Part shown: positions 1 to 64,000 of the stretch, one piece after another | Layout: every line of letters starts with the position of its first letter | Numbering within the stretch: the first letter of the stretch is position 1 | The notes under the pieces: model-generated | The model's input: the letters and a program-made list of their open reading frames with translations, nothing else | What the model was told of the DNA's origin: nothing | Databases searched by the model: none | Assembly (NCBI GenBank): GCA_040384705.1 | Contig: JAZKIU010000001.1 | Span: 542,053 to 606,052, forward strand | DNA length: 64,000 nucleotides | From: Patescibacteria group bacterium | GTDB lineage: Bacteria > Patescibacteriota > Minisyncoccia > Phycocordibacterales > Phycocordibacteraceae | Direction: 5' to 3' | Position numbers and translations under genes: made by a program

Positions 1-585
1 CTCCTTACGTTCGATACCCTCGCACGGCCCCGCCGTATGGAATTCGAGCCTATAGATATCCGCACGATAGCCGAGACGGTGCTGCGCCGTCACCTGGCCC
101 TCGCCAAGGAGCGCGGCATACAGCTCGCCATGGATTCAGGGCGCCCGGCGTTCGTTGAAGGCAATCAGACGGCGCTCGAGCAGGTGCTCACGAACCTCGT
201 GAAGAACGCCATCAATTACACCCCGCAGCATAAGGGCGGGCTGGTGCGGGTGCTGGTCGAGCCCGATCCGAGTGGAAGTACCGTCGTTACGGTGGCTGAT
301 ACCGGTATCGGTATAGACCAGAAGGACCTCTTCCATATATTCGAGCCCTTCTATCGTGGCGACACCTCGAGGGCGCGCGGCGTGGGCTCAGGGACGTCGG
401 GCCTTGGTCTGGCCATCGTGAACGAGATAGTGCGCATGCATAAGGGCAGCATATCCATACGCAGCGCGGTCGGGCGCGGTACGGCCGTGAAGATAACGTT
501 CCCGCCGGCGAGCGGCAACGATTTCAAGAACCCGCTGACCGGCGAGCAGGCAGGGATGCACGAAGTATCATTGGATTTCTCATAA
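1..585 (+). CDS. Sensor histidine kinase, C-terminal HATPase_c catalytic domain (5' partial, continues upstream of window)
   Basis: Reading frame open to window start; N-box/G1/G2 ATP-lid motifs (LVKNAINYT, VADTGIGI, GSGTSGLGLAIV) typical of HisKA-HATPase_c kinases. Confidence 0.85.
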   Translation, partial: LLTFDTLARPRRMEFEPIDIRTIAETVLRRHLALAKERGIQLAMDSGRPAFVEGNQTALEQVLTNLVKNAINYTPQHKGGLVRVLVEPDPSGSTVVTVADTGIGIDQKDLFHIFEPFYRGDTSRARGVGSGTSGLGLAIVNEIVRMHKGSISIRSAVGRGTAVKITFPPASGNDFKNPLTGEQAGMHEVSLDFS

Positions 586-864
586 AAGATTTACACAGGC
601 GATTTCATATTTCTTTCATATCCCGTTTCGTATAGTACCTGCACGAGGTCGAGGAGAGACGTGTGCGCACGGTCTCACCTTCCTCATACCTTAAGTTCTT
701 TCCCAGACCGGGCTCAACAACAGTTATGCATCGACGATTGCTACGCTTGCAACGACTAGATACGGGATTGTTGTTGACCCCGCGTCAGTAGCGTCCGCTA
801 TTCTCGAGATATGGCGCTACCGCATCCGTTTACAAGTCTGACGCTAATTTGAGCGCCCATATGA

Positions 865-922
865 GACGGAAAAACGCTTAGTGGCCGGCCCGGCTTCGTA
901 CGAGTACGAAGCCGGGCCGGCC
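865..922 (-). terminator. Intrinsic terminator downstream of pentapeptide-repeat gene (19-bp GC-rich stem GGCCGGCCCGGCTTCGTAC/GTACGAAGCCGGGCCGGCC then T-run on minus strand)
   Basis: Perfect long inverted repeat at about 883-922 followed on the minus strand by TTTTTCC. Confidence 0.55.
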
Positions 923-931
923 CTTTGCCGT

Positions 932-1558
932 TCAATCCTTTATATGGAGGCCGAATACCCCGGAAAGATAGAGCGCTTGGCCGGTGGTTACGGTCACGTT
1001 CTCGATGCTCGCCTTGTCCAGGCTGATATCCTCGAGGTTGGAGCCCGGGAACTGCACGTCATCAAGCTTCCCGGAGAGGAATTGCGCGCCCGTGAGATTG
1101 CAGTTACGGAACTCCACCTGCTCGAGCTCGGCGCCCAGGAAATCGCAGCCAACCATCTCGCACTTATCGAACAATACTTCCTTAAGCTTGCTGAAGCGGA
1201 AGTTCGCGCCATCGAGCTTGGAGGAGGCGAAGTGCACGTCCTGGAGCGTTGACTCGGCGAGCGTCGTACCTTGGAAGCGCGTTGATTTTATTAATACGCG
1301 GTCGAGCCGGCATTCGTATAGCTCGGTGCCGGTGAAGCTGCATTTATCGAATATGCAGTCGGTGATATCGGCTTCCGCAGTGTTCGCACCATCGAAGCTG
1401 GTGCTTTCGACCACGCACTTATCAAGGGTGAGCTTCTCGATCTTTCGTTCATCGAAGGCGCCACCTACGAGGATGGACTCCTCCATATATATCTCAGCGC
1501 CTGCCTCGGGCATGGCGTGAGCCAATCTCTCGCGCTTAACGTCGGGCTTGCGGACCAT
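932..1558 (-). CDS. Pentapeptide-repeat protein
   Basis: Translation is almost entirely tandem A(D/N)LxG-like pentapeptides (DVHFASSKLDGANFRFSKLKEVLFDKCEMVGCDFLGAELEQVEF...); ATG at 1558. Confidence 0.85.
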   Translation of the reverse strand: MVRKPDVKRERLAHAMPEAGAEIYMEESILVGGAFDERKIEKLTLDKCVVESTSFDGANTAEADITDCIFDKCSFTGTELYECRLDRVLIKSTRFQGTTLAESTLQDVHFASSKLDGANFRFSKLKEVLFDKCEMVGCDFLGAELEQVEFRNCNLTGAQFLSGKLDDVQFPGSNLEDISLDKASIENVTVTTGQALYLSGVFGLHIKD

Positions 1559-1582
1559 TTCACTATTCTAGCGTATGAGTGA

Positions 1583-1600
1583 TGGGACGATGTTGGAGCC
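1583..1600. repeat. Partial copy (GGGACGATGTTGGAGCC) of the 28-nt module-boundary element
   Basis: 17/18 identity to the 3' half of the element at 1806, 2453 and 3211. Confidence 0.5.
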
Positions 1601-1603
1601 GTA

Positions 1604-1791
1604 ATTGTAAGGTGGTAGTTTGGTATGGGTGCTTGAGCAACCCCAGCGAGGTGATCGGATCAGTATGCCGACCCAAGGCTGTAAGCCAGTGATTATGAGT
1701 GGCCTCGCCGTTAGGTAAGGAAACTCGTCCTGAACGGGACTAACTGGTGCTCAAGCACCCACCCTACGCACCACTGCTGGTGCGTTTTTTG
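1604..1791 (+). ncRNA. Candidate structured small RNA (unknown family) closed by a 13-bp long-range stem and ending in an intrinsic terminator
   Basis: No plausible ORF. GGGTGCTTGAGCA (1627-1639) pairs with TGCTCAAGCACCC (1748-1760), enclosing about 108 nt with internal hairpins (GTCCtgaacGGGAC). Terminator hairpin plus T7 at 1768-1791. Flanked by boundary-element copies. Confidence 0.35.
1768..1791 (+). terminator. Intrinsic terminator (GCACCA-ctgc-TGGTGC + TTTTTTT)
   Basis: Hairpin followed by 7 T. Confidence 0.7.
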
Positions 1792-1805
1792 TAATCACAA
1801 GGTAG

Positions 1806-1833
1806 CTGGGGGTCTGAGACGATGTTGGAACTC
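1806..1833. repeat. 28-nt module-boundary element copy 1 (GCTGGGGGTCTGAGACGATGTTGGAACT)
   Basis: Near-identical to copies at 2453 and 3211. Lies 15 nt after a terminator and 38 nt before a TTGACATATAC promoter. Confidence 0.8.
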
Positions 1834-1871
1834 ATATACGATTCCGGATCCGAATTTGAATAGATTGATAG

Positions 1872-1900
1872 TTGACATATACCTCTTAATATGCTTTTAT
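1872..1900 (+). promoter_or_regulatory. Sigma70-like promoter (TTGACA, 17-nt spacer, extended -10 TGcTTTTAT) upstream of alpha-CTD-like gene
   Basis: TTGACATATAC block shared with the promoter at 2493. Confidence 0.45.
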
Positions 1901-1946
1901 CTTTGCGAAGTACTTTGTTCCAAGACAATAGACATGAGGATGTGTC

Positions 1947-2342
1947 ATGACTTCTCCTTTCAGTGAACACGAAGAGGGATGTGCTCCGCTTCGCCCCTGC
2001 CGCAGCTGCCAAGCTGTGACCTTTCTGAAATCAAAGCTGAACAGCCGAGACTTCTCGGCCTTCATGGGTCTTTGCGGAGTGAGTGTGCCACCCGTGAAGA
2101 CGGAAGACCTCGCTCGCTCGCTCGAGGAGCTCAATTTTTCCGCTCGGACCTTCAACTGCCTGAGGAACGACAACATCAAGACCGTCGGTGACCTCGTTCG
2201 TCAAACGGAAGAAGGCCTGCTTCGAATGCCGAACTTCGGACGTCACGGTCTTGCGGAAATCAAAGAGACGCTGTCCAGTATCGGCCACTGTCTCGGTGAA
2301 CTTCCCTTCGAACCGAGGGTTGTGGCCGACGCTAGCAGCTAG
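1947..2342 (+). CDS. Free-standing RNA polymerase alpha-subunit C-terminal-domain-like protein (HhH) with Cys-rich N-terminal segment
   Basis: Residues about 55-115 (LEELNFSARTFNCLRNDNIKTVGDLVRQTEEGLLRMPNFGRHGLAEIKETL) match the RpoA CTD signature (E. coli ...LELSVRSANCLK...IGDLVQRTE..LLKTPNLGKKSLTEIKDVL). N-terminus has CAPLRPCRSCQ. Confidence 0.7.
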   Translation: MTSPFSEHEEGCAPLRPCRSCQAVTFLKSKLNSRDFSAFMGLCGVSVPPVKTEDLARSLEELNFSARTFNCLRNDNIKTVGDLVRQTEEGLLRMPNFGRHGLAEIKETLSSIGHCLGELPFEPRVVADASS

Positions 2343-2373
2343 CCTAGGGCATCCGGCACGACTCGTAACAAAA

Positions 2374-2410
2374 CCACCCCGCATTTGGATAATGCGGGGT
2401 GAACTTTTTA
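2374..2410 (+). terminator. Intrinsic terminator after alpha-CTD-like gene (CACCCCGCA-loop-TGCGGGGTG + AACTTTTT)
   Basis: 9-bp stem followed by a T-run. Confidence 0.6.
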
Positions 2411-2452
2411 TACAAGGGTTCGAGAATGCTCCAGCCAGTGGGGCTGAGCAGT

Positions 2453-2480
2453 GCTGGGGGTCTGGGACGATGTTGGAACC
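2453..2480. repeat. 28-nt module-boundary element copy 2 (GCTGGGGGTCTGGGACGATGTTGGAACC)
   Basis: Lies between a terminator (2374-2410) and a consensus promoter (2493-2521). Confidence 0.8.
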
Positions 2481-2492
2481 ACTGCGGATATG

Positions 2493-2521
2493 TTGACATA
2501 TACTATTATTTGATATATAAT
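2493..2521 (+). promoter_or_regulatory. Near-consensus sigma70 promoter (TTGACA, 17 nt, TATAAT) upstream of the 201-aa gene
   Basis: TTGACA at 2493-2498, spacer of exactly 17 nt, TATAAT at 2516-2521. GGAGAAGAG RBS precedes ATG 2551. Confidence 0.6.
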
Positions 2522-2550
2522 GGTATTGGAATTGGAAATGGAGAAGAGCG

Positions 2551-3156
2551 ATGTTCCAAGCAATCAAAGATTGGTGGTACAAGCGCCAATCCAAACAGTA
2601 TGCCCGGCTAGTCGTCAAACGGGTGAGGACACAGCCTGAGTCAGGAAATGTGCTTTCTGAACTGGTCTCCCTTAAGCAGGCGATTAAGTTCTGGGGCCTA
2701 ACGTTTACCGACGCAGGCATCACCGAAACTGAATTCAATGCCCTGTGGGAAGAAGCGGTAACACAGAAAGCCCTTAATAGAGACAAATATATCTCCCACA
2801 CGCTACGCGTGTTACGGAAAGAGATCTCTCCCAACCTGTGGCCTCAAATGTCAGAGTGGGGTGCGTTTGAAACGGATCCGTTCTGGCTCGAAGGCCAGAT
2901 CAAAGAATCGGGCCGCTCTCTTGAAGAGTACGGTACCTCGCCCGAAGAGCTTCATCGCTTTCAACGAGAGTGGCACAAGAAGAGCGCTGCTGAAACACTC
3001 GACGAGCTGCGATACAGAACGAGCTACGAACGTCACGGGATGCTGATGAGCATGCTCGTAGAGCACCTTCAGAAGGGCGAACTACCGCCAGAAGAAATCG
3101 GCACTACCCGGGAAGAAATCGAGCAACTTAGGGTTAAGCTCTACGCCAAGCCCTAG
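2551..3156 (+). CDS. Hypothetical protein (201 aa), no recognisable domain
   Basis: Clean ORF with RBS, consensus promoter and its own terminator. Confidence 0.7.
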   Translation: MFQAIKDWWYKRQSKQYARLVVKRVRTQPESGNVLSELVSLKQAIKFWGLTFTDAGITETEFNALWEEAVTQKALNRDKYISHTLRVLRKEISPNLWPQMSEWGAFETDPFWLEGQIKESGRSLEEYGTSPEELHRFQREWHKKSAAETLDELRYRTSYERHGMLMSMLVEHLQKGELPPEEIGTTREEIEQLRVKLYAKP

Positions 3157-3162
3157 AATACT

Positions 3163-3200
3163 CCGTTCGACAAAGCAATTTGTCGGACGGTTTCTTTTTG
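3163..3200 (+). terminator. Intrinsic terminator (CCGTTCGACAAA-gcaa-TTTGTCGGACGG + TTTCTTTTTG)
   Basis: 12-bp stem followed by a T-run immediately after the stop at 3156. Confidence 0.6.
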
Positions 3201-3210
3201 TCTTAAAATT

Positions 3211-3238
3211 GCTGGGGGTCTGGGACGATATTGGAACC
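3211..3238. repeat. 28-nt module-boundary element copy 3 (GCTGGGGGTCTGGGACGATATTGGAACC), array end
   Basis: Follows terminator 3163-3200. No promoter or + strand gene follows. Confidence 0.8.
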
Positions 3239-3246
3239 GTCCTGAG

Positions 3247-3591
3247 CTAATTCCCCACTGTTACGTATACCAAACACACGAGACCAAAGACCGCTGCCCA
3301 TACCACTGCCGCAGAAGCAAAATCCTTGCTCCGTCCAATTGCTTCATCGTGCGTGGGATGGATTTTAGTAAGTGCCGTCTCGATGGCCGAGTTCTGAAGC
3401 TCGGTAACGACAACGAAGAACCAGCTGAATACGAGCAGCAACACCTCACCTGCTGTGAGGTTGAATATGAAATAAACGATAGGGAGTCCTATGACCAGTA
3501 GTGCTGTCTCGATACGAATTGCGTCATCGTGTAGGAACCCGTACTTCAATCCTCGAAATGGATGCGATAGTCGCTTGATCCAATACTCCAT
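3247..3591 (-). CDS. dgkA: Diacylglycerol kinase / undecaprenol kinase family (prokaryotic DgkA)
   Basis: ELQNSAIETA...HDEAIGRSKDFASAAVVWAAV matches the DgkA signature (E. coli EILNSAIEAVVDRIG..HELSGRAKDMGSAAVLIAIIV). Three TM helices. Confidence 0.85.
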   Translation of the reverse strand: MEYWIKRLSHPFRGLKYGFLHDDAIRIETALLVIGLPIVYFIFNLTAGEVLLLVFSWFFVVVTELQNSAIETALTKIHPTHDEAIGRSKDFASAAVVWAAVFGLVCLVYVTVGN

Positions 3592-3637
3592 AGAATCAGT
3601 ATATCTCTAGCTGGGAGATTAGGTTTCGAACCTTAGC

Positions 3638-4414
3638 TTACGACTTAATCCCTGCGCCCTTGTGGAAGAGATAGAGCGTCACGATGAACGCGACAAGAGT
3701 GAGTCCTCCCATGACCCCGAACGCGAGCGAGAGCGGTACGTCAGAGATACCGAGGAATCCGTAGCGGAATGCATTCACCATGTAGAGGATTGGGTTGAAC
3801 AAGGAGACGATGCGGAAGAACTCCGGCAGCTGGTCGATGGAGTAGAAGATACCGCCAAGGTACGTAAGCGGGGTGAGCACGAAGGTCGGCACGATGTTGA
3901 TGGCATCGAACGACTTTGCATAGATGGCATTGATGAGACCGAGGAGCGAGAACAGGAGCGCGGTAAGGAACGCTGCCCCGAAGACGACCGCCATCGAGAA
4001 CAGGGTCAGGTGCGTGAAGAAGAGGGAGACCGCGATAACGATGACGCCCACGAGGAAGGCACGAAGCACGCCTCCCGACACATAGCCTGCAACGACGGTC
4101 CACGACGGCATCGGCGACACGAGTATCTCATGAATGGTCTTGAGCCACTTCGCGAAATAGAAGGTGGAGACGGTATTCATGTAGGAGCTCGTGATGACGG
4201 ACATCATGACGAGGCCCGGCACGATGAACTGTATGTACGGGAACCCGTCGATTGCGTCCACCTGGCTCCCGATGAACGTACCGAATATGGCGAAGTAGAG
4301 CGCCATGGTGATAGCGGGCGGAAGCAGCGTCTGGGACCAGATGCGTATGATGCGCATGAAGTCCTTGCGGACCATGGTGTAGTAACCGATGAGGATTGGA
4401 GAGCGGGTAGCCAT
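3638..4414 (-). CDS. ABC-2 type transporter permease
   Basis: Six-TM protein of ABC-2 family type; start abuts the stop of the upstream ATPase gene. Confidence 0.85.
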   Translation of the reverse strand: MATRSPILIGYYTMVRKDFMRIIRIWSQTLLPPAITMALYFAIFGTFIGSQVDAIDGFPYIQFIVPGLVMMSVITSSYMNTVSTFYFAKWLKTIHEILVSPMPSWTVVAGYVSGGVLRAFLVGVIVIAVSLFFTHLTLFSMAVVFGAAFLTALLFSLLGLINAIYAKSFDAINIVPTFVLTPLTYLGGIFYSIDQLPEFFRIVSLFNPILYMVNAFRYGFLGISDVPLSLAFGVMGGLTLVAFIVTLYLFHKGAGIKS

Positions 4415-4415
4415 A

Positions 4416-5357
4416 TTATTTCTTTATGAGGTTCACGAATACTTCTTCGAGGCGGCTTCCGCTGTTGCGGATGTTCGCTATCTGGATGCCATTGGCCGAT
4501 ATCTTGCGCATGGCGTCGTTCACGGTCTCGCCCGGCTTAAGCGTTATCTCGAGCGTATTCTCGTCGGTACGCTTCACGTTGAGGTCGCGGAGCAATACCA
4601 TCGTCGCGTCCTTTATCGGCTCAGTGGCGTCGAGGATGAGCGTGACGTAGTTGAGCTTAGTGACGAGCTCCTTCACGGTCCCCTCCTCGATGATGACGCC
4701 CCCATTGATGATGGCGACCCGATTCGCGAGCATTTCAGCCTCCTCGAGGTAGTGGGTAGTGAGCACGATGGTGGTGCCGGAAGCCGATAGCTCGCGGAGG
4801 AAGTCCCACATCCCGCGACGCAGCTCGACGTCGACGCCTGCGGTCGGCTCGTCGAGAAGGAGCACCTTCGGCTCGTGGATGAGCGCGCGGGCGATGAGGA
4901 GACGACGCTTCATGCCTCCTGAGAGGTGCTGGGCCTGCGCATCCTTCTTCTCCCAGAGCCCGAGGTCCTTGAGAATCTTCTCCGCGCGCACGAGCGCGTC
5001 TGCACGGCTCACGCCGTAGTATCCGGCCTGGGTGACGATGATATTGATGACCTTCTCGAAGATATCGAAGTTGAACTCCTGGGGCACGAGACCGATATAC
5101 GACTTCGCTTTGTCGGGGTTCGTCGTCGCATCCACTCCGTGAATCTCGACCGTCCCCTCGCTCTTGTTCACGAGGCCCGAAAGTATGCCGATGAGGGTCG
5201 TCTTTCCGGCGCCGTTAGGGCCAAGGAGCGCAAGGAACTCGCCCTCTTTGACCGAGAGCGACACGCCCTTCAGGGCTTCTACGGGCGGCTGCTTCTTATC
5301 GGCTGGATAGGTCTTCGTGAGGTCGGTTACATGGATCGCATTGGTCTTTTCTGGCAT
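4416..5357 (-). CDS. ABC transporter ATP-binding protein
   Basis: Walker A GPNGAGKTT, signature LSGGMKRR, Walker B LLLDEPTAGVD, H-loop. Start trimmed to ATG 5357 (MPEKTNAIH...). The longer ORF to 5906 would overlap the GtrA gene and adds only an acidic non-homologous N-terminus. Confidence 0.85.
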   Translation of the reverse strand: MPEKTNAIHVTDLTKTYPADKKQPPVEALKGVSLSVKEGEFLALLGPNGAGKTTLIGILSGLVNKSEGTVEIHGVDATTNPDKAKSYIGLVPQEFNFDIFEKVINIIVTQAGYYGVSRADALVRAEKILKDLGLWEKKDAQAQHLSGGMKRRLLIARALIHEPKVLLLDEPTAGVDVELRRGMWDFLRELSASGTTIVLTTHYLEEAEMLANRVAIINGGVIIEEGTVKELVTKLNYVTLILDATEPIKDATMVLLRDLNVKRTDENTLEITLKPGETVNDAMRKISANGIQIANIRNSGSRLEEVFVNLIKK

Positions 5358-5405
5358 AGATAGAGCGATTATATCATCGGCCGTAGAACAAGCTATTATG
5401 TGCAT

Positions 5406-5852
5406 ATGTCGGCCTTCCGCTCGCCTGCTTTCGTTCGATTCCTTCGCTATGCAGGCGTAGGCGTGACTACGCTCGCGTTCGATCTGCTCCTGCTCGCGTT
5501 CGTCATCGAGGTCTTCCATATCCCCTACTACACGGCGGTGCCGCTCTGCTTCGCTATCGCGGTCTCCATCAACTACCTCATCAGTCGCTTTCATGTCTTC
5601 CAGGGCACGACGCGGAGTCTCCATGCCGGCTACTTCTATTTCATCCTCTCGGCTGGAACGGGTGCCGTACTCACCACGAGCGGCGTCGCGCTCCTCGTCG
5701 AGCTTCTGGGCTTCCACTACCTCCCCGCTCGCCTCCTGGTCGCTGGGTTCGTCGGCATATTGAACTACCTCCTGAACCTGCATTTCAACTTCAAGGTCGT
5801 CGGACTGCATCCATCTCGGGAAAATATGAAGAAAGTGGTGGATATCCCATAG
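5406..5852 (+). CDS. GtrA-family membrane protein (polysaccharide synthesis / lipid-linked sugar translocation accessory)
   Basis: Four-TM about 148 aa protein with GtrA-like pattern (RFxxVGxx ... NYLLNLHFNF). ATG 5406 (ORF-tool start at 5400 is GTG). Confidence 0.75.
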   Translation: MSAFRSPAFVRFLRYAGVGVTTLAFDLLLLAFVIEVFHIPYYTAVPLCFAIAVSINYLISRFHVFQGTTRSLHAGYFYFILSAGTGAVLTTSGVALLVELLGFHYLPARLLVAGFVGILNYLLNLHFNFKVVGLHPSRENMKKVVDIP

Positions 5853-5888
5853 GGAGAAACGGCACCAGCACGCTATTCTGGAAGGAGC

Positions 5889-6236
5889 ATGCTCGAAAAC
5901 CACCACAAAGAAGACCGTCCCTGGGGCTCATTCGAACGATTCACCTCGAACGAGCCAGCGACGGTGAAAATACTCCACGTGGAAGCGGGGAAGCGCTTCT
6001 CGCTCCAGAAGCACGCACACCGCGCGGAGTACTGGCGCGTCATCGAGGGCTCCGGTCGCGCTACTTCCGGTGACACCGTGCAGGATGTGGCGGTCGGCGA
6101 CACTATAGAGATACCGGTGGGTGCCGCGCACCGGCTTGAGGGCGGCCCTGAGGGTGTACGAGTGCTTGAAATAGCGCTCGGTCATTTCGATGAAGGAGAT
6201 ATCGAACGACTCGAGGACGACTTCGGGCGCACCTAA
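5889..6236 (+). CDS. Cupin-domain protein of the mannose-6-phosphate isomerase type II C-terminal kind
   Basis: RPWGSFE...KRFSLQKHAHRAEYWRVIEGSG...GDTIEIPVGAAHRL matches the cupin of ManC/XanB-type PMI. Good GGAAGGAG RBS. Confidence 0.75.
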   Translation: MLENHHKEDRPWGSFERFTSNEPATVKILHVEAGKRFSLQKHAHRAEYWRVIEGSGRATSGDTVQDVAVGDTIEIPVGAAHRLEGGPEGVRVLEIALGHFDEGDIERLEDDFGRT

Positions 6237-6241
6237 GAGCC

Positions 6242-7396
6242 ATGACCGAGATAACGCTCCTTCTCGTACACGTAAGCGCGCTTGCGATAACGCTTCTATT
6301 CCTCTTGGGAGCGTGGGAGGTGCTGCGTTCCGATAACCTCAAGGCGCGTGTCCGGGCGGTGCTCGATGCGCTCGGCCTCAAGCGTGTGGACCATAACCCG
6401 ATACTCTCGCGTACGAACTACGCATGGGAAGCGGAAGCGGTAATGAATCCGGCCGCGGTCGAGGTCGGTGACCGTACGCATCTCTTCTATCGCGCTATCG
6501 GGAACGATGGCGTGTCCCGCATTGGCTATGCATCGTCTGGAAACGGAACGCATTTCGATGAGCGACTCCCCTATCCCGTGTTCGCGCTCACTAATGCGCA
6601 GAGGCAACCGGCAAGCGCTCGCTCTAGGATGGAAAAGGAACATCCGGAGCTCGTAGCGTCGGGCGGCAGCTGGGCTGGGTGCGAGGATCCACGGGCCGTG
6701 GTCATCGAAGACCGCGTCTACCTCTCTTTCAACGCGTTCTCCGATTGGGGTTCGCTTCGTATAGGCGTGACATCCCTTTCGCTTCCCGACCTCGCAGCGA
6801 AGCGATGGAACTGGAAGCGACCCGTCTTCCTGTCTCCACCTAATACCGTGCAGAAGAATTGGGTCCTGTTCCCGAAGAAGATAAACGGGAAATTCGCGAT
6901 GTTCCAGGGATTGGAATTCCAGAACCGCGATAAAGCGCAGATAGCATATCTCGATACGCTCGACCGCGAGCCAAACGAGTATCTCGATAGCGACGCACGC
7001 TTCAGGAACAACGAATCCTATTCGACCGTATGGGACAGCCGTATACGCGGCGCAGCTACCCCTCCTATCGAGACGCCGCATGGTTGGCTCACCCTCTACC
7101 ACGCGAACGATGCGCGCGAACCAGAGCGCTATAAGATAGGCGCGATGCTGCTCGACCTTCTCGATCCTTCTAAGGTGCTGCTGCGCTCTCCGGCACCCAT
7201 ACTCGAGCCGGATGCGCACTACGAGAACGATGGTAAGCCAGGCATCGTGTACGCGTGCGGGGCGACGGTGCGCGATGGCCAGCTCCGCGTGTATTACGGC
7301 GGCGGCGACAAGACGGTCTGCACCGCCTCCACCCCCCTCGCTTCTTTCATGAAGACGCTTCTAGCTAATAAAACGCCACGACTGGCGCTCGCATAG
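6242..7396 (+). CDS. Glycoside hydrolase family 130 (DUF377) beta-mannoside phosphorylase-like, with N-terminal membrane anchor
   Basis: Hallmark GCEDPR motif, HLFYRAIG..IGYA and YHANDA motifs. N-terminal TM helix. Confidence 0.85.
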   Translation: MTEITLLLVHVSALAITLLFLLGAWEVLRSDNLKARVRAVLDALGLKRVDHNPILSRTNYAWEAEAVMNPAAVEVGDRTHLFYRAIGNDGVSRIGYASSGNGTHFDERLPYPVFALTNAQRQPASARSRMEKEHPELVASGGSWAGCEDPRAVVIEDRVYLSFNAFSDWGSLRIGVTSLSLPDLAAKRWNWKRPVFLSPPNTVQKNWVLFPKKINGKFAMFQGLEFQNRDKAQIAYLDTLDREPNEYLDSDARFRNNESYSTVWDSRIRGAATPPIETPHGWLTLYHANDAREPERYKIGAMLLDLLDPSKVLLRSPAPILEPDAHYENDGKPGIVYACGATVRDGQLRVYYGGGDKTVCTASTPLASFMKTLLANKTPRLALA

Positions 7397-7403
7397 ATTC
7401 CGT

Positions 7404-9329
7404 ATGCTCATCGTCAAACGCTCACCGAGCAATCCGCTCATCATCCCGTCCCGCGCCCGCTCCTTCGAGGCGGTCGGTACCTGCAATCCGTCCGTGGTAC
7501 GTAAGGATGGCGTGACCCACCTGTTCTACCGCGCGTTCGCGGAGCCCGATGCGCTCCTTACCCCCGACCGAGGTTTCTCCACCATTGGCTATGCAAAGAG
7601 CAGGAGCGAGGATTCTTTCGATGAGCATGCGCAAGTCATCTCCCCCACCGAGGAGTGGGAGAAGTATGGGTGCGAGGACCCGCGAGCGACCTGTTTCGAA
7701 GGCAAATGGTACGTCTTCTATACCGCGCTCGGTGGCTACCCGTTCGGTCCCGACAATATCAAGGTTGCGGTCGCTATCGGCGACAGGCCTGAGGCGCTCA
7801 CCGAGAAGCATCTCATCACGCCCTTCAATGCCAAGGCAGCGACGCTCTTCCCGGAGCGCGTGAATGGCGAGGTCGTCCTTCTCCTCACCGCGCACACCGA
7901 CTTCACGGAAGCAAACCCACGCCCGACTATCGGTATCGCGCGCGCCAAGGAAGTCGCTGAGTTCTTCGACCCTGCGTTCTGGGATAGATGGCACAAGGAC
8001 ATCGCAGAACACGCCATACCTGACGTCAGGCGTGCTGACACCGAGCACATGGAGGTGGCGGCGACGCCAGTGCGCATCAAGGAGGGATGGCTCCTTGTCT
8101 ATTCCCACATCCAGGATTATTACGATGAACCGAACCGTATATTCGGCGTCGAAGCGCTCGTGCTCGATGCGAATGACCCGAGGAGAATACTGATGAAGAC
8201 CGCATACCCGTTCATGGTGCCGGAGGAATCCTATGAGCGGTACGGGCTCGTCACGAATGTCGTATTCCCTACCGGCGTCTGTATCGAGGGCGACACGCTC
8301 CACATCTACTACGGCGCAGCCGACACTTCCTGCGCTATGGCGTCCTTATCACTTCCGCACCTTCTCTCGACGATGAGCGAGGAATCGCGCGCCGCATTCA
8401 TGCAGCGACTACCGGAGAACCCGATCATGAGCCCTATCGAGGAGCATGGATGGGAGTCCCGTTCAGTATCGAATGCCGCTGCCATAGATCTCGACGGGTC
8501 GGTACACCTCGTATATCGCGCGATGGGGGCGGATAACACATCGGTTATGGGATATGCGCGTCTTGAAGACGGGTTGCATATAGATGAGCGTCTTGAGGAG
8601 CCCGTGTACGCACCGAGACATGAGTCGGAACAGAAGCAGGGCAAGCCCGATGGAAATTCCGGAACCGAAGACCCGCGCCTTACGCTCATCGATGGCGTGC
8701 TCACGCTCGCATACACCGCGTACGATGGCGTGCACGAGCCACGCGGTGCGATATCGACTATCAGTCCTGAGGATTTCGTCGCGAAGAACTTCAACTGGTC
8801 GCCTCCAGTCTTGGTGACACCAGCTCGGGTCGGCGATAAGGATGTGTGCATATTCCCTGAGCGTATCGATGGGAAGATAGTCGTCATCCATCGTATTGAT
8901 CCGGATATCTGTGTTGAGCGCTTTGATTCCCTCGAGCAGATGGAGACTATCGAGCGCTCGGTGGAGATAATGGGGCCCCGAAGCGGGATGTGGGATGACA
9001 TCAAGGTGGGTGCTGCGGGTCCCCCTATCAAAGTGAGCGAGGGGTGGCTGTTCATCTACCACGGCGTGGGGAGCGACAAGGTGTATCGCCTTGGTGCGAC
9101 GCTTCTGAGCGAGGACGCGAGTACCGTCATCGCACGCACCGTAGCTCCGATACTCGAGCCGGTGCCGGAATGGGAGCGCGTCGGCATGGTGAACAACGTG
9201 GTCTTCTCGTGCGGGGCCGTTGTGCGTGGCGATACCCTCATCATCTATTACGGTGGTGCGGATACAAGGATAGGCATCGCTACCCTCTCCGTGAAAGAAC
9301 TTATGAGCCGTCTCCTCCCTTCCCTATGA
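7404..9329 (+). CDS. Tandem double GH130 (DUF377) glycoside phosphorylase/hydrolase fusion
   Basis: Two complete GH130 modules (GCEDPRATCF.. and GTEDPRLTLIDG..), each with HLxYRA and five-bladed beta-propeller signature motifs. Confidence 0.85.
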   Translation: MLIVKRSPSNPLIIPSRARSFEAVGTCNPSVVRKDGVTHLFYRAFAEPDALLTPDRGFSTIGYAKSRSEDSFDEHAQVISPTEEWEKYGCEDPRATCFEGKWYVFYTALGGYPFGPDNIKVAVAIGDRPEALTEKHLITPFNAKAATLFPERVNGEVVLLLTAHTDFTEANPRPTIGIARAKEVAEFFDPAFWDRWHKDIAEHAIPDVRRADTEHMEVAATPVRIKEGWLLVYSHIQDYYDEPNRIFGVEALVLDANDPRRILMKTAYPFMVPEESYERYGLVTNVVFPTGVCIEGDTLHIYYGAADTSCAMASLSLPHLLSTMSEESRAAFMQRLPENPIMSPIEEHGWESRSVSNAAAIDLDGSVHLVYRAMGADNTSVMGYARLEDGLHIDERLEEPVYAPRHESEQKQGKPDGNSGTEDPRLTLIDGVLTLAYTAYDGVHEPRGAISTISPEDFVAKNFNWSPPVLVTPARVGDKDVCIFPERIDGKIVVIHRIDPDICVERFDSLEQMETIERSVEIMGPRSGMWDDIKVGAAGPPIKVSEGWLFIYHGVGSDKVYRLGATLLSEDASTVIARTVAPILEPVPEWERVGMVNNVVFSCGAVVRGDTLIIYYGGADTRIGIATLSVKELMSRLLPSL

Positions 9330-10075
9330 TTCCTTCCGTCGTCATGTTCGATATAGATAAGACGCTTGCGAGAAGCAAGTCGGATATAGAGCCATTGATG
9401 AGCGAAGCGCTCGCGCGCCTCTTGATAGCGACGAAGGTCGGCATCATCTCGGGCGGCAAGCTCGAGCAGTTCATGAAGCAGGTGGTCGGCAAGCTTCCGC
9501 CTGGTACTCCCTTGTTCAACCTGTATCTGCTGCCAACTTCGGGCGGCGCGCTCTACGAATACCGCAGCGCATGGATGCCGATATACCAGGAACTGCTTGA
9601 GGCCGACGAGGTCGAGAGAATACAGGCAGCGATGGAGGAGGTCATCGATACGTGCAGCGTCATTGATCGCTCCCACCCGCCGTACGGCGACCGTATCGAG
9701 GTGCGTGGTCCGCAAGTGACGCTTTCGGCGCTCGGGCAGCAGGCGCCCGTTAAGGAGAAGGAAGCGTGGGACCCGGTGGGCACCAAGCGCGAGATACTGC
9801 GCGCAGCGCTTGCGAAGCGTCTTCCGGAGTTCGATGTGAAGCGCGGGGGATCTACCTCCATAGACGTCACGAAGCGAGGCGTGAACAAGGCGTTCGGGGT
9901 ACGGAAGCTTAGCGAGCACCTTTCAATCCCTGTAGGGACGATGCTCTATGTAGGCGATGCGCTCGCTCCGGGCGGTAACGACGAAGTAGTGAAGGAGACG
10001 GGCATTCCCACGCGCTCCGTGCTCGATCCTGACGAGACGCTTCTCGTGATCGAAGGACTTCTGAAGGGCGCCTGA
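9326..10075 (+). CDS. Eukaryotic-type phosphomannomutase (HAD-IIB, PMM family)
   Basis: FDIDKTL...KVGIISGGKLEQF and YVGDALAPGGNDEVV...VLDPDETL align closely with PMM2 (FDVDGTLT...KIGVVGGSDFEKV; FFGDKTMPGGNDHEIF). ATGA overlap with the preceding gene. Confidence 0.8.
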   Translation: MIPSVVMFDIDKTLARSKSDIEPLMSEALARLLIATKVGIISGGKLEQFMKQVVGKLPPGTPLFNLYLLPTSGGALYEYRSAWMPIYQELLEADEVERIQAAMEEVIDTCSVIDRSHPPYGDRIEVRGPQVTLSALGQQAPVKEKEAWDPVGTKREILRAALAKRLPEFDVKRGGSTSIDVTKRGVNKAFGVRKLSEHLSIPVGTMLYVGDALAPGGNDEVVKETGIPTRSVLDPDETLLVIEGLLKGA

Positions 10076-10101
10076 TACAATGCTCCCTTAACCTATCCCG
10101 C

Positions 10102-11091
10102 ATGCGCTATTTCCTCATTCCCACCGTCGTCTCTTCGCTCATCATGCTCGGCATCTTGCTGTGGCTCGGGCCCGTCGCGTTCGTGACCGCGCTTCTTCTT
10201 ACCGTGCTCGAGGTCACGCTTTCGTTCGATAACGCGGTGGTGAACGCCCGCGTGCTCATGCAGATGAGCGAGAAGTGGCAGCAGCGCTTCCTCACCTGGG
10301 GCATCCTCATCGCGGTCTTCGGCACCCGCCTCGTGCTTCCCATCCTCATCGTGAGCGTTTCGGTGTGGAGTTCGCCCTGGCTCGTCGCGCAGCTTGCGGC
10401 GTTCCATCCTGAGGAATACGGGCACCTGCTCGAGGGCGCCAAGCACGGCATCTATGCCTTCGGCGCTGCGTTCCTCCTCATGGTGTCGCTCAAGTACTTC
10501 TTCGACGAATCGAAGGAGGTGCACTGGATAGGTATCATCGAGAGGAACCTATCAAAGCTCGGACGTATCGAGGCGCTTGAGATAGGGGTCGCGCTGGTGA
10601 CGCTCGTGGGGCTTTCCTTTCTCGTCCCGAACGAGCAGGCCATCGTGCTCTCAGCCGGTATCATCGGCATCATCCTGTTCATATTCATGCAGGGACTCGC
10701 GAGCTCGTTCTCGGCGACCATGACTAATACTGCGGCGAGCGGGCTTGCGCTCTTCCTGTACCTGAACGTGCTCGACTCCGCGTTCTCGCTTGATAGCGTG
10801 GTGGGCGCGTTCGCGCTCTCGACCTCCATTCCTATCATCGTGGCAGGTCTTGGTATCGGTGCATGGTACGTCAGGAGCATGACCATCTACTTCGTGAAGA
10901 AGAATACGCTCGATACGCTCGTATACCTTGAGCATGGCGCGCACTGGGCGATCTTCGGTCTCGCGGCTTCCATGTTCGCAGGGCTTCTCTTCGAAGTTCC
11001 GGAGATAATCACGGGCGGTATCGGTCTCGCGTTCGTTGCAGCTGCGTACTACTCATCGCTGAGGCTTCGGAAGCATACGAAGACGGCATAG
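10102..11091 (+). CDS. DUF475-family integral membrane protein
   Basis: LEVTLSFDNAVVNA motif and about 8 TM helices. Confidence 0.7.
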   Translation: MRYFLIPTVVSSLIMLGILLWLGPVAFVTALLLTVLEVTLSFDNAVVNARVLMQMSEKWQQRFLTWGILIAVFGTRLVLPILIVSVSVWSSPWLVAQLAAFHPEEYGHLLEGAKHGIYAFGAAFLLMVSLKYFFDESKEVHWIGIIERNLSKLGRIEALEIGVALVTLVGLSFLVPNEQAIVLSAGIIGIILFIFMQGLASSFSATMTNTAASGLALFLYLNVLDSAFSLDSVVGAFALSTSIPIIVAGLGIGAWYVRSMTIYFVKKNTLDTLVYLEHGAHWAIFGLAASMFAGLLFEVPEIITGGIGLAFVAAAYYSSLRLRKHTKTA

Positions 11092-11194
11092 CCCTCGATT
11101 GTGAGGGCTTGACATATTTGAGTATATATGTATATAATACACCCGAATGTACGGGCGTCCTGCCCTTTGATTTGACTCCCGGAAGGAGAAAAAC

Positions 11195-11524
11195 ATGAAG
11201 CTTTTCGCTACCCTCGCGACCTGCCTGTCGCTCGCCGCTAGCCCGGCGTTTGCGCAGTCGACCAGCCCCGGCGCGTTCCCGCCGATGACGCCGTCCGCGG
11301 CGGTCATGGCCTCGCCGTGCGACAAATTGCTCACCTGGCGCCTGCAGCTCTACAGCGACGAGCTCGTGATCCGGGACTTGGAATCCCGGATGAAGCAGAC
11401 GCCCAATGTCTCCCAATCCATGTGGGACAGCCTGACCGAGATCAAGAAGAATATCATGGCGAGCAAGGCGAATCAGACCCAGCTCGAGAAGTACTGCGCG
11501 ATCGCTGCGCGCCTTCCGCGCTGA
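11195..11524 (+). CDS. Small secreted hypothetical protein (signal peptide)
   Basis: N-terminal MKLFATLATCLSLAASPAFAQ signal peptide, GGAAGGAG RBS, followed by a strong terminator. Confidence 0.6.
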   Translation: MKLFATLATCLSLAASPAFAQSTSPGAFPPMTPSAAVMASPCDKLLTWRLQLYSDELVIRDLESRMKQTPNVSQSMWDSLTEIKKNIMASKANQTQLEKYCAIAARLPR

Positions 11525-11550
11525 TCCCTCACCTGCCTCGCCTTCATCTA

Positions 11551-11612
11551 CCCCGTCGTCCGAATGCATTCGCACACAGCGAATCGCATTCGGACGACGG
11601 GGTTTTCATTTT
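11551..11612 (+). terminator. Intrinsic terminator (17-bp stem CCCCGTCGTCCGAATGC/GCATTCGGACGACGGGG + TTTTCATTTT)
   Basis: Perfect 17-bp inverted repeat followed by a T-run. Confidence 0.8.
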
Positions 11613-11630
11613 GCACGCTATACTCTGCTC

Positions 11631-13286
11631 ATGGATATTACTGCGAGACTCGCAGGCGTGATGAAGGGCGACCTAGCCACCGACAGCGAGACGCTCGCGA
11701 AAATGTCGCGCGATACGAGCGTCTTCGAACGTACGCCGTCCTTGGTGGTGTACCCGAAGGATACGCAGGATGTCTCCGTACTCGTGAAGACTATCGCTAG
11801 TGCAAAAGCTGCAGGCGACGATGTGTCAGTCACCGCACGCTCAGCGGGCACCGATATGTCAGGCGGTCCCCTCACTGACTCTGTAGTCGCTGTGTTCACG
11901 AAATACATGAACAAGGTGCATGAGGTCGCTGACGGCTATGCAGTAGCCGAGCCAGGCGTCTACTACCGCGACTTTGAGCGCGAGACGCGCAAGGTGAATA
12001 ACCAGCTGCTTCCCTCGTATCCGGCTTCGCGCGAGCTCGCGGCGCTCGGCGGGATAGTGAACAACGACTCAGGCGGCGAGCGCACGCTCGAATACGGCAA
12101 GACCCATGACTATGTCGAGGAGCTCGAAGTGGTGCTTTCTGATGGCTCTATAACCACCCTCAAAGCACTTACACCCACCGAGCTCGATGGAAAGCGTGCG
12201 CTCCATGGTCTCGAGGGCGATATATACCGGAAGATGAGTGCGCTCATCATGGATAATCTTGATGCGATACGGGATGCGAAGCCGAAGGTCTCCAAGAACT
12301 CTGCTGGGTACGCGCTCTGGGACGTGCTCGATAGCAAGCACGGTACTTTCAATCTCGCGAAGCTCATCACGGGCGCGCAGGGCACGCTCGCGCTCACGAC
12401 CAAGATGAAGCTACGACTCGTGAAGGAGCAGGGGTATCGCGCCATGCTCGTCGTATTCCTGAAGGATATCGACCACCTTCCGGAGATAGTGCATAAGGTA
12501 CTTCCGTATAACCCGGAGTCGTTCGAGAGCTACGACGACCAGACATTCAAGCTCGCCATCAAGTTCCTTCCGCAGATGCTTTCGCAGATGGGGCTCATGC
12601 GTGCTATACGGCTCGGGTTCTCCTTCCTACCGGAGGTCGGCATGGCAGCACGGGGCGGTATACCGAAGCTCATACTCATGGCCGAGTTCTCCGAGGATAC
12701 GCACGAGGAAGCGCTCAAGAAAGCGAAGCAGGCGCAAGAAGCTATTTCCCATCTGGGGGTTGTATCGAGCATAAAGGAGGACGAGAAGGCCGCGGAGAAG
12801 TATTGGATAGTGCGCAGGGAGAGCTTCGCGCTCCTGCGGAAGAACTCGCACGGCCTCTACGCATCCCCATTCATCGACGACTTCGTGGTGCCGGTGGATT
12901 CATATCCAACGTTCATGCCAGAACTGAACGCGCTTCTCGCCGAATATAAGGATAAGTTCATCTATACCATCGCTGGCCACATCGGTAACGGTAATTTCCA
13001 TATTATTCCGCTCATGGATCTCACGAAGGAGGAATCGAGGAAGACTATCCTCGAGCTGTCGCCACGCGTCTATGAGCTCGTTATCAAGTACGGTGGCACG
13101 ACCACAGGAGAACACAACGATGGCATCATCCGCACGCCGTACCTCCCTATGCTCTTTGGCGAGAAAGTAGTGGCGCTCTTCGCAGAGACCAAGCGCATAT
13201 TCGATCCGAACAATATCTTCAATCCAGGCAAAAAGGTCGGTGGTACCTTCGAGGATATCGAGCGGTCGATACTTACGAGCCTCTAA
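11631..13286 (+). CDS. FAD-linked oxidase (GlcD / D-lactate dehydrogenase family, PCMH-type FAD-binding domain)
   Basis: About 550 aa. N-terminal FAD_binding_4-like region (VVYPKDTQDVSVLVKTA...VTARSAGTDMSGG) and C-terminal FAD-oxidase_C features (HIGNGNFH, GGTTTGEHNDG). Confidence 0.85.
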   Translation: MDITARLAGVMKGDLATDSETLAKMSRDTSVFERTPSLVVYPKDTQDVSVLVKTIASAKAAGDDVSVTARSAGTDMSGGPLTDSVVAVFTKYMNKVHEVADGYAVAEPGVYYRDFERETRKVNNQLLPSYPASRELAALGGIVNNDSGGERTLEYGKTHDYVEELEVVLSDGSITTLKALTPTELDGKRALHGLEGDIYRKMSALIMDNLDAIRDAKPKVSKNSAGYALWDVLDSKHGTFNLAKLITGAQGTLALTTKMKLRLVKEQGYRAMLVVFLKDIDHLPEIVHKVLPYNPESFESYDDQTFKLAIKFLPQMLSQMGLMRAIRLGFSFLPEVGMAARGGIPKLILMAEFSEDTHEEALKKAKQAQEAISHLGVVSSIKEDEKAAEKYWIVRRESFALLRKNSHGLYASPFIDDFVVPVDSYPTFMPELNALLAEYKDKFIYTIAGHIGNGNFHIIPLMDLTKEESRKTILELSPRVYELVIKYGGTTTGEHNDGIIRTPYLPMLFGEKVVALFAETKRIFDPNNIFNPGKKVGGTFEDIERSILTSL

Positions 13287-13309
13287 CTGCCTCGTGATAA
13301 AGTACGGAC

Positions 13310-14041
13310 ATGAGCGAAGAATTCCTGGCGCACGAGGCGCTCGTCCAACAATTGAACGACCCTGCGCAGCGTGCAGCGTACGCTAAGCCGTATGACGGAT
13401 ACAAGGTCGGCTGGGTAGCGTCCATGCTCGGCTGGCTGCTCGTCAGTTCGGGCACGCTCGTATACGGCAAGAAGCCATCCTATGCAAAATTCAAGGCAAT
13501 CGAGGTCATCGCCCGCATTCCTTACCAATCGTGGGAAGTCGCTACCTATACTCTCCTGACTGCGCTCTATAAGAACGAGAAGCGCGCCATCGAGCTCGCG
13601 AAGACAAGCACCTTCAGCCGCTTCGCCCAGGACAACGAAACAATGCACGTCGTCGTGCTCTCGCAGATGGTATGCAAGATGAAGGCGCAGCGGTTCTTCA
13701 AGCACACATTCATCCCGCTCCTGTTCGCCTTCTTCTACTTCTGGACCATCTATCTCCTCTATATCGTGTACCGAAAGGCGGCGCTCGAGCTGAACTACAT
13801 TTTCGAGAACCATGCGTACCATCAATACTCGGAATTCCTGGAGCTCTATGGCGAGGAGATGAAGCACCGCGTCTGTATGTACGAGTTCCTCTCCTTCTAC
13901 GGCCGCAATGTGGTCACTGAATACGAGTTCTTCGAGTCGGTCAGGAACGATGAGCTCATCCACCGCAATATGACTATTCGGGAGCTCGAAGCAAGGGGTA
14001 TAAGCTGCGTTCCTAAGGAAGGGGGCTCCATCGCATACTAA
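13310..14041 (+). CDS. Alternative oxidase-like (AOX/PTOX family) membrane-associated diiron-carboxylate protein
   Basis: Four iron-ligand motifs in AOX order and spacing: IEVIARIP (cf. LETVAGVP), DNETMH (NERMH), FENHAYHQYSEF (LEEEAxxTYT), RNDELIHRN (RADEAHHRD). Hydrophobic helices lie between motifs 2 and 3. Confidence 0.6.
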   Translation: MSEEFLAHEALVQQLNDPAQRAAYAKPYDGYKVGWVASMLGWLLVSSGTLVYGKKPSYAKFKAIEVIARIPYQSWEVATYTLLTALYKNEKRAIELAKTSTFSRFAQDNETMHVVVLSQMVCKMKAQRFFKHTFIPLLFAFFYFWTIYLLYIVYRKAALELNYIFENHAYHQYSEFLELYGEEMKHRVCMYEFLSFYGRNVVTEYEFFESVRNDELIHRNMTIRELEARGISCVPKEGGSIAY

Positions 14042-14186
14042 TCCCCATACGACGCTTCCTACCCTTGCGCTTCCATGAGGTTCGTAGCATAGTGGGAATA
14101 ACTCGCAGGTGAGCGAAGCTTCGCGTGGCGTATGCGCCCCTCCAAGTGTTCAGTATCGGCGAGGTTATACGTATTTTTCTAGCCAC

Positions 14187-14555
14187 ATGGCATCAAACAA
14201 GCTCTATGTCGGCGGTATCCCATACCGCACGACCGAGGATGAGCTTCGCACCGCTTTCGAGGAAGCAGGCGAGGTAACGTCCGTCAGCATTATCAGCGAT
14301 CGCATGACCGGCCGCTCGCGCGGATTCGGTTTCGTCGAGATGGTAGACGAGGCTCAGGCCCAGGCTGCTATCGACCGTTGGGACGGCAAGGAAATGGACG
14401 GGCGCATGCTCTCCGTTTCCATGGCGCGCCCGCAGGGTGATCGTCCTCCTCGCGAGGGCGGTGCAGGCGGTGCTCGTGGCGGCGGCTTCGGCGGTGGAAA
14501 CCGTGGAGGCTTCGGCGGCGGCAACGATCGCGGTGGCTACGGCGGAGGTTACTAA
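14187..14555 (+). CDS. Glycine-rich RNA-binding protein (RRM domain)
   Basis: RNP-2 LYVGGI and RNP-1 RGFGFVEM motifs, C-terminal GGFGGG repeats. ATG at 14187. Confidence 0.85.
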   Translation: MASNKLYVGGIPYRTTEDELRTAFEEAGEVTSVSIISDRMTGRSRGFGFVEMVDEAQAQAAIDRWDGKEMDGRMLSVSMARPQGDRPPREGGAGGARGGGFGGGNRGGFGGGNDRGGYGGGY

Positions 14556-14568
14556 TCTCCCCTTACAG

Positions 14569-14604
14569 AAAAGGCCCGGACAATTTGTCCGGGCCTTTTC
14601 TTTT
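14569..14604. terminator. Bidirectional intrinsic terminator (AAGGCCCGGAC-aattt-GTCCGGGCCTT flanked by A-run/T-run)
   Basis: Perfect 11-bp stem between convergent genes. Confidence 0.8.
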
Positions 14605-14613
14605 ATCCTTTGC

Positions 14614-15072
14614 TTATCCGCACGTACCTCCCTTCCCGGTACCCGTTCCCTGTACCATCCGCTTCTTCGCTTCCGCGCTCCAGCCGACGAGGTTCGAGAT
14701 GAGCTGCAGGAACGAGCCGATAGCGGCAAGCGCGAGGATGAGAATGACCGGCCACGCGAACGGCGTCGCGAAGTACGCGAATACCACGACGAAGGAGAAC
14801 CAAAGGCCGACGCACCACGGGCAGGTCACGAGCGTGTTGAGCGTGCCGCGGAGCGATGAGGGAGACGCACCCGCGAACCAGTCACGTATGAAGTCAGTGA
14901 TGGCGTCATAGGTGAAGAGCCGGATCAGGCGCCATATGGCGAGCGCCATGAGGACAAAGTCCCCCATCGATACCTGGTGATTGAACCGCCCCGTTACGGC
15001 AAGCCAGGCGATGCCGAAGAAAAGAAGGATAGCGAAGAATACCGAGAACGTGATGTGCCAGAAGTGCTTCAT
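14614..15072 (-). CDS. DUF1360-family membrane protein
   Basis: TM protein containing TCPWCVGLW motif typical of DUF1360. Confidence 0.7.
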   Translation of the reverse strand: MKHFWHITFSVFFAILLFFGIAWLAVTGRFNHQVSMGDFVLMALAIWRLIRLFTYDAITDFIRDWFAGASPSSLRGTLNTLVTCPWCVGLWFSFVVVFAYFATPFAWPVILILALAAIGSFLQLISNLVGWSAEAKKRMVQGTGTGKGGTCG

Positions 15073-15129
15073 GACGCGATGATAGCATAACGGCCAGCGT
15101 ATGCTGGCCGTTATGCGCGTATAGATTGT

Positions 15130-15438
15130 TTATGCGGCCTGGCAATAGGTCGACGGGATGAAGTTCCCGCGACCTGGAAGCGTCAGAGGACGATTGCTTC
15201 CTTCCGGTGTATTCCCCTTTGACCACGAGATCGGAGATACCTTGCGCTCGTAGCGGATCTTAGGAGCGAGCGAGCGGCCGCAGATGACCGCATCGACGTC
15301 GAAGCACTTTTCGTCGAGCTCGCGACCCTCCTTGAACTCACGGAGGCAGGACGCGAGAATGACCCCTACGTCGCGCGACAACGCGTCGCGCACATAGGTA
15401 GGCTGAAGCTTTGCCCCTGGTGCCTTTTCGTTACTCAT
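15130..15438 (-). CDS. Hypothetical protein
   Basis: Clean ORF, ATG at 15438 (ORF-tool start at 15453 is GTG). No recognised domain. Confidence 0.45.
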   Translation of the reverse strand: MSNEKAPGAKLQPTYVRDALSRDVGVILASCLREFKEGRELDEKCFDVDAVICGRSLAPKIRYERKVSPISWSKGNTPEGSNRPLTLPGRGNFIPSTYCQAA

Positions 15439-15465
15439 AGTACTATTATGCACAATAGTCTATAT

Positions 15466-16221
15466 ATGTCAAGTACATCCGACCAGGATATCAGGGCACT
15501 CGTACGGGATAAGTACGACGGCGACGAAACCGTGGATATTCGGGGTGACGTAGCACGGCTCGAAGCCGGTGAGCCCCTCGCCTATGTCATCGGATGGATT
15601 CCCTTCCTTGGACTAAGTATCCATCTCGACAGCCGGCCGCTCATCCCCCGCCCGGAGACCGAGAGTTGGACGGAGGCACTCATCGAGAAACTCCAGAAGC
15701 GGTTCGGTGATAAGCCGTTCACCCTGCTCGACCTCTGCGCGGGCTCGGGCGCGATAGGACTTGTGGTGCTCGCTCGCTTCCCGAACGCGAAGGTGTCGTT
15801 CGGGGAGCTTGAGCTCGCGCATATCGACCTCATGAAGAAGAACATCGAGTCGAACGGGCTCGATGCGTCCCGCGCCATCATCCGTCGCGGCAATCTTCTC
15901 GCCCCGTTCGTAGGTGAACGCTTCGACTTCATCGTGACCAACCCGCCCTATATCCCGAGCGGTCGCGAATTAGATAATGCCGTTCTCGACTACGAACCCC
16001 CTATCGCCCTTTTCGCAGGAGAACGGGGACTCGACCTCATCGAACGCATCGCGCGCGAGGCTCCTCTTCACCTGAATGCAGGCGGCGAGCTCTGGATGGA
16101 ATGCGATATCGACAACATCGAGGATGCGCGGAATCTCGTGCTTGAGGGCGGCGCGATACGCGCCGACATACGCACCGATCAGTATGGCCGCCCCCGTACC
16201 CTCGTGGGATACTACGCGTAA
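15466..16221 (+). CDS. prmC: Release-factor glutamine N5-methyltransferase PrmC/HemK
   Basis: VTNPPY catalytic motif, LDLCAGSGAIG SAM motif I, PLAYVIGW. Start taken at ATG 15466 (MSSTSDQ...); upstream ATG 15448 also possible. Confidence 0.8.
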   Translation: MSSTSDQDIRALVRDKYDGDETVDIRGDVARLEAGEPLAYVIGWIPFLGLSIHLDSRPLIPRPETESWTEALIEKLQKRFGDKPFTLLDLCAGSGAIGLVVLARFPNAKVSFGELELAHIDLMKKNIESNGLDASRAIIRRGNLLAPFVGERFDFIVTNPPYIPSGRELDNAVLDYEPPIALFAGERGLDLIERIAREAPLHLNAGGELWMECDIDNIEDARNLVLEGGAIRADIRTDQYGRPRTLVGYYA

Positions 16222-16225
16222 CACC

Positions 16226-16468
16226 ATGCAAGACGCTCAAGCGCCCGCATTCCAGCTCGGACCTGCCTTCGAGGTCATGGAACCCGCGAAGATAGTCTCC
16301 GTCATCGCGTGGGTGATGTTCGTGTTCTGGGCCCTCTACACGCTCATCGCGGCGTACCACTGGGTGCGGTACGGCCAGAACTCATCGGTCGCCATCCCGG
16401 CCATCATCACGCACATCATCATCTCGCTCTCCCTCGCACTCTTCGCCGTGTCGGGTTTTGCGCCGTAG
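16226..16468 (+). CDS. Small membrane protein (2 TM), hypothetical
   Basis: ATG 16226 in frame of the listed ORF; hydrophobic 80-aa product; packed between prmC and the next gene. Confidence 0.5.
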   Translation: MQDAQAPAFQLGPAFEVMEPAKIVSVIAWVMFVFWALYTLIAAYHWVRYGQNSSVAIPAIITHIIISLSLALFAVSGFAP

Positions 16469-16471
16469 GTT

Positions 16472-17068
16472 ATGGAGGAATTCAAGCTAGAGCCCGGAGA
16501 GCACGTCATCCGTTCGGTACGGAAGCACTGGTTCGTCTTCTTCGCGCAGCTGCTTCCCTTCGCGCTGCTCGCGCTCCTGCCGCTCCTCATCCCTGGCTTC
16601 CTGCGCGGCCTCGCCGCGAGCGCTCCTGCCGCTGAAGCGTCGTTCGCCGCGCTCTCGCTCGCGAACGAATGGGCACGCCTCCTCCTCGGCGCCTGGTGGC
16701 TCTTCCTCTGGATGTTCGCGTTCAATACCTTCACCCAGTACTACCTCAACCGCTGGGTCATCACCGGCACGCGCATCGTCTATATCTATCAGTACGGTTT
16801 CTTCAGCCGCGAGGTCTCGAGCTTCCTCCTCGTACGCGTGCAGGACGTGACGACGGAGACGCATGGATTGTTCGCGACATTGCTCGGGTACGGCAACCTG
16901 GTCGTGCAGACCGCAAGCGAGAATTCCCAGCATTTCCGCATGACCGGCATCCCGCACCCCTCTGAGCTCCGCGACATCATCATGAAGCAGGTAGCGGACC
17001 TGCATGACGACGGCAAAGCCAACGACAGCAATCATGCGGTCCGCGATGTGATAAACGGGATTCTCTGA
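16472..17068 (+). CDS. Bacterial PH-domain (bPH_2 / YdbT-like) membrane protein
   Basis: N-terminal two TM helices followed by a PH-like domain (RWVITGTRIVYIYQ...LLVRVQDV...NLVVQTAS). Confidence 0.7.
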   Translation: MEEFKLEPGEHVIRSVRKHWFVFFAQLLPFALLALLPLLIPGFLRGLAASAPAAEASFAALSLANEWARLLLGAWWLFLWMFAFNTFTQYYLNRWVITGTRIVYIYQYGFFSREVSSFLLVRVQDVTTETHGLFATLLGYGNLVVQTASENSQHFRMTGIPHPSELRDIIMKQVADLHDDGKANDSNHAVRDVINGIL

Positions 17069-17107
17069 CCCTTAGAGGCCGGTGCCCAATCTGATACACT
17101 CATACGC

Positions 17108-18382
17108 ATGAGCGAGAAGGAACCCCTCTCCACCGAAAGCTATAAGGGCGTACGTGATTTCTACCCCGAGGACTGGACCCGCCTCCAGACCGTCTTCGAT
17201 ACTGTCCGTAAGGTGCTCCGCTCGTACGGCTTCGAGGAGTACAACGCATCCCCACTCGAGCGTGCCGAGCTCTACGAGAGCAAGACATCCGAGGAGATAG
17301 TGAACGAGCAGACGTATACGTTCACGGACCGCGGGGACAGGAGGGTGACGCTGCGTCCTGAGATGACACCGACGCTCGCGCGCATGGTGGCGGCTAAGCG
17401 TCGCGAGCTGGTGTATCCCCTTCGCTGGTTCTCCATCGGTAATCGCTTCAGGTATGAACGCCCTCAGAAAGGCCGATTGCGTGAGTTCTTCCAAGTTGAC
17501 GTGGATATCGTCGGAATCAAGGAAGCGAGCGCCGAGGGCGAGGCGGTCGTCATGGTGTACGAGATACTCCGCGCGTTCGGGGCGAAGAACAGCGATTTCT
17601 CTATCCGCATCAACTCCCGCACGCTCGTGAACGCAGCGACATCCGCGCTCGGTCTCTCGGAAGAAGAATCCACGAGCTATCTCGCGCTTATCGACCGCAA
17701 GAACAAGATGGATGAAGGAGCGTTCGAAGAAGCGCGTGCCCCATACCGCAGGGACGGGCATGACCCACTTGAGCTCATCGAATCCCATGAGAATGAAGCG
17801 GTAGAAGCCGAATACCAGAAGCTTGCGAGCCTCATCGAAGCGTTCAAGGCACGCGGCATGGATAATGTCGTATTCGATCCCACCGTCGCTCGCGGGTTCC
17901 TCTATTACACAGGTCTCGTGTTCGAGATATTCGATACGGACCCAGAGAATCCAAGGGCACTTGGCGGCGGAGGTCGCTATGACGGTCTTGTCGCCATGTT
18001 CGGCGGTGATGCACTCCCTGCCGTCGGTTTCGCTATGGGTGACGTCACGCTCCTCGATTTCCTCACCACCCATGACCTTCTCCCTGCGGTATCGAGCGCT
18101 CCCGAGCTCTATATCGGTACGCCCGCTGAGTCCGATATCGCAGGCGCACAGGGTCTGGCTGACACCGTGCGTGCGGATGGGGTGAGGGTCATAACGAACA
18201 TGACCGATAAGTCGCTCGGCGACCAGATACGCGAGGCGGCTAAGCGCGGAATCCCTTATTTCATCGCATATGGCGAGAGCGAAGCGGCTTCGGGAACCGT
18301 TCGCCTCAAGAACCTCGAGTCCGGTTTCGAGCAGGAGCTCGCTCCAGCAGCCGTCGCCGAGGCTATACGCTCCAATTCCTAG
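17108..18382 (+). CDS. hisS: Histidyl-tRNA synthetase
   Basis: Class II aaRS motifs; RVTLRPEMTP...RWFSIGNRFRYERPQKGRLREFFQ matches the HisRS signature. Confidence 0.9.
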   Translation: MSEKEPLSTESYKGVRDFYPEDWTRLQTVFDTVRKVLRSYGFEEYNASPLERAELYESKTSEEIVNEQTYTFTDRGDRRVTLRPEMTPTLARMVAAKRRELVYPLRWFSIGNRFRYERPQKGRLREFFQVDVDIVGIKEASAEGEAVVMVYEILRAFGAKNSDFSIRINSRTLVNAATSALGLSEEESTSYLALIDRKNKMDEGAFEEARAPYRRDGHDPLELIESHENEAVEAEYQKLASLIEAFKARGMDNVVFDPTVARGFLYYTGLVFEIFDTDPENPRALGGGGRYDGLVAMFGGDALPAVGFAMGDVTLLDFLTTHDLLPAVSSAPELYIGTPAESDIAGAQGLADTVRADGVRVITNMTDKSLGDQIREAAKRGIPYFIAYGESEAASGTVRLKNLESGFEQELAPAAVAEAIRSNS

Positions 18383-18386
18383 TGCT

Positions 18387-18965
18387 ATGCGTGAAGTGAC
18401 TTTCGATATAGAGACGGCGAACGCGTTCCCTACCTTCTCCCGCAGCGACTATGCGGCACTCGAGCTTTCCGTCGTGGGTGTCCACGACTCCGAGACGAAT
18501 GAATATACGGCATACACCAAGGAGGAGCTCCCGGCGCTGTGGCCCATCTTCGAGAAGGCCGATGTGCTCATCGGGTATAACTCCATCTCGTTCGACGTTC
18601 CTATCTTGAATAAATACTATCCGGGAGACCTTACCAAAATACGCTCCCTCGACCTCATGATGGAGGTGTATGAGGTGCTTGGAAGAAGGCTCCGGCTTCA
18701 GAACCTTGCCGAGGCGACGCTCAAGGTGGGTAAATCAGGCGACGGCCTCAAGGCGGTGGAGTGGTGGCAGCAAGGCCTCGTCGAGAAGGTGAAGGAATAC
18801 TGCATCCAGGACGTGCGCGTTACGCGCGGTCTCTACGACTACGCACTCGAGCATGGAAAGCTGAAGTATAAGGACCTGAAGGATGTTCGGGATATAAAAC
18901 TCGATACTTCTTCTTGGCGTACGGATGGGCCAGGGACAGCATTCACCCATACGCTTCCGTTGTAA
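18387..18965 (+). CDS. DEDDy-type 3'-5' exonuclease domain protein (RNase D / proofreading-exonuclease-like)
   Basis: Exo I FDIETANAF, Exo II IGYNSISFDVPIL, Exo III YCIQDVRVTRGLY. ATG 18387. Confidence 0.65.
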   Translation: MREVTFDIETANAFPTFSRSDYAALELSVVGVHDSETNEYTAYTKEELPALWPIFEKADVLIGYNSISFDVPILNKYYPGDLTKIRSLDLMMEVYEVLGRRLRLQNLAEATLKVGKSGDGLKAVEWWQQGLVEKVKEYCIQDVRVTRGLYDYALEHGKLKYKDLKDVRDIKLDTSSWRTDGPGTAFTHTLPL

Positions 18966-19011
18966 ATAAAATGGCGCCCCGGGGAAGGGGCGCCAGCGTG
19001 ACACGAAATAT

Positions 19012-19317
19012 TCAGTTGTTCCTGCTTGTCCGAAGCAACGTGAGCCCCATGGACACGTCCTTGTACGACGTTCTTAGTAGGCGGTACAGCCCCCGAACGA
19101 TTAGGAATCCTGCGAGCAAGAGCAGGCCCACGAAGAGAGCGAAGTTCGCTATCGCAACCCCGACCCGCATGAAGGCGAGCAACACCGTCGCATAGTTCCA
19201 TCCTTCAAGAGCGAGAAGAACGGCAGTGGCGAATTGCATCCATATCGCGAACCAAAGCATCATCGTAATCCGGTCGGATTGAGGATGCCGTTTCGTTACT
19301 GGGTGGTACGTACGCAT
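19012..19317 (-). CDS. Small membrane protein (hypothetical)
   Basis: C-terminal 101 codons of a longer listed ORF give a plausible 3-TM protein from ATG 19317. The upstream part overlaps the + strand gene and looks non-coding. Confidence 0.4.
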   Translation of the reverse strand: MRTYHPVTKRHPQSDRITMMLWFAIWMQFATAVLLALEGWNYATVLLAFMRVGVAIANFALFVGLLLLAGFLIVRGLYRLLRTSYKDVSMGLTLLRTSRNN

Positions 19318-19432
19318 GGCATCCTCCCGGAAGCGTTTGTCTGGGGAGAGGTTAACAATATTTTGCATATTTGTCAATGCCTTCCCTCCCTCTGCAGCGG
19401 GGAGGTTCTGAAGGGGATGGTAAGATTTGGAT

Positions 19433-20119
19433 ATGGAATCATCGTCGAGGAGCGTCTGGCTTATCCCCGGAGCCATCATAGTCGCGGGGCTCATCCTCGC
19501 CATCGCGATATTCGTCATCCGGACGACGAGCGCTAAGATCCCTGAATCAGCGAAGCCTGACGCCGTCCCGGCGGTTACGCCGACCGACCATATCATCGGG
19601 AACCCTGAGGCGCCCGTCGTTATCGTGGAGTACTCCGATATCGATTCGGACGACGGGAAGAACTTCCACGCCGCGCTGCAGCAGCTCATGACGGAATACG
19701 CAGCGGGAGGCCAGGTAGCCTGGGTGTACCGCCACCTCCCTCTTACGACCATGCATGCATACGCGCAGCGGCACGCGGAAGCGTCGGAGTGCGTCGCTTC
19801 CCTTTCGAGCCCCGAAGGGTTCTGGCGGTTCATCGACCAGGCGCATGCTATAGCATCGGGTTCCGCCGAGTTCAATCCGAAGAACTATCCAGTGGTACTC
19901 ACCTCGCTCGGTATACCGCAGGAAGGGTTCGACCAGTGCATGACGTCCGGGAAGTTCTCGAGCAAGGTCCGCAGCCAGGCGCACGACGCGCTCGGGGCCG
20001 GAGCCGAGGGGGCGCCGTTCACGGTGGTATTCATTGAGGGCCAGGAGCCGGTGGCGATAAACGGGGCGCTCCCGTATACGAGCTTGAAGGAGCTAGTTGA
20101 ACGTTCTATGGGCAGATAG
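19433..20119 (+). CDS. DsbA-like thioredoxin-fold protein with N-terminal TM anchor, active-site CxxC replaced (DSDD)
   Basis: Architecture and spacing like BdbD/DsbA (VVIVEYSDID..., later APFTVVFIEG). The position of CPxC reads DSDD. Confidence 0.55.
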   Translation: MESSSRSVWLIPGAIIVAGLILAIAIFVIRTTSAKIPESAKPDAVPAVTPTDHIIGNPEAPVVIVEYSDIDSDDGKNFHAALQQLMTEYAAGGQVAWVYRHLPLTTMHAYAQRHAEASECVASLSSPEGFWRFIDQAHAIASGSAEFNPKNYPVVLTSLGIPQEGFDQCMTSGKFSSKVRSQAHDALGAGAEGAPFTVVFIEGQEPVAINGALPYTSLKELVERSMGR

Positions 20120-20194
20120 TTGTTGGAAATGGCCGATTGACATACGAAGCGGGAGTGGGAAAATACTTATATATCAATATTCGATTCAAATACT

Positions 20195-20386
20195 ATGGGT
20201 GAAGGATTTTTCGGTTGGAGGAAGAAAGAGGGTGAGAAGCGTGAATTCGTCGACGCACAGACTAAAGAGCCGGCAGAGATGTTCGTTACGGATGATAAGG
20301 GGAACGTGATCGGCCATGCCGCAACCGAGGCGGAGGCAAAGCAAGTCGCCGCAGACGCGGGCGAGCATTTCCGAGAGGCAGCGTAG
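20195..20386 (+). CDS. Small hypothetical protein (63 aa)
   Basis: ORF with ATG; followed by a strong terminator. Confidence 0.35.
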   Translation: MGEGFFGWRKKEGEKREFVDAQTKEPAEMFVTDDKGNVIGHAATEAEAKQVAADAGEHFREAA

Positions 20387-20401
20387 TAGTTCGATTCATT
20401 G

Positions 20402-20439
20402 GCAAAGTCTCCCTGCGTACGCAGGGAGACTTTGCTTTA
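20402..20439. terminator. Bidirectional intrinsic terminator (16-bp stem GCAAAGTCTCCCTGCG/CGCAGGGAGACTTTGC)
   Basis: Perfect stem between convergent genes, flanked by T and A runs. Confidence 0.8.
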
Positions 20440-23247
20440 CCCGAAGAGCTGGAGAAGGTCGTCGTAGTCCGAAGGTTCTCCTGCGCGCCATATACCGGAC
20501 AATAGTTCGCCGATTACGGCATCGAGCGTGATTATTAGCTCCGCCCTCGTCTCAGCCGTAAGCGGTACGGGGAATTCGCGCACGAGCTCGGGACCGACCT
20601 GGACGATGCTGGCCGCCTTGAGGTCATGCTCATTCTCCTTGAGCAGGAGGTCATAGAACGCGAGCTGACGGGCGTGCTTCTCGTCCTTGATGTGGACGTC
20701 GGTGGAGGTCTTGAAGTCGACGATGCATTCCCCGGTCGGAGTATTGAATACCGCATCTACCTTTCCATACAGGAGTATCTCCTTCCCTTCTACCATCCGC
20801 TTCACGGAATACGCCTTCTCTATCGCAGTAGTCTCGCCGTCCTTATGCGCGCTTGCGAGATATGCCTTGAGCGAGAGCGTCGCGTGTTCGACCACGCGTT
20901 CGTAGGCGGCGTTGCGCGGGAGGAGCGAGTTCTTGAGGCAGCGGTTGAGCGCTCCGTACGCTTTGTCCTGGTCCTTCGTGGTGAGGTACTCGGCGATACC
21001 AGCATGCACCGCGATACCTATCGCAGTCGCGGGGGCCTCGGGCTCATGGAGCCTGAGGACACGGCGCGCGAAGAACGTAGGCGGGGATTCTAGGTATTCG
21101 TTCATTGCCGAAGGCGAGAGGCCTTCCTCGGTGAGGTAACGAAGCACGAGCTCGTTGACCACTGCCCGAGGCTTTATTTCAGCATGAAGAAGCGGAAGCG
21201 GGTCCGACGCAGGCGCTATCAGCTCAAGGCCCTCGGGTATGAGCGCCGAGGGCGGCGTGTCGCGGCCATCCCCGTTCTCCGATGCGTACGACAGGACGAG
21301 TTCGTCCTTGGCGCGCGTGATGGCGACATAGAAGAGTTTGGTAATATCCTCGATGCTCCTGGTCTGGTCTACGGGCGAAGGGATCTTGGCGGACATGCCT
21401 CCCTTCTCCCACTGGCGTGCGTTCATGCCGACCACGAAGACCTTCTCGAACTCCATGCCCTTGGCCTTATGCGCGGTGATCACCGTCACCTTCCCTTCCT
21501 CATGCGTCACCGAGGACTTCACGCTCTCGAGCCCATGCTCGTGCGCTTTCGTGAGCGCGCCTACCACGTCCGCAAACGAACGGTTCGGGTCGCGTCCGAC
21601 TATCTCCTCCATGTGCATGAATATGCGGCGCAGGAGCGCGACGTCATCGAGATGCTCCGCGTGCGAGAGCGCGTACGCGCGGGCGCCAGTGTCAGCGAGG
21701 AGCTTCGACATGAGCGGGAGCGGTGCGGCTGCGAGACTCTCCTTCTGCAGTTCCGTGAGCGTCTTGGCGATATCGGGATATACATTGGTGAGCGCAGCCC
21801 ATAGTTCTCGATCCCGGTTCTTAAGGAGGAGCTCGGCTCGCTCTTTCATAGGTATCGGGTACCAAGGAGCGAGGAGCGATTCCCGAAGCGCAGAAGTATC
21901 GAGTGGGTCGGCCACTGCGCGCATGAGCGCGAGAACGGAGCGCATGAAGGGGCGCGATGAGAGGAGGACATCGCCCGCACGGAGCACCGGGATGTTCCGG
22001 GCCGCAAGATGCTCCGCGAAGAGGTCAGCCGTCGAGTTACGGCTCGCGATGATAGCTATCTCATGGGGCTTCGTGCCACCTGCAATGGCGTCCTCGACCA
22101 GCTGCGCTACCTGGTCACGCTCGGCGAGCGGGTCCGGAGCGGCCAGGAGACGTATGGAAGCGAGTCCTTCTCTCGTCGCTACGAGCGGGTGGTGCTCGCC
22201 GGTCGCTGCAGGAACGGACGTGATGAGCGTATGGGAAGTGTCGAGGATACCGCTATACGAGCGGTAGCTGTCGGTGAGGTATATGGTCTCCGTTCGCGGG
22301 AAATGCTCGGTGAAGGTCTTGAAATGCGAGGAGTCGGCGCCTTGGAAGCGGTATATCGCCTGCTTTTCGTCTCCCACCACGAAGATGTTGGGGTGCTCGT
22401 CGTATGCGAGCGTGTCGAGGAGCGCGTGCTGGAGCGCGTTCGCGTCCTGGTGCTCGTCGGCCAATATATACTGGTATTGTTCCTGGATCGTTGCCTTGAG
22501 ATCCGCATCCTCGTTCAGCCCGTCCACCGCGATACGGAGCACGTCGGCGAAGTCGTACACGTCCCGCTCTTCCTTCTTCGCCTCGTACGCCTCTATGAGG
22601 CGCGCGGCTTCCCGTATCTTCTCGAGGCGCTCGAGCTTCTTCTCGCCTTCGGGCTTCAGCTGCCCCTTCTTCTCCCCTTTTACGTATAGGAGGGATTCAT
22701 CTCCTCGGATGCGAGCAGCTTCGGTGTCAGCCCATGCGCGGTATTCAGCGAGCGATATACGTTCGCGGAGCAGGTCGTCCCGTAGGTGCGCGAGGTCGCG
22801 CAGATAGAAATACGGGGACTTGGTGGTGCGGAGCGCGGAAAGCTCCTCGTTCTCGAGTACCTCCCGCCACAGGAGCGTGGACTCCACATCGCCCGCGAGC
22901 CGCTTGCCGCGCGCGTCCTTGAACGAGTCAGGGTACGTCGAGAGCAAATGCTCGGCGAAGCTATGGAAGGTCGAGATGAATACCTCTCGAGCGACCGCGT
23001 CCCCGACGAGCTCAGCCAAACGCTTTCGTACGGTCCTTGCCGCGGACTCGGTGAAGGTGAGCACGAGGATGTTAGTCGGGTTCGCTTGGGTCCTGTTCAG
23101 GATGTTCGCGATACGAAGCGTGAGGATGTGGGTCTTGCCGGTGCCGGGGCCCGCTATGACGAGGACCGGCCCCTCGACCGTATCGACCGCCTTCTTCTGA
23201 GCCGCATTCAGCTTCTTATATTGCTCTTCGAATAGTCCGGGGGCCAT
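20437..23247 (-). CDS. AddA/PcrA-like ATP-dependent helicase-nuclease (UvrD-family SF1 helicase with C-terminal PD-(D/E)XK RecB-type nuclease)
   Basis: Walker A AGPGTGKTH and helicase motifs. C-terminal GKVDAVF...ECIVDFKTS RecB nuclease motif. Start at ATG 23247 (MAPGLFEEQY). Confidence 0.85.
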   Translation of the reverse strand: MAPGLFEEQYKKLNAAQKKAVDTVEGPVLVIAGPGTGKTHILTLRIANILNRTQANPTNILVLTFTESAARTVRKRLAELVGDAVAREVFISTFHSFAEHLLSTYPDSFKDARGKRLAGDVESTLLWREVLENEELSALRTTKSPYFYLRDLAHLRDDLLRERISLAEYRAWADTEAARIRGDESLLYVKGEKKGQLKPEGEKKLERLEKIREAARLIEAYEAKKEERDVYDFADVLRIAVDGLNEDADLKATIQEQYQYILADEHQDANALQHALLDTLAYDEHPNIFVVGDEKQAIYRFQGADSSHFKTFTEHFPRTETIYLTDSYRSYSGILDTSHTLITSVPAATGEHHPLVATREGLASIRLLAAPDPLAERDQVAQLVEDAIAGGTKPHEIAIIASRNSTADLFAEHLAARNIPVLRAGDVLLSSRPFMRSVLALMRAVADPLDTSALRESLLAPWYPIPMKERAELLLKNRDRELWAALTNVYPDIAKTLTELQKESLAAAPLPLMSKLLADTGARAYALSHAEHLDDVALLRRIFMHMEEIVGRDPNRSFADVVGALTKAHEHGLESVKSSVTHEEGKVTVITAHKAKGMEFEKVFVVGMNARQWEKGGMSAKIPSPVDQTRSIEDITKLFYVAITRAKDELVLSYASENGDGRDTPPSALIPEGLELIAPASDPLPLLHAEIKPRAVVNELVLRYLTEEGLSPSAMNEYLESPPTFFARRVLRLHEPEAPATAIGIAVHAGIAEYLTTKDQDKAYGALNRCLKNSLLPRNAAYERVVEHATLSLKAYLASAHKDGETTAIEKAYSVKRMVEGKEILLYGKVDAVFNTPTGECIVDFKTSTDVHIKDEKHARQLAFYDLLLKENEHDLKAASIVQVGPELVREFPVPLTAETRAELIITLDAVIGELLSGIWRAGEPSDYDDLLQLFG

Positions 23248-23359
23248 TACCTGTATTCTACGTTGAATCCGTCCTGGCCAGTAGTTGGTTCGGAGGGGTG
23301 ACAAACCATAGGCGAGGTGTACTATCAGATTAGATGTGGCCTAATCAAGGAATACACTC

Positions 23360-23668
23360 ATGCGCCGAGCACCCCACGCTCCTAAAGCCCGTACACCCCT
23401 TCTCCGCCTGATAAAGGAGGGGGAGTATCTCATCATCACCGACCAGGCCGCTTCAAGGGCGGACATGCTCGACGATGCGCTGCTCGTCTACTCGGGCTTC
23501 CCTCAGCTTCTCGCCTACCTCGCGAGCGTTCCGGATCGGGAGCCGAAGCAGATACGGCCCGTGACCCGGATGGAGATCGTCGAGATATGGGGAGACGAAT
23601 GCCCGTTCGAGATCCGCGACTATCGTCCGGGCTCCTCGTTCGAGCGGCTTCCGCTCCATGAAGCGTAG
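23360..23668 (+). CDS. Hypothetical protein
   Basis: ORF only. Confidence 0.45.
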   Translation: MRRAPHAPKARTPLLRLIKEGEYLIITDQAASRADMLDDALLVYSGFPQLLAYLASVPDREPKQIRPVTRMEIVEIWGDECPFEIRDYRPGSSFERLPLHEA

Positions 23669-23824
23669 TACGCCAAAACAGATCGGCCGCCCCTAACAAG
23701 GCGGCCGATGTCTGTTATATCTCATCCTTCCTTCACCCTATCGGCATTACGATTATTCGAGCTTGGCCGCCTCGCATGACGACTAGCATGGTCGACTTAT
23801 CAGTGTGGTAAACGTATACAGCGT

Positions 23825-24025
23825 ATGTGGCAGCAATGGCTTACGGGACTCCTCGGCTTATGGCTCGTCCTCCTCGCCTTCCTCGGGTTCAGCGGTGATT
23901 CGCTCACGTGGTCGCTCATGATAACGGGCTTCCTGGTGACTGCGCTCGGCTTCTGGGGACTGGAAACGAGCGGACACACTGCGGACAGCGGAAGGGGTAG
24001 CTATAGCGATAGCGTATTCCAGTAA
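23825..24025 (+). CDS. Small membrane protein (2 TM)
   Basis: Hydrophobic 66-aa ORF. Confidence 0.45.
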   Translation: MWQQWLTGLLGLWLVLLAFLGFSGDSLTWSLMITGFLVTALGFWGLETSGHTADSGRGSYSDSVFQ

Positions 24026-24088
24026 TACATGGGAGTCAGCCCACGGATATCTCCCGCATGACCGACGCTTGTGGCGTCGGTCATGTCC

Positions 24089-24352
24089 TTATCGTTTATA
24101 TACCGACGCGAGCCACCACTTCTTTATGAACGGGAGGGATTGCGTCGAAAGCACGTATCCAAGGGCTGGCACTATTGCCGACAGGAGATAGTCTTGGGCG
24201 CCGATGACATAGAGGACGATAGCGGCGCAGATATAGGTTATGGCCGCGATGGTCCCTATGCGGAATCCGCTCGTCTCCCACGCCTTATCCGCCTCCACCC
24301 GGGCGTTGCGCTCGAGCATGCGCTCCACCGTTTCCCCGATGCGCTCTTCCAT
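24089..24352 (-). CDS. Small membrane protein
   Basis: 87-aa ORF with central TM region. Confidence 0.5.
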   Translation of the reverse strand: MEERIGETVERMLERNARVEADKAWETSGFRIGTIAAITYICAAIVLYVIGAQDYLLSAIVPALGYVLSTQSLPFIKKWWLASVYKR

Positions 24353-24374
24353 ATGCGTAAAGTATAGCTCGCCC

Positions 24375-24929
24375 CTAGAGGGAGTACCTGGTGCGAAGCT
24401 TACGGCGTAGTGCTAGGTGGTTGGGGACGGTGCGCGCTACCTCCGCCCAGAAGCTACTTGAATGATTGTGCTCCTTGGTGTGGCAGAGCTCGTGCACGAT
24501 GACGTAGTCTGCGAGCGCGCTCGGGAGGAATGCTATGCGGTAGTTGAAGGAGAGGTTCCCCGTGGCCGAGCAGCTTCCCCATCGTGTCTTCTGGTTCCGT
24601 ATCGATACAGTGCCATACGAGAAGCCATAGATTGCATTGAAGTGCCTCAGCCGCTCCGTAGCGAGCGTTCGTGCGGCAGCGATAGCCTCCTTATACGCTC
24701 GAGACCCCTTTCTGGGCTTCGAGAGCGGAATGGGAGGTGTGCCGCCCGTCTGCTTCAGGAACTTTGTTCGTGCCGACTCTATCCATACCTTGCGTGCCTG
24801 GATGAACTCCTCGACCTTCTTCTGGCTTATCCGTACCGGCTTCGTCACCACGACGCGGCTGTCCGGATGGACCGTTATGCGCAGGTGGCGTGCGCGCGAG
24901 GATTCGTGTATTTCATACTCGGTACCCAT
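24375..24929 (-). CDS. YgjP-like M48/SprT-type metallopeptidase (DUF45)
   Basis: HELCH zinc-binding motif near the C-terminus, RITVHPDSRVVV beta-strand N-terminus typical of DUF45. Confidence 0.8.
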   Translation of the reverse strand: MGTEYEIHESSRARHLRITVHPDSRVVVTKPVRISQKKVEEFIQARKVWIESARTKFLKQTGGTPPIPLSKPRKGSRAYKEAIAAARTLATERLRHFNAIYGFSYGTVSIRNQKTRWGSCSATGNLSFNYRIAFLPSALADYVIVHELCHTKEHNHSSSFWAEVARTVPNHLALRRKLRTRYSL

Positions 24930-25039
24930 TTCCCTTACTATACCGGGCGTAAAAGAAAGCCGCCCGCTCCGTGCGGAGGGGCGACCGGTAGTTGGGTTAG
25001 GCGGCTTCGAGGAGCGGCGAGCCGATGAATGGTCAAACG

Positions 25040-25341
25040 ACTGTAGTTCGAGGAAACTTGCAGACCACTGTTCCTAATGTGCTATAACGACTACAGCCCC
25101 CGGAAGCAACCATGAAGAGGTGCAAATGAAGCCATGGGGAGTGAGCGATACCGACCAGGTCCCTGCTCGAGAGAGCCAAGATCTTATGCGCGCATAGCGC
25201 TCTTAGTGACAGCAGAGGACGTTGCGGCCGGTGATCAAGCGCAGCGTTGGTCACCAGTAGGATGGCACACCGCGAAATCCTGTCGGGAATATACCGCTCG
25301 CTACACTTGAAAGGTCCGTGATTGTCACGGACCTATTTTTA
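25040..25341 (+). ncRNA. Candidate structured non-coding RNA of unknown family ending in a strong intrinsic terminator
   Basis: About 300 nt GC-rich region without a credible ORF. Multiple hairpins (ATGCGCGCAT, GGTGATCAAGC..GTTGGTCACC) and terminator GGTCCGTGA-ttg-TCACGGACC + TATTTTTA at 25312-25341. Confidence 0.3.
25312..25341 (+). terminator. Intrinsic terminator
   Basis: 9-bp perfect stem followed by TATTTTTA. Confidence 0.75.
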
Positions 25342-25552
25342 TCTGCGGCAAGATTAATCTTTTCATAAATACCCGTCTTCCCCGCATCATTTCCCATTCG
25401 GAAATGCTTATAGTAGGGTTGAGCTGAAGTTCGATCCTGAACCTTGAGAGGACGTCATGAGCTACGATCAGATCGCGACCGGCAGGGTTGCCTGCTTGTC
25501 GATTGACGGCTCCGCCGCTAGAAGCATCCGCTTCGTTGCAGTCACTGAATAA

Positions 25553-25777
25553 CTACCATTTGCTATCGTATTCATATCTAACTTCCTTATTGATAAATGA
25601 ACTGAGGCCCTGTCCACACCTTGCGAGCACCTTCATACTCTCGACATTTGATCTTCCAGTTCGCAAATAAGTGTACTTGTAGCACGAATCGTCACTGAAC
25701 TTCACAATGATGTAATCCTCACCGATCTTGTACTGCCGTATGTTTGATTGCCAAGATAAATTCTCGTATTGTTCCAT
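25553..25777 (-). CDS. KTSC-domain protein
   Basis: SNIRQYKIGEDYIIVKFSDDSCYKYTY...VESMKVLARCGQGLSSFINKEVRYEY matches the KTSC consensus. Lies in the AT-rich island. Confidence 0.55.
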   Translation of the reverse strand: MEQYENLSWQSNIRQYKIGEDYIIVKFSDDSCYKYTYLRTGRSNVESMKVLARCGQGLSSFINKEVRYEYDSKW

Positions 25778-25887
25778 ACGCTGTTGTTATTGATGTATGG
25801 GAACCTTATCAAGATGTGATTATGTAAATCTCAATTTTTTATAAAGAATTTATAAAAAATTGCCATCCACTTTTTACTATCCATAGT

Positions 25888-28605
25888 TTGATTGAAATAC
25901 TTATCAACACCTCTTTCAGTAAAGGGTATCATAACTATGATACCCTTTACTTTATGGAGGTCGTCGCTAAGCAATCATTCAAGGCAATTTATTTCCCTGA
26001 CATTAGGGAGCGGGATACGAAGTCCAAATCATTTACACTTGCCTTCCCGGAAAATGAGAAGAAGGTATACGAGACAATAAGGCACTTCTCAAGCCATGAG
26101 ATGAGGAAAGTTCTAGGAGTAAAGACTTTTTCTGATCTTGAAACGTATGCCACTAAGGCCGACTTGCCGGTAAATAAATTCTGTATTAATAAGCTTAAGT
26201 ATCAACTAGCAAGAGGCGTTAGCGCCGGCCAATTCCCTATTGACCCTGCCCATGTCACCTTCCAGGGCGCTAAGGATATGCCTCTGCAAAATTGGTATCC
26301 ATATCTTGAAGGTTACTCGCCGGACTTTGTTAAGCATATTATCGACACTCACGTTCATAAGTCTGCAAAGGTTATTTACGACCCCTTCTCGGGCACTGGA
26401 ACTACACCGATAGTTGCGTCTGCGCTCGGGTTCACGGCTCTGTATTCAGAAGTTAATCCTTTGCTTCAGTTCTTAACTAAAGTTAAGACAAAGGCGCGAA
26501 ATGCTCCGAACAGAAAGAAGCTTTTACGCCAACTTGAGGCAATTCTCCCTGATCTCAGAATAGAAATTCTTAAACATGACGAGGATCAGGAATTGAGGAA
26601 GACTTATGCAGACACCTTCGGAGAGAGTAAGTTCTTCTCTGAGAAGGTCTTTAGCCATGTTCTTAAGACAAGAACATACCTGAGTACTCTCTATTTTGAG
26701 GACATACTTCTATCCGAACTAGTAACAGTAGCGGTACTTTCCAGCCTAGTTGAGAACTCTTTTCTCAAGCGCCAGGGTGATCTTAGATTTAGACGCGGAA
26801 AGGAGCTCGATGACTTGAAGACGATTGACTTCTTTGAGAGCCTGACGACCCGACTGCAGCAAATGCTTAAGGACTTGGAGCAGATTAGCTCTAGCGATGC
26901 GCCTACATTAATAACTGAGGATGCCCGAAGTGTAGGTAAGCTTCCCTTTCTAGGAATAGACGCTGTCATCACGAGTCCACCCTATCTGAACGGAACAAAC
27001 TATTTCCGCAATACTAAGGTCGAACTCTGGTTCCTTGGGTACTTAAAGACGCAAGCAGATCTAACCAACTTCAGGAGATTGGCCGTTACGGCAGGTATTA
27101 ATGATGTATCTCTCAAAGCCGAGAAATCTGTACATAACCGGGAACTAAATACGCTACTTGAGACCTTGGAGAAGAAGGCCTATGACAAGCGGATACCAAA
27201 GATGGTCTATGACTACTTCGCGGATATGGAAACAATTTTTGGCGATTTGAGAGGACAGCTTAATAAGGATGCTGTACTTGCTATCGATCTTGGTGACTCT
27301 ATCTATGGGGGTGTTCATGTAAAAACGCATAACATACTGGTATCTGTATTGGAGAATATTGGCTACGTTTTTGAAAAGGAGATTGTTCTGAGAAAGCGAC
27401 AATCAAATAACGGTCAGGAGTTAAAGCAAGTCCTGCTTATATTTAGAAACCCAGATCGAATCCAGAAAGAAAAGATAAAGCCTGAATGGCAAAAAGACTG
27501 GAAGAATTTCAAGAAGAATATACCCCACCACCAAGGGGAAATGTCTAAGCGAAACTGGGGAGACCCAATCCATTCACTCTGTTCCTATCAAGGGAAGCTC
27601 AAGCCATCAATTGCTAGCCAACTAGTCTCAATATTTGTTCCTGAGAATGGGAAGATGCTCGATATTTTTGGAGGTGTTGGCACAATTCCGCTTGAGGCCT
27701 CGCTGCAAAACAAAAAATCATACTCCTTCGATATAAGCCCTACCGCCATAGCGATATCGAGAGCAAAGCTCAACCTTCCATCGGTAAAGAAGATATGGCA
27801 GATCGTTGCGGATTTGGATTCTTGGATTCAGAGTAAGAAGTTGTCACAGGACGAGATTCTCACGACAGCCAAGTTCGGAATGAATAAGACCATGAAGGAC
27901 TACTTTCATCCAAAGACGCTCGAGGAAATTACACTTGCAAGAAAGTATTTTGCTAAGGAGGGATACGCTACAACCGAGCATGCACTTGTAATGTCTGCTC
28001 TTATGCACATTCTGCATGGGAATCGACCTTATGCACTAAGCCGCCGTTCGCATGGGATAACTCCTTTCGCCCCTACTGGCGAATTTGAGTATAAGAGCCT
28101 GATAGAAAAGCTGACCGAGAAAGTTGATCGTACCTTGACCCATCTTCAGAGGGACACCTTTAGTCCGGGAGAAGTTTGTTTCCAAGATGCTACGAAGACA
28201 TGGCCAGCAGAAGTGCGCGATCTGGATGCGATCATTACCAGCCCTCCCTTCTTTGATAGCACCCGGTTCTATGCAGCAAACTGGATGCGTCTTTGGTTTG
28301 CTGGTTGGGATGCAGCGCACTTCAAGACTCAGCCAGTGAACTTCGTTGATGAGTTACAAAAAAAAGATTTATCCATCTACGACGGTATCTTTATGCAAGC
28401 ACGGGAACGCCTCAAGAAGGATGGGGTATTTGTACTACATCTCGGCAAAAGCCATAAGTGCGACATGGCAGATGCGCTATCAGGAAGAGCTGCTCGATGG
28501 TTCGAGGTATGCGATATCTTTGAGGAGAGTGTAGAAGATGGAGAGTCTCACGGTATCAAGGACCGCGGCTCGGTTACTAAGCACCAATACCTCGTACTAC
28601 GTTAG
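25888..28605 (+). CDS. Tandem double DNA methyltransferase (two SAM-MTase modules, each motif I DPFSGTGTT / DIFGGVGTI followed by SPPY / SPPF; N4-cytosine-type signature)
   Basis: Motif I at about aa 165 and about 585; motif IV ITSPPYLNG at about 355 and ITSPPFFDS at about 782. AT-rich codon usage unlike the flanks. Annotated start is TTG 25888, alternative ATG 25954. Confidence 0.85.
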   Translation: MIEILINTSFSKGYHNYDTLYFMEVVAKQSFKAIYFPDIRERDTKSKSFTLAFPENEKKVYETIRHFSSHEMRKVLGVKTFSDLETYATKADLPVNKFCINKLKYQLARGVSAGQFPIDPAHVTFQGAKDMPLQNWYPYLEGYSPDFVKHIIDTHVHKSAKVIYDPFSGTGTTPIVASALGFTALYSEVNPLLQFLTKVKTKARNAPNRKKLLRQLEAILPDLRIEILKHDEDQELRKTYADTFGESKFFSEKVFSHVLKTRTYLSTLYFEDILLSELVTVAVLSSLVENSFLKRQGDLRFRRGKELDDLKTIDFFESLTTRLQQMLKDLEQISSSDAPTLITEDARSVGKLPFLGIDAVITSPPYLNGTNYFRNTKVELWFLGYLKTQADLTNFRRLAVTAGINDVSLKAEKSVHNRELNTLLETLEKKAYDKRIPKMVYDYFADMETIFGDLRGQLNKDAVLAIDLGDSIYGGVHVKTHNILVSVLENIGYVFEKEIVLRKRQSNNGQELKQVLLIFRNPDRIQKEKIKPEWQKDWKNFKKNIPHHQGEMSKRNWGDPIHSLCSYQGKLKPSIASQLVSIFVPENGKMLDIFGGVGTIPLEASLQNKKSYSFDISPTAIAISRAKLNLPSVKKIWQIVADLDSWIQSKKLSQDEILTTAKFGMNKTMKDYFHPKTLEEITLARKYFAKEGYATTEHALVMSALMHILHGNRPYALSRRSHGITPFAPTGEFEYKSLIEKLTEKVDRTLTHLQRDTFSPGEVCFQDATKTWPAEVRDLDAIITSPPFFDSTRFYAANWMRLWFAGWDAAHFKTQPVNFVDELQKKDLSIYDGIFMQARERLKKDGVFVLHLGKSHKCDMADALSGRAARWFEVCDIFEESVEDGESHGIKDRGSVTKHQYLVLR

Positions 28606-29606
28606 ATATAGGCAAGTATCTTTCTATTTCCGGCTGACAGCTGGGATACGAGGTCGTAGTCTTCGAGAAGCTTCTTGAGCTCGTCGATGCGCTTAGCGAG
28701 ATCAGTACCGCCACGAACGGTGAGGAACCGTGTGACACAGGCATCAACGTCGATGTTTGCGTTTACAATAGGCATCTTACTTGCCATTAAGCCTAGGTCA
28801 GCACCTGTGATTCTAGCAAGCGCTATGAGTTCGTCGTTTGTATAGAAATCGCTCGGCCATCGATCGCTCTTATTACTATTCGCATCAGTTGAGAGCAGTG
28901 CAGCGTTCTCGTCCGTAAGTGGGTAGAGCCAACGGGACGGAAGAATATGATCAACTGCCCAGGATCTTCGATCCGCTAAGTCTAGAGACTTACCAGTCTT
29001 GAAGCACTTCCCTTCAAAACGTTCGAAAAGGGCCTTCAAATCGGGCTGCCTGTTCTCGCCTTGAAGGAGAAGTTCGGCGGTGCGCCGACGTATCGAAGAC
29101 TCATAGAGCTGCTCCTTGGTTCGCTTCGGATTAAGATCGGCATTGATAACGGCCTTACAGGCTCGGCACTCCATCTGTTTCTCCAATGGACCCCAACCAA
29201 CATGTTTACTGAAATCCCTGGCAGGCAGAATTCGGCCACAGGTCCCACACTGTTTCCAGTATGCTTCTCGCGTTTCAGTTGCTGTCCTGAAGAAAGCCAT
29301 CCAGAAACGTTGAGTTGGAAGATTGCCAGCAGCAGTTTGCTCAAGCTTCCAAGTAGTAAAGGGTAGGCCCTTCCCTTCCAAGTCCGTAAGCGGGAGAGAT
29401 GATCCTTTGGCATGCTCAAAACCGCACTTATTGCATACCCATGACTCTAATTCGTATGCTTCTGTTGGCCTAAGAAGCTGAGTGCCAAGGGGCACGGTAT
29501 TAGACGTTTGACAGCGCACACATACGAAATGTGCGAAGGCAGCGTGAATTGATACGCCCGAAACTCTGGCAATATTTGTCTTATTAGTTGTAGTTCGCCT
29601 AGCCAT
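28602..29606 (-). CDS. HNH-family endonuclease with two N-terminal zinc ribbons (candidate restriction endonuclease)
   Basis: CVRC..CNKCGFEH and CGTCGR..CRACK Cys4 ribbons. C-terminal AVDHILPSRW...NAALLSTDANSNK HNH (His-Asn-Asn/Lys) motif. Convergent with and overlapping the MTase by 4 bp. Confidence 0.75.
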   Translation of the reverse strand: MARRTTTNKTNIARVSGVSIHAAFAHFVCVRCQTSNTVPLGTQLLRPTEAYELESWVCNKCGFEHAKGSSLPLTDLEGKGLPFTTWKLEQTAAGNLPTQRFWMAFFRTATETREAYWKQCGTCGRILPARDFSKHVGWGPLEKQMECRACKAVINADLNPKRTKEQLYESSIRRRTAELLLQGENRQPDLKALFERFEGKCFKTGKSLDLADRRSWAVDHILPSRWLYPLTDENAALLSTDANSNKSDRWPSDFYTNDELIALARITGADLGLMASKMPIVNANIDVDACVTRFLTVRGGTDLAKRIDELKKLLEDYDLVSQLSAGNRKILAYI

Positions 29607-29677
29607 CTGAAAGTTGACGTTCGAAGATTACGATGCCAGAAGACAACCGTCAATTGACACCCTCTTAAGCCTTACTA

Positions 29678-31012
29678 CTAGTAGGACTTAAGTCTCCGAC
29701 TCTTCTCATGCGTCCGGATCTTCTCAAGCGCCTTCGCCTCAATCTGACGGATACGCTCACGAGTCACCCCAAACTCCTTCCCCACCTCTTCAAGCGTGTG
29801 ATACACACCATCAAGCAGCCCATGGCGCATCTCAAGGATCTTGCGCTCCTTCGGGCTTAGGTCCTCAAGGATGTCACGAACCTGTTCACCGAGAATACGC
29901 TCGGAGGATTCCTGTACGGGTGATGGAATCTTATCGTCAGCGATGAAGTCGCCGAGCGTAGAGTTCTGGTCGTCGTCGGAACCGATAGGGTTCTCGAGCG
30001 AGAGGGTGTCCTGGTTTATCTTCTCTATTTGGTAGATCTTCTCCACCTCGACGCCCATCTCTATCGCTATTTCCTCGGGCTGTGGGTCACGGCCAAGCGC
30101 CTGCGCGAGGCGGCGCGATACCTGCTTGTACTTCGCGATCGTCTCCACCATGTGGACCGGGATGCGGATAGTGCGGGACTGGTCGGCAAGCGCACGGGTG
30201 ATGGCCTGACGGATCCACCAGGTCGCATACGTCGAGAACTTGAAACCCTTATGGAAGTCGAACTTATCCACGGCCTTGAAGAGACCGAGGTTACCCTCCT
30301 GGATGAGGTCGAGAAGCGTGAGGTCCGGCGAGCGGCCTACGTACTTCTTCGCGATAGAGACCACGAGGCGGAGGTTCGAACGCGCAAGGATGTTGCGTGC
30401 CTCGTCCTCGCCGTCCTCGATGCGCTTGGCGAGCTCACGCTCTTCGGACGCGGTGAGGAGCGGGTACTGCCCTATCTCACGGAGGTATATCTGGATGGAG
30501 TCGTAGCTCGATGACTCGCGGCCCTTGATGTTACGGGTCGCAAGGTACTGGTCGGTCGTGTCCTCGAGCATGCCGCCTTCGAGGATATCGATGCCGTGGG
30601 CGGTGAACCGCTCATAGAGCTCGTCGAGGAACATGATGTCGTCCTCGATGTGCGGGAACTCCTTGAGGATCTCGGAGTACGTGATGTATCCGCGCTCCTT
30701 GCCCTTCACGATGAGGCGCTCTGCCTTGTCGCCCTTCTCCGCTGCTGCCTTCGCTTTGACGCCAGTGACGGCCGCGCGGACGACGCCCATAGCGCGGACG
30801 TTCTTCGCCGCCTTCTTCGCAGGGGTTCTCTTGGCAGCCTTCTTGACCACCTTCTTAGGCGTTTTCTTTACTGCCTTCTTCACGGCCTTTTTGGTGGGTT
30901 TCTTTGTGGTTGCCATTTTTTTGGATGCGGACTTGGAGGGCGTCTTCTTCGCGCTCTTCTTCACAGCTTTCGTTGCCGCCTTCTTCTTGGCGGGTTTCTT
31001 AGATGAAGCCAT
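29678..31012 (-). CDS. rpoD: RNA polymerase sigma-70 factor RpoD with histone H1-like Lys/Ala-rich N-terminal tail
   Basis: Regions 1.2-4 conserved ([39 protein letters not shown]; [21 protein letters not shown]). First about 85 aa are KKxAKK repeats. Confidence 0.9.
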
Positions 31013-31039
31013 AGGCGTTGTGAATACTCGGTTAAAGTT

Positions 31040-32731
31040 TTACGAAAATGATGAGAGCCGCGCTGCAAGGTCTTTGCACTCGGTCGCTACTATCTGTATC
31101 GCTTCTAGGTCGTTCGCGCTTTCGGCGAGCCGGAGCCGCATGGTAGCGTCCGTCAATCGCTCGCTAAGTACCGCACGTTCTAAGGTGCGGGTGAGATCAT
31201 CTGCCGCGGTTTCTTCCGGTGCCTCGCCAAAGGCTATGCCCGATTCAAAGAGAATGCGTTCGGGAACAGGCTCATCCGGAATACCTGCGCCAATAATACG
31301 AGAATACTCATTTTTAAGCCGTTCCGCAAGGGCGGTATCAGGATAGCTCTCTATGATGGCCCGTATCTGGAGGATGGTGCGCTCCGACGCTTTAGCTCGT
31401 GCCTGAACCACTGCTGCAGGGGCGCCTGGAGCTCGGAGGGCGGCATTCTCCGGTTGAGCTATATCCACTCGCTTAAGACCGTTCCGGATGGCGTCCGGGC
31501 TGCTCCCGAGCATACGGGCGGCAACCCCAACAAAATGCTCCCGCTCCATAGGGCTCTGTATGGAAGCCAGAAGCGGCAGGACGGTGCGCTCGGCCTCGAG
31601 TATGAGGCGATGAGGGTCCTTCTCTGTGGAAGCCAAGGTCTCGAGGAAGAACTCGATGATTGGCTTGGCCTCGGATACTCGGCGCGTGAAGTCCTGGGGC
31701 GTGTCTTTCGCGAGGTCTGCCGGGTCCTTGCCGAGCGGCATCTTCACCGCCTTTATGCGCATGCCGCTTGCAAGCGCTAAGGTCGCGGTCTTGAGCGAAG
31801 CCGCAAGCCCTGCCCTATCGGCGTCGAGCGCGAGCATGAGGTTATCGGCGTACCGCTTCATGAGCGCGAGGTGTTCCTTGGAGAGTGCGGTACCGGAAAG
31901 CGCGACCGTATTCTGGAACCCTATCTGATGCAGCATGAGGAGATCCATCTGGCCTTCGACGAGGATGGTGAAGCCGCGGGTGCGTATCGCATCCTTCGCC
32001 TTATCCATCCCGAAGAGAATCTCATGCTTCTTATACAGCTCCGTCTCGGGACTGTTCAGGTACTTCGCCTGATCGTCAGCGGAAAGCGCACGACCCGTGA
32101 ACGCGACAGTCCTTCCTGCGGAGTCGCGTATTGGGAACATGAGGCGGTTACGGAAACGGTCGTACCACGTTCCCTTCTTCCCGTCCGCCTCCTTGATGAG
32201 CCCAGCAGCAAGGAGCTCGTTCTGCGTAAAGCCGTCTGCGGTGAGCTTCTCGAGCACGACGCGCCAGGAGTCGGGAGCGAGTCCCAAGTTCCATGTCTTG
32301 ATGGATTCGGGAGTGAGCCCGCGCGAGAGCGCGTATTCGTATGCAGCACCTTTCGGGATGAGCTGCTCGGCGTAGAAGGCTTCAGCGCGACCGAGCGCTT
32401 CGCGCAGCCTGTCGAGCTTCCCTTTGTCGGCTCCGGTCCCGCGCTCATACACAAGCTCGACGCCCGCCTTCTCGGCAAGGAGCTTGAGCGCTCCCTTGAA
32501 GTCCACTCCCTCCATCTTCTCTACGAAGGTGAACATGTCGCCGCCTTGGGACGAGGAGAAACAGTAGTAGCTTCCCCGCTCGATATTCACGAAGAAGGAT
32601 GGGGTCTTCTCCTTGTTGAATGGAGAGAGACCGCGGTGATACCGCCCCGATTTGGTGAGCTTCACGTACTGCCCCACCACATCCACGATGGTGAGTTTCG
32701 CCTTTATCTGCTCTACGGTGTCTGCAGCCAT
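31040..32731 (-). CDS. dnaG: DNA primase DnaG
   Basis: N-terminal CHC2 zinc finger (SPFNKEKTPSFFVN..YYCFSSSQGGDMFTF), TOPRIM (ILVEGQMDLL...ALDADRAG). Confidence 0.9.
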   Translation of the reverse strand: MAADTVEQIKAKLTIVDVVGQYVKLTKSGRYHRGLSPFNKEKTPSFFVNIERGSYYCFSSSQGGDMFTFVEKMEGVDFKGALKLLAEKAGVELVYERGTGADKGKLDRLREALGRAEAFYAEQLIPKGAAYEYALSRGLTPESIKTWNLGLAPDSWRVVLEKLTADGFTQNELLAAGLIKEADGKKGTWYDRFRNRLMFPIRDSAGRTVAFTGRALSADDQAKYLNSPETELYKKHEILFGMDKAKDAIRTRGFTILVEGQMDLLMLHQIGFQNTVALSGTALSKEHLALMKRYADNLMLALDADRAGLAASLKTATLALASGMRIKAVKMPLGKDPADLAKDTPQDFTRRVSEAKPIIEFFLETLASTEKDPHRLILEAERTVLPLLASIQSPMEREHFVGVAARMLGSSPDAIRNGLKRVDIAQPENAALRAPGAPAAVVQARAKASERTILQIRAIIESYPDTALAERLKNEYSRIIGAGIPDEPVPERILFESGIAFGEAPEETAADDLTRTLERAVLSERLTDATMRLRLAESANDLEAIQIVATECKDLAARLSSFS

Positions 32732-32844
32732 TTCCCCTTAGTTTACTCTTTATCTCGGAAGTAGACCTCTGAGTTGACAAATCCACATATATATTCAAGA
32801 GTGTCATCAGAAAGATCTAGGCATCATCCTGAAGGGGATATCCA

Positions 32845-33255
32845 ATGCTGAAGTACGCACTATTTGCGACCGCCCTGACAACGCTCACGGCCTGCAGTGT
32901 GGCTACCGAACGAGATCTGAAACCCGTGAAGGAGGCGTGCGGGGAGCACGCCCAAGCGGCCGCGTTCTTCGCCCAAAAGGAGCTCGACGACAAACTGCCG
33001 GATGATCGCCCCTTTTCGAGGGGCGGGTACGCTTACGAAGACCTGTCCGAGCTCGAGATCCAGACCGTCGAGTATCGACTCGGCAGGGTCGCGAAATGGA
33101 ACAGAGAGGCGGGCGCCGACAAATGTGGCAAAGCTGCCTATGACTACGCTCTCGCTTCCGAACGCCGTGATGTCGCCTATGCTCGCAAGAAGCTCATCGA
33201 GAGCAAGACGGTCGAGGTGACCCTCAAACGCGTCCCCGAGCTTCCCTCGATCTAA
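32845..33255 (+). CDS. Putative lipoprotein (hypothetical)
   Basis: Signal peptide with lipobox LTTLTAC. Confidence 0.6.
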   Translation: MLKYALFATALTTLTACSVATERDLKPVKEACGEHAQAAAFFAQKELDDKLPDDRPFSRGGYAYEDLSELEIQTVEYRLGRVAKWNREAGADKCGKAAYDYALASERRDVAYARKKLIESKTVEVTLKRVPELPSI

Positions 33256-33366
33256 CGGGGCACCCAAACTCAACACTGAAGCCCGGCCTCGCGCTGGGCT
33301 TCCCTTTTATACATACGAACAAAGCCCACTCTTTCGAGCGGGCTTTGTTGCTTGTAAAAGCTGTGA

Positions 33367-40294
<6,928 letters not shown>

Positions 40295-40551
40295 GTCGCT
40301 GCGCGGTTAGTCGTCCCAGAAAACGGCAAACGGACCCGTATACACATACGAGCCGCGTCTCTCGTTTTCCGAGACGCTGTTTTGTAATAAAACCCTTGTT
40401 TTAGCCCAGCCCGACTCTCCTACCAGTCGTTACTCATTCGTATGAAGACTATACTCCCGGGCGGCCTGGGCCGCAAGGGTCCCTTGGGGAATATGGAAAT
40501 GGGCGACCCTCATTCTGAGAGTCGCCCAAGCGCGTAAACGCGGTGTTCTGA

Positions 40552-40869
40552 TTATTTCTCCTCCTTCGGGAGGCAGCCGAGCGAAACGCCCGTTGGTCTG
40601 GCGTACCGCTTGTCGAGCCAGTACGTCTCTCCGAAGGGATCCTTCTGGCCTCCGGTAGTGGACACCGATTTGGGCGGTCCCGAAAACCAGCGAGCGAGGA
40701 CATTGCCGATCGCCTTCACAGCAGAGCGGCGAGGCGTGCGAGTTCGCGGGAGATGCTTCACGTGGAGAGGTACCCATCCCGGCTCCTGAAACGCGATGGC
40801 CTTTTTGGCCACTACGATTCCAGCAACGAGGGCGACTAAGCCCCCCACGGACCATATAATCACTGACAT
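40552..40869 (-). CDS. Hypothetical membrane-anchored protein
   Basis: ATG 40869, N-terminal TM. Weak. Confidence 0.35.
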   Translation of the reverse strand: MSVIIWSVGGLVALVAGIVVAKKAIAFQEPGWVPLHVKHLPRTRTPRRSAVKAIGNVLARWFSGPPKSVSTTGGQKDPFGETYWLDKRYARPTGVSLGCLPKEEK

Positions 40870-41004
40870 GAGAAAGACCTGTGCAACCCCGACAACCCCT
40901 ATGGTCGGTATGTGTATTATGCAAATTTGCACACCAAAGTCAATTCAGCACTGTATATAAAATAGTTACAGGCGGCTTCCTCGAAAGGAAGTCGCCTGTA
41001 GGGG

Positions 41005-41346
41005 CTAGACGTGGACGTCGACGCGGGGCGTCGGAACCCGGTCCGCCGGCCGCTTGATGTTGGTCCGAGGTGCCGGAACCGCATCCAACCGGAGGAGGAG
41101 GGTCCAGGCGCACGAGGCCGCGATACCGACGAGCCCGAAGATCATGGTCAGGCCGAACTGCTCGAAATCGAAGTAGCGTTTCTCGCTGATGGAGCCAAGC
41201 TCCGTCGCGGCTCCAGCTCCGATGAACGCCACCAGGATGATCGGGATGAGGATGTAGCCGTCCTTGATGGAGCGGTATCCTCCGAGCGCCTTCGTGATGA
41301 AGAGCGCAGCCAAGGCCATAGCCACATAGAAGTAGATATCCGGCAT
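41005..41346 (-). CDS. Hypothetical small membrane protein (3 TM)
   Basis: ORF with hydrophobic helices. Confidence 0.5.
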   Translation of the reverse strand: MPDIYFYVAMALAALFITKALGGYRSIKDGYILIPIILVAFIGAGAATELGSISEKRYFDFEQFGLTMIFGLVGIAASCAWTLLLRLDAVPAPRTNIKRPADRVPTPRVDVHV

Positions 41347-41472
41347 TTCAGTTCCCCAACGGTGTGTCAGTGATGTAATGGACTGCTGAATGACACGAGT
41401 TCAGCGTCCGGACAGGCTGTATATACTATACACCTTCTTGCATAAAAAGTCAATACCTACAACGGTTGCGCC

Positions 41473-42132
41473 CTATTTCTTCGCTTTCTTGGCCCTATGC
41501 GCCTCTATCTTGGCGTGGTCCCCGGTGAGAAGCACCTTAGGCGCCTTGTACGCCTTCCCTTCCCACTCGATGACCTCGGGACGGGTATACGTGTCTGGCG
41601 ACGCTATGCGGCGCTCCTCCACCGACTCATCCTTGCCGAGCACGCCCGGGATACGGCGGGTGATGGCATCCACCATCGCCATAGCAGGGACTTCCCCGCC
41701 GGTGTACACCGCTTCGCCTACCGCGAACTTCTTCACGGGCGCGAGGGTCTTCAGTATCTTCTCCGCTCTCGCATCGATGCCTTCGTAGCGGCCGCAAACG
41801 AACGCCACCTCATCGAACTTGCTGAGCGCATCGGCATCCTTGTTCGTGAATTGCTTTGCGCTCGGTGAGAACCACACGATGACGCGCTTTCCATTCCGCT
41901 TCCCCAACGCCTTCTTCACTGCCTTCACTACCGGGAGAGCGGTCATAACCATGCCAGGGCCGCCACCGTACGGACGCTCGTCCACCTTGCCCCATTTGTT
42001 CGTTACAAAATCACGCGGCGACTGGTACGCCACGCTTATCTTCTTGTCCTTGCGAGCGCGCCCGAGAATAGATGCGCTCAGGTACGCCTCACAGGCTTCC
42101 GGGAACAGGGTTATGAGATGGAATTTCAGCAC
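41473..42132 (-). CDS. trmD: tRNA (guanine37-N1)-methyltransferase TrmD
   Basis: ITLFPE, YGGGPGMVM motifs. GTG start. Confidence 0.9.
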   Translation of the reverse strand: MLKFHLITLFPEACEAYLSASILGRARKDKKISVAYQSPRDFVTNKWGKVDERPYGGGPGMVMTALPVVKAVKKALGKRNGKRVIVWFSPSAKQFTNKDADALSKFDEVAFVCGRYEGIDARAEKILKTLAPVKKFAVGEAVYTGGEVPAMAMVDAITRRIPGVLGKDESVEERRIASPDTYTRPEVIEWEGKAYKAPKVLLTGDHAKIEAHRAKKAKK

Positions 42133-42135
42133 GGC

Positions 42136-42438
42136 TTAGCCGAGGTCTCCCACGACCTCATCGAGGGTGCGCCCTTCGTTCTCGCGCTTGCCACCTACCG
42201 GCTCGTTTATCTTCAGGTTCACGCGTGCGTTGTGCTTCATGCCGACAACGCGCAGGAGGGTACGGAGCGCCTTCGCGATGTTGCCGTCGCGACCGATTAT
42301 CTTGCCCATGTCGTCCGGAGAGACAGTGAGCGTCAGGAGGACACCCATCTCGTCCACGGTGCGGGTTATAGAGACCGCATCAGGATTATCTACCAGCGCC
42401 TTTATAACGTATTCGAGGAATGCGTGATCTTGTTCCAT
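42136..42438 (-). CDS. KH-domain RNA-binding protein (UPF0109/KhpA-like)
   Basis: GKIIGRDGNIAKALRTLL KH GxxG motif. Canonical position between rpsP and trmD. Confidence 0.8.
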   Translation of the reverse strand: MEQDHAFLEYVIKALVDNPDAVSITRTVDEMGVLLTLTVSPDDMGKIIGRDGNIAKALRTLLRVVGMKHNARVNLKINEPVGGKRENEGRTLDEVVGDLG

Positions 42439-42519
42439 ATCGTTTCAGAATTACGGGATAGCAGCAGTTTACGTAAACAATACCAAATGTAGATGAAGGA
42501 ACGGCGAACGCCGGGAAGG

Positions 42520-42987
42520 TTAGGCAGCTGCCTCCTCTTTCACCGGCTCCTCTGCAGGAACTTCCTCGGGCGCCTCAACCACTTCTGCGGGAGCAGCCTC
42601 TTCAGGAGCCGCAACTTCTGCTGGCGCCTCTTCAGCTACCGGAGCTGCAGCGGCTGCCGCAGCCTTAGCAGCAGCTTCCTCTTCGGCCGCCTTGTTCTTG
42701 GCAACGTTCTTCTCGAGGTTCTTCTTCGAGACAACGGCCTTCTTGCTGCCTTCGATGACGCCCTGCTTGATGAGGAGGTTCGAGAGGGTCGGGGAGAGCT
42801 GCGCGCCCTTGCCCATCCAATCCTTGATGCGGTCAGCATTGACCGTCATGGCCTTGGTCTTCGGGTTATAGGTACCGACGAGGTCGATATACTTGCCGGC
42901 CTTAGGGCCGCGCGCCTTCTCGAGGACTGCCATACGAAAAGCCGCGTCGTTCTTACGGCCTATTCGCTGGAAACGTATCATCAACAT
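42520..42987 (-). CDS. rpsP: 30S ribosomal protein S16 with Ala/Glu/Pro-rich C-terminal extension
   Basis: MLMIRFQRIGRKNDAAFRMAVLE. ATG 42987. Confidence 0.9.
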   Translation of the reverse strand: MLMIRFQRIGRKNDAAFRMAVLEKARGPKAGKYIDLVGTYNPKTKAMTVNADRIKDWMGKGAQLSPTLSNLLIKQGVIEGSKKAVVSKKNLEKNVAKNKAAEEEAAAKAAAAAAAPVAEEAPAEVAAPEEAAPAEVVEAPEEVPAEEPVKEEAAA

Positions 42988-43032
42988 AGTGGGTGGAACT
43001 GTAACAGAAACGGGTATTTGGGTCAAACGTAT

Positions 43033-43065
43033 AGGAAAAGGTGCGGCGGGTCGTACCGCCGCACC
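43033..43065 (-). terminator. Terminator-like hairpin on minus strand (GGTGCGGCGG-tacgac-CCGCCGCACC + TTTTCC) about 50 nt upstream of rpsP
   Basis: 10-bp GC stem plus T-run on the minus strand. Function (attenuator or sRNA 3' end) unknown. Confidence 0.45.
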
Positions 43066-43212
43066 TCTCAATCCTGAATCACCAGGCCACGTGGTTCTTC
43101 ACAGAACTAACCGTCCATCGGTGGCTATTCGATAGGACAGCCCTGGGGAATATCGGTCGCACCCTCAGGAATAGCCCGTCCGCAACGCGCAAGGAACGAG
43201 CCGGTGCGAGTA

Positions 43213-43253
43213 TAGCAAAAAGACGGCGGGGGTGGGAAATCCCCGCCGTCTTT
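43213..43253 (-). terminator. Terminator-like hairpin on minus strand (AGACGGCGGGG-loop-CCCCGCCGTCT + TTTTTGC)
   Basis: 11-bp stem followed by a T-run on the minus strand; no annotated gene upstream on that strand. Confidence 0.5.
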
Positions 43254-43340
43254 CCGAAAGTCCTGATACCAAGGAACACCCGTCTCACGACGCTTGCCAA
43301 CCAGTGCAGTCGCGCACCGGTCGCCACACTTACGCATGGT

Positions 43341-43363
43341 GCTGTATTCATAGCATATACAGC
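43341..43363. promoter_or_regulatory. Perfect 7-bp-arm palindrome GCTGTAT-N9-ATACAGC 24 nt upstream of rnr start (candidate operator)
   Basis: Inverted repeat seen directly upstream of ATG 43387. Confidence 0.35.
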
Positions 43364-43386
43364 CGTATCTGCTACAGTCTTAACAA

Positions 43387-45369
43387 ATGCCCGAGACGAA
43401 GGAGACATACGAAGGACCGATCATCATCACGCGTACCGGAAAAGGATTCTTCTCGGCCGACCCTGAGAAGCCCGACCTCTACATCCCTGCCGAGAACCTC
43501 GGCGGTGCGTTCCCTGGCGACATCGTCCGGATAGAGACAGCGGGAACCGAGTTCGACCCTAGGACGCGCGAGAAGCGCATCATCGGCAAGGTGGTGGATA
43601 TCGTGGAGCGTAACCGCACGACGTTCGTGGGAGCGCTATACCGGAACGAGGAAGAGAACCTTGTCATGCTCGCGCCCGATTGGAAGAAGATGTACGTGCC
43701 GTTCGTGGTGAAGGGCGAGTCGCTCCCGCTCGGCCACAAGGTGCTCATCCGTTTCCAGGGATGGGCGAGCAACCAGCCGTACCCGTGGGGCACGCTCGAG
43801 GAGATAATCGGGCCTGCCGGAGAGCACGAGACCGAGATGCGGGCGCTCGCACTTTCCCAAGGATTCCGCAGCGACTTCCCTCCCGGTGTGATGCAGGAAG
43901 CGAAGGAACTCGAGACGACAGGAAGGGCGACCATCGCTGCCGAGGCGGCAAAAGCGCTTCCCGAGAGCGAACGCGAGACGAAGGGACGCCATGACTTCCG
44001 CGGCATCACGACCTTCACCATCGATCCGTTCGATGCGAAGGACTTCGATGATGCGCTTTCAGTGCGCACGCTTGCGAACGGAAACACGGAGGTGGGCGTG
44101 CACATCGCCGACGTCTCGTATTTCGTACGCCCCGGCACATCGATAGACGCGGAGGGTCGCGCCCGCGCCACTTCGGTGTACCTCGTCGACCGCACCATCC
44201 CAATGCTCCCGCACGTCCTCTCGAACGACCTCTGCTCACTCAACCCGAACGAGGACCGGCTCGCGGTGTCCGCCGTCTTCGAGCTCGATGGCAATGCCGG
44301 GATAGTGAACCGATGGTTCGGCGAGACCGTCATCCACTCGGATAAGCGCTTTACGTATGAGGAGGCGCAGGAAGTGCTTGATGCGCAGGACGGCATCTTC
44401 CTTGCCGAACTTAATACCCTGAAGACGCTCGCCGATAAGATACGCGCCCGCCGCGTATCGAAGGGCGCGATAGCCTTTGATACCCCTGAAGTGAAGGTGC
44501 TCATCGACGAGAACGGCAAGCCGACCGATATCGTGCTCAAGGAGCGCCGCGCTACCAACCTCCTCATCGAGGATTTCATGCTGCTCGCGAACGAAGCGGT
44601 AGCCGAGTACCTCTCGGAAGCGACGAAAGCCGCGAACATCCAGAGTTCCGTCATATACCGCACGCACGATGTGCCTGATGCGGACCGCATCGAGAGCCTC
44701 GCGCAGTTCCTCAAAGTGATGGGCTACAACCTCGAGAGCACGAACGGCAGGGTGAAGGGCACCGCCATCAACGAACTGCTGACCGAAGTCGCCGGGAAGC
44801 CCGAGGAATACCTCATCAAGGTCGCCGCGCTCCGGTCCATGGCCAAGGCGATATACGCCACCAAGAACATCGGGCACTTCGGTCTCGCGTTCGAGTTCTA
44901 CACGCACTTCACTTCCCCAATCCGCCGCTACCCTGACCTCCTCATCCACCGCCTCCTCAAGCACTACCGCAACGAAGGCGAGTTCAGCAAGGCGCAGGTC
45001 GCAGAGCTCGACGAGCTATCCCTCCATTCGTCCGAGCGCGAAGTGTCCGCCGCCGAGGCCGAGCGCGATTCCATCAAGCTCAAGGTAGTGGAGTTCATGG
45101 CCGACAAGGTCGGCGAGGAGTTCGATGCGGTCATCTCCGGCGTGTCCGAGCGCGGTCTCTACGTTGAATTGAATACGACGCGTGCGGAAGGCATGATACG
45201 CATACGGGATCTCGGTGATGACTACTACATCCACGACGAGAAGCGCTACCGCATCGTGGGCGAGCGCACCAAGAAGGAGTACGCGCTCGGTGACCCTATC
45301 AAGGTGAAGCTCATCGCTGCCCGGGTGATGGAGCGCGAGCTCGATTTCGCTATCGTTCCGAAGGGTTAG
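43387..45369 (+). CDS. rnr: Ribonuclease R (RNB-family 3'-5' exoribonuclease with C-terminal S1 domain)
   Basis: RNB catalytic motifs (DFDDALSV, SVYLVDRTIPMLP), C-terminal S1 (FDAVISGVSERGLYVEL). Confidence 0.9.
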   Translation: MPETKETYEGPIIITRTGKGFFSADPEKPDLYIPAENLGGAFPGDIVRIETAGTEFDPRTREKRIIGKVVDIVERNRTTFVGALYRNEEENLVMLAPDWKKMYVPFVVKGESLPLGHKVLIRFQGWASNQPYPWGTLEEIIGPAGEHETEMRALALSQGFRSDFPPGVMQEAKELETTGRATIAAEAAKALPESERETKGRHDFRGITTFTIDPFDAKDFDDALSVRTLANGNTEVGVHIADVSYFVRPGTSIDAEGRARATSVYLVDRTIPMLPHVLSNDLCSLNPNEDRLAVSAVFELDGNAGIVNRWFGETVIHSDKRFTYEEAQEVLDAQDGIFLAELNTLKTLADKIRARRVSKGAIAFDTPEVKVLIDENGKPTDIVLKERRATNLLIEDFMLLANEAVAEYLSEATKAANIQSSVIYRTHDVPDADRIESLAQFLKVMGYNLESTNGRVKGTAINELLTEVAGKPEEYLIKVAALRSMAKAIYATKNIGHFGLAFEFYTHFTSPIRRYPDLLIHRLLKHYRNEGEFSKAQVAELDELSLHSSEREVSAAEAERDSIKLKVVEFMADKVGEEFDAVISGVSERGLYVELNTTRAEGMIRIRDLGDDYYIHDEKRYRIVGERTKKEYALGDPIKVKLIAARVMERELDFAIVPKG

Positions 45370-46094
45370 CCCGCGTCCGCAAGCGCCGCCTCGACCTTCT
45401 CGAACCAGATGCCGTATCCGTCCCCGCTCGGATGGAAGCGGTCGGCGGCATAGTATCGCTCTATATCCTTATTGAAGGGTTCATCTTCGCGTTCGTTAAA
45501 GAGATCGACATATCGAGCCGTAGGGTATAACGCTATGACTTCGAGATAGAGCTTTCGCACGCTCCGGGAACGTTCCGTATAGAGCGCGCTTAATGGCCAT
45601 CGGAATACCGGTGCCAGTCCTACGTTACCCGCGCATATGACGATGATATGGGGCGCCATAACGCTCGCCTGCTCAAGAGCCGTAGTGAGCCGGGCGCGAA
45701 TATCCTCCTCGGGGGTCATACCGATAACATCGTTCGCCCCTATCTGGAACACGACGAGGTCATAGCGTTCTTCCGTGCGTACTTCGAGCCGGTCGAGGAA
45801 CGCTTCGAGCTTCAGGCCATTCTCGGAATCATTCACAATCATCGCTTCCGGATAGCGAGCGCCAAGGCGCCCGGCAATGGATTCTTCGGGCCGGCCCCCT
45901 GTGCCGACGACAGTGCTGTCGCCCATAACGAGGATGCGCATCGAGGGTGCCGTGGGGTTCTGCACATAAGGCACAGTCGCTTCCATGAGCGGCTTCGTGT
46001 CGCGAACCGCTCGGACTATCGGAGCAAAGAGATACCCTCCGTATCCAATGATTGCTATCACGAGGACAGCTAGAAGTATCTGCAGAGGAGTCAT
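45366..46094 (-). CDS. SGNH/GDSL-family hydrolase with N-terminal TM anchor
   Basis: GDS block (VMGDSTV), GANDV block, catalytic DxxH near the C-terminus (DRFHPS). Confidence 0.75.
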   Translation of the reverse strand: MTPLQILLAVLVIAIIGYGGYLFAPIVRAVRDTKPLMEATVPYVQNPTAPSMRILVMGDSTVVGTGGRPEESIAGRLGARYPEAMIVNDSENGLKLEAFLDRLEVRTEERYDLVVFQIGANDVIGMTPEEDIRARLTTALEQASVMAPHIIVICAGNVGLAPVFRWPLSALYTERSRSVRKLYLEVIALYPTARYVDLFNEREDEPFNKDIERYYAADRFHPSGDGYGIWFEKVEAALADAG

Positions 46095-46157
46095 GAGCGC
46101 TGTATCCGTAGTATGGCTAGGAAGTAGTGAACGTGAGGTGAGACAGGATTCTACGAA

Positions 46158-47384
46158 TTATACGGTCTCGAGTATGCGGGTGAGCGCAAGCGCATACGCC
46201 GCCTCACGGAGCGTCACTCCCTTACCCTCCGCGAAGTCCGCGACGTCGCGATATGCATCATGCATGACGCCCGAAAGGCGCTCGCGCACCTGCTCCTTCG
46301 TCCACGACTCCCCTGCTCGGTTCTGGAGCCATTCGAAGTACGAAACAGTGACCCCTCCTGCGTTCGCGAGCACATCAGGAATGACCGTTATGCCCTGCTG
46401 AGTAAGCATCTCGTCAGCTTCAGGAGTGACGGGACCATTCGCCACCTCGAGCACCACATCGGTCGTGATGCTGCTCACGTTATCCGTGCGTATCTGCTCT
46501 TCGAGCGCTGCGGGTACCAAAATGACCGAAGGGGTCGATAGTACAGCGTCAGCCGGGAGCATCTGCGCATGTTCCATCTCTTTTGCGTTACACACCGAGC
46601 CGTGGAGCTCCTTGGCTTCGAGCGCCATTTCTATATCGAGCCCGGCGTCGCTACGGATAGTGCCATGACTATCAGCGAGCGCGATGACCTTCCCTCCATT
46701 CTGTTCTATGAGCCGCGCTATCTGCGCGCCTGCGTTACCCGCTCCTTGCACTGCTGCCGTGAGCCCTGCAAGAGAACGGTGCTGGTCGGTGAGGAGCGCA
46801 TTCAATACATCGAACGCCCCGTCAGCGGTCGCGGTGTCGCGCCCAAGCGACCCCCCACGATCGATAGGCTTCCCGGTTATCATCGCGGGCGATGGCTTCC
46901 CCACTATCTCCTCGTATTCGTCGAGCATCACCGCCATGATGTCGGCGTTCGTGTAGACGTCGGGCGCTGGGACATCGGTATCGGGACCGAGATGCTCCGC
47001 GAATGCTTTCACGTACTCGCGCGCGAGCGCATGCAGGTCAGCAGTCGCGAGCTTCTTTGGGTCGACGGCGACCCCGCCCTTCGCGCCTCCGAATGGGATA
47101 TCCACTACCGCGCATTTGATGGCCATCATCGCGGCGAGCGCTGATACCTCATCCTCGTCGGCGTCGGGGTGGAAACGTATACCGCCCTTGTACGGACCAC
47201 GCACGTTATTGAACTGCACGCGGTATGCCGGGAATGTAGCGGTTCCACCAGCTACAAGCGGAATGGTGAGCTCAGCGCGTAGGACACGATCAGGGGTCTC
47301 GAACCGCTCGCGCGTTCCGTCGGATAGAGCGAGGAGCTTCGCCGCCTTGTCTACGTGGTATTTGAAATAGTCGAGTGCGGCCAT
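46158..47384 (-). CDS. Glu/Leu/Phe/Val dehydrogenase family (glutamate dehydrogenase-like)
   Basis: GGIRFHP, IPFGGAKGG catalytic-lysine motif, C-terminal NAD(P) Rossmann GAGNAG. Confidence 0.9.
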   Translation of the reverse strand: MAALDYFKYHVDKAAKLLALSDGTRERFETPDRVLRAELTIPLVAGGTATFPAYRVQFNNVRGPYKGGIRFHPDADEDEVSALAAMMAIKCAVVDIPFGGAKGGVAVDPKKLATADLHALAREYVKAFAEHLGPDTDVPAPDVYTNADIMAVMLDEYEEIVGKPSPAMITGKPIDRGGSLGRDTATADGAFDVLNALLTDQHRSLAGLTAAVQGAGNAGAQIARLIEQNGGKVIALADSHGTIRSDAGLDIEMALEAKELHGSVCNAKEMEHAQMLPADAVLSTPSVILVPAALEEQIRTDNVSSITTDVVLEVANGPVTPEADEMLTQQGITVIPDVLANAGGVTVSYFEWLQNRAGESWTKEQVRERLSGVMHDAYRDVADFAEGKGVTLREAAYALALTRILETV

Positions 47385-47492
47385 AGGAAGAAGTTACAAG
47401 TATACGGCGTAACGAGGAAACGGGAAGCTGGGATAAGAAGACGCCCGCGGCTTTGCCGCGGGCGTTCGTGAAGGTGCTGGACTCCGTCATAT

Positions 47493-47675
47493 TCAGCCGA
47501 GCATATGCTTGCCCGGTGTTTTCGAGAGAATTCCAGCCTCTTCATGGAACTTCGGCTTGGGCGCCGAATGAGCAGATCGCGGAGGAAGCAATGCTTTCTC
47601 CTCCTCTCGCTTGAACCACTCATCTTCCTGGTCGGAAGAGATGCCAATCGGACCTTCGGTTGAATCCTCTGCCAT
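47493..47675 (-). CDS. Hypothetical small protein
   Basis: ORF only. Confidence 0.3.
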   Translation of the reverse strand: MAEDSTEGPIGISSDQEDEWFKREEEKALLPPRSAHSAPKPKFHEEAGILSKTPGKHMLG

Positions 47676-47739
47676 GACTGTACCCTCCTAGCCGTCTGTA
47701 TACCTGTAACCAGCGAAAACCGCAACTGGTTTCTATGGA

Positions 47740-49977
47740 TCATTTCGCCACGACCGCAGCCTCCTCGAACTTCACCGACAGAAGTTTCGAGATACCATCA
47801 TTGCCCATGGTGACGCCATAGAGTATTCCGGCGCGGCTCATGGTCTCCCGGTTATGCGTGATGACGATAAGCTGCGACTTCTTTGCGAGTTCCTCTATCA
47901 TGTCGCCATAGCGGCGGGAGTTCGCTTCATCGAGCGCAGCGTCGGTCTCATCGAGTATCAAGAATGGAGGCGGGTTCACCTGGCTCATGGCGAAGATGAG
48001 CGCGATGGAGGTGAGCGCGCGTTCGCCGCCCGAAAGCTGCATGAGCGACTGCACCTTCTTGCGTGGCAGGTTCACCGATATCTCGATGCCTGGCTTCCAC
48101 TGCTTCGTCTTCGACTCCTCCACTTCCTCGTATTCCTCTTCGTCGTCCTCATCACGACTCTTCCTCGGTTCAGGCTGCTCCTCGAGCACGAGGCGTGCGC
48201 CTCCACCTCCGAACATGAGCGCGAAGAATTCTCCGAACGAGGTGTTCACTTTAGCTAGCCCTTCAGCGAAGCTCTTCTGGAGCTCGGTATCAAGGTCCGT
48301 GATGAGAGAGCGTAGGCCCTCGGCCCCAGAAGCCAGGTCCTCGAGCTCACGCGTGAGGAAGGCTTCGCGCGCGGTCGCGTCCTCGTATTCCTTGCGTACG
48401 TCCTCTCCCGTGCCTCCTGCCTCCTCCAGGCGTATCTTGAGGCGCTCCAGCATGCGCTTACGATCCTCCTGCGCCCTCCGTTCTTCTTGAGGAAGCTCGG
48501 TGAGCGGGGTGTATGAAAATGCGGAGGAGCCCGCGAGTGCGAGCACTTCTGCCCTATCACGCCCGAGCTCCTCGCTGAGGTAGTTGAGCTCGCGCAAGCG
48601 CCCTTCCTCGCGCGCCAGCTGCCCTTCCTCATGCGCCTTGCTCTCCGCGAGCCCGAGGATGCGACGCTTCTCTTCGCGTCCCGTTTCCTCGTGCGCGAGC
48701 GCGGATTCGCGCGCCTTCATGAGCTCGCTCCGTGCGCGCTCTATCTTCGCTGCGAGCCCGCCATCCTTCTCGAGAAGTGCGGTGCGCTCGTTCTCGAGAC
48801 GCATGACGGTCTGCTCCTCCTCTGCCATATAGTCATCCGCAGGCGATGCGAACCGCTCGAAGAATGCGCTGACCATGCTGCGGACTGCTGAGAGCGCGGC
48901 ACGAAGCGCATCAGGGGTCGGATCCTCGATGCTTGCCTGCTTCTCTATCTCCTCACGAAGTGCCGCGAGGTCCTCTCGGGGCACTTTCACGTACGGCTCC
49001 CGCGCTATCTGCACGCTGCGCTTCTTCGCCTCATGCAGCCCTCCCTCGACCCGCCCTATCTCACGCGCAAGTTCGCTCCGTTCCGCTACCACCTTATCCA
49101 CGTCGCGCTCTGCCTGACGGATGGCTTCGGAACGCTTCATGCCTTCGGAATCGGTGGTCGCGCGCTCGTCGAACACCGCGAGCTCGGCGCTCGCGGCCTC
49201 GAGCTTCTCGCGAGCGTTTCGTTTCCTGCTTTCCGCCCCCTTCTTCTCTTCCTCTATGTACCGCTCCTCTATGGCGAAGTAGGTTCGCGCGAGCTCAGCG
49301 AGCTCGCGGGCGAGCTCCTCTGCGCGCTCGAGCTTCTGCACCTGCTTCTCGAGGAAGCGTATGTGCGGCGCTATCTCCCGGCGCAGCAGCTCTATCTCCC
49401 GCACGTTGTCTTCCGTCTTCTCGAGCTTGCGTTCTGCCTCCTGCTTCTTGAACTCGAAGACCTTGAGCCCGAGCGCGTCCTCGAGCATGGCACGGCGTTC
49501 TCTCGGGGCCGCGACCAGGATACGGTCGGCCTCGCCCTGGGAGATGATGTGGTGGCCGGTGTCACCGATGTTCGCGGCCGCGAGCAGCTCCTGCACATCG
49601 CGGAGGCGCGCTTTCGAGCCATTGATTGAGTATTCGCTTGCGCCATCTCGGAAGACCGCGCGCTCCACCGTCACCTCGTCGAAGTCGAGCTTCGGGAACG
49701 TGCGTGTCCCGTTCCTCTCCTGGTTATCGAAGACAATGGCGACCGCGGCACGGCTCGAGCGCGGGTGCGTGTGCGAGCCCGACCAGATGAGGTCCTCGCT
49801 GCGCTTCCCGCGCATGGACTTCATCGACTGCTCGCCGAGCGCGAAGCGGAATCCTTCCGCGACGTTCGATTTGCCGGAGCCGTTCGGGCCCACTATGGCG
49901 GTCGCAGCCGACGAGAAATCAAGCACGGTCTTCCGCGCGAATGATTTGAACCCTGCGATCTCGAGCCGCTTCAGCAT
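47740..49977 (-). CDS. smc: SMC-family chromosome segregation ATPase, unusually short (745 aa)
   Basis: N-terminal LEIAGFKSFARKTVLDFSSAATAIVGPNGSGKSN; C-terminal LSGGERALTSIALIFAM...LILDETDAALDEAN...IVITHN. Coiled-coil segments present but no obvious hinge. Confidence 0.85.
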   Translation of the reverse strand: MLKRLEIAGFKSFARKTVLDFSSAATAIVGPNGSGKSNVAEGFRFALGEQSMKSMRGKRSEDLIWSGSHTHPRSSRAAVAIVFDNQERNGTRTFPKLDFDEVTVERAVFRDGASEYSINGSKARLRDVQELLAAANIGDTGHHIISQGEADRILVAAPRERRAMLEDALGLKVFEFKKQEAERKLEKTEDNVREIELLRREIAPHIRFLEKQVQKLERAEELARELAELARTYFAIEERYIEEEKKGAESRKRNAREKLEAASAELAVFDERATTDSEGMKRSEAIRQAERDVDKVVAERSELAREIGRVEGGLHEAKKRSVQIAREPYVKVPREDLAALREEIEKQASIEDPTPDALRAALSAVRSMVSAFFERFASPADDYMAEEEQTVMRLENERTALLEKDGGLAAKIERARSELMKARESALAHEETGREEKRRILGLAESKAHEEGQLAREEGRLRELNYLSEELGRDRAEVLALAGSSAFSYTPLTELPQEERRAQEDRKRMLERLKIRLEEAGGTGEDVRKEYEDATAREAFLTRELEDLASGAEGLRSLITDLDTELQKSFAEGLAKVNTSFGEFFALMFGGGGARLVLEEQPEPRKSRDEDDEEEYEEVEESKTKQWKPGIEISVNLPRKKVQSLMQLSGGERALTSIALIFAMSQVNPPPFLILDETDAALDEANSRRYGDMIEELAKKSQLIVITHNRETMSRAGILYGVTMGNDGISKLLSVKFEEAAVVAK

Positions 49978-50048
49978 TTCCCCAATTATACCGTACGAAA
50001 AGACCGCCCTCTTGCGAGGACGGCCATGGTTCGAGCCTTCGACGAAGC

Positions 50049-50594
50049 TTATGCGTCCACGAAGGGTTCGGTGAGGAACGGATCGCGGGCGAAATGACCG
50101 GCGAGCGGTCCTATGAGCGCGGCTATTTCCTCCGAGCGCATGCTCGGAAGGATACCCGCCGCAAGCAGGATGCTCATCGGGATCTTCTCGATATCAGAAG
50201 CGCCGAGCGCCGAAAGCGCCATGAACGCGCCGCACACTCGCTCAAGAAGGCTATCGGCCGTGGAGCCGGTCGGCAGTGCCTGCGTCTCAACGTCACGAAG
50301 ACGCTGATCGAAGAATGGATGCGTAGTTCCCTTCGCGAACAAATCCGCCCAGGTGTAGGAGTCAACGAGCGCGAGCTCATCGGCCTCCATGTTGGTGCGA
50401 GCCACGCCAGCCAGGACGCTCCCATCCCGTGCGTACACCTCGAAGAGGATGGCGCAGGGGATGGCGGGCGACACCTTCATGAGATTCGTTCGATACAGGA
50501 ATCGAGCGAACGTTCCGCCCACCCTATCGCGCAGCCCGTCGAGTTCCGGGTTCGCGTAGCTGTACGGCCCCACGATCTTCAGGTTGGTATTCAC
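50049..50594 (-). CDS. Hypothetical protein
   Basis: Clean 181-aa ORF, no recognised motif. Confidence 0.55.
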   Translation of the reverse strand: MNTNLKIVGPYSYANPELDGLRDRVGGTFARFLYRTNLMKVSPAIPCAILFEVYARDGSVLAGVARTNMEADELALVDSYTWADLFAKGTTHPFFDQRLRDVETQALPTGSTADSLLERVCGAFMALSALGASDIEKIPMSILLAAGILPSMRSEEIAALIGPLAGHFARDPFLTEPFVDA

Positions 50595-50694
50595 GGTGGT
50601 TTCTCCCTAAATGCAGCTCTAAACCCACCTTCTCACACACGCCCGGATGTGGAAAGCCGCTCCCCCGAGATGGAGAAGCGGCTTGTTGTTGGCC

Positions 50695-51120
50695 CTACGG
50701 CGCATGCGCCGCATCGTCTTCCGTGCCGAGCTCGTAGTCGTTCTGCACGGTGAGCAGAGTGAGCGCGAGAATACCCAGGCACAGGGCGTCGAAGAATACG
50801 ATCGCTATCCCAGTCCAGACCGGCACGGATTCACCGGTGTGACGAAGTCCGATCATGAAGACCGAAGCAATCGCCGCCGCCAGGCCGAAGCACGCAGCAG
50901 TGCGTCCGGCATGGCTTCTGACATGGTCATCCATGAGATGGCTAGCGAAGAACGCGAGGAAGGTGCCGGTCGCGAACCAGTTGACGAAGTATGAGAGGAA
51001 CTTCGCGGTCGGCTCGTCCCCGAGAGTCGCCAGCACGAGCCATATCTGACTCGCCATCATGCCCCCGGCCGCCAGGAACACTGCCCAGGATTTGAGAAAC
51101 GACATCGTGCGTCGAAGCAT
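50695..51120 (-). CDS. Hypothetical membrane protein (4 TM)
   Basis: Hydrophobic ORF; start set at an internal ATG (MLRRTMSF); upstream part of the listed ORF is implausible. Confidence 0.5.
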   Translation of the reverse strand: MLRRTMSFLKSWAVFLAAGGMMASQIWLVLATLGDEPTAKFLSYFVNWFATGTFLAFFASHLMDDHVRSHAGRTAACFGLAAAIASVFMIGLRHTGESVPVWTGIAIVFFDALCLGILALTLLTVQNDYELGTEDDAAHAP

Positions 51121-51269
51121 AGCAAGTACCCCATTGCGCAGCCGGTGGATTCCGGACTGCATTCTGGTGCTGAGTATGCAGTAGATACTGTGGAGGTCAA
51201 TATCGATACGCACCATACGAAAAGCCGCCTCCCTTGGGGGAGGCGGCGGCCGTCATCTGGTGATGACGG

Positions 51270-51578
51270 CTAGAGCGGAAAGCCATCGATCGGCGTCCCG
51301 CGTGCACTGAGGAGGAGCATCCATCCGATCGCGAAGAACAGGCTCATGGCGATGGCGACTCCGATAGTGAGCGGCCAATAGCCGCGCCGGTACGTCTCGA
51401 TCATGGCGATGGTGCCGAGCACGATGCATGCGAGCTCGAAGACCATGAGCGGCAGGTCCACCGGGGTTATCCCTAGGACCCACGTGATGAGGCTCGCAGC
51501 GATCGCGATGGCGAACACTGCGGCCAGGCGTCGGAACCAACGGATGCGGCCGACTTCGAACAGATTTGAAAGACCCAT
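51270..51578 (-). CDS. Small membrane protein (3 TM)
   Basis: ORF with hydrophobic helices. Confidence 0.5.
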   Translation of the reverse strand: MGLSNLFEVGRIRWFRRLAAVFAIAIAASLITWVLGITPVDLPLMVFELACIVLGTIAMIETYRRGYWPLTIGVAIAMSLFFAIGWMLLLSARGTPIDGFPL

Positions 51579-51628
51579 ATGACCTCCTTATTCCCCGGAA
51601 ACGATTTCAGGTCGTATGGATTATACAA

Positions 51629-52315
51629 CTACACTATATCTTTAGCAAGCGCCGCCTGCGCCGCGCTCTGTTCCGCTTCCTGCTTGCTCCTCCCTGTTCC
51701 TTCTGCCACCTTCTCGTCACCGAGGTATACGCCCACCGTGAAGTGCTTGTCGTGGTCGGGACCCACTTCCGAAAGCGTCTTGTATGTGGGTGTCGTGCTC
51801 TTCTTATCCTGCGCTATCTCCTGGAAATGCGACTTCGCATCCTGGTATGAGCCGGTCGCGATGACGTTATCTATCTTCGAATAGAGATGCGTGGCGACGA
51901 ACGCTTCGGCAGCAACGTAGCCCTGGTCGAGGTATATGGCACCGAGGAGCGCCTCGAACGCGTTCGCGAGGATGATGAGGCGCGCGCGCCCCGTGTCCTT
52001 CTTCTCTCCCTTGGACAGCAGCAGCATGTCGTTGAGCCCTATGCGCTCCGCGACGTCGGCGAGCGAGTACGTATTCACGAGCGCCGCCCTGTATGCGGTG
52101 AGGTCGCCCTCCGGCTTGTTCGGGAAGCGGTTGAAGAGGAAGTGGGTGACGGCGAGCTCGAGCACGGCGTCGCCGAGGAACTCAAGGCGTTCGTTGTGGT
52201 TCCCTGCCCCGCGGTTCTCATTGAGATACGAGCGATGGGTAAGAGCCTCGATGAATATATCGAGGTCCTTGAAGGCGAGGCCCAGCTGCTCCGCGTGCGT
52301 CTTGAATTCAGGCAT
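51629..52315 (-). CDS. rnc: Ribonuclease III
   Basis: RNase III signature ERLEFLGDAVLEL, C-terminal dsRBD (GPDHDKHFTVGVYLGDEKVAEGTGRSKQEAEQSAA). ATG 52315. Confidence 0.9.
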   Translation of the reverse strand: MPEFKTHAEQLGLAFKDLDIFIEALTHRSYLNENRGAGNHNERLEFLGDAVLELAVTHFLFNRFPNKPEGDLTAYRAALVNTYSLADVAERIGLNDMLLLSKGEKKDTGRARLIILANAFEALLGAIYLDQGYVAAEAFVATHLYSKIDNVIATGSYQDAKSHFQEIAQDKKSTTPTYKTLSEVGPDHDKHFTVGVYLGDEKVAEGTGRSKQEAEQSAAQAALAKDIV

Positions 52316-52398
52316 AGAGTGAAGTGAACCACAAAATGTATAAAAGAAAAGCCGCGGCAGGTGGAGCTGCTGCGGCTTGGAGTCTGGTCGGTTCGCCA

Positions 52399-53058
52399 TT
52401 AGGGCCGGGTAAGGCCATTCATGCCCTCGTGGGTATCAGGAGGGACGATGATGAGGCCCTTCTCGTACAGGCGATGGTACTGGGAAGGAAGGAAGCCCTG
52501 GTCCGCCATGATCCGATGGAATTCGTCCACGCTGACGTATTTAGGCACTTCGCCTTCGTTCTCGTGATGCTCGCTATTGAGCAGCGACAGGACATTCTCC
52601 TCGACATCGACCGAGACGAGCACGTTCCAGAATCTTCCGCGCCAGACAGCGCCCTCGTACTGGTAGTGATGCGTCTCCGGCGAGAGCGCGAGGCCGGTCT
52701 CGCCATAGATTTCACGGACCCCGGTCGTGAGCACCGTTTCATCGTCGTGCTTCTTGCCGCCCGGCATCTTGTAGTACCAGGGCTGGCTCTTGCAGTAGTC
52801 GATGACGAACACGTATCCGAGGGGGATACGCTTCGGGCGTACGGCTTTCGCAGCAGCCTCCTCTTCGGTCAGCTCGCGACCGATCGGATCGACCGAGAGC
52901 GCTCCGTTCGGGAAGACCCTGATGAACGCGATGACCGACCACGTATCGTCGGGCCGACCGTTGTCGGCGATGAACCGATTCATGATCTGCTCGTCGATAG
53001 CGGATGGGATGCGAACCTCGCACCCATTGAGGTCGAGGGCCGAGAATCTGAGTGTCAA
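52399..53058 (-). CDS. NUDIX hydrolase
   Basis: Nudix box GGKKHDDETVLTTGVREIYGETG. Confidence 0.8.
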   Translation of the reverse strand: MTLRFSALDLNGCEVRIPSAIDEQIMNRFIADNGRPDDTWSVIAFIRVFPNGALSVDPIGRELTEEEAAAKAVRPKRIPLGYVFVIDYCKSQPWYYKMPGGKKHDDETVLTTGVREIYGETGLALSPETHHYQYEGAVWRGRFWNVLVSVDVEENVLSLLNSEHHENEGEVPKYVSVDEFHRIMADQGFLPSQYHRLYEKGLIIVPPDTHEGMNGLTRP

Positions 53059-53157
53059 AACGCACCTCCTCGCAGCTGTGCTGCGTTATTTCGAAGGAGG
53101 CGCACTACGCACCTCTGGCCGCATTATATATACGAGTACGGAAATGTCAATCTCTCC

Positions 53158-54060
53158 CTACGACGTCCTATCCAAGAGCTTCTGCACCGCTGCGGTCACT
53201 ATCGGCAGCATATCGTCATAGAAATTGAGGTCGAGGATGTCCTGGAGGCGGAACCACTTCGTATCATCGAGCCCGCCCTTCCCGGCCTCGAGCTTGAGCG
53301 GGACGTATTCGGAGCGCGCGAGGAAATAGATGACATGCTTCCGGAACTTCCCCTTCTCCGGGTGCGAGGCGACGTACTCGTTCTCTCCCACCTGCTCCTC
53401 GATGACGATATCGACGCCCATCTCCTCCTTTATCTCCCGGATGGTGCCTTCCTCCGCGTTCTCCCCTTCCTCGAGCTTCCCCTTCGAGAGCGTCCAATGG
53501 CCGAACACGTCGTGCACGAGCGCGAGATAGTACTGGCCCTCGTGCTTGGCATACACGACCGCGCCGCCGAGCCGCTCGACACGCATGTCCTCGTACCGCA
53601 TCTTCGACTTATCCTTCTTACCGGTCTCTTCCTTGCCGGGTTCGCCCAGCTCCTTATACACGGCACCGAGCACGCCGTTCACGAAGCGTCCCGAGGAGTC
53701 CCCACCGAACACTTTCGCGAGCTCGATAGCCTCGTTGATAGCGACCTTGGCCGGGACCTGCGCGCGGTCCGCGAACAGAAGCTCGAACAGGCCTATGCGC
53801 AGGATATTGCGGTCGACTGGCGCAATGCGGTCGAGCGGCCAATCAGGCGCTGCCTTCGTTATGACGAGGTCGAGATCCTCTTTCTTCGCGAGCACTCCCT
53901 TCAAAAGGGTTTCCATGAATGGCTTATCGGTATCATCCCCGCCGAATTCCTCGACGTTCCGCAGGAGCATTACATCCGCTTCGGAAACATCGGCACCCGT
54001 AGTGTCCCACTCGAAGAGCGTTTGTAGGACGACGGAACGTGCGAGATGTCGGTTAGCCAT
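53158..54060 (-). CDS. nusB: NusB-like antitermination domain fused to a C-terminal NUDIX hydrolase domain
   Basis: N-terminus ARSVVLQTLFEWD...DRNILRIGLFELLF...AINEAIELAKVFGGDSSGRFVNGVLGAV is NusB. C-terminus has Nudix box GKLEEGENAEEGTIREIKEEMGV. Confidence 0.8.
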   Translation of the reverse strand: MANRHLARSVVLQTLFEWDTTGADVSEADVMLLRNVEEFGGDDTDKPFMETLLKGVLAKKEDLDLVITKAAPDWPLDRIAPVDRNILRIGLFELLFADRAQVPAKVAINEAIELAKVFGGDSSGRFVNGVLGAVYKELGEPGKEETGKKDKSKMRYEDMRVERLGGAVVYAKHEGQYYLALVHDVFGHWTLSKGKLEEGENAEEGTIREIKEEMGVDIVIEEQVGENEYVASHPEKGKFRKHVIYFLARSEYVPLKLEAGKGGLDDTKWFRLQDILDLNFYDDMLPIVTAAVQKLLDRTS

Positions 54061-54137
54061 ATGGAAAGAACGTATCCATACAATACACCCGACATGATGA
54101 AAGATACTAGTAGCGGGTGGTGTGAATAAAAGATAAA

Positions 54138-54175
54138 AGAAAAAGCCGAGGACGAACCTCGGCTTTTTCTTTCTC
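54138..54175. terminator. Bidirectional intrinsic terminator (AGCCGAGG-acgaa-CCTCGGCT with A5/T5 flanks)
   Basis: Hairpin with flanking A-run and T-run, immediately downstream of rpmF. Confidence 0.8.
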
Positions 54176-54186
54176 TATCGAGTGGC

Positions 54187-54543
54187 TTATGCGCCGCCGC
54201 CGAAACCGGAGCGCGACTTCGCCTTGCCCTTGGTCATGCGACCGATGAGGCCCTGCTTCTTCTCCTTGGAATCCTCGACGGTGTGCTTCTCCTCGTGGAC
54301 CGGCTGCTTTGCGCCGAGCTCGAGGTCGGCGTTGTCCTTCTGGTTGCGATCCTTGCGCTTCTTGTCCTCCTTGAGTGCTTTCTTGCGCTCGGGCACGATG
54401 AGCTTGCCGCGGTACATTCCCGTAGCTTCATCGATGCGGTGCGGGAGGCGGAGGTTGCCGCTCTCCTTATCTTTCACGACCTTAGTAGCCGTCAGAGCGT
54501 GGTGGCTCCGGCGGTTCTTGGTATGCGAACTGGTGTGGCGCAT
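54187..54543 (-). CDS. rpmF: 50S ribosomal protein L32 with long Lys-rich C-terminal extension
   Basis: MRHTSSHTKNRRSHHALTA..LRLPHRIDEATGMYRGKLIV matches L32. About 65 extra basic residues at the C-terminus. Confidence 0.8.
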   Translation of the reverse strand: MRHTSSHTKNRRSHHALTATKVVKDKESGNLRLPHRIDEATGMYRGKLIVPERKKALKEDKKRKDRNQKDNADLELGAKQPVHEEKHTVEDSKEKKQGLIGRMTKGKAKSRSGFGGGA

Positions 54544-54991
54544 TCGTACTGACATAGGCCCTACCCTACCACACGGCCTTTTTCCTGGCTAGCGTTGCGC
54601 ACCCTTGGCACTTGCGGAAACGTGTAGGTGTGGGAATGTGAGATTAGCTACCGTCTGGAGAGAATCACTTGACCACGGCAGCCGTTCGCTGGCCCACGTT
54701 GGGTTCACAGAAGCCACTATCGAAGCCATGAGAGCTGAGATGAAGACTGAAGCGAATATTGACACTGTTGTTCTCGTCATCGAAAAAGGGGATGAGCTTC
54801 TGAACTTTTCCGTTGAGGTGGACGATCATCTTCCTCCTCCGGACGACTAGCACCTTTGGGGCTAGTCAACCCCCAGGATGCTGGGCTATATGAGCATCCA
54901 CTGCCAAAGTCCCTCGCCGATGCAGCGCTTGCGCCCGCTCAGTGAACCGGACAAAGGGTCGCGCGAATACTTTCGTGCGGCCCTTTCGGAT

Positions 54992-55573
54992 TTAGATATT
55001 TCGTAGGAATGAGCGACGATGCTCGATACAGGGACCGTGAGCCCGAATGAGTGCGATGTGCGTTTTCGTACCGTACCCCTTGTGCTGTTCGAATCCATAG
55101 AGCGGATACGTTTCTGCAAGCTTCACCATCATGCGATCACGCGTCACCTTCGCAGCGATAGAGGCGAGCATGATGGAAGGCACAATGCCGTCGCCTCCTA
55201 TTACCGTCTCCTGCTCGTATTCGGCCGGCGCCTTGAGCGAACCATCGAGCCACACCTTCCCTTCTTCGGGCGTGGGGAGGAGTTTCGTAACCCCCGTCAT
55301 TACCGCATGCCGTATCGCGGGCGCGATGCCTCCCTTATCTATGTTCGCTGCTGACACGAGCTGCACGCTCGCACGCACGTTTCCTGCCTTTATTTGTTCT
55401 TGAAGTATCTGAAATAATGCTTCGCGCTTTTTCTCCGAGAGTTTCTTGGAATCGTTAAGTCCTGGGAATACTGCAAGGATGTCGTACCCTTCAGCGACCG
55501 CGATGATGCCGACCGATACCGGTCCTGCGAGCGGCCCGCGACCCGCTTCATCCACCCCTACGACCCATTTCAT
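54992..55573 (-). CDS. rnhB: Ribonuclease HII
   Basis: VVGVDEAGRGPLAGPV catalytic motif. ATG 55573. The upstream extension of the listed ORF would overlap dnaE. Confidence 0.9.
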   Translation of the reverse strand: MKWVVGVDEAGRGPLAGPVSVGIIAVAEGYDILAVFPGLNDSKKLSEKKREALFQILQEQIKAGNVRASVQLVSAANIDKGGIAPAIRHAVMTGVTKLLPTPEEGKVWLDGSLKAPAEYEQETVIGGDGIVPSIMLASIAAKVTRDRMMVKLAETYPLYGFEQHKGYGTKTHIALIRAHGPCIEHRRSFLRNI

Positions 55574-55615
55574 CGATGAATCATAGCAGTACTGAAATTT
55601 GCTATTGTGTACCCA

Positions 55616-58600
55616 ATGGCCGGCCGCTTCATCCATCTCCACACACATAGCCACTATTCCTTCCTCCAGGCTCTCCCGAAGGTGCCGGAACTCGTCAAAG
55701 CAGCCAAGGCAGCGGGCATGGACGCGCTCGGCATCACGGACGCCGGCAATATGCACGGCACCATCGAGTTCTATAAAGCTGCGGAGAAAGCGGGCATCAA
55801 TCCGATAATCGGGGTGGATGCGTATCTCGCGCCCGGGTCACGCAAGGATGTGGGAGCAACGGAGATAGGAGGTCGCACACGTCTCGTGCTCCTTGCGGAG
55901 AACAATGCGGGGTACCAGAACCTCATGGCGCTCATCACGAAGTCGTTCACCGAGGGATATAGCGAGCGGCCGCACATGGACCGCGAGATATTGCGCGAGC
56001 ACCATGATGGGCTCATCGCGCTCATCCCCTCGTTCGCGGGTACGGTGGCGCAATATCTGAAGCATGGAGATAAGGACGGGGCGGCGGCGGCACTCGCGGA
56101 ATACGTCAGCATATTCGGCGAAGGTAATGTGTTCCTCGAGATAACGCATCACCCGAAGGCCGACGGCCACATGAAGCGCATGGAAGATATCATCGCGCTA
56201 TCGAAGAGCTCAGGAGTCCCGCTCGTCGCCCAGCATGACGTCTACTACCTCAAGCCCGCCGACAGCGAAGCGACCGAGGTCATGCGCCGCATCGCGCACG
56301 GCACGAGCAGCAAGAACGAGGAGGAGGACTTCTCCTTCGTGAGCGAGGAGCAGATGCTGAAATGGTTCCCCGAGCACAAGGATGCGGTGCTGCGCTCGGG
56401 CGAGATAGCGGATAGGTGCAAAGTGGAGCTCAAGCTCGGGAGCTGGAACTTCCCCGCGGTCGATGTCGAGCCCGGCAAGACGCATGCGGAGATGCTCCGT
56501 GAGCGCACGTACGCAGGACTCTCTGGGCGCGGCATGGAGCGCTCCGAGGAAGCTGAGAAGCGCATCGAATATGAGCTTGATGTCATCATCGGCAAAGGCT
56601 TCGCTCCGTACTTCCTCGCGGTGTCGGACCTGCTCGCGTACGCACGCGCGAACGGCATCCTCACCACGACTCGAGGGTCTGCCGCAGGCTCGCTCGTCTC
56701 GTACCTCACGGGCATCACGAACGTGGACCCGCTCGAGTACAAGCTTCCCTTCGAGCGCTTCTTGAACCCGGAACGCCCGAAGGCGCCGGATATCGACATG
56801 GACTTCGCCGACGATAGGCGCGACGACATGATCGCGTATGCGAAGGCGAAGTACGGGGAGGATAGGGTGGCGCAGATAGGAACGTTCGGAACCATGATGG
56901 CGAGGGCTGCGGTGCGAGACGTGTCGCGCGCCTTGGGCCACGCATACCGCACCGGCGACCGCATAGCGAAATTGATACCGCTCGGCTCCCAAGGCTTCCC
57001 GATGACGATAACCCGCGCGCTCGAGCTCGAGCCGGAACTCAAGACCCTATATAACGAGGACGACGATACGAGAGAGATAATCGACCTCGCGAAGCGCATC
57101 GAGGGCTGCGTGCGCCATACGGGAGTGCACGCGGCGGGCGTGGTCATTTCGCCAACCCCGCTCACCGAATGGACGCCGCTCCAGGTGGACCCTAAGACCG
57201 GGAAGCTGATAACGCAGTACGACATGCATGCGGTCGAGGATGCTGGGCTCCTCAAGTTCGACTTCCTCGGCATCAAGAACCTCGCCATCCTCTCGGATGC
57301 GGTCGAGCGCGTGCGGGAGACCAAGGGCATTTACATAGACATCGAGAACGTTCCCATAAATGACAGCAAGACGTTTGCCATGCTCGCCCGCGGCGAGACG
57401 GAAGGCACGTTCCAGCTGAACGGTTCGGGAATGACCCGGTACCTCAAGGAGCTCCAGCCCACGAGCATCCACGACATCAACGCTATGGTGGCGCTCTACC
57501 GCCCAGGCCCGATGGAAACCATCCCGCAGTACATCGAGCGCAAGAAGAACCCGAAGCTCGTCCGCTATATGGACGAGCGCATGAAGGACTATCTCGATGC
57601 TTCGTACGGGCTCCTCGTGTACCAGGACGACGTGCTCCTGACCGCTATCACCCTCGGCGGGTACTCGTGGCTCGAGGCCGATACGCTCCGAAAGGCCATG
57701 GGTAAGAAGATCCCGGCGGAGATGGAAGCGCAGAAGGAGAAGCTCCTTAACGGCTTTATGGAATACGGGAAGCTTTCGAAAGAGAAAGCGGAGACTATCT
57801 GGAAGCTCATCGAGCCGTTCGCCGCCTACGGGTTCAACAAGGCGCATGCCGCCTGCTACGGGAAGGTCGCGTACCAGACCGCCTATATGAAGGCGAACTA
57901 TCCGGTCGAGTACATGGCGGCACTCCTTACCGCTGACGCAGGCGACACCGAAGCCATCGCCATCCTCGCCGCCGAGTGCGAACGCTTGAACATTCCCCTT
58001 CTCCCGCCTGATGTGAACGAGAGCGGTGCGGACTTCACGGTCGCTGGAGAGAACAAGGACACGGTCCGTTTCGGGCTTACCTCTATCAAGAACTTCGGTG
58101 AGGGCATTTCCCAAGCGCTCATTAAAGAAAGGAAAGAGAACGGCACCTTCAAGGATCTTTCTGATTTCCTTTCGCGCGTCGGTACGAAGAACCTGAATCG
58201 CAAGTCGCTCGAGTGCCTCATCAAGACCGGGGCGTTGGATCGCTTCGGTGAGCGCGGCCATCTGCTCACCCACATCGAGAAGCTGCTTACCTTCCATCGG
58301 GATGCGACTGCCGAAGCGCCCCAGGATTCCCTCTTCGGCGCGTCGTTCGGTACGCCCGTTCTCACGCTTCCGCCTCCATCAGGCGAGACGTCCCTTTCCG
58401 AGAAACTGCTTTGGGAGAAAGATTTGCTCGGTATCTATGTGTCGGGCCATCCGCTCGATGCGCATACCGCGACCATGACGAAAGCAGGGCTCACCATCGG
58501 CCAACTGCTTGAGGAGCCACAGCCAGGACGGCTCGTAATCCTTCCGGTGCTCGTACAGGAAGTCCGCACCGTGCTCACTAAGACCGGAGAGAAGATGGCG

Positions 58601-58771
58601 TTCCTGCGCTTCGAGGATAAGTCGGCATCGATAGAGGCAGTGGCGTTCCCGAAGCTGTACAAGGAACATGGGCATCTCATTGCTGCGGGTAACTGCCTCC
58701 TCATCAAGGGAACGGTATCGAACAGGAACGGGGAGACGAGCATCGCGATAGATAACCTGAAGGCGCTGTGA
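55616..58771 (+). CDS. dnaE: DNA polymerase III alpha subunit (compact)
   Basis: N-terminal PHP domain (HLHTHSHYS), polymerase core and OB-fold regions collinear with DnaE. ATG 55616; GTG 55607 also possible. Confidence 0.9.
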   Translation: MAGRFIHLHTHSHYSFLQALPKVPELVKAAKAAGMDALGITDAGNMHGTIEFYKAAEKAGINPIIGVDAYLAPGSRKDVGATEIGGRTRLVLLAENNAGYQNLMALITKSFTEGYSERPHMDREILREHHDGLIALIPSFAGTVAQYLKHGDKDGAAAALAEYVSIFGEGNVFLEITHHPKADGHMKRMEDIIALSKSSGVPLVAQHDVYYLKPADSEATEVMRRIAHGTSSKNEEEDFSFVSEEQMLKWFPEHKDAVLRSGEIADRCKVELKLGSWNFPAVDVEPGKTHAEMLRERTYAGLSGRGMERSEEAEKRIEYELDVIIGKGFAPYFLAVSDLLAYARANGILTTTRGSAAGSLVSYLTGITNVDPLEYKLPFERFLNPERPKAPDIDMDFADDRRDDMIAYAKAKYGEDRVAQIGTFGTMMARAAVRDVSRALGHAYRTGDRIAKLIPLGSQGFPMTITRALELEPELKTLYNEDDDTREIIDLAKRIEGCVRHTGVHAAGVVISPTPLTEWTPLQVDPKTGKLITQYDMHAVEDAGLLKFDFLGIKNLAILSDAVERVRETKGIYIDIENVPINDSKTFAMLARGETEGTFQLNGSGMTRYLKELQPTSIHDINAMVALYRPGPMETIPQYIERKKNPKLVRYMDERMKDYLDASYGLLVYQDDVLLTAITLGGYSWLEADTLRKAMGKKIPAEMEAQKEKLLNGFMEYGKLSKEKAETIWKLIEPFAAYGFNKAHAACYGKVAYQTAYMKANYPVEYMAALLTADAGDTEAIAILAAECERLNIPLLPPDVNESGADFTVAGENKDTVRFGLTSIKNFGEGISQALIKERKENGTFKDLSDFLSRVGTKNLNRKSLECLIKTGALDRFGERGHLLTHIEKLLTFHRDATAEAPQDSLFGASFGTPVLTLPPPSGETSLSEKLLWEKDLLGIYVSGHPLDAHTATMTKAGLTIGQLLEEPQPGRLVILPVLVQEVRTVLTKTGEKMAFLRFEDKSASIEAVAFPKLYKEHGHLIAAGNCLLIKGTVSNRNGETSIAIDNLKAL

Positions 58772-58824
58772 TATATAGAGATGGGAATTTGTATTGGCTG
58801 TAACCAAGGGCGAGGAGTACATCA

Positions 58825-59037
58825 ATGAGTCTCAAGCCTCACAGACCGGCAAGCAGGATCGGGTCGATGGGCAACCCATCGACCTCCGGGCGCGCCTCCC
58901 AACCGACACATTCGGGAGACGACGATTCGGAGTTCCAGCTCGGCTACCCGCTTCACGGCGGCAGCTACGGCGCGAAGGACGACCTGGACGCCGCTCCCAT
59001 GCATGGAAGCGGGTACGGATCTCCTGGCCAGTTCTAG
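58825..59037 (+). CDS. Hypothetical small Gly/Ser-rich protein
   Basis: ORF with GGCGAGGAG RBS; low complexity. Confidence 0.3.
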   Translation: MSLKPHRPASRIGSMGNPSTSGRASQPTHSGDDDSEFQLGYPLHGGSYGAKDDLDAAPMHGSGYGSPGQF

Positions 59038-59101
59038 CGTGCGTACGCGGCGACCTCCTCTGGGGGCCGCCGCAAACGTTTATATGCTATCCTCATTTTC
59101 A

Positions 59102-60847
59102 ATGGCATCCCTCGAAGAAAAGCGCCACACGCTGGCCCACTTGCTCGCAGCAAGCGTCCTTGAACGGTATCCGCACGCCAAAGCAACCATTGGTCCTGCG
59201 ATAGACACCGGTTTCTATTACGACTTCGACTTCGCGGGCGGGAAGGCTCCCGGCGAAGCGGAGCTTGCCGAGCTCCAGTCCTCGATGGAGGAACTCCTTC
59301 CCTCCTGGACCGACATGTCGGGAACGGAGGTCTCGGAAGCCGATGCGCGCGACCGCTTCAAGGGCAATCAATACAAGCTCGAGATACTCGATGGCATTAC
59401 CGCTAGCGGCGACACCATCACGCTCTATACCGCAGGCAACTTCACCGACCTGTGCCGCGGCGGGCACTGCGACCATCCGGCGCACGAGATAAAAGCAGGC
59501 ACGTTCGAACTTGAACGTATTGCGGGCGCATACTGGCGCGGGGACGAGAAGAACCCGATGCTCACCCGCATCTATGGTCTCGCGTTTGATACGAAAGAAG
59601 AGCTCGAAGCATATAAGGAGCAGCGCGAGGAGGCGAAGAAGCGCGATCATAAGAAGCTTGGGAAGGAGCTCGACCTCTTCGTGTTCTCGGAACTCGTGGG
59701 TCCAGGACTTCCCCTTTGGACGCCGAAGGGTACGCTCGTACGCAACCTGCTCGATGATTTCGTATGGAGCCTCCGTGCGAGCGAGGGATACGAGAAAGTC
59801 GAAATCCCCCACATCACGAAGAAGGATTTGTATGAAGTATCCGGGCACTGGGACAAGTTCAAGGACGAGCTCTTCCGCATAACCACGCGCGAGGACCACG
59901 AGTTCGCGATGAAGCCGATGAATTGCCCGCACCACACGCAGATATACGCGCGTAAGCAGTGGAGCTACCGCGAGCTGCCCCAGCGCTATTCCAATACGAC
60001 CGCCTGCTACCGGGACGAGCAGTCCGGCGAGCTCTCCGGGCTCTCCCGCGTCCGTGCTTTCTCCCAGGACGATGCGCACGTATTCTGCCGCACGCAGGAC
60101 GTCAAAGCGGAGTTCCTCAAGGTCTGGGACATCATCCATGCCTTCTACCCTGCCTTCGGGTTCGAGCTCAAGGTACGGCTCTCGACCCACGATCCCGAGC
60201 ACCCTGAGAACTATCTGGGCGACGCTACGGTATGGGAGAAGTCCGAAGCGATGCTGAGGGAAATAGTTGAGGAGAAGGGCGTCGAGGCGGAAGCGGGCGT
60301 GGGCGAGGCCGCTTTCTACGGACCGAAGCTCGATTTCATGGCGCATGACTCCATCGGGCGCCGGTGGCAGGTCGCGACCATCCAGCTCGACATGAACCAG
60401 CCGGAGCGCTTCGACCTGTTCTGCATAAACGAGCAGGGCGAGAAGGAACGGATCGTGATGATACACGCCGCTATCATGGGCTCCATCGAGCGCTTCCTTT
60501 CGGTGCTCATCGAACACACTGCCGGCAACTTCCCCGTCTGGCTCTCCCCCGTCCAGGCACGCGTCCTCCCTATCTCAGGCGACAAGCATGGCGCGTACGC
60601 CGCTGAAGTAGTGAAAGCCCTTAAGGAGGCGGGCATCCGCGCCGATGTCGATGATGCGAACGAATCCCTCGGCAAGAAGATACGCAACGCGAAGGGCGAG
60701 AAGATCCCCTACATGCTCGTCGTGGGCGATGCAGAAATGGAGGCAGGTACCCTATCGGTAGAAAGCCGTGACGAAGGAAAGCTCGATGCGATGAAGACGG
60801 AGGATTTCACAAAGCGGGCGCAAGAAGAGATTCGTGCTCGCGCATAG
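59102..60847 (+). CDS. thrS: Threonyl-tRNA synthetase lacking the N-terminal TGS domain
   Basis: Begins at the editing (second additional) domain (HLLAASVLERYPHAKATIGPAIDTGFYYDFD, cf. E. coli [33 protein letters not shown]). Class II motifs and anticodon-binding domain present. Confidence 0.9.
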   Translation: MASLEEKRHTLAHLLAASVLERYPHAKATIGPAIDTGFYYDFDFAGGKAPGEAELAELQSSMEELLPSWTDMSGTEVSEADARDRFKGNQYKLEILDGITASGDTITLYTAGNFTDLCRGGHCDHPAHEIKAGTFELERIAGAYWRGDEKNPMLTRIYGLAFDTKEELEAYKEQREEAKKRDHKKLGKELDLFVFSELVGPGLPLWTPKGTLVRNLLDDFVWSLRASEGYEKVEIPHITKKDLYEVSGHWDKFKDELFRITTREDHEFAMKPMNCPHHTQIYARKQWSYRELPQRYSNTTACYRDEQSGELSGLSRVRAFSQDDAHVFCRTQDVKAEFLKVWDIIHAFYPAFGFELKVRLSTHDPEHPENYLGDATVWEKSEAMLREIVEEKGVEAEAGVGEAAFYGPKLDFMAHDSIGRRWQVATIQLDMNQPERFDLFCINEQGEKERIVMIHAAIMGSIERFLSVLIEHTAGNFPVWLSPVQARVLPISGDKHGAYAAEVVKALKEAGIRADVDDANESLGKKIRNAKGEKIPYMLVVGDAEMEAGTLSVESRDEGKLDAMKTEDFTKRAQEEIRARA

Positions 60848-60863
60848 TATCTATAGAAATCGA

Positions 60864-60900
60864 AAGGGCCGGCCCGCTGCGTGCGGGTCGGCCCTTTTGG
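60864..60900 (+). terminator. Intrinsic terminator after thrS
   Basis: GGGCCGGCCCGC-tgcgt-GCGGGTCGGCCC + TTTT. Confidence 0.75.
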
Positions 60901-60910
60901 GACTTTTCGA

Positions 60911-61099
60911 TCAGGGCTGGAAAGACAGGTCTCCTTGTTTTGCCGCTTCCCGTTCGGCTTCCCAGACAGGGCGCTGCTGCGCGATGTCATACTCGAACCA
61001 AGCTCCGTACAGCGGCAGTCCCGCAACCCAAACCAAGGCGGCGATGATCCACAGGATATGGATGTAGCGCTCGGGAACTTCTTGTGCGTAGTTTTTCAC
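60911..61099 (-). CDS. Small membrane peptide 3 (62 aa, GTG start)
   Basis: GGGAGGG SD 4 nt before GTG; one TM helix (IHILWIIAALVWVAGLPLYGAWF). Third of three tandem peptides. Confidence 0.4.
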   Translation of the reverse strand: MKNYAQEVPERYIHILWIIAALVWVAGLPLYGAWFEYDIAQQRPVWEAEREAAKQGDLSFQP

Positions 61100-61110
61100 G
61101 ATACCCTCCC

Positions 61111-61287
61111 CTAGCGCTTGGCGGGATAGGAAGTGAATTCGACGAGCTGCTCGTTGAAGTCGCTCGCCTTGCTCAGGCACATTTCCTTGATCGGTGGCAG
61201 CACAAAGGCCACAAAACCGGCCGCTCCGACCGCAAGGATGATGTAGAGGAACGCCTTAGGAACGTCCCCGTGGTCAGTCGATTGCAT
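61111..61287 (-). CDS. Small membrane peptide 2 (58 aa)
   Basis: GGGAGGAGACA SD before ATG 61287; product MQSTDHGDVPKAFLYIILAVGAAGFVAFVLPPIKEMCLSKASDFNEQLVEFTSYPAKR (hand-translated, below the ORF-track length cutoff). Confidence 0.45.
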   Translation of the reverse strand: MQSTDHGDVPKAFLYIILAVGAAGFVAFVLPPIKEMCLSKASDFNEQLVEFTSYPAKR

Positions 61288-61307
61288 TGTCTCCTCCCAG
61301 AGAATTA

Positions 61308-61418
61308 TCAGAATGTGCAGGCCAGGGCGACTCCAAGGAGTATCGACCCGACCAGAACGATGTAGTGGATGATGGTAGCGAGCGTATCCGTTGAGGGACC
61401 GCGGATGATGTTAGCCAT
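61308..61418 (-). CDS. Small membrane peptide 1 (36 aa)
   Basis: AGGGGGTAG SD before ATG 61418; product MANIIRGPSTDTLATIIHYIVLVGSILLGVALACTF (hand-translated). Confidence 0.4.
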   Translation of the reverse strand: MANIIRGPSTDTLATIIHYIVLVGSILLGVALACTF

Positions 61419-61465
61419 GTGACTACCCCCTGCTATCCGTCACGAGCATACTCCCCTTAGGGAAA

Positions 61466-61503
61466 AAGAAAAGCCGCTTCCTCTCGGAAGCGGCTTTTCT
61501 TCG
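61466..61503. terminator. Bidirectional intrinsic terminator downstream of surface-protein gene
   Basis: AAAAGCCGCTTCC-tctcg-GGAAGCGGCTTTT with flanking A/T runs. Confidence 0.7.
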
Positions 61504-61514
61504 GAACGTCTTGC

Positions 61515-63815
61515 TTAGCCGTTCACCACGCCAAGGGCGCGAGTGACTGCGAGCTTGACGCCCGTGACTCCGGTGGAGTACGTGCCATCGACCGCTGCAG
61601 AGAGCTGTCCGACGACCTTCTCGAGGAAGGATGGGTGGCAATCGTTCGTGAGCGCTGCGATCTCAGGGTGGACCGAGGTACCGTCAACCTTCGAGCGATA
61701 TGCGTCATCGAGGGCGCAGACGGCGTGCGTGAGGAACTCCTCGGCGCTGTCGCCGCGCTTCGTGACGTTACGGATGGAGCCGAATGCTGCATCCTTGTCG
61801 CCCGAGAGAAGCGCTTTGATGAATCCTGGGATATCGTCCGCGAGCATGAAGCTTTCGTTTGAAGGCTGTGCGATTGGCGCAGCTACAGGAGCTGCTACCG
61901 GAACCGATACCTCCTGGACCACATGCGACTGCGCTACCGGAGCGTGCGTCTCACGAGCGAGCCCGGTGACGATGTCGTCGATGGTGAGCGCGCCGTCCTG
62001 TGCGAACGAGCGGAAGCCATCGTATGACGAGTACTTGCTTGCGACCGCGGCAGGCCCGTACGACGGAAGCGTCGCTACGGAATGCGCTATGTGCGCTGCG
62101 GTATCATCATGCTCGTTGATCGACTCCTTAACGCTACCGCCGAATGCCTGCACCTTGCGGAGCACGAATGGCGTTGCGCTGAAGACGAGGAAGTACGCGA
62201 GTACTGCGCTCGTGCCGATAAGGAGGAACCAGTACATCATCGTCTCGAGCGGGCTCATCTCGACGCCCGTATACGGAAGGTCGTTGAGGTACACGAACGA
62301 GAATGGCTGGTCATCGATGGTTGGGAGCGCGTCGAGCGAAGCGCGAGGCTTCTTCTTGGTGCTTCCACCGCCACCGTTATCGTCCTCGACACGAAGGGTG
62401 TCGGAACAGGTGAGGGTCTCGCCGTTGGTGGCCTTGAAGGTTCCCGTGTAGGTGTAGCGGCCTTCGCGCGGGGATACTGAGCGCGAGCCGGATGCACCCA
62501 CCGAGCCGATACCCTCATTGATGGATACCGAGGTGATGTTGGTGCCGCCCCAACGGATGGTCGCGGAATCACCCTCATCTATCTCGCTTGGCGTGACCGA
62601 GAGGAAACAGGCTGGCGCCTCAGGCCCGTCCGAGACCGTTACGGTCGCGGAACACGTTACCGTCTGCCCGTTATTCCCTTCCGCAGTAAGCGTGTAGGTG
62701 GTCGTCTGGTTCGGTGAGACGGAGCGATTGCCTGTTGCGTTGACGCCGCCGATACCCTGATTGATGAAGACGGTGCCGGTCTTGACGCGGCTCGTGCTCC
62801 AGTTGAGGGTCGCGGATCCGCCACGCGTAATGGACGATGGCGAGATAGAGAGCTCGCAGACCGGAGGCTCGGGCTGGTTCGGTGGCACGACCGTGATGGT
62901 CGCGGTACACGTCACCTGGCCGCCGTTCCCTACCGCGGTGAGCGTATAGGTGGTGGTCACGCTCGGCGAAACGATACGGTTACCGTTGAGCTCTACGCCA
63001 TTGATACCCTGGTTGATGGTCACCGTGTGCGCCCGGTTCGTGGTCCACGAGAGGTTCGAGGAACCTCCCTGGTTTATCGAGGTCGGGTTCGCAGTCAACG
63101 TACAGACCGGAGCTACTTCCTGCGGGATGCTGGTGACCGTTACGGTCGCATGGCAGTTCACGGTCTTGCCGTTTCCGGTCGCCGTAAGGGTATACGTCGT
63201 GGTGACGGTCGGGAAAACCGAGAGGTCGGTATTCAGCGGAACGCTGCCGATGCCCTGGTTTAGGGATGCGGAATCTGCGTTACGCGTCGTCCAGGTGAGC
63301 TTCGAAGAGCCGCCAGGCGCTATGGAGGTCGGGGATGCGGAGAGCGTACAGACGGGGCTTGGAACCTCGACCGGCACGCAGTCGCCGTTCCCGTCCTTGG
63401 TCATGCCGCCCGGGACAGAATCCTGGTCGCCTGATAGGTTCGGACACTCATCCGGTGGCGGAGGAGGCAGAACTACGGGAGGAGGAAGGGGTGGTGGGGG
63501 CGGAGGAGGAGGCGGTGGGGGTGGTGGGGGCGGAGGAGGAGGCGGTGGGGGTGGTGGGGGCGGAGGAGGAGCTGGCGGCGCGCAGCATGGGGGACCAACT
63601 ACCTGAGCCTTGATGAGCTCGGGAGCGGTCATACCCATGAAGTGCGCGATGCCCATACCTATCACCAATACGGTAAGTACGGCAAATACACCGAGAAGTA
63701 TCGGTCGTTCTTTCGCGTAGGTCATCTGCTGATTGAAGTTCATATATTTCTGATTAGCACTTGATAAGTTCCTCGTTAATAAATCTTTCGCCCATGCCGC
63801 ATCCGCGGCGTACAA
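61515..63815 (-). CDS. Large cell-surface protein: N-terminal TM anchor, 29-residue poly-proline spacer, five tandem Cys-bounded Ig-like repeats (about 85 aa each), second TM helix, C-terminal domain of unknown function
   Basis: Repeats of form PVCTL(S/T)A(S/N)P(T/S)SI..GGSS.L.W.T..A.....NQGIG.V...G...VSP..TTTYTLTA.GN....C.ATVTV occur five times. The poly-Pro is encoded by a tandem GC repeat. Confidence 0.8.
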   Translation of the reverse strand: MYAADAAWAKDLLTRNLSSANQKYMNFNQQMTYAKERPILLGVFAVLTVLVIGMGIAHFMGMTAPELIKAQVVGPPCCAPPAPPPPPPPPPPPPPPPPPPPPPPPPPPPLPPPVVLPPPPPDECPNLSGDQDSVPGGMTKDGNGDCVPVEVPSPVCTLSASPTSIAPGGSSKLTWTTRNADSASLNQGIGSVPLNTDLSVFPTVTTTYTLTATGNGKTVNCHATVTVTSIPQEVAPVCTLTANPTSINQGGSSNLSWTTNRAHTVTINQGINGVELNGNRIVSPSVTTTYTLTAVGNGGQVTCTATITVVPPNQPEPPVCELSISPSSITRGGSATLNWSTSRVKTGTVFINQGIGGVNATGNRSVSPNQTTTYTLTAEGNNGQTVTCSATVTVSDGPEAPACFLSVTPSEIDEGDSATIRWGGTNITSVSINEGIGSVGASGSRSVSPREGRYTYTGTFKATNGETLTCSDTLRVEDDNGGGGSTKKKPRASLDALPTIDDQPFSFVYLNDLPYTGVEMSPLETMMYWFLLIGTSAVLAYFLVFSATPFVLRKVQAFGGSVKESINEHDDTAAHIAHSVATLPSYGPAAVASKYSSYDGFRSFAQDGALTIDDIVTGLARETHAPVAQSHVVQEVSVPVAAPVAAPIAQPSNESFMLADDIPGFIKALLSGDKDAAFGSIRNVTKRGDSAEEFLTHAVCALDDAYRSKVDGTSVHPEIAALTNDCHPSFLEKVVGQLSAAVDGTYSTGVTGVKLAVTRALGVVNG
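63481..63575. repeat. Tandem simple-sequence repeat, about 3 units of GGTGGTGGGGGCGGAGGAGGAGGCGGTGGG, encoding the poly-proline tract on the minus strand
   Basis: Direct tandem repetition visible in the sequence (..ggtggtgggggcggaggaggaggcggtggg x3). Confidence 0.8.
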
Positions 63816-64000
63816 AAAGAGTTGGGAGGTGAGTCGTAAGGACGACCCACCGCCGCAACCCGTTGCGATGCCCCTAGTTGGGGCAATCGCCGTTATCCGC
63901 CATCCATAGGCTGTCGGGCACCACGACGTGGTGCCTTCCCTGCCAATCCTGCGGTCGCATGTAGACGCCGCAGGTCTGGGAGCCGTCCGAAGCCTTCAGG

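Follow-up and report, generated by a model that had tools for sequence, protein, structure and literature searches.

In integrons and in CALINs (attC clusters without an integrase), small cassettes, most of them with a single gene and of diverse, often ORFan content, are lined up in one direction. Integron cassettes are separated by attC sites, imperfect palindromes (R''-L''...L'-R') that measure 55-140 nt, contain extrahelical bases and are conserved not in sequence but in structure; most of the cassettes lack a promoter of their own and depend on a shared Pc promoter for expression. The integrative elements that target tRNA genes, including the CIMEs with their tandem accretion, span kilobases to hundreds of kilobases and are bounded by direct repeats that copy the tRNA 3' end. 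The pdif modules of Acinetobacter plasmids depend on XerC/XerD and on 28-bp sites, which are dif-like imperfect palindromes in alternating orientation. In Prochlorococcus, Coleman et al. are said to have described, in 2006, genomic islands in which partial tRNA genes are repeated. The genomes of Patescibacteria (CPR) are tiny, and to our knowledge reports of mobile elements in them are few.

The window, that is, the whole 64-kb stretch of DNA that was analysed, contained an array with the order E0-RNA-E1-alphaCTD-E2-ORFan-E3-DAGK(reversed)-T, in which E was a repeat of about 35 bp and T a terminal tRNA-type element (Table 1). Similar to integrons and CALINs, arrays of this type were unidirectional and consisted of small, mostly single-gene cassettes of diverse, often ORFan content, with a conserved site between cassettes; close relatives differed in content, and one end held a separate primary site, T, where integrons have attI; as in CALINs, there was no adjacent integrase. 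Unlike those systems, the site was a derivative of tRNA-Gln, 35 bp long and non-palindromic, instead of an attC hairpin; each cassette had a promoter and a terminator of its own, no IntI turned up, and several arrays were present per genome. No description of E or of such arrays in CPR was found in the literature.

Table 1. Positions of the repeat elements, cassettes, expression signals and island in the window
Feature	Position	Strand	Characteristics
Island	927..3637	.	2.7-kb insertion, judged by relatives in which the locus is "empty"; uncultivated Patescibacteria (CPR)
Pentapeptide-repeat protein gene, leftmost cargo	932..1558	-	Pfam Pentapeptide_4 at 1.1e-30
E0, first junction element	1576..1600	+	Left half degenerate, right half kept (GGGACGATGTTGGAGCC); TTGGAG placed as -35 for the RNA
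Promoter-like sequence before the RNA	1593..1621	+	TTGGAG (1593-1598), 17 nt, TAGTTT (1616-1621); apparent from the sequence
Cassette 1, structured RNA with intrinsic terminator (1766-1791)	1627..1791	+	MFE -77 kcal/mol, z = -3.7
E1, full junction element	1803..1834	+	nhmmer E = 1.4e-9
Cassette 2 promoter-like region	1865..1892	+	TTGATA-16-TAATAT; overlaps TTGACATATAC at 1872
Cassette 2 gene, stand-alone RNA polymerase alpha-CTD-like protein, 131 aa	1947..2342	+	PF03118 RNA_pol_A_CTD, E = 4.6e-21
Cassette 2 terminator	2375..2410	+	Homologous to the L107 terminator
Putative inverted-E relic	2417..2445	-	GGGTTCGAGAATGCTCCAGCCAGTGGGGC; aligned by eye
E2, full junction element	2450..2481	+	nhmmer E = 3.3e-11
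Cassette 3 consensus sigma-70 promoter	2493..2521	+	TTGACA-17-TATAAT; 12/12 matches
Cassette 3 gene, 201-aa ORFan	2551..3156	+	Self-match only among 5.8 billion (5.8e9) proteins; no Pfam family above cut-off
Cassette 3 terminator	3163..3199	+	Hairpin with T tract
E3, full junction element	3208..3240	+	nhmmer E = 7.7e-11
Probable cassette 4, diacylglycerol-kinase-like (DAGK) gene	3247..3591	-	PF01219 at 2.7e-22; reversed relative to E
T, terminal tRNA-type element	3610..3632	+	GCTGGGAGATTAGGTTTCGAACC; reverse complement of the tRNA-Gln 3' end (T arm and acceptor strand); lacks E's 5-nt insertion; relic

The initial annotation had described a conserved 28-nt element in three full copies and one partial copy, and this description held. 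The 27-mer GCTGGGGGTCTGRGACGATRTTGGAAC occurred exactly at 1805-1831, 2453-2479 and 3211-3237, always on the + strand (expectation 0 in 100 shuffles), and the partial copy at 1582-1599 had the core GGGACGATGTTGGA in common with the full copies. The consensus of E was tATTGCTGG-NNN-TCTGGGACGATGTTGGAACC, and the reported 28-mer formed the core of it. The element showed no inverted symmetry, was conserved in sequence over its 35 nt, and contained three direct YTGGRR repeats with a spacing of 8-10 nt. Contigs from the same sample in Logan broke at E2. Beyond the four copies, all inside 1.7 kb, no further copy was found within the window; over this 64-kb stretch, the clustering speaks against the dispersed REP-type repeat that had been named as the refuting case.

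An exact 23-mer of E was found at 25 genome loci and 45 metagenome loci, in Patescibacteria only. A profile search revealed arrays of 2-12 same-strand copies per locus, 0.3-1 kb apart; the loci were collected by the presence of E, and the frequencies of arrays are therefore biased. At least five arrays were present in the MAG H51-bin099_1, and up to 11 repeats lay on a single 6-kb contig (L097). E was near-invariant in all 70 loci, and its 19-nt core was almost unchanged among lineages whose flanking genes differed by more than 25% and whose flanks ranged from AT-rich to GC-rich. The first element of an array was generally more degenerate in its left half (8.1/11 matches) than the internal copies (10.0/11). 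A variable tetranucleotide was specific to the array or genome, such as GGGG in L097 and GCAG, GCCA or GCTG in L025, L095 and L027. About one quarter of the copies had a "full" form, which was an imperfect palindrome (93% of cells paired over 24 sequences). Hairpin covariation was considered for this form: the palindrome was real, and the one covarying pair fitted a DNA or RNA structure and two half-sites equally. The 64-nt "full" element gave no BLAST match to phage and plasmid sequences. In a viral collection, 34 matches to the 19-mer core, all from one family, were judged to be coincidence because about 0.4 chance matches of a 19-mer were expected, with four extra matching bases left over; the 24-mer match lay within the C5-methyltransferase ORF of a GC-rich phage (..VVWDDVGTFDG..PCQPFS), as single coding copies and not in an array.

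The array was part of a larger island. Against the relatives L110 and L111, homology extended over window positions 1-488 and 876-926 and resumed at 3663-5279; in both, 15 nt separated the terminator from the stop codon of the ABC permease gene, with neither E nor T, and the locus was thus empty. On the left, the island was bordered by the terminator of a conserved non-coding region downstream of a histidine kinase gene and, on the right, by the stop codon of the ABC-2 permease. L112 had T at a distance of about 15 nt from the stop codon of the ABC permease gene, with cassettes other than those of the window. In L079, 88.8% identity over window positions 1-1575 ended exactly at E0 and was followed by a different cassette. 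The comparison with related genomes that had been proposed as a check therefore showed that cassette content varies, with an empty locus in two relatives and other cassettes in two more. Because two relatives were empty and another had T with different cassettes, the insertion was placed at about 927-3637; the extent given at first (1580-3240) was too narrow. The AT-richness noted at first was borne out (GC content of 0.46-0.51 inside and 0.55-0.62 outside) and continued to about 3650.

Each cassette consisted of its own promoter, a small unrelated ORF or RNA and a terminator, and the units were arranged head to tail. The three enclosed modules named in the initial annotation (the structured RNA, the alpha-CTD-like protein and the orphan 201-aa protein) were recovered as such, whereas T, the probable DAGK cassette and the pentapeptide-repeat gene of the insertion were missing from its parts list. 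Homologs of the structured RNA were found in L010 and L019; the closing stem measures 12 bp, and three pairs covary. The RNA was the first unit in four arrays (the window, L010, L019 and L085). No Rfam family reached the gathering score in the window, and the matches at E values up to 10 (550-3700, and the RNA regions of L010 and L019) were at chance level. A bridge or guide function of the RNA was considered and rejected, since no convincing complementarity to E was conserved in all three homologs. The alpha-CTD-like protein, annotated with 92 aa from an internal start in the NCBI MAG, had homologs (P0001-P0003), and such proteins recurred as cassettes. The DAGK gene lay between E3 and T, had a GC content of 0.48 and was missing from the island locus in L108-L113, consistent with its being a fourth cassette. 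L108-L111 had no pentapeptide-repeat gene between their histidine kinase and ABC permease genes, and the close relative L079 carried one; in the window, no E was detectable to the left of it. Across loci, the cassette ORFs were mutually unrelated and some were reversed relative to E. Reverse-transcriptase-like ORFs adjoined the arrays in L006 and L024.

Alignment of E with tRNA genes pointed to its source. E is the reverse complement of the 3' end of tRNA-Gln(UUG), from the T-loop to the acceptor strand plus a few bases, with a 5-nt insertion. The reverse complement of E matched tRNA-Gln(UUG) at 21 of 24 positions with one 5-nt gap, and the alignment was significant against shuffles for the tRNAs of L013 and L083 (p < 0.002) and for three others (p of 0.004-0.01). 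The two sequences also covaried by lineage: AT-rich lineages combined E of the form GCTCGGGG... with a tRNA-Gln acceptor ending in ...CCCCGAGC, and the others combined GCTGGGGG with CCCCCAG. Owing to the insertion, the reverse complement of E is unable to form a T arm; since the insertion is conserved, E cannot restore a tRNA. The statement that no standard feature class explains the element was thus too strong, as the 3' end of a tRNA is the classic source of the att repeats of integrative elements.

The arrays opened with a left-degenerate E and closed in T, which was either a real tRNA-Gln gene or a relic of 26-55 nt. T gave 25 matches in 24 loci, and all 25 were on the strand opposite to E and downstream of its last copy. 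In nine loci T was a true tRNA-Gln gene facing the array (eight full genes detected by ARAGORN, plus the gene of L095, which was cut by the contig end), and in 15 loci it was a relic, including the window, where it measured about 23-26 nt. The window T had no mismatch to the consensus built from the other loci (0 expected in 100 shuffles) and matched positions 48-72 of the nhmmer tRNA-Gln profile. ARAGORN found no tRNA gene in the window, and the profile search detected no T in ten loci with enough room. Because L110 and L111 were empty and lacked a T-like target, T travels with the island instead of being a pre-existing attB at the locus. Similar to tRNA-targeting integrative elements and CIMEs, the direct repeats copy a tRNA 3' end, the array abuts the tRNA 3' end in nine loci (in the window and 14 others it does not), integrase-less units are stacked between att-like repeats, and partial tRNA duplicates lie beside an intact gene (L062). 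Unlike in them, the units are single-gene and 0.3-1 kb long, up to 11 repeats lie on one contig, the repeat carries the conserved insertion, most arrays end in a relic without a tRNA gene, and no cognate integrase-bearing element was seen. The Prochlorococcus islands resemble the arrays in having tRNA 3' fragments in hypervariable islands, where they are read as scars of repeated site-specific integration; they differ in having few repeats and large phage-related segments, in contrast to the dedicated, strongly conserved repeat after every gene here.

Comparisons between relatives showed that E marks the boundaries of individually exchangeable single-gene cassettes. L064 equalled the L009 locus with an extra cassette of about 0.93 kb between two E copies, and the crossover lay inside CGATGTTGGAAC. 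The same cassette was found between unrelated flanks in L094 and L027 (84% over 390 nt) and in L097 and L021 (85%), while L005, L018 and L025 had both flanks in common and contained two, one and at least eight elements, respectively. The breakpoints of homology fell within E, at places that differed by pair; in L077/L091 and L027/L094, the divergence began already in the left half of E. The integron-like, cassette-array reading offered at the outset was strengthened by these results: there are many such arrays in Patescibacteria, their content varies among relatives, identical cassettes occur with different neighbours, and the breakpoints lie in E.

The same repeat surrounded different genes in relatives, so the locus looks like an integron-like gathering of accessory genes. 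On balance, E and T are probably att-like repeats of an integron-like accretion array at which single-gene cassettes are swapped. Cassettes would enter and leave through recombination at E and T. Circular cassettes with one E each, inserted successively into T, would leave a hybrid site first, full E copies behind it and T last, which is exactly the order observed, and T would therefore correspond to the attI of integrons and E to attC. The enzyme would most likely be a site-specific recombinase of the tyrosine type, targeting the 3' end of tRNA-Gln and acting in trans. A tblastn search of the window and all loci with three query sequences (XerD, IntI1 and a resolvase) returned a single Xer-like gene, about 0.9 kb upstream of the array in L088 and nearer to XerD (4e-38) than to IntI1 (3e-23); recombinase motif regexes yielded nothing beyond it, no integrase was found inside cassettes or arrays, and clustering of the array-flanking ORFs gave no recurrent neighbour family. 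The pdif modules offer a parallel for such an arrangement, as small gene modules bounded by short sites that are reshuffled between replicons by an enzyme encoded elsewhere; unlike the pdif sites, the E copies are all direct, tRNA-derived and not dif-like. Unlinked arrays could in principle use a Xer-like enzyme, and L088 is the only locus with such a gene nearby. Several results speak against the accretion reading: E lacks the inverted-repeat form that the core sites of tyrosine recombinases have, there is no linked recombinase, the crossovers have no fixed position, the empty relatives L110 and L111 offer no T-like target, the window has no tRNA gene, and the profile search detected no T in ten loci. 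A bolder form of this reading, to which we would give rather little weight, is a dedicated gene-capture system of Patescibacteria that evolved from a tRNA-Gln site separately from integrons, in which a putative trans-acting enzyme recombines T and E, the structured RNA might assist, and several arrays of insulated, self-expressed single genes are maintained per genome of about 1 Mb.

The main rival is homologous recombination. It accepts the same architecture and dispenses with a dedicated recombinase: E and T would be short portable homology arms for the RecA-dependent swapping, loss and gain of cassettes, as might follow the natural transformation that Patescibacteria are equipped for, and concerted evolution and frequent exchange would keep E uniform. 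We consider it rather unlikely, although it accounts well for the breakpoints at varying places inside E and the failure to find a linked recombinase; the array-specific and genome-specific tetranucleotides look like homogenisation, and with the "full" element the identity extends to about 62 nt. Its difficulty is that the 19-nt core is near-invariant across diverged lineages, for which recognition by a protein is the simpler account. Moreover, 35 nt is short for RecA, which usually needs at least that length to recombine efficiently. The order of hybrid first site, full E and T is not required by homologous recombination and is predicted by site-specific insertion into T, and a tRNA-derived site is a signature of integrase targets.

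The position of E relative to promoters and terminators raised a second alternative, in which E is primarily cis-regulatory, an operator or UAS with a -35 hexamer in an accessory regulon of one DNA-binding protein, possibly the alpha-CTD-like protein, and the mosaicism is a by-product. Terminator-like hairpins with T tracts (stems 1766-1785, 2375-2401 and 3163-3190) preceded the full copies by about 14, 42 and 11 nt. The 42-nt gap before E2 was unusually long, probably because the putative inverted-E relic lies there; in L107, the homologous alpha-CTD cassette was bounded by two GGTTCTAACCTCCTC copies, a diverged inverted E, at positions equivalent to that of the relic. No terminator lay ahead of E0; the divergent pentapeptide-repeat gene has its start codon 24 nt away. 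The claim that every copy follows a terminator was therefore wrong as worded, being true of the three full copies and not of the partial one. Across the collection, a strict terminator within 75 nt was found upstream of 66 of 146 E copies and downstream of 14 of 148. The promoter block TTGACATATAC, said to be shared by the first three copies, was indeed present at 1872 and 2493; the partial copy lacks it and has its own promoter-like sequence (Table 1). In the L107 cassette, TTGACA and TAATAT were kept.

For the operator reading, it counts that a TAnnnT hexamer, mostly with an upstream TG, lay 16-18 nt past the TTGGAA of E in 33 of 140 copies (24%; shuffles averaged 10 and reached at most 18), that in the window and L010 (TTGGAA-17-TAACCT) the E ahead of the RNA gene supplies a TTGGAG or TTGGAA at the distance of a -35, that the YTGGRR motif is repeated directly three times, and that alpha-CTD-like proteins recur as cassettes. 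I read this as TTGGAA of E serving as the -35 of the next cassette's promoter in about one quarter of the copies, a secondary use. The reading is improbable as a primary function and was disfavoured because the spacing to the promoter varied (13 and 40 nt in the window, 5, 9, 16, 24 and 32 nt elsewhere, 0 to >40 nt overall) and some cassette genes were reversed: Pfam-verified genes were antisense to E in at least three loci (L004, L017 and L022), and the alpha-CTD cassette of L107 was inverted relative to its E copies. Furthermore, the lone copies (L014 and L023) and E3 face the 3' end of a convergent gene with no gene downstream, and the tRNA origin of E and the T site are left unaccounted for.

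It is far less credible that E is a selfish intergenic repeat of the REP, MITE or Correia kind, or an RNA processing signal that is tRNA-like on the minus strand, in either case unrelated to mobility. E is short, conserved, intergenic and multi-copy, and its minus strand is tRNA-like, as such a reading would have it; against this, the clustering in the window, the coincidence of the copies with cassette boundaries and homology breakpoints, the lack of terminal inverted repeats and the fact that no target-site duplications were noted do not fit a selfish repeat. A processing signal would need the T arm that the insertion precludes, and a transcript of the minus strand is not to be expected where the plus strand carries most cassette genes. 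Least probable of all is a genuine integron or CALIN with E as an attC site for an IntI-type integrase: the same-orientation arrays of many small ORFan cassettes, the fit of GTTGGAA to GTTRRRY at 6 of 7 positions and the fold of the "full" variant (two stems, an unpaired spacer and a variable loop) resemble one, but tblastn found no IntI-like gene in the window or the roughly 70 loci, about three quarters of the junctions lack a second arm, the site and the expression signals differ as described above, and the literature searched connects integrons with Patescibacteria only in passing. A CRISPR-like array (the units are 0.3-1 kb and gene-bearing), a LexA-bound SOS box, suggested by two S24 peptidases near arrays (the motif is no palindrome of the known LexA type), sigma-54 and ECF promoters (unsuitable spacing) and a dif/Xer site (several arrays per genome, E non-palindromic) were rejected.

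The arrays would provide Patescibacteria with a compact, modular route of gene gain and loss, with self-expressed cassettes, a 35-bp site shared across lineages and several loci per genome. The cargo is mostly ORFan, such as the 201-aa protein, together with recurrent stand-alone RNA polymerase alpha-CTD proteins and a structured RNA. E and T provide a simple sequence handle on hypervariable regions, and on the assembly breaks that the two elements cause, in CPR metagenome-assembled genomes. If there is no recombinase, the repeats would be short portable homology arms that organise a pan-genome. If a dedicated recombinase exists, the arrays would represent a second integron-like system, which evolved independently around a tRNA att site, and would offer genetic tools a ready-made landing pad in organisms that are very hard to manipulate.

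The junction element E, a repeat of about 35 bp, was present in the window at three full sites (E1, E2 and E3) and one partial site (E0), as the initial annotation had claimed. The exact 27-mer GCTGGGGGTCTGRGACGATRTTGGAAC was found on the + strand at 1805, 2453 and 3211, with none expected by chance, and the partial copy at 1582-1599, 24 nt from the start of a divergent pentapeptide-repeat gene, had the core GGGACGATGTTGGA in common with the full copies. No further copies were found within the 64-kb window. The claim that every copy follows a terminator held for the three full copies, where a terminator-like hairpin with a T tract ended about 14, 42 and 11 nt on the 5' side, and failed for the partial copy, which had no such hairpin before it. 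Likewise, the promoter block assigned to the first three copies, TTGACATATAC, was found at two sites, 1872 and 2493, and the promoter site at 2493 was a perfect TTGACA-17-TATAAT. The proposed modules were borne out: the structured RNA gave a folding z of -3.7, the stand-alone RNA polymerase alpha-CTD protein matched PF03118 (4.6e-21), and the 201-aa protein retrieved only itself among 5.8 billion proteins. The GC content was 0.46-0.51 within the feature versus 0.55-0.62 around it, so the region was AT-richer as described, but its limits had been drawn too narrowly, as the low-GC stretch ran on to about 3650. The Logan assembly of SRR26324625 broke exactly at E2 (contig L001 ended at 2404 and L002 began at 2450) and omitted the 45 nt that separate the terminator from E2 (window 2404-2450), a break that would fit branching at this junction, whether induced by the repeat or present at population level.

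The exact 23-mer of E was found in 25 stretches of species-representative genomes, all of them Patescibacteria MAGs (Paceibacterota/Parcubacteria, Kaiserbacteria and some labelled Saccharibacteria), and in 45 further metagenome stretches, many from Hainich groundwater. A profile built from the loci retrieved with this 23-mer revealed that each locus held 2-12 copies, all on the same strand and 0.3-1 kb apart; one 6.2-kb contig (L097) carried 11. The consensus was tATTGCTGG-NNN-TCTGGGACGATGTTGGAACC, and its 19-nt core was almost invariant although the locus flanks varied from visibly AT-rich to GC-rich. A strict hairpin with a T run lay within 75 nt upstream of 66 of the 146 non-redundant copies, mostly 5-20 nt away, versus 14/148 in the downstream control. 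No phage or plasmid record contained E. The 24-mer GTCTGGGACGATGTTGGAACCTTC appeared inside a GC-rich phage C5 DNA methyltransferase ORF (..VVWDDVGTFDG..GYPCQPFS) in 34 related IMG/VR contigs (L028-L061; for example, L033 6148-6166), and this was probably a coincidental match multiplied through a single gene family, though 23-24 identical bases exceed expectation.

Comparison of related genomes, as had been suggested, revealed that cassette content and number vary, and that E bounds units which differ between relatives and recur beside different neighbours. Locus L064 equalled locus L009 with one additional cassette of about 0.93 kb lying between two copies of E. L009 had a single E, which combined the left-hand variants of one of these flanking L064 copies with the right-hand variants of the second, and as such a hybrid it placed the crossover inside CGATGTTGGAAC. 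A unit of 390 nt, made up of E, promoter, ORF, terminator and a further E, was 84% identical between L094 and L027 while both sides were unrelated, and L097 and L021 had a second unit in common (85%), its left neighbour differing between them. Around one E, L019, L085 and L089 made up a three-way mosaic, and the loci L005, L018 and L025, which had both flanking genes in common, contained 2, 1 and at least 8 elements, respectively.

The cassette ORFs across the loci were small and mutually unrelated, three of them lying on the strand opposite to E, and included a second alpha-CTD protein, an alpha/beta hydrolase, an EEP-family nuclease/phosphatase, a NUDIX hydrolase and DUF6122. The NUDIX hydrolase cassette was seen in three different arrays (L020 4180-4716, L069 865-1383 and L071 964-1434). 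The dnaX gene (DNA polymerase III tau) flanked arrays at four loci (L013, L020, L062 and L073), so some array positions are conserved. Stand-alone alpha-CTD proteins recurred as cassettes (window 1947-2342, L026 787-1245 and L107 445-840), and those near the window's had an N-terminal Cys-rich stretch, C-x5-C-x2-C. A 68%-identical paralog (P0003) was encoded on the same 640-kb contig of the window's genome. The 63%-identical homolog on L107 sat between two diverged E copies in inverted orientation, and a probable relic of an inverted copy, aligned by eye, was kept in the window at 2417-2445, which would account for the 42 nt between E2 and its terminator.

E is a repeat derived from tRNA-Gln, and the arrays are polar, closing with a terminal tRNA-type site, T. 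The arrays of L005, L018, L025 and L021 ended with a conserved "degenerate" element, TTGCTGGCAGACTAGGTATCGAACC, which was a tRNA 3' end in reverse complement. ARAGORN placed a tRNA-Gln gene just past the downstream array end, with its 3' end toward the array, in eight loci, and a ninth array-facing gene (L095) was cut by the contig end. The reverse complement of E aligned to tRNA-Gln(UUG) from the T loop to a few bases past the discriminator, with 21/24 identities and one 5-nt insertion (shuffle p from <0.002 to 0.01). By lineage, the acceptor strand ending ...CCCCGAGC went with E = GCTCGGGG..., and that ending ...CCCCCAG with E = GCTGGGGG. A tRNA-Gln profile located T in 24 loci, and all 25 of the 25 matches were downstream of the last E on the opposite strand. 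Its sequence, (t)ATTGCTGG(C/G)AGACTAGG(T/G)(A/T)TCGAACC, did not have the 5-nt insertion of E; the left half was E-like and the right half was of the tRNA type. The first E of an array had a weak left half (8.1/11 versus 10.0/11 in internal copies) and a normal right half. In L062, the array was followed by a partial tRNA-Gln (55 nt), 40 nt and the intact gene, and a duplicate of this sort is what integration into a tRNA 3' end classically leaves behind.

No tRNA gene was found in the 64-kb window, and its T at 3610-3632 (GCTGGGAGATTAGGTTTCGAACC), with the start codon of DAGK on one side and the stop codon of the ABC permease on the other, had no mismatches to the consensus of the other loci, with none expected by chance. 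The window array therefore runs E0, RNA, E1, alpha-CTD, E2, ORFan, E3, DAGK (reversed) and T. Among relatives retrieved via the ABC permease, L110 and L111 had the histidine kinase, the ABC permease and, between them, a conserved non-coding region and its terminator in one contiguous block; the terminator was 15 nt from the permease stop codon, and neither E nor T was present at this locus. In L112, T lay about 15 nt from that stop codon, with two E copies and different cassettes before it, while L079 was 88.8% identical over window 1-1575, its homology ending exactly at E0, where another cassette followed. Thus, window 927-3637 is an insertion that includes the pentapeptide gene. The non-coding region stayed in place in relatives without the island; its internal stem was long, its GC-rich terminator of 19 bp showed compensatory changes, and Rfam returned no family, only a chance miRNA match on the terminator. 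The structured RNA, both in the window and as a family, had no Rfam match either. The family was about 150-200 nt long, with a 12-bp closing stem, three covarying pairs and its own terminator. It was the first unit of its array in every genome where it was seen, a sample biased by the retrieval of loci through E itself. The E before it was degenerate, with TTGGAA or TTGGAG at or near -35 distance.

Locations of non-coding, tRNA and recombinase features in the window and related loci
Feature	Location	Strand	Remarks
Unnamed structured RNA family	window 1627-1791	+	
Unnamed structured RNA family	L010 4335-4552	-	homolog
Unnamed structured RNA family	L019 2553-2752	+	homolog
Structured RNA family, 3' end	L085 1-100		
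Conserved non-coding region downstream of histidine kinase gene	window ~640-925	+	
Conserved non-coding region downstream of histidine kinase gene	L079 1075-1365	-	
Conserved non-coding region downstream of histidine kinase gene	L110 8780-9080	-	
Intact tRNA-Gln(UUG) and second partial copy	L062 7773-7943		partial copy, tRNA positions 17-72; 40 nt apart, beside array
XerC/D-like tyrosine recombinase	L088 4768-5565	-	tblastn E = 4e-38, query E. coli XerD

We propose that circular cassettes, each with one E, would recombine with T, and that repeated rounds would leave first a hybrid site, next full copies of E and finally T. T would act as attI and E as attC in the logic of an integron, and the chemistry would probably be that of tRNA-targeting tyrosine integrases acting in trans. 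No array-linked recombinase was found in the window, and among the loci the Xer-like gene of L088, about 0.9 kb upstream of the first E with two cold-shock genes and a small membrane protein in between, was the only recombinase near any array. ORFs with a reverse-transcriptase motif (YxDD) adjoined two arrays (L006 7090-7917, -; L024 428-1543, +), two flank ORFs matched RVT_1, and the L024 ORF had an N-terminal motif that appeared DGR- or retron-like by eye. Since the arrays had no linked recombinase, crossover positions were not constant within E, E had no inverted-repeat structure and the empty locus was without T, homologous recombination between short portable arms is a serious rival, which we consider rather unlikely.

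About a quarter of the E copies, the "full" variant, were followed by a conserved extension, CCyTTaTGCAAynnTGnTAGGnTTCTGTCYAGA, in which TTGGAA of E took the -35 position, TG that of the extended -10 and TAGGnT that of the -10, with a ribosome-binding site and ATG after them. This placement was found in 33/140 copies versus a shuffle mean of 10; behind the remaining copies came either an ordinary promoter, at varying distance, or nothing. The "full" variant was an imperfect palindrome (93% of cells paired versus at most 52% in slid controls) with one covarying pair. The -35 use is real, but a purely regulatory role of E is quite improbable because its spacing to promoters is variable, some cassette genes are reversed and certain terminal copies are not followed by any gene. 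Of the two readings originally offered, cassette-like arrays or operator sites, cassette exchange between relatives favored the former, while variable spacing and reversed genes spoke against the latter.

The proposed cassette capture at T resembles integrons and CALINs in its mode of working; however, no IntI was found, E is not built like an attC site and each cassette brings its own promoter. It also resembles the tandem accretion of integrase-less elements at tRNA genes, a class from which it is set apart by units that carry no integrase and a single gene each, and by a repeat that is unable to rebuild the tRNA. The arrays fall outside both classes, and literature searches found no account of such an element and no description of such arrays. 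They may, as a tentative and somewhat doubtful possibility, represent a dedicated capture system that evolved independently and in which the array-first RNA might take part.

What the first reader, a model, noticed from the sequence alone, without database searches (positions are those of the whole stretch)
1947..2342. Free-standing RNA polymerase alpha-CTD-like protein
A 131-aa protein whose C-terminal about 60 residues reproduce the HhH alpha-CTD signature of RpoA. It has no NTD (dimerisation/assembly domain) and carries a Cys-rich N-terminus. Such a protein could compete with genuine alpha-CTD for UP elements or activators, or act as a DNA-binding adaptor. Stand-alone alpha-CTD paralogs are rare and poorly characterised.
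Basis: partly seen in the sequence, partly recalled or inferred. Interest (0 to 1): 0.6.

Follow-up and report, generated by a model that had tools for sequence, protein, structure and literature searches.

The report
Metal-finger plus stand-alone RNA-polymerase alpha-CTD protein
A small chromosomal gene of an ultra-small (Patescibacteria) bacterium encodes a genuine copy of the DNA-binding tail domain of RNA polymerase's alpha subunit, joined by a flexible linker to a previously undescribed His-Cys3 metal-binding module; it belongs to a sizeable uncharacterised family that exists alongside, not instead of, the normal alpha subunit.

Summary
ORF 1947-2342 (+) encodes 131 aa. Residues 51-110 match Pfam RNA_pol_A_CTD (E 4.6e-21, 74.8 bits against a cut-off of 23.8), and the model superposes on solved alpha-CTDs.

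The "Cys-rich N-terminus" is a conserved 45-residue module, H8-x3-C12-x5-C18-x2-C21 plus two helices. It has no Pfam, PDB-sequence or Foldseek-PDB match. NCBI's 92-aa gene model cuts it off.

At least 58 retrieved proteins share this architecture. Nine have two tandem modules and one has two alpha-CTDs. Named hosts are Saccharibacteria, Paceibacterota and Patescibacteria. The genome holds a second paralog.

The alpha-CTD DNA-contact residues are strongly conserved (R265 45/46, N294 44/46, G296 45/46). In one genome with a family member, a full rpoA with its own, more divergent CTD lies 5 kb away. The family is therefore an extra paralog, not a split alpha.

The most likely function is a trans-acting, tethered minor-groove DNA-binding transcription accessory factor. 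This is inferred, not shown.

Alpha-CTD outside RpoA is not rare.

In passing: a 28-nt co-oriented intergenic element brackets the gene, and a structured RNA candidate lies just upstream.

The parts
1865..1901 (+). Promoter-like region of the gene: TTGATA-16-TAATAT (1865-1892) overlapping TTGACA (1873-1878)-17-TTTTAT (1896-1901)
   Evidence: Consensus scan. TTGACA, TAATAT and much of the 5' UTR are conserved in the orthologous locus L001. Function is inferred.
1936..1940 (+). Shine-Dalgarno GAGGA, 6 nt before ATG 1947
   Evidence: Read from the sequence. The same GAGGA sits before the ATG of the L001 orthologue. It supports the 131-aa start over NCBI's internal Met40 start at 2064.
1947..2342 (+). 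CDS, 131 aa: H-C-C-C module, linker, alpha-CTD
   Evidence: The identical 131-aa product was called by another pipeline (P0206).
1947..2081 (+). N-terminal module (aa 1-45): H8-x3-C12-x5-C18-x2-C21 followed by helices 19-30 and 33-42; putative Zn (or Fe-S) site
   Evidence: H8, C12, P14 and C21 are invariant; P17, C18, F26, L27 and L31 are in at least 90% of 30 homologues. pLDDT is 91-94 over residues 11-30 and 83 over residues 31-40; modelled alone, residues 11-40 score 93-94. There are 11 synonymous and 13 non-synonymous codon differences against L001 in codons 1-39. No Pfam, PDB-sequence or Foldseek-PDB match.
2082..2108 (+). Linker of variable length (aa 46-54)
   Evidence: Gapped, unconserved columns in A1. 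The distance from the last Cys to the R265-equivalent ranges from 41 to 58 residues across 43 members.
2097..2300 (+). Alpha-CTD domain (aa 51-118), two helix-hairpin-helix motifs; R67=R265, N70=N268, C71=C269, N96=N294, G98=G296, R99=K297, H100=K298, G101=S299 (E. coli numbering)
2375..2411 (+). Intrinsic terminator (11-bp stem, 7 GC) with T-run; the gene is monocistronic
   Evidence: The hairpin is 89% identical to the one downstream of the L001 orthologue.
1804..1832 (+). Upstream copy of the 28-nt intergenic element (core CTGAGACGATGTT)
2452..2480 (+). Downstream copy of the 28-nt intergenic element (GCTGGGGGTCTGGGACGATGTTGGAACC)

Best explanation
The gene encodes a small, separately transcribed, chromosomal transcription-associated DNA-binding protein with three parts. 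The first is an N-terminal ~45-residue His-Cys3 metal-binding module. The second is a flexible linker of variable length. The third is a bona fide RNA polymerase alpha-CTD that keeps the residues alpha uses to insert into the minor groove of A/T-rich DNA. It is an additional paralog that coexists with a normal alpha subunit. The proposed mechanism is as follows. The alpha-CTD binds promoter-upstream, UP-element-like DNA, and possibly the partners that alpha-CTD normally touches. The metal module is the anchor: either it self-associates or it docks on RNAP, sigma or another factor. The protein would then act in trans as an extra tethered alpha-CTD, the same logic by which the alpha NTD tethers the CTD to RNAP, and close to the logic of WhiB7 (metal-cluster domain on sigma region 4 plus an AT-hook upstream of -35). 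Shown here: domain identity, fold, conservation of the DNA-contact residues, conservation and modularity of the H-C-C-C module, the monocistronic unit, paralogy with rpoA, and a Patescibacteria host range among the named sources. Inferred: metal binding, DNA binding, the partner of the N-module, and the effect on transcription.
For: Alpha-CTD identity comes from PF03118 at 74.8 bits, PDB hits that are all alpha subunits, and Foldseek TMt 0.85-0.97 to alpha-CTD structures, including DNA-bound ones. The DNA-binding '265 determinant' is conserved in 46 single-module proteins (the query and 45 retrieved relatives): R265 45/46, N268 34/46, N294 44/46, G296 45/46, K297 as R or K 38/46, S299 36/46. 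The 261 determinant is variable. The family CTD has a median pI of 9.2. The N-module is a real domain: H/C/C/C are invariant or nearly so, pLDDT exceeds 90, it occurs as one or two tandem copies before one or two alpha-CTDs, and the linker varies from 41 to 58 residues. The gene has its own promoter, SD and terminator. It is not a replacement for the alpha CTD. L064 carries a member (P0155) and, 5 kb away, a 316-aa rpoA with PF01193, PF01000 and PF03118 in the rpoA-rplQ cluster. That RpoA CTD scores 59.8 bits, is 40% identical to E. coli, and lacks N268, N294 and K297. The family member's CTD scores 88.6 bits, is 51% identical to E. coli, and is only 35% identical to its host's RpoA CTD. The context is chromosomal core: rpoB, rpoC, dnaE, smc, rnr and thrS are in the window. 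No member was found in the phage or plasmid collections or in PHROGs.
Against: There is no experimental or contextual evidence for any partner. No gene neighbour is conserved across 11 loci. The query itself has H and G at the K298 and S299 positions, so its DNA affinity may be weaker than the family norm. The 261 determinant, which contacts sigma region 4 in E. coli, is not conserved. Metal binding rests on conservation alone. No coordinates, multimer prediction or fold match for the N-module were obtainable. The comparison with the host RpoA CTD rests on a single genome, and the rpoA of this window's own genome was not seen.
Confidence: 0.5

Rival explanations
1. Decoy or anti-activator. The free alpha-CTD titrates transcription activators, or occupies UP-like DNA without recruiting RNAP, and so lowers activator- or UP-dependent transcription.
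For: The protein keeps the alpha-CTD fold and DNA-contact residues and lacks the NTD that would assemble it into RNAP.
Against: A pure decoy does not need a strictly conserved, duplicable metal module on a flexible tether. The activator-contact patches (261, and part of 287) vary across the family. In the one genome where both are seen, the host's own RpoA CTD differs strongly from the family CTD (35% identity), so the two would not obviously share partners.
Confidence: 0.15
2. Redox- or metal-sensing switch. The H-C-C-C site (Zn-thiolate or Fe-S) senses oxidants or metal status and gates the activity of the alpha-CTD, by analogy with ZAS anti-sigma factors, WhiB-like proteins or Spx.
For: The His and Cys ligands are invariant. 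Three-Cys-one-His sites can hold Zn or Fe-S clusters (general knowledge). Patescibacteria carry few classical regulators (general knowledge).
Against: No profile similarity to zf-HC2, WhiB or any other Pfam family, even at E<=10. The spacing H-x3-C-x5-C-x2-C differs from ZAS (H-x3-C-x2-C). No stress-gene neighbourhood is conserved; adjacency to grpE/dnaK/dnaJ is seen in L064, L065 and L066 only.
Confidence: 0.15
3. Sequence-specific regulator of the 28-nt intergenic element that brackets the gene (autoregulation plus a regulon of small cassette-like genes).
For: The element flanks the gene on both sides, 80-120 nt from its ends, in the window, L002 and L006, and in diverged form in L001. In L006 it sits 0-4 nt upstream of -35 hexamers, which is the alpha-CTD position. 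The family protein is the only predicted DNA-binding protein seen in these arrays.
Against: Seven other family loci lack the element. Motif-retrieved arrays such as L053 and L050 lack the gene. Within a locus all copies are co-oriented whatever the gene direction, which does not fit a promoter-bound activator site. The element is G/C-rich, whereas alpha-CTD reads A/T-rich minor grooves.
Confidence: 0.1
4. Annotation artefact or decaying fragment. Only the 92-aa product from Met40 (NCBI model) is made, or the ORF is a degenerating partial duplicate of the 3' end of rpoA.
For: PGAP annotated 92 aa, and 104 aa for the paralog. E. coli RpoA aligns from residue 219, which includes linker-like sequence.
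Against: The first 39 codons are conserved at the protein level in at least 58 proteins, with invariant H and C residues, and show an excess of third-position changes against L001. A conserved SD sits before ATG 1947. The paralog also has the full module when read from its upstream ATG (P0207). The family CTD is closer to the Pfam consensus than a co-resident RpoA CTD is, which argues against recent duplication or decay.
Confidence: 0.03

Closest known systems
C-terminal domain of the bacterial RNA polymerase alpha subunit (RpoA alpha-CTD, Pfam PF03118)
   Same: Same domain by profile (74.8 bits) and the same double helix-hairpin-helix fold (TMt 0.85-0.97). The R265, N268, C269, N294 and G296 DNA-contact residues are retained. 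The domain sits at the end of a flexible linker.
   Different: No alpha NTD, so it cannot be an RNAP core subunit. It is not in the rpsD-rpoA-rplQ cluster. It is only 33-35% identical to a co-resident Patescibacteria-type RpoA CTD. The 261 patch is not conserved. It is fused to an unrelated metal module.
Other non-RpoA alpha-CTD proteins in metagenomes (multi-alpha-CTD repeat proteins; sigma-region-4, HTH or T5orf172-like fusions; alpha-CTD-like segment of BREX PglW; NCBIfam PRK07758 95-aa proteins)
   Same: They use alpha-CTD as an accessory module outside RNAP. Many are uncharacterised.
   Different: None of the 150 non-family proteins retrieved carries the H-x3-C-x5-C-x2-C module. The query scores far below the PRK07758 cut-off (15 vs 115 bits) and the PglW cut-off (15.7 vs 990).
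WhiB7-type regulators of Actinobacteria (functional analogy only; from general knowledge)
   Same: A small protein with a Cys-ligated metal domain followed by a minor-groove, A/T-preferring DNA-binding element that acts just upstream of -35.
   Different: No sequence or profile similarity. The ligand spacing and order differ. The DNA-binding element is a folded alpha-CTD rather than an AT-hook. Binding to sigma is untested here.
Zinc-binding anti-sigma (ZAS, zf-HC2) motif H-x3-C-x2-C
   Same: A His-x3-Cys start and a CxxC pair in a short N-terminal module of a transcription-related protein.
   Different: The spacing is H-x3-C-x5-C-x2-C. There is no Pfam zf-HC2 hit even at E<=10. There is no adjacent sigma factor gene.

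Membership tests
RNA_pol_A_CTD domain (PF03118) | Profile score above Pfam's gathering threshold | tested here: met
   74.8 bits against a cut-off of 23.8, E=4.6e-21, aa 51-110 covering profile positions 7-66 of 67.
RNA_pol_A_CTD domain (PF03118) | Compact double helix-hairpin-helix fold | tested here: met
   AF2 pLDDT is 90-97 over aa 51-120. Foldseek to 1lb2, 3n4m, 9zum, 7vpd and others gives TMt 0.85-0.97 and rmsd 0.3-2.1 A.
RNA_pol_A_CTD domain (PF03118) | DNA-binding '265 determinant' (R265, N268, C269, G296, K298, S299, plus N294) | tested here: met
   The query has R67, N70, C71, N96, G98 and R99, but H100 and G101 at positions 298 and 299. Family counts: R265 45/46, N268 34/46, N294 44/46, G296 45/46, S299 36/46. 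Actual DNA binding was not tested.
RpoA, RNAP alpha subunit (TIGR02027 / NF003513) | Full-length equivalog score | tested here: not met
   79.7 bits against 302, and 66.6 against 227.8. Only the C-terminal ~65 profile positions match.
RpoA, RNAP alpha subunit (TIGR02027 / NF003513) | N-terminal dimerisation and assembly domains (PF01193, PF01000) | tested here: not met
   No hit. No alpha-NTD-like sequence anywhere in the window by tblastn.
RpoA, RNAP alpha subunit (TIGR02027 / NF003513) | Location in the rpsM-rpsK-rpsD-rpoA-rplQ cluster | tested here: not met
   Neighbours are a histidine kinase, a pentapeptide-repeat protein, a 201-aa hypothetical protein and a small 114-aa membrane-like ORF that was not scanned. 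In L064 the true rpoA-rplQ cluster is separate from the family gene.
   The only other hit is RAD51D_N at E=0.027, 15.1 bits, below its cut-off of 27.3.
ZAS / zf-HC2 anti-sigma zinc motif | H-x3-C-x2-C motif and profile match | tested here: not met
   The spacing is H-x3-C-x5-C-x2-C. No Pfam hit for N-terminal modules at E<=10, apart from sub-threshold Zn-ribbon noise.
NCBIfam PRK07758 (95-aa stand-alone alpha-CTD-like hypothetical proteins) | Equivalog score | tested here: not met
   15.2 bits against a cut-off of 115.
H-C-C-C + alpha-CTD family (defined here) | H-x3-C-x5-C-x2-C within the first ~20 residues, two helices, a variable linker, a C-terminal alpha-CTD, and total length 114-142 aa (165-220 aa with duplicated modules) | tested here: met
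   The query aligns end to end with 29 members. 58 of 208 retrieved proteins carry the motif. The paralog P0207 is in the same genome.
H-C-C-C + alpha-CTD family (defined here) | Metal (Zn or Fe-S) actually bound by H8, C12, C18 and C21 | not testable with these tools
   Only conservation and a confident model without coordinates are available.

The most novel reading that the evidence does not exclude
In Patescibacteria the RpoA CTD has drifted away from the canonical UP-element-reading form. A separate H-C-C-C/alpha-CTD protein supplies that function in trans: its metal module docks on RNAP or sigma (possibly in a redox- or metal-dependent way) and its canonical alpha-CTD reads promoter-upstream DNA. 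This would be a detachable, regulatable 'third alpha-CTD'.
Probability: 0.15. Interest if true: 0.75.

Novelty: new variant of a known kind. Interest (0 to 1): 0.5.

Why it matters
Alpha-CTD is the textbook hub through which UP elements and class I activators recruit bacterial RNA polymerase, and it is normally thought of only as part of alpha. This work delineates a family in which a canonical alpha-CTD is uncoupled from RNAP and tethered to a new metal-binding module. The named hosts are organisms with very small genomes and few recognisable regulators. In the one genome where both could be compared, the free copy is more canonical than the polymerase's own CTD.

If the protein acts at promoters, it would be a compact regulatory device in the Candidate Phyla Radiation, and a natural experiment on what a free alpha-CTD does.

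There is also a practical point. Public annotation truncates both paralogs in this genome (92 and 104 aa instead of 131 and 130), which removes the conserved module. The module deserves its own profile.

Tried and rejected
- **Genome search for this organism.** Its rpoA and the second paralog were not recovered. The protein scan of GTDB representatives gave no confirmed locus. P0001, P0003 and P0207 are not on record in the contig index.
- **N-module profile search** against the 5.8-billion-protein set gave nothing at E<=0.01, because the profile is too short.
- **Phage or plasmid origin is rejected.** There was no PHROG hit. tblastn against phages and plasmids hit only rpoA genes, and none covered at least 80% of the query.
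- **Defence-system membership is rejected.** There was only a 17-bit local match to the alpha-CTD-like part of PglW.
- **A conserved operon partner is rejected.** The 201-aa neighbour, the pentapeptide protein and the 114-aa ORF are not near family genes elsewhere.
- **'Split alpha' is rejected** on L064, where a full rpoA with its own CTD coexists with a family member.
- **Sigma-54 and ECF readings of the 28-nt element** were considered by eye and dropped because the spacing is wrong or no -10 partner is shared. An attC or dif-like reading could not be supported, because no inverted arms were seen.
- **Literature searches** (7 of 10 used) found nothing on stand-alone alpha-CTD proteins, this family or the element.

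Full report
**1. Observation**

The window has an ATG-initiated ORF at 1947-2342 (+) encoding 131 aa. Residues 51-110 match Pfam PF03118 (RNA_pol_A_CTD) over profile positions 7-66 of 67, with E=4.6e-21 and 74.8 bits against a gathering score of 23.8. The only other Pfam hit is a sub-threshold RAD51D_N match at E=0.027.

NCBIfam RpoA equivalogs match only through their last ~65 positions, at 67-80 bits against cut-offs of 228-302. All 55 PDB sequence hits are RNAP alpha subunits; the best is the Caulobacter alpha-CTD at E=2.6e-16 and about 48% identity.

An AlphaFold2 model built from 30 family sequences has mean pLDDT 89.3. Its C-terminal half superposes on solved alpha-CTDs, including DNA-, CAP- and sigma-bound ones, with target TM-scores of 0.85-0.97.

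**2. True gene model**

NCBI's annotation of the source genome starts this gene at Met40, giving 92 aa. The source is a Patescibacteria MAG on a 640,007-nt contig, and the annotated protein is MES2995031.1. Four lines of evidence support the 131-aa form:
- A GAGGA Shine-Dalgarno lies 6 nt before ATG 1947, and it is conserved in the orthologous locus L001.
- The first 39 codons differ from L001 by 11 synonymous and 13 non-synonymous codons, with an excess of third-position changes.
- The N-terminal 45 residues align across the whole family, with invariant residues.
- The region is modelled with pLDDT above 90.

The gene is monocistronic. It has a promoter-like region at 1865-1901, largely conserved with L001, and a strong intrinsic terminator at 2375-2401 followed by a T-run.

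**3. The family**

An exhaustive HMMER search of 1.84 billion cluster representatives gave 9,391 hits at E<=1e-3. The best 150 contain no full-length RpoA. Most are other alpha-CTD-bearing proteins, with up to 11 tandem alpha-CTDs.

About 30 of them are 114-142-aa proteins that align with the query from residue ~1-7 to ~116-128. Their alignment (A1) shows:
- Invariant H8, C12, P14 and C21.
- At least 90% conservation of P17, C18, F26, L27 and L31 in the N-terminal part.
- At least 90% conservation of R67, L72, T79, R93, N96, G98, L109 and G113 in the alpha-CTD.

The N-terminal signature is H-x3-C-x-P-x2-P-C-x2-C followed by two helices (19-30 and 33-42 in the model). C43 of the query is not conserved.

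Nine have two tandem modules before a single alpha-CTD, and one (P0029) has one module before two alpha-CTDs. The module is therefore an autonomous, duplicable domain.

It has no Pfam match even at E<=10, no PDB sequence relative and no Foldseek match in the PDB.

A degenerate DNA pattern for the module hit only two of 185,579 GTDB representative genomes. Both are Candidatus Saccharibacteria, and both encode family members. Another member is annotated as Paceibacterota. The window's genome carries a second paralog, P0207, of 130 aa. It overlaps P0003, which is 68% identical to the query. It has a complete module and was likewise truncated in the public annotation. It is not in this window.

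**4. What the alpha-CTD retains**

I mapped 46 single-module proteins (the query and 45 retrieved relatives) onto E. coli numbering. The DNA-binding '265 determinant' is strongly conserved:

| E. coli residue | Family count |
|---|---|
| R265 | 45/46 |
| N268 | 34/46 |
| C269 | 26/46 |
| N294 | 44/46 |
| G296 | 45/46 |
| K297 (as R or K) | 38/46 |
| K298 (as R or K) | 25/46 |
| S299 | 36/46 |

The 261 determinant, which contacts sigma region 4 in E. coli, is variable. T285 and E286 are conserved, as they are in alpha generally.

The query itself has R67, N70, C71, N96, G98 and R99, but H100 and G101 at positions 298 and 299. The family CTD is basic (median pI 9.2); the query's CTD has pI 6.1. 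The linker between the module and the CTD varies in length: the distance from the last Cys to the R265-equivalent is 41-58 residues. That is what one expects of a flexible tether.

**5. Relation to the real alpha subunit**

The window contains rpoB (37115-40294, -) and rpoC (33367-37122, -), together with dnaE, smc, rnr and thrS. It contains no rpoA. The context is therefore core chromosome.

The rpoA of this genome could not be reached. One family locus, L064, is informative instead. The member P0155 (132 aa, 51% identical to the query) lies 5 kb from a 316-aa rpoA carrying PF01193, PF01000 and PF03118, in the usual rpoA-rplQ-rplM-rpsI arrangement. The family is therefore an extra paralog, not a split-off CTD.

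| Feature | Co-resident RpoA CTD (L064) | Family member P0155 |
|---|---|---|
| PF03118 score | 59.8 bits | 88.6 bits |
| Identity to E. coli alpha-CTD | 40% | 51% |
| N268 / N294 / K297 | A / G / P | all kept, along with the rest of the DNA-contact set |

The two CTDs in that genome are only 35% identical to each other. The free copy is thus not a recent duplicate of the 3' end of rpoA, and in this one case it is the more canonical of the two. This is a single genome, so the generality is untested.

**6. Context**

Across 11 family loci from different organisms there is no conserved neighbour. Three loci put the gene convergent with grpE/dnaK/dnaJ (L064, L065 and L066; L064 and L065 are near-identical contigs). 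Others place it next to tRNA synthetases, type IV pilus genes or small hypothetical genes. No member is found in the phage or plasmid collections, PHROGs or PADLOC, apart from a 17-bit local match to the alpha-CTD-like part of PglW.

**7. Mechanism**

The following points are shown:
- The protein has a genuine alpha-CTD with its DNA-contact residues.
- That domain sits on a variable linker.
- It is preceded by a conserved His-Cys3 module.
- The gene is expressed from its own unit.
- It is present in addition to rpoA.

The rest is inferred. The module binds a metal, either Zn or possibly an Fe-S cluster, in a treble-clef-like arrangement: an HxxxC knuckle plus a CxxC at the N-terminus of a helix. 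It serves as the anchor, by self-association or by docking on RNAP, sigma or another factor. The alpha-CTD binds A/T-rich minor groove upstream of promoters. This would give a trans-acting extra alpha-CTD. The nearest functional analogy, from general knowledge, is WhiB7, which combines a metal-cluster domain on sigma region 4 with an AT-hook upstream of -35. There is no sequence relationship to WhiB7.

I put about 0.5 on this class of mechanism. The rivals are:
- A decoy or anti-activator (0.15).
- A redox or metal switch (0.15, and partly compatible with the main model).
- A specific regulator of the flanking 28-nt element (0.1).
- An annotation artefact or pseudogene (0.03).

**8. Comparison and novelty**

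As a domain this is a member of PF03118; as a protein it is not RpoA. Alpha-CTD outside RpoA is common in metagenomes, so 'rare' is not correct. I found no paper on any such protein or on this family.

The new element is the H-C-C-C module and its exclusive pairing with alpha-CTD in every host that a source names (all Patescibacteria). I rate this a new variant of a known kind, with interest 0.5. It is solid and cleanly delineated, with an attractive but untested mechanism.

**9. Seen in passing**

*The 28-nt element.* The gene is bracketed by copies of GCTGGGGGTCTGGGACGATGTTGGAACC. Copies lie at 1804-1832, 2452-2480 and 3210-3238, with a degenerate copy at 1572-1600. These are the only copies in 64 kb, against 0 expected by chance. 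Further findings:
- The 22-nt core occurs exactly in 53 metagenome stretches, many from 0.1-um groundwater fractions.
- It is arrayed with up to 11 copies in 6 kb. Median spacing is 575 nt, and within any one locus all copies lie on the same strand, whichever strand the genes are on.
- 57% of copies follow a T-run within 40 nt, against 17% for control positions.
- A subset carries a conserved 3' extension followed by an SD and ATG.
- In L006 the reverse complement sits 0-4 nt upstream of -35 hexamers.
- The element flanks the family gene in the four closest loci but is absent from seven others.

Its function is unresolved. It could be a promoter-upstream element or a cassette/recombination boundary.

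*A structured RNA candidate.* Just upstream of the gene, ~1627-1791 folds into a stable structure (z=-4.2). Its 13-bp closing stem shows three compensatory changes against a homologue in L050. It has no Rfam family.

Noticed in passing
window 1572-1600, 1804-1832, 2452-2480, 3210-3238 (+); arrays in L053, L050, L055, L048, L002, L006 and about 45 other loci: A 28-nt non-palindromic intergenic element, GCTGGGGGTCTGGGACGATGTTGGAACC. The 22-nt core occurs exactly in 53 metagenome stretches. It is arrayed at about 0.3-1 kb spacing with one small gene per unit. All copies within a locus are on the same strand regardless of gene direction. It often lies 10-30 nt after a terminator. Sometimes it is extended by TGCAACATATGTTAGGTTCTGTC followed by an SD and ATG. 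In L006 the reverse complement abuts -35 hexamers. It may be a cassette-boundary or recombination site, or a promoter-upstream element. No Rfam or literature match.
   Followed up: partly
window ~1627-1791 (+); homologue at L050:1827-2005: Candidate structured non-coding RNA of about 135 nt plus an intrinsic terminator (1766-1785 and T-run). MFE is -78.5 kcal/mol with z=-4.2. The 13-bp closing stem (1626-1639 with 1748-1761) has three compensatory changes against L050, and the internal blocks are conserved. No Rfam family at gathering or E<=1 thresholds.
   Followed up: partly
window 2064-2342 (NCBI model) against 1947-2342; paralog P0003/P0207 elsewhere on the same contig: Public annotation truncates both H-C-C-C/alpha-CTD paralogs of this genome, giving 92 and 104 aa instead of 131 and 130. 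This removes the conserved metal-binding module.
   Followed up: yes
L064:10019-10399 (-) compared with L064:5001-5399 (+): In a genome with a family member, the genuine RpoA CTD is the less canonical of the two (PF03118 59.8 against 88.6 bits) and lacks N268, N294 and K297. This raises the question of whether the Patescibacteria RpoA CTD has lost UP-type DNA reading.
   Followed up: partly
window 2551-3156 (+): A 201-aa hypothetical protein behind a perfect consensus promoter (TTGACA-17-TATAAT, 2493-2521) and before a strong terminator (3163-3190). It has no significant Pfam match (best sub-threshold hit Not3, E=0.0025, 17.7 bits against a cut-off of 25.8) and no NCBIfam, PHROG or PADLOC hit, and no homologue in any fetched locus.
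   Followed up: partly
window 932-1558 (-): Pentapeptide-repeat protein (Pentapeptide_4, 106 bits; weak similarity to MfpA/Qnr and HalA models, far below their cut-offs). A 95%-identical copy occurs in groundwater contig L030, which ends at a copy of the 28-nt element.
   Followed up: no
proteins P0004, P0008, P0023, P0066, P0189, P0175 (28 hits): Many uncharacterised alpha-CTD architectures exist: 11 tandem alpha-CTDs in a 1031-aa protein; an N-terminal domain that by eye resembles T5orf172/GIY-YIG (not profile-tested) followed by 2-3 alpha-CTDs; sigma-70 region 4 plus alpha-CTD; and a protein that JGI names 'lambda repressor-like predicted transcriptional regulator' that also has an alpha-CTD.
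   Followed up: no
L006:1171-1292 (+): A LOOT RNA (RF03000, 89.4 bits) lies on the contig that carries family member P0007.
   Followed up: no
window 33367-40294 (-): Compact rpoB (1058 aa) and rpoC (1250 aa) lie 31 kb from the alpha-CTD gene. dnaE, smc, RNase R, thrS, an AddA-like helicase-nuclease and a 905-aa DNA methylase are also in the window.
   Followed up: no

Follow-up and report, generated by a model that had tools for sequence, protein, structure and literature searches.

A predicted membrane-proximal β-1,2-mannoside module with three GH130 paralogues in Paceibacteria

Teth514_1788 and Teth514_1789 from Thermoanaerobacter sp. X-514 (9fj8, 7fip) are the GH130_6 β-1,2-oligomannan and β-1,2-mannobiose phosphorylases. 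Both are full phosphorylases and separate proteins, whose genes neighbour each other in a mannose-phosphate cluster (PMC4264767) together with a solute-binding-protein (SBP)-type ABC importer, GH5, ManC, and GT4. In GH130 enzymes, the proton donor and β-1,2 specificity have both been linked with a D / E+K / R / D signature (Li et al. 2020, PMC7660257; Cuskin et al. 2015, PMC4599007), and removal of the switch arginine (R202A) lowers phosphorylase activity 16-fold (Ladeveze et al. 2025, PMC12814180). The GH130_3 β-1,2-mannosidases (BT3780, BACOVA_03624; 5a7v, 3qc2) are without the basic phosphate ligands and have carboxylates in the phosphate pocket, while retaining the Asp/Glu/Lys/Asp sugar-binding residues (PMC4599007). 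In the Leishmania mannogen cycle (GT108 MTP1-7; 6q4x, 6q50), the paralogues are split into GDP-Man transferases and Man1P phosphorylases, which make and degrade a cytosolic β-1,2-mannan, and an Arg switch separates the two classes (PMC12814180, PMC10913872). Across GT108 and GH130, three instead of four phosphate contacts accompany transferase-type behaviour (PMC12814180), whereas active-site residues alone do not settle transferase versus phosphorylase activity in GT108 (Franceus et al. 2024, PMC10913872).

The window, a 64,000-nucleotide stretch of DNA from a Paceibacteria (Parcubacteria, CPR) bacterium, contains a cluster of five co-directional genes on the + strand (5406–10075), with all open reading frames present at the positions given below. 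The genes are arranged in the order of a GtrA-like small membrane protein (148 aa), a PMI-type cupin (115 aa), an anchored GH130 protein (384 aa), a GH130-GH130 fusion (641 aa), and a HAD-type phosphohexomutase (249 aa). Their junctions of 36, 5, 7, and −4 nt bear out the preliminary description of a run of genes with short or overlapping junctions. Independent gene calls on the public contig encoding the identical fusion protein agree, giving five genes of 148/115/384/641/249 aa. Neither promoter-like sites nor + strand terminator-like sites were seen inside the cluster. The module enzymes have no signal peptides, and their chemistry is thus intracellular.

Three GH130 domains are encoded. 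One forms the anchored protein (termed T-type; 6242–7396, +; PF04041 Glyco_hydro_130, 1.6e-34), and the other two form the N-type (residues 1–329, 7404–8390, +) and C-type (residues 330–641, 8391–9329, +) domains of the fusion (7404–9329, +), which matches Glyco_hydro_130 in two stretches (2e-86). In the AF2 model of the fusion, both domains are complete β-propellers (pLDDT 92.7, pTM 0.91), as expected from its first description as a double GH130 protein, and their relative arrangement is confident. Teth514_1788/1789 are the closest relatives of all three domains, giving the best matches in both sequence and fold. All three contain the D / E+K / R / D signature, including the Asp that acts as proton donor and the E/K pair diagnostic of β-1,2-mannoside specificity, and the linkage acted on by the module is therefore predicted to be β-1,2, not β-1,4.

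The phosphate ligands (R/H pair, K/R, Y) are retained solely by the C-type domain. Residues R372, E422, D423, K479, H496-R497, K534, H553, Y561-R562, and D620 are all conserved in this domain, with the numbering checked against K184, R202, and R242 of Uhgb_MS. The C-type domain matches 9fj8 (3e-57) and 7fip (1e-55), superimposes on the Teth514 structures with Foldseek TM-scores of 0.87–0.91, and shares their short L2 loop. As a β-1,2-mannoside phosphorylase domain it is canonical, with a complete signature, and its activity is predicted accordingly from sequence.

The N-type domain (closest PDB match 9fj8, 2e-33) has intact −1/+1 sugar subsites, with R43, E91, D92, K144, and D307 invariant in 119 fusion homologues, but four of the five phosphate-ligand positions compared (Arg, His, Tyr, and the second Arg) are lost. 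T162 stands in place of the switch Arg (Thr in 117 and Ser in 2 of the 119), H215 in place of the R/K ligand, S234 of the His, F247 of the Tyr (119/119), and E250 of a Gly (119/119). Moreover, E217 is found in the pocket in 118 of the 119 homologues, and loop L2 is longer by nine residues, carrying the invariant H164-T-D166. In the AF2 model, H215 and E217 lie on the strand equivalent to the one bearing the ligand K534 in the C-type domain. As the phosphate ligands are absent and the pocket Glu is invariant, the N-type domain most likely cleaves its substrate by hydrolysis without phosphate, with E217 as a candidate general base. The same logic is known from GH130_3, yet the N-type domain lies outside that clade and has no signal peptide: the BT3780 model gives no match to its central region, and even the stand-alone N-type proteins have Teth514_1788 as the closest match. 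Its pocket holds a single invariant Glu, only a putative counterpart of E227 or E268. The N-type domain thus looks like an independent loss of phosphorolysis.

The T-type domain (best PDB matches 9fj8, 6e-36, and 7fip, 1e-34) also has intact sugar subsites, and R84, E148, D149, K205, H287, Y297, and D356 are invariant or nearly so in 65 orthologues. At the switch position Ser (35), Asn (15), Ala (9), Gly (5), and Asp (1) are found, and Arg in none of the 65 sequences. The column of Uhgb_MS R242 is occupied by Ile, Val, Thr, or Met, with an invariant Arg (R269) at the +1 position, which in a different strand register might make up for one phosphate contact. Since the domain is without the phosphate-binding Arg of characterised GH130 phosphorylases, it is most likely a transferase-like, priming, or membrane-proximal member, as judged from alignment to the solved phosphorylases. 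The N-terminal hydrophobic segment proposed for this protein is real, covering residues 4–22 (nt 6251–6307) with a mean Kyte-Doolittle hydropathy of 2.57. A TM helix with Lys/Arg on its C-terminal side is found in 43 of the 65 sequences, and in the remaining sequences, about a third, a Lys-rich tail replaces it. The anchor most likely holds a cytoplasmic β-propeller at the inner face of the membrane.

The three GH130 domains had been described as β-mannoside phosphorylases in triple dosage. This assignment holds for the C-type domain, which has the full signature, and fails for the other two: the switch Arg is missing from all 65 T-type sequences, and the N-type domain has lost its ligands and gained a Glu. 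The residues needed for phosphate binding are hence absent from two of the three domains, but neither do these two fall within the known hydrolase clade. Because only one domain retains the phosphate-binding site, the three most likely represent a division of labour among old paralogues and not a triple dose of one enzyme. In the domain tree, the T, N, and C types are each monophyletic with parallel topologies, and identity is 52–55% inside one type and 30–38% across types, a pattern indicative of three distinct active sites held under purifying selection over long periods. By sequence, the three types are ancient, co-inherited paralogues.

Two further enzymes complete the module. The stand-alone cupin (5889–6236, +) matches positions 7–116 of the 116 of PF01050 (MannoseP_isomer C-terminal cupin; 1.6e-21, 77 bits) and aligns to positions 354–466 of the 467 of TIGR01479 (GMP_PMI), and 42 orthologues share its motifs rPWG.F, SLQ.H..R.EfW, and LEI..G.FdE.DI.R.eD.yGR. 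A search for a close solved structure gave none. The cupin corresponds to the C-terminal PMI domain of type II PMI/GMP enzymes and is a putative mannose-6-phosphate isomerase, the activity of stand-alone PF01050 cupins being assumed by analogy with the bifunctional enzymes. The last gene (9326–10075, +) lies in an ORF of 9044–10075, and its true start is the ATG at 9326, overlapping the TGA stop of the fusion as ATGA. It covers positions 1–219 of the 221 of PF03332 (PMM, 1.5e-9) and matches TIGR01484 (HAD-IIB, 61.6 bits), and the motifs FDlDgTL, SGg, K, and GD..GGND, comprising all four HAD motifs, are conserved in 47 orthologues. The closest solved relative is PgmH, the HAD-type α-phosphoglucomutase of Lactococcus lactis (4bnd, 4e-37), with which it aligns end to end, and eukaryotic PMMs rank second (1e-11 to 5e-6). 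This calls for a minor correction to the initial label of a eukaryotic-type phosphomannomutase. The PgmH/PMM family includes true phosphomannomutases, several of which use both Man and Glc phosphates (PMC8808168). The protein is a HAD-IIB phosphohexomutase of the PgmH / eukaryotic-PMM type, whose preference for Man or Glc is not readable from sequence; unlike PgmH and eukaryotic PMM1/2, it is embedded in a mannoside module.

The fusion is encoded by at least 594 species-level genomes. In 68 of 71 loci the anchored T-type gene immediately precedes the fusion, and among the 59 loci with full flanks the mutase adjoins the fusion module in 47 and the cupin in 37, all four genes occurring together in only 31. 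The coherent mannoside phosphorolysis unit proposed earlier is thus conserved across related loci, and the data support β-mannoside phosphorolysis, phosphohexomutase, and PMI-type cupin as the evolutionarily conserved unit. The same does not apply to GtrA (5406–5852, +; PF04138 GtrA_DPMS_TM, 7e-15), which had been counted among the genes of the module. GtrA adjoins the module in only one of the 59 full-flank loci, and hence is a lineage-specific neighbour outside the conserved core; among 80 related loci, it is adjacent in two (L001, L060). A cytidylyltransferase-like nucleotidyltransferase is adjacent in 15 of the 80, and no other recurring family exceeded this count. Other genomes contain alternative fusions (T-N-C, P0121; C-N, P0129; T-C, P0161), and the N-type is also found as stand-alone genes beside a phosphorylase-type gene. 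The T-N-C fusion directly follows a ManC guanylyltransferase, with a processive-type GT2, an epimerase, and a sugar dehydrogenase upstream. This ManC and the nucleotidyltransferase next to the 15 loci link the module to activated mannose, and the linkage to ManC would fit equally well with a salvage route from Man1P to GDP-mannose, like the one suggested for Thermoanaerobacter (PMC4264767).

Our tentatively preferred reading, held with somewhat less than even confidence, is a cytoplasmic, membrane-proximal module interconverting Fru6P, Man6P, Man1P, and β-1,2-mannosides, by which the cell would turn over a β-1,2-mannan or oligomannoside pool of its own. Based on family and conserved catalytic residues, the inverting C-type domain would catalyse β-1,2-(Man)n + Pi ⇄ (Man)n-1 + α-Man1P, the mutase Man1P ⇄ Man6P, and the cupin Man6P ⇄ Fru6P. 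The N-type and T-type domains would still bind β-1,2-mannosides but treat the anomeric position differently, the former in phosphate-free trimming or primer release, the latter in a transferase-like or priming role at the membrane inner face, where the TM helix or polybasic tail would place it. Internal turnover is favoured over external scavenging because an importer is absent, all parts are cytoplasmic, and the module is kept in very small genomes. Flux may be catabolic or biosynthetic. Such an internal cycle may resemble that of mannogen, as the GT108 enzymes share fold and reaction centre with the module GH130s and the Arg switch is missing from the T-type. However, GT108 is only distantly related in structure (Foldseek 1e-10, 14–17% identity), and the switch residue is His in strict GT108 transferases and S/N/G/A in the T-type. 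No report of β-1,2-mannan in Patescibacteria was found in the literature searched.

Catabolic salvage, the route proposed at first, is a less probable, though serious, alternative. External β-1,2-mannooligosaccharides, such as those derived from fungal or host glycans, would be imported and phosphorolysed, and Man1P would pass without ATP through mutase and cupin to glycolysis, or to GDP-mannose, with the N-type as an accessory mannosidase and the T-type as a chain-length specialist. The canonical C-type domain, the adjacent mutase and PMI-type cupin, and the ManC beside the triple fusion agree with this route. GH130 pathways are known to follow this logic, which has also been suggested for the Teth514_1788/1789 cluster, whose paralogues differ in chain-length preference (PMC4264767). 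In contrast to that cluster, the module has three paralogues, two of them without phosphate ligands, two fused, and one membrane-tethered, and a HAD-type mutase and PMI cupin replace ManC. No importer is conserved alongside the module in the 80 loci, and the sole ABC system nearby is exporter-type and lineage-specific. Although environmental β-1,2-mannans are scarce, at least 594 reduced genomes retain the module. In addition, a pure phosphorolytic route does not predict the missing phosphate site in two of three domains, and free mannose released by a mannosidase needs a kinase, which the module does not have.

Synthesis of an envelope glycan or glycolipid appears improbable. Here the T-type would assemble a β-1,2-mannoside, with a lipid or membrane component as acceptor, the fusion would edit the length of this glycan, and GtrA and the ABC-2 exporter would move the product out. 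The conserved tether or polybasic tail fits such a role, as do the flanking GtrA and exporter genes within the window, the GT2, DedA/VTT, UppP-like, and PAP2 genes near the module in several loci, and the processive-type GT2, epimerase, and sugar dehydrogenase upstream of the T-N-C fusion. A phosphorylase domain acting as a length ruler has precedent in cyclic β-1,2-glucan synthase (Cgs: GT84 + cyclisation domain + GH94; bioRxiv 10.1101/2023.10.30.564714). As predicted for the module, the multi-domain Cgs is membrane-bound, handles a β-1,2 homopolymer, and has its phosphorylase fused to non-phosphorolytic domains, but folds and sugar are entirely different and the analogy is one of organisation only. 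Against envelope synthesis, GtrA is rarely adjacent, the exporter adjoins the module only in close relatives, no envelope family exceeds 15 of the 80 loci, and the PMI and mutase pair is equally required for any mannose use. The inverting GH130 enzymes work with α-Man1P or GDP-Man, and not with β-linked polyprenyl-P-mannose.

Least probable is a single active enzyme in which the N-type is a covalent pseudo-dimer partner or carbohydrate-binding module for the C-type domain and the T-type a membrane-docking scaffold: the dimers of Teth514_1788 and Uhgb_MS, in the latter of which the partner's loop L2 shapes the donor site (PMC12814180), the longer, conserved N-type L2, the confident inter-domain arrangement, and the lost phosphate ligands are compatible with it, but the proton-donor Asp and all −1/+1 sugar-binding residues, needless for a scaffold, are invariant in 119 N-type and 65 T-type sequences, the replacements (E217, F247, E250, D166) are themselves invariant and so point to a selected new pocket instead of decay, and stand-alone N-type genes exist.

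Two further neighbours flank the module in the window. Upstream and divergently oriented is an ABC-2 pair (3638–5357, −; PF01061; NF011648, 4e-103; TIGR01188 drrA, 9e-75), composed of a YadH/DrrB-like permease (3638–4414, −) and a DrrA-like ATPase (4416–5357, −). This DrrAB/YadGH-type pair adjoins the module only in the closest relatives and is a neighbour only, an exporter and not a sugar importer with a solute-binding protein. Downstream is a DUF475/TerC-family membrane protein (10102–11091, +; PF04332, 1.5e-90). The gene is adjacent to the module in none of the 80 related loci, and a homologue is found in only three of them, 1–3 kb away and on the opposite strand. In the window it may be co-transcribed with the module, given the 26-nt gap and no terminator ahead of it, and a perfect σ70 consensus and a terminator-like hairpin are found only past this gene, at 11109–11165.

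The five genes described earlier as a mannoside phosphorolysis operon are all present on the + strand of the window between 5406 and 10075. They encode a GtrA-family membrane protein (5406-5852; PF04138, 7e-15), a 115-aa cupin (5889-6236) that matches the whole profile of the type II phosphomannose isomerase (PMI) C-terminal domain (PF01050, 1.6e-21), an anchored GH130 protein termed T-type (6242-7396; PF04041, 1.6e-34), a GH130-GH130 fusion (7404-9329; two stretches matching PF04041, 2e-86), and a HAD-IIB protein with a match to the phosphomannomutase (PMM) family, whose ATG start at 9326 overlaps the stop codon of the fusion. The junctions between the five genes measure 36, 5, 7 and -4 nt, and no promoter-like or + strand terminator-like site was found within the run. 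The first perfect σ70 consensus is located at 11109-11138, beyond the next downstream gene. On a public contig encoding an identical fusion protein, an independent annotation gives the same five genes with the same lengths.

Relatives of the fusion form at least 120 full-length cluster representatives with 54-95% identity, and where a source is named, it is a MAG of Parcubacteria, Paceibacterota, Kaiserbacteria or similar groups. In a scan of one genome per GTDB species, at least 594 genomes encode a fusion relative. The 80 best loci among them are almost all labelled as Patescibacteria/Paceibacteria lineages, including Kaiser-, Adler-, Nomura-, Taylor-, Zambryski- and Lloydbacteria. Synteny was assessed by tblastn of the window proteins against these 80 loci, 59 of which have long flanks and 71 enough sequence to place the T-type gene. 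In 68 of these 71, the T-type gene immediately precedes the fusion on the same strand. Among the 59 long-flank loci, 47 have the HAD mutase next to the module (33 downstream, 14 upstream) and 37 have the cupin next to it; 31 hold the complete set of four genes. The neighbourhood of T-type, fusion, mutase and cupin is kept at 45-67% protein identity, and clustering of all ORFs in the 80 loci gave no other family in more than 15 loci. These synteny counts and ORF clusters define the core as the cupin, the anchored GH130, the double GH130 and the HAD mutase. The four core genes show the marks of an operon, namely a single strand, short or overlapping junctions and a kept neighbourhood. GtrA, which is adjacent in only one of the 59 long-flank loci (2 of 80 overall), does not. 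Of the gene order given in the preliminary description, relatives keep the T-type gene followed by the fusion, and its inclusion of GtrA in the pathway is contradicted. Like GtrA, the divergent ABC-2 exporter and the downstream DUF475/TerC gene are neighbours specific to the lineage. Mannoside import by the nearby ABC transporter was considered and rejected, since this transporter belongs to the DrrAB/YadGH type of ABC-2 exporters. Its true ATPase has 313 aa (4416-5357), and the long - strand ORF spanning GtrA (4416-5906, 496 aa) was discarded as a gene; many long ORFs lie antisense to real genes because of the high GC3 content.

The PF04041 family match and the five-bladed β-propeller fold are found for both GH130 genes. 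All three domains, namely the N-type (residues 1-329) and C-type (residues 330-641) of the fusion and the T-type, have the Thermoanaerobacter β-1,2-mannoside phosphorylases Teth514_1788 (9fj8) and Teth514_1789 (7fip) as closest matches, with E-values of 3e-57 for C-type, 2e-33 for N-type and 6e-36 for T-type. Modelling of the fusion, proposed in the preliminary description, yielded GH130 propellers with high confidence (AlphaFold2, pLDDT 92.7, pTM 0.91), and Foldseek placed the model in the GH130 fold with TM-scores of 0.87-0.91 to Teth514 structures (9gph, 7fir).

In GH130 enzymes, an Asp serves as proton donor, a Glu/Lys pair confers β-1,2 specificity and an Arg/His pair binds phosphate (Li et al. 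2020, PMC7660257), whereas the hydrolases of the family lack the basic phosphate residues and carry carboxylates (Cuskin et al. 2015, PMC4599007). In Uhgb_MS, K184, R202 and R242 hold phosphate(s), R202 being a "switch" common to GT108 (Ladeveze et al. 2025, PMC12814180). For the sugar side, we took as references D104 (donor), the positions of Y103/R150 (Glu/Lys, +1 subsite) and the sugar ligands R59 and D304 of UhgbMP; for the phosphate pair, R168/H231 of UhgbMP, and R202 and the YH His of Uhgb_MS. The joint alignment comprised 26 C-type, 26 N-type and 19 T-type sequences with those of Teth514, Lin0857 and Uhgb_MS, which were rebuilt from printed alignments, the Uhgb_MS numbering being checked. 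Larger family sets contained 119 fusions and 65 anchored T-type proteins. The β-1,2-mannoside signature (Asp donor, Glu/Lys, Arg, Asp) is complete in the joint alignment (26/26 C-type, 26/26 N-type, 19/19 T-type) and in the family alignments (119/119 and 65/65), and the sugar-side residues (Arg, Glu-Asp, Lys, Asp) are invariant in all three types.

The phosphate side differs among the three domains. The C-type contains the phosphorylase Arg/His pair: the switch R497, preceded by H496, and H553 are present in 26/26 sequences, together with K534 at the R/K ligand position (R242 of Uhgb_MS) and Y561-R562. Gly occupies both the position two residues past the R/K ligand and the Gly of the YRLGA motif, and loop L2 is equal to that of Teth514 and short. 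In the T-type the pair is incomplete. The His ligand is kept (H287, 65/65), and the switch is S/N/A/G/D in 65/65, with Arg in none (G223 in the window protein); the preceding residue is His in 62/65 (Gln in the window). The R/K position holds I/V/T/M with an invariant R269 at +1, followed by the same Gly two residues past the ligand; Y297, K298 and the YRLGA Gly are present, and loop L2 is about four residues longer. The T-type insertion EFQNRDK was considered as a source of the missing Arg and dismissed, being absent in 41/65 orthologues. In the N-type the Arg/His pair is absent. T162 occupies the switch (T117, S2 of 119) after a Leu/Phe, S234 replaces the His (S114, A3, C2), F247 (119/119) replaces the Tyr and G248 the following Arg. 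In addition, H215 (117/119) is found at the R/K position, E217 (118/119) two residues further and E250 (119/119) at the YRLGA Gly, and loop L2 is nine residues longer with an invariant H164-T-D166. The alignments show, besides the C-type, two further conserved GH130 paralogues in which the predicted sugar site is intact and the predicted phosphate site altered. The triple GH130 is thus not a simple gene dosage, as had been assumed, since the C-type alone has the full Arg/His pair.

In the AlphaFold2 model, H215-M-E217-V of the N-type is located on the β-strand equivalent to K534-V-G-A of the C-domain. Because these strands match, H215 and E217 face the phosphate-ligand side, with H215 as positional equivalent of the Arg/Lys ligand and E217 two residues further on the same strand face. 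The N-type shares the loss of basic phosphate ligands with GH130_3 enzymes of the BT3780 type, which carry the carboxylate base residues E227/E268; the N-type has one invariant Glu, E217, on the same face as the C-domain ligand. A scan of ten N-type fragments against the NCBIfam BT3780 model left the central region without a match, and a stand-alone N-type protein was closest to Teth514_1788 (1e-58) among solved structures, the five best alignments being to phosphorylases throughout. By these two comparisons the N-type is not placed in the GH130_3 clade, which argues that its phosphate-site loss is independent of the GH130_3 mannosidases. The earlier caution that the GH130 domains might belong to non-phosphorolytic hydrolase clades lacking phosphate-binding residues is consequently borne out as to the residues, which are absent in the N-type and include the missing switch Arg of the T-type, but not as to the known GH130_3 clade. 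The N-type domain may cleave without phosphate in a hydrolase-like manner; this assignment is provisional because the placement of the BT3780 residues is rough, the equivalence of E268 and E217 being an estimate from profile coordinates.

GT108 and GT-type GH130 enzymes, which depend on GDP-Man, are marked by fewer phosphate contacts at the switch and by an L2 loop with space for a nucleotide. The lack of the switch Arg in the T-type is in line with the decision tree of PMC12814180. By the "three versus four phosphate contacts" rule for transferase-type behaviour (Ladeveze et al. 2025, PMC12814180), the T-type may be a transferase-like or membrane-proximal member. It differs at the switch from the GT108 Leishmania mannogen enzymes MTP1/2, which have His where the T-type has S/N/A/G/D, and active-site residues are insufficient to predict activity (Franceus et al. 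2024, PMC10913872). In 43 of the 65 T-type orthologues a strongly hydrophobic helix is located near the N-terminus, with few or no charges before it and several K/R after it. The remaining third or so, mostly from low-GC Nomurabacteria-like genomes, possess a Lys-rich tail of 40-70 residues instead (for example L047 5770-6999, L054 5717-6994 and L071 5720-6994, where L numbers denote related loci). Helix and tail are two different solutions at one position. Neither resembles a secretion signal, and by the positive-inside rule both would fit a catalytic domain held at the cytoplasmic side of the membrane. No N-terminal hydrophobic segment was found in the fusion.

Neighbour-joining analysis recovers N, C and T as three monophyletic groups whose internal topologies are parallel. 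Members of one type share 52-55% identity; N shares 30-31% with the other two types, and T shares 38% with C. These parallel groups and identities indicate that the triplication is older than the radiation of these lineages and that each active-site version has been kept by selection, which counts against decay or simple dosage. The domains also occur in other arrangements. When the N-type domain was run by HMMER against all 1.84 billion representatives, typing of the matches by three domain HMMs and diagnostic columns revealed a single 971-aa T-N-C protein with all three domain types (P0121; locus L082, 18-8916), a permuted C-N protein (P0129), a TM-anchored T-C protein followed by a HAD mutase (P0161), and stand-alone N-type proteins (P0134-P0136, P0145, P0147 and more distant ones). 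One stand-alone N-type gene adjoins a gene whose C-terminal GH130 domain scores as T/C-like. Every N-type sequence shows one hallmark: the switch Arg is missing, a Glu stands two residues past the R/K column, S/A/C takes the place of the His and F/W that of the Tyr. One N-C fusion (P0122) has an extra Lys/Glu-rich C-terminal region of about 400 residues (630-1029) with no Pfam match.

The fifth gene product has the features of a HAD-IIB phosphohexomutase: a DxDxT nucleophile, a Ser/Thr motif II, a Lys motif III, a GDxxxxD motif IV and a type IIB cap, with full-length similarity. The 47 orthologues keep its four motifs (FDIDKT, SGG, K and GDALAPGGND), and it covers positions 1-219 of 221 of PF03332. 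The protein aligns end to end (residues 3-245, 4e-37) with the HAD-type α-phosphoglucomutase of L. lactis (4bnd), and matches to eukaryotic and parasite PMMs are weaker. HAD-type PMMs are often active on both mannose and glucose phosphates (PMC8808168), so the sequence is compatible with either substrate. The cupin scores 77 bits against PF01050 (cut-off 23.6), as expected for a type II PMI domain, and 42 orthologues keep its motifs PWG, SLQxHxxRxE(Y/F)W and, at the C-terminus, DIxRxxDxYGR. No close solved structure was found for it, and the stand-alone cupin is a putative phosphomannose isomerase.

Judged from sequence, a GH130 β-1,2-type phosphorylase domain, a HAD phosphohexomutase and a PMI-type cupin can be assigned to one conserved unit. 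The route Fru6P⇄Man6P⇄Man1P⇄β-1,2-mannoside put forward in the preliminary description is upheld as a prediction from family membership and conserved catalytic residues. With modest confidence, we favour an internal β-1,2-mannoside pool as its target over scavenging, because no importer travels with the module, all its parts are predicted to be cytoplasmic, it is kept in very reduced genomes, and β-1,2-mannans are scarce outside cells. Salvage of β-1,2-mannosides, the model proposed for Thermoanaerobacter (PMC4264767), is a serious rival, against which the same four points weigh. A role in envelope glycans is possible, cyclic β-1,2-glucan synthase with its phosphorylase domain being the analogous case. 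Starting from the favoured internal pool, a more specific proposal, which we consider speculative and rather unlikely, is that Paceibacteria and related CPR hold an internal β-1,2-mannan reserve, a counterpart of mannogen, made and turned over by the three anciently diverged GH130 paralogues working as one complex. In such a complex, T would be a membrane-proximal, transferase-like initiator, N a phosphate-independent trimming enzyme derived from a phosphorylase independently of known GH130_3 mannosidases, and C the phosphorylase.

Links to activated mannose are found in relatives. In locus L082, the T-N-C gene is immediately downstream of, and overlaps, a gene for a ManC-type mannose-1-phosphate guanylyltransferase, and the co-directional run continues with a 652-aa GT2, an epimerase/dehydratase and a UDP-Glc/GDP-Man dehydrogenase. 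Moreover, a cytidylyltransferase-like nucleotidyltransferase of about 160 aa (PF01467, HxGH motif) adjoins the module in 15 of 80 loci (L037, L044, L045, L047, L048, L054, L056, L063, L065, L069, L071, for example at 4021-4512, L073, L075, L076 and L079), usually in the order nucleotidyltransferase-HAD-cupin-T-fusion. Its nearest structures are ethanolamine-phosphate and glycerol-3-phosphate cytidylyltransferases and the "lipopolysaccharide core biosynthesis protein" 3glv, and it could activate a sugar phosphate. No homologues of ManC, GT2 or the cytidylyltransferase were found in the 64-kb window.

CPR/Patescibacteria have tiny genomes and a poorly understood carbon metabolism. At least 594 species-level genomes encode fusion relatives, and the four-gene module therefore probably has a central place in the sugar handling of many of these bacteria. 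If an internal reserve exists, it would provide minimal-genome organisms with an ATP-sparing carbon buffer, and as a polymer it would be the first mannogen-like reserve outside trypanosomatids; the T, N and C roles would define two new functional GH130 subfamilies. Should the internal-polymer reading be false, the module would still be the main route for β-1,2-mannoside use by these bacteria. Three paralogues with one sugar-binding site and three phosphate pockets, fused in several permutations, offer enzymologists a natural experiment, and bear on what makes the GH130/GT108 scaffold a phosphorylase, transferase or hydrolase. Systems in which a mutase and an isomerase accompany a GH130 mannoside phosphorylase are already known; the three-paralogue organisation with two non-canonical active sites, the variable fusions, the membrane tether and the CPR breadth are new. 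Our literature search found no paper linking Patescibacteria/Paceibacteria with a GH130 module. Two GH130 genes in a Microgenomates genome are mentioned in passing (PMC7143001), and four uncharacterised GH130-GH130 sequences were in CAZy in 2018, their analysis being limited to both modules falling in the same network node (PMC7660257).

The window is an ordinary CPR chromosome segment with housekeeping genes including HisRS, primase, σ70 and RNase R. When 20 more of its ORFs were annotated with Pfam, all results were housekeeping genes, and no tRNA or Rfam feature was found in the window. Downstream of the module, the σ70 consensus promoter (12/12; TTGACA, 18 nt, TATAAT; 11109-11138) is directly followed by a terminator-like hairpin (11153-11165) and then by a 109-aa ORF (11195-11524) with a signal-peptide-like start, MKLFATLATCLSLAASPAFAQ. 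The FAD-linked oxidase gene at 11631-13286 (GlcD/YdiJ type) has counterparts close downstream of the module in several relatives, 11 loci in the ORF clustering. In the window a 243-aa ORF comes next, within 11631-14041, and matches the alternative oxidase family weakly (PF01786, 23.5 bits). The region 24000-30000 is a low-GC island (0.44-0.52 against about 0.58-0.60 elsewhere) and is probably a mobile or horizontally acquired segment. It holds a 905-aa DNA methyltransferase (25888-28605, PF01555), followed by a convergent 334-aa ORF (28602-29606) with a weak, below-threshold match to a Cas12f1/TnpB-like TNB domain.

Follow-up and report, generated by a model that had tools for sequence, protein, structure and literature searches.

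The usual picture of CPR bacteria (Patescibacteria) is one of obligate fermenters that have no oxygen reductases. Why, then, would one of them carry a gene that resembles a terminal oxidase, directly behind the gene of a FAD-linked dehydrogenase? The locus lies in a 64-kb window (the whole stretch of DNA that was analysed) from a Patescibacteria MAG with a 640-kb genome, and the host with a reduced genome that an earlier, sequence-only reading had supposed is indeed a Patescibacterium. Both open reading frames on which that reading was built are real: one of 551 aa at 11631-13286 and one of 243 aa at 13310-14041, each terminated by TAA. These, and the features whose coordinates are written below as start..end, are on the + strand. 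The reading had joined the two products into a minimal chain leading from substrate through quinol to O2, and the two halves of that proposal fare differently.

The 243-residue protein and its family

The 243-aa protein (13310..14041), which is 100% identical to NCBI V4681_03370, carries the four AOX motifs in the order claimed for it. Motif 1, FKAIEVIARIPY (13490..13525), provides the putative iron ligand E65 (nt 13502), with an invariant K60 five residues N-terminal of it; motif 2, AQDNETMHVVV (13625..13657), provides E110 and H113 in the form NExxH; motif 3, ELNYIFENHAYHQY (13787..13828, containing FENHAYHQY), provides E166 as well as Tyr173; and motif 4, RNDELIHRN (13943..13969), provides E215 and H218 as DExxH. 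In 26 homologs of 63-82% identity all six ligands are invariant (6/6), as is Y173, and N109 and D214 vary little or not at all. The six ligands fall on the ligand columns of both the PTOX and the AOX profiles, and the counterparts of motif 1 in the alignment are LETIARVPYF in PTOX and LETVAGVPGM in the trypanosome AOX (TAO). Tyr173, seven residues past the third Glu, is the equivalent of TAO Tyr220, and in alignments it falls on the Tyr of the TAO stretch ..EEEAVITY.. and of ..E.HA..TY.. in PTOX; a catalytic role of this residue is established for TAO. The N-terminal region is clade-specific and conserved, with H8, E9, R21 and Y24 invariant in the 26 homologs, and at a position adjacent to the active site Q172 replaces the Thr found in TAO and PTOX.

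The sequence-only reading had placed hydrophobic helices between motifs 2 and 3, which holds for one of the two. Helix 2 (residues 129-155, 13694..13774) is aromatic-rich, sits in that interval at the AOX alpha4 position, reaches 2.04 in a Kyte-Doolittle window and aligns by hhalign with the 'FFYYWI..LYM' helix of PTOX; its modelled extent is 129-153. Helix 1 (residues 33-53, 13406..13468) instead precedes motif 1, at the AOX alpha1 position. It is predicted to bind the membrane, reaches 1.56 in a 19-residue Kyte-Doolittle window and is modelled as 35-52. The AF2 model of the whole protein (pLDDT 84.6, pTM 0.85) shows a four-helix bundle with a predicted 4-Glu/2-His diiron site and catalytic Tyr, and through its two hydrophobic helices the protein would sit monotopically on the cytoplasmic membrane.

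To which family does this protein belong? A profile search with PF01786 (AOX), the check put forward by the sequence-only reading, gave a match that is marginal (23.5 bits against a gathering cutoff of 22.7, E 4.8e-5). It spans profile positions 53-210 of 216, is the sole Pfam match at E<=1, and is shared by most homologs. No NCBIfam model matches the protein, and PDB sequence searches, run with the single protein by phmmer and with a 26-sequence profile by hmmsearch, gave no AOX/TAO match. The sole match in these searches was a spurious kinesin at E 0.13. Because of the marginal Pfam score and the missing TAO match in the PDB sequence searches, the function could have diverged. By structure, trypanosome AOX takes all of the top 10 Foldseek places in the PDB (probability up to 1.0, TM ~0.54, 12-15% identity), and in a viral structure library the confident matches are PTOX-like only, annotated cyanophage PTOX among them (TMt 0.64-0.69). 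All matches of a tblastn search of phages (7/7) fell on annotated PTOX genes, and identity to cyanophage PTOX is 21-29%.

Profile-profile comparison gives the finer placement. On a scale where PTOX against AOX scores 7e-16, the CPR clade aligns by hhalign with an intermediate bacterial group at 99.9% (E 3e-35), with PTOX at 99.5% over all four motifs (E 7.5e-23, well beyond chance), and with proteobacterial AOX at 84.9% over motifs 2-4 only (E 6.4e-6). COQ7 and MiaE were rejected as families for the protein, with no PF03232 or MiaE profile match at E<=1 and a Foldseek probability for COQ7 of 0.15-0.30. The sequence-only reading had named such a match, or iron ligands lost in homologs, as grounds for giving up its assignment; neither was seen. 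Its call of an AOX-superfamily diiron protein is borne out by a PF01786 score above cutoff, by the conserved ligands and by a fold nearest to trypanosome AOX and cyanophage PTOX, and it is refined by the profile comparison, which points to the PTOX side of the superfamily rather than the mitochondrial-AOX side. On these comparisons the protein belongs to the AOX/PTOX superfamily of membrane-bound diiron carboxylate oxidases, as a divergent, PTOX-like member. It is assigned to a separate PTOX-like clade and not filed as PTOX proper, because its host is a member of the Patescibacteria and the alignment shows a gap where PTOX has its insertion between helices 5 and 6. This clade is tight and large: it counts over 1,234 homolog clusters, and the species represented number at least 168, nearly all of them under the label Patescibacteria and most of them Paceibacterota. 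Judging by its conservation, the protein is under strong purifying selection across these 168 or more species.

The FAD enzyme and the layout of the locus

Pfam domains identify the 551-aa product (11631..13286) as a FAD-linked enzyme of the GlcD/LDHD/YdiJ-N-like type, with FAD_binding_4 (PF01565, residues 36-177, nt 11736-12161, E 8e-26) followed by FAD-oxidase_C (PF02913, residues 269-534, nt 12435-13232, E 1e-43). Its catalytic and metal-binding region (12975..13124) contains GHIGNGNFH (H450, H457) and TGEHNDG (E494, H495), which align with GHVGDGNFH...TGEHGIG of mouse D-lactate dehydrogenase (LDHD, 8jdc). Relatives in the PDB are glycolate oxidase, LctD, LDHD and D2HGDH. The enzyme scores far below the NCBIfam equivalog cutoffs of both YdiJ (244 vs 1350 bits) and GlcD (197 vs 568), and its colinear match to YdiJ is limited to the N-terminal half (positions 27-539 of 1018). 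No further Pfam domain was found, so that neither an Fe-S/CCG half nor a Dld membrane domain is present, and no hydrophobic segment could be detected (maximum Kyte-Doolittle 1.08). By its domain content the protein is a soluble FAD-dependent D-2-hydroxyacid dehydrogenase of the D-lactate, D-2-hydroxyglutarate or glycolate type. The sequence-only reading was right about a GlcD-type FAD dehydrogenase; "quinone-reducing" was an assumption, and quinone reduction is not established by a protein that lacks the Fe-S/CCG half, the Dld membrane domain and any hydrophobic segment. Solved relatives pass their electrons to ETF, cytochrome c or Fe-S partners.

The spacer between the two genes (13287..13309) is 23 nt long and holds no terminator. 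A promoter-like TTGACA-18-TATAAT, matching at 12/12 positions, lies at 11109..11138, ahead of a small ORF (11195-11524) that precedes the FAD gene, and may tentatively be taken as the start of the transcription unit; the consensus scan found one such site against 1.8 expected in shuffled sequence. Downstream of the AOX-like gene comes an RRM gene (RRM_1, 14109-14555), and the first same-strand terminator-like site is a strong hairpin past it, with 16 pairs and a T-run (14567..14601). Given the short gap without a terminator, the upstream consensus promoter and a terminator only beyond the RRM gene, the FAD gene and the oxidase gene are probably co-transcribed in this sublineage.

Electron source and rival explanations

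Gene neighbourhoods were compared over +/-10 kb of each locus with a conservation-weighted ORF caller. Intermediate-group relatives of the protein lie in Fur/rubrerythrin/rubredoxin/MsrAB and rubrerythrin/G6PD/SpoIIE-STAS islands, and annotated proteobacterial AOX genes adjoin globins and Rrf2 or Crp/Fnr regulators. These oxidative-stress settings, together with the neighbours of the proteobacterial genes, support an O2-related role. Within the CPR, AOX-like loci without the FAD gene have mannose-nucleotide genes, a response regulator, a LAGLIDADG endonuclease and a His-phosphatase as neighbours, and sugar-transport genes also recur beside the AOX-like gene in other lineages; a redox or stress partner that recurs in the lineages without the FAD gene was sought and none was found. 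In two species an ApbE/FNR-type operon lies convergent with the AOX-like gene. A search for proteins in which the AOX domain is joined to a dehydrogenase turned up TPR-repeat fusions only.

Where would the electrons come from? Among the ~40 ORFs of the window there is no gene for quinone biosynthesis, NDH-2 or another respiratory function. Orthologs of the FAD enzyme in other CPR adjoin genes for DsbB (31/79 loci), DsbA-like, DoxX-like and FMN-reductase proteins, and the presence of DsbB, a quinone-dependent protein, beside them is a hint of quinone. No DsbB gene occurs within 10 kb of any AOX-like gene, and DoxX-like and FMN-reductase genes were also absent both near AOX-like genes and, as was DsbB, from the 64-kb window. 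A DsbA-like gene is located ~6 kb downstream of the AOX-like gene. CPR bacteria have been reported to be without electron-transport chains, and no quinone synthesis is known for the host (PMC7507113).

By analogy with its superfamily, the most likely function of the 243-aa protein is that of a heme-free quinol:O2 oxidase. The fuller reading, in which this PTOX-like diiron protein serves O2 scavenging or quinone re-oxidation and the FAD enzyme is a possible, non-obligate donor, has in our view somewhat better than an even chance of being right. As in AOX and PTOX, the protein would oxidise membrane quinol and reduce O2 to water without pumping protons, which would remove O2 and hold a small pool of quinone in its oxidised state for quinone-dependent enzymes, dehydrogenases and DsbB-type thiol oxidases among them. 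Since no quinone synthesis is known from CPR bacteria, the cell probably obtains its quinone by scavenging, from a host or from its surroundings. The FAD enzyme may be one electron donor. Requiring neither heme nor copper, such a protein would be a genomically cheap terminal oxidase.

Could the two neighbours instead form a dedicated chain, co-transcribed and interdependent, that passes electrons from D-lactate or another D-2-hydroxyacid through FAD and membrane quinone to the diiron oxidase and O2? The shared strand and the short gap without a terminator favour this, and the FAD enzyme is the most frequent single neighbour of the AOX-like gene, found near it in ~35 of 80 AOX-anchored species loci. 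Direct adjacency with gaps of 23-60 nt recurs in ~20 related species, down to 61-63% AOX identity; the FAD gene stays in place while the genes upstream of it vary, and at one locus (L083) the order is reversed to AOX-FAD-TerC with all three genes still adjacent and a 26-nt gap. However, ~45 of the 80 loci have no FAD gene within 10 kb, and the AOX-like gene is nearby in 5 and absent in 43 of the 48 informative loci anchored on FAD orthologs. In the FAD tree adjacency is essentially confined to one clade, the pair shows no higher conservation than three unrelated pairs of neighbours (MTS-c9, c9-bPH and bPH-HisRS), and in 6/27 loci it is split by a gene on the opposite strand. The two genes seem to have come together once, in the ancestry of a single sublineage, and on the evidence of the neighbourhoods the FAD enzyme and the AOX-like oxidase are not an obligate pair. 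With a soluble FAD enzyme that has no membrane or Fe-S module to reach quinone and whose relatives depend on other partners, with linkage at the level of background synteny, and with no quinone or respiratory genes in the window, the two-component chain of the sequence-only reading is not upheld, and we consider it unlikely.

The reading as a quinol oxidase also has to be weighed against two departures from the usual chemistry. The scaffold may have been re-purposed, as happened in COQ7 and AcsF, which are membrane diiron enzymes related to it, to an oxygenase, a desaturase-type enzyme or a reductase of another oxidant, acting on a lipid, an isoprenoid or another hydrophobic substrate and not on quinol. 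The low identities to TAO and cyanophage PTOX, the clade-specific N-terminus, Q172 beside the active site, the sugar-related rather than redox neighbours in other lineages and a host not known to make quinones are all consistent with such a change; yet the constellation specific to AOX and PTOX is invariant down to the Tyr at Glu3+7 and the basic residue at Glu1-5, profile similarity to COQ7/MiaE is absent and relatives lie in oxidative-stress islands, which makes re-purposing quite improbable. Quinone could also be bypassed altogether if the FAD dehydrogenase docked on the diiron protein and transferred electrons directly, the diiron protein standing in for the Fe-S/CCG half that YdiJ carries in fusion with its homologous FAD domain, so that the pair would act as a water-forming D-2-hydroxyacid oxidase. 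The match to the N-terminal half of YdiJ only, a next gene that encodes a diiron and not an Fe-S protein, and a window devoid of quinone genes would all fit. But we know of no precedent for direct flavoprotein-to-diiron coupling in the AOX/PTOX family, no fusions of the two were found and most AOX-like genes and FAD orthologs live apart, and we regard this arrangement as very unlikely indeed.

No relevant account of AOX or PTOX from Patescibacteria, Parcubacteria or CPR came up in searches of the literature, and the PTOX-like family appears to be undescribed in these bacteria. The absence of oxygen reductases from CPR was concluded from searches for heme-copper and cytochrome bd oxidases only (Beam et al. 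2020, PMC7507113), and a survey from 2025 on how groundwater CPR are adapted to oxic conditions does not have the AOX/PTOX family in its list (PMC12577380). We propose, tentatively and with well under even confidence, that a sizeable branch of the Patescibacteria (at least 168 species, mostly Paceibacterota) reduces O2 through a heme- and copper-free PTOX-like diiron oxidase. Electrons would reach it either through quinone scavenged from hosts or straight from flavoprotein dehydrogenases, of which the neighbouring D-2-hydroxyacid dehydrogenase would be an example. In that case the "ancestral absence of oxygen reductases" put forward for CPR would in part be an artefact of screening for heme-copper and bd oxidases only, and these cells could draw redox balance from O2, along with extra substrate-level ATP (from lactate to pyruvate and acetate). 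An iron-only diiron oxidase would be the cheapest possible means of O2 removal for a 0.6-Mb genome and would help to explain the success of Paceibacteria in oxic groundwater and soils. The source of quinol in a bacterium that is not known to make quinone bears on host dependence, on lipid and quinone scavenging and on cultivation, and the AOX/PTOX tree would gain a third deep branch, made up of the CPR clade and the bacterial group of the rubrerythrin/Msr islands.

Comparison with known systems

The closest well-known counterpart is PTOX, as represented by IMMUTANS and the cyanobacterial and cyanophage enzymes. The 243-aa protein shares with it the signatures LE.IAR.PY, NE..H,.E.HA...Y and.DE..H, a third motif of the "ExHA" type where AOX has "EEEA", and both hydrophobic helices at matching positions. 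The CPR clade differs in lacking the long insertion between helices 5 and 6 (a gap in hhalign), in its "PYQ" and "QDNET" variants and in its own N-terminal extension, and its nearest relatives are the bacterial "intermediate" group and not PTOX proper. The hosts differ as well: PTOX belongs to oxygenic phototrophs and their phages and oxidises plastoquinol, whereas the CPR host is non-photosynthetic and has no known plastoquinone pathway. With AOX sensu stricto (TAO, 3VV9/3VVA, and the proteobacterial enzymes) the protein has in common PF01786, the six ligands, the Tyr, the fold and a monotopic diiron architecture; the signatures LETVAGVPG, NERMHL, LEEEA and RADEAxHR are absent from it. Likeness to COQ7/Clk-1, MiaE, rubrerythrin and ferritin is restricted to the four-helix-bundle diiron carboxylate scaffold, with weak structural similarity and a Foldseek probability for ferritin of at most 0.44, against up to 1.0 for TAO. 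The FAD enzyme, for its part, has the FAD_binding_4 and FAD-oxidase_C domains and the catalytic H..H..E motif of GlcD, LDHD, D2HGDH and YdiJ, without the Fe-S/CCG half of YdiJ, the GlcE/F partners, ETF neighbours or the membrane domain of E. coli Dld.

A functional analogy may be found in Streptococcus agalactiae and Lactococcus, where cytochrome bd becomes active with exogenous heme and menaquinone, a respiration on borrowed cofactors. There too a fermenter without quinone or heme synthesis of its own employs a non-pumping or low-coupling oxidase to remove O2 and balance redox. Unlike cytochrome bd, the CPR oxidase would be a diiron, heme-free protein, and we infer that quinone is what it would borrow.

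Identity of the 243-aa diiron protein

Two neighbouring forward-strand ORFs encode a 551-aa FAD-linked dehydrogenase (11631-13286) and a 243-aa protein (13310-14041), as a sequence-only reading of this DNA had proposed. The smaller product matches NCBI "hypothetical protein V4681_03370" at 100% identity; that entry comes from a Patescibacteria MAG, where it lies on a 640-kb contig. It carries the four iron-binding motifs of alternative oxidase (AOX) in the order claimed for it: E65 within FKAIEVIARIPY, E110/H113 within AQDNETMHVVV, E166 within FENHAYHQY, and E215/H218 within RNDELIHRN. All six ligands are invariant across 26 aligned homologs with 63-82% identity, which settles the question of ligand conservation that had been raised with the claim; Y173, D214, K60 and several more residues are likewise invariant. 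Of two strongly hydrophobic helices, the one at residues 129-155 is placed between motifs 2 and 3, where such helices had been described, and the one at residues 33-53 is not. A 226-aa antisense ORF (13283-13963, reverse strand) overlaps the AOX-like gene almost entirely. Such shadow ORFs are frequent in the GC-rich sequence of the window, and under naive longest-ORF calling they displaced the real AOX-like gene in 11 related loci.

The sole Pfam match of the 243-aa protein is AOX (PF01786), the profile singled out beforehand for this check, with a score marginally above gathering (23.5 against 22.7 bits). PDB sequence searches, whether with the single protein or with the family profile, do not reach AOX, and the clade of Patescibacteria homologs (the CPR clade) therefore stands far from characterised enzymes. 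The AlphaFold2 model derived from the alignment is confident (pLDDT 84.6, pTM 0.85) and has six long helices, and its top ten Foldseek matches in the PDB are all trypanosome alternative oxidase (TAO; probability up to 1.0, TM ~0.54), with ferritins and COQ7 scoring far below. Among viral models the confident matches are PTOX-like only (TMt 0.64-0.69), including an annotated cyanophage plastoquinol terminal oxidase, and tblastn against 50,697 phage genomes gives seven weak matches, every one on an annotated PTOX gene. Together, the PF01786 match, the invariant ligands and the TAO/PTOX-like model bear out the claim of an AOX-superfamily diiron protein. COQ7 and MiaE were considered as identities and rejected, as neither matches in Pfam at E<=1 and COQ7 trails TAO in the structural search.

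Motifs were tabulated for 90 sequences, with relatives pulled by the CPR-clade profile from 1.8 billion representative proteins. The PTOX-type signatures LE.IAR.PY, NE..H,.E.HA...Y and.DE..H occur in the CPR clade and in all relatives so retrieved, unlike in TAO, which has LETVAGVPGM, ENERMHL and LEEEA. In profile-profile comparison the closest relative of the CPR clade is an unnamed "intermediate" bacterial group (probability 99.9%, E 3e-35) with the motifs LELVARVPYQ, QQDNEQWHLLI and FEDHAEHEY, represented at loci L170 (3949-4833) and L175 (5265-6104). PTOX-type sequences, cyanophage PTOX included, follow with all four motifs (99.5%, E 7.5e-23), and then four annotated proteobacterial AOX (84.9%, E 6e-6); PTOX against AOX, as calibration, gives 98.6% (E 7e-16). 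This ranking places the 243-aa protein on the PTOX side of the AOX/PTOX superfamily. The clade itself is tight, with matches below 1e-30 in only 14 representatives at 50% identity. Some members carry the database names "alternative oxidase" or "ubiquinol oxidase", which is no surprise, since Pfam draws no line between AOX and PTOX (PMC4909761).

The FAD enzyme and its pairing with the oxidase

The FAD enzyme consists of FAD_binding_4 and FAD-oxidase_C domains and retains the catalytic motif GH.G.GN.H...TGEH. Its sequence runs colinear with YdiJ over the latter's N-terminal half, and in part with GlcD, but scores far under equivalog cutoffs; among solved structures it is nearest to glycolate oxidase, LctD, mitochondrial D-lactate dehydrogenase and D-2-hydroxyglutarate dehydrogenase. 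Pfam and a hydrophobicity scan find no Fe-S/CCG domain, Dld-type membrane domain or hydrophobic segment in it, so it is predicted to be a soluble D-2-hydroxyacid dehydrogenase; its earlier description as quinone-reducing is not established.

Could the two proteins form an obligate chain, from FAD enzyme through quinone to oxidase? The genes are co-directional and separated by 23 nt without a terminator; a 12/12 sigma-70 consensus lies 5' of the FAD gene (11109-11138), and the first strong terminator, a 16-bp hairpin at 14567-14601, sits 3' of the next gene. The pair is likely co-transcribed in this genome, judging by its sequence. The FAD gene is also the commonest neighbour of the AOX-like gene, within two genes in ~35 of 80 AOX-anchored species-level loci and, where linked, mostly directly upstream with gaps of 23-60 nt. 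It keeps this place while genes further upstream vary, and a basal locus, L083, has the order AOX-FAD-TerC rather than the usual TerC-...-FAD-AOX. However, anchoring on FAD-enzyme orthologs in 80 metagenomic loci finds the AOX-like gene nearby in only 5 of 48 informative ones. In a simple neighbour-joining tree of FAD proteins, nearly all AOX-adjacent copies form one clade and the other large clade is never adjacent, implying that the two genes came together once, in an ancestor. In the AOX-adjacent clade, with heuristic ORF calls, adjacency is direct in 18/27 loci and within two genes in 27/27, but unrelated pairs are conserved no less (MTS-c9 17/17, c9-bPH 15/15, bPH-HisRS 15/16), an opposite-strand gene separates the two in 6/27, and a search for FAD-AOX fusion proteins found none. 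With one ancestral juxtaposition and adjacency no stronger than that of unrelated pairs, the proposed two-component system is not demonstrated, and an obligate chain is unlikely. Direct electron transfer from the flavoprotein to the diiron protein is highly improbable.

Upstream of the FAD gene lie a membrane protein of the DUF475/TerC family (10102-11091) and a small ORF with a signal peptide (11195-11524), and TerC remains beside the FAD/AOX-like pair even in the rearranged L083. The gene immediately 3' of the AOX-like gene encodes an RRM_1 RNA-binding protein whose tail is rich in Gly and Arg (14109-14555), and it holds its position in more than 20 species. Just upstream lies a mannoside-salvage cluster (6242-10075); besides a GH130 mannoside phosphorylase it encodes a 641-aa protein in which the GH130 domain occurs twice, and a PMM-like HAD phosphomannomutase. 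The AOX-like gene of other Paceibacterota lineages adjoins split manC genes (NTP_transferase; MannoseP_isomer cupin) as well as a small membrane protein of PQ-loop/SWEET-like type, and mannose genes recur near it across lineages. In a low-GC island (25888-29606, 44-50% GC against ~58-60% elsewhere in the window), the gene of a 905-aa DNA methylase (N6_N4_Mtase) converges with a 334-aa ORF that weakly matches a Cas12f/TnpB-like TNB domain; the island probably stems from insertion of a mobile or restriction-modification element.

Redox context and proposed function

The rest of the window is housekeeping (rpoB/C, dnaG, sigma-70, dnaE, tRNA synthetases, the GH130 and PMM sugar genes), with no respiratory or quinone-biosynthesis genes within its 64 kb. 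Elsewhere in CPR, DsbB flanks FAD-enzyme orthologs in 31 of 79 metagenomic loci (L089-L168), other neighbours being a DsbA-like protein, thioredoxin, FMN reductase and a VIT1 transporter, and in 18 loci a DoxX-like polytopic membrane protein lies immediately 3'. Genes of thiol/quinone redox here surround the FAD enzyme in organisms presumed to lack quinones. In model bacteria DsbB depends on quinone, which by analogy hints at some quinone in these CPR membranes. DsbB/DoxX-type flanks are typical of FAD enzymes outside the AOX-adjacent clade, and DsbB is not found near AOX-like genes in loci anchored on them. A DsbA-like thioredoxin (Thioredoxin_4/DSBA; 19427-20119, forward strand) lies ~6 kb 3' of the AOX-like gene and keeps this relative position in 19 related loci; no DsbB partner is seen in the window. 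In two species (L044, 1528-3759; L046, 758-3016), an operon that encodes an ApbE flavin-transferase, a 205-aa membrane protein without annotation and a flavoprotein of FNR type (FAD_binding_6/NAD_binding_1) ends tail-to-tail with the AOX-like gene, and could be another membrane electron-input module.

Two non-CPR members of the intermediate group occur in oxidative-stress contexts, one beside 3-4 rubrerythrins, rubredoxin, MsrAB and a regulator of the Fur family, the other beside rubrerythrin, G6PD and SpoIIE/STAS. Annotated proteobacterial AOX genes adjoin globins and regulators of the Rrf2 or Crp/Fnr type. Such surroundings speak for a family role in handling O2. Neofunctionalisation of the 243-aa protein to an oxygenase-type enzyme is rather improbable. 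A diiron ligand set, a catalytic Tyr, an AOX/PTOX-like fold, two membrane-docking helices and strong conservation are established for it. In the favoured reading it is a quinol oxidase, which would dock monotopically at the cytoplasmic membrane face and reduce O2 to water without proton pumping. It would thereby scavenge O2 and re-oxidise a small pool of quinone, itself probably scavenged, with the neighbouring FAD dehydrogenase as one candidate electron donor.

Distribution and relation to known oxidases

The 243-aa protein matches more than 1,234 clusters at 90% identity, and a scan that took one genome from each GTDB species gives 168 loci with the AOX-like gene. Among the loci listed, nearly all bear the label Paceibacterota, Parcubacteria, Kaiserbacteria, Nomurabacteria, Wolfebacteria, Minisyncoccia or "Patescibacteria group". 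CPR have been described as without respiratory capacity, one exceptional genome excepted (Castelle 2017), and oxygen reductases as ancestrally absent, from a screen of heme-copper and bd oxidases only (Beam 2020, PMC7507113). A 2025 oxygen-gene screen of groundwater CPR does not have the AOX/PTOX-like family among the genes it gives (PMC12577380), and our searches of the open literature yielded no account of an AOX- or PTOX-like gene from Patescibacteria, Parcubacteria or CPR. The AOX/PTOX family is already known; what is new is a distinct CPR clade of it in an unexpected host, not a new type of system.
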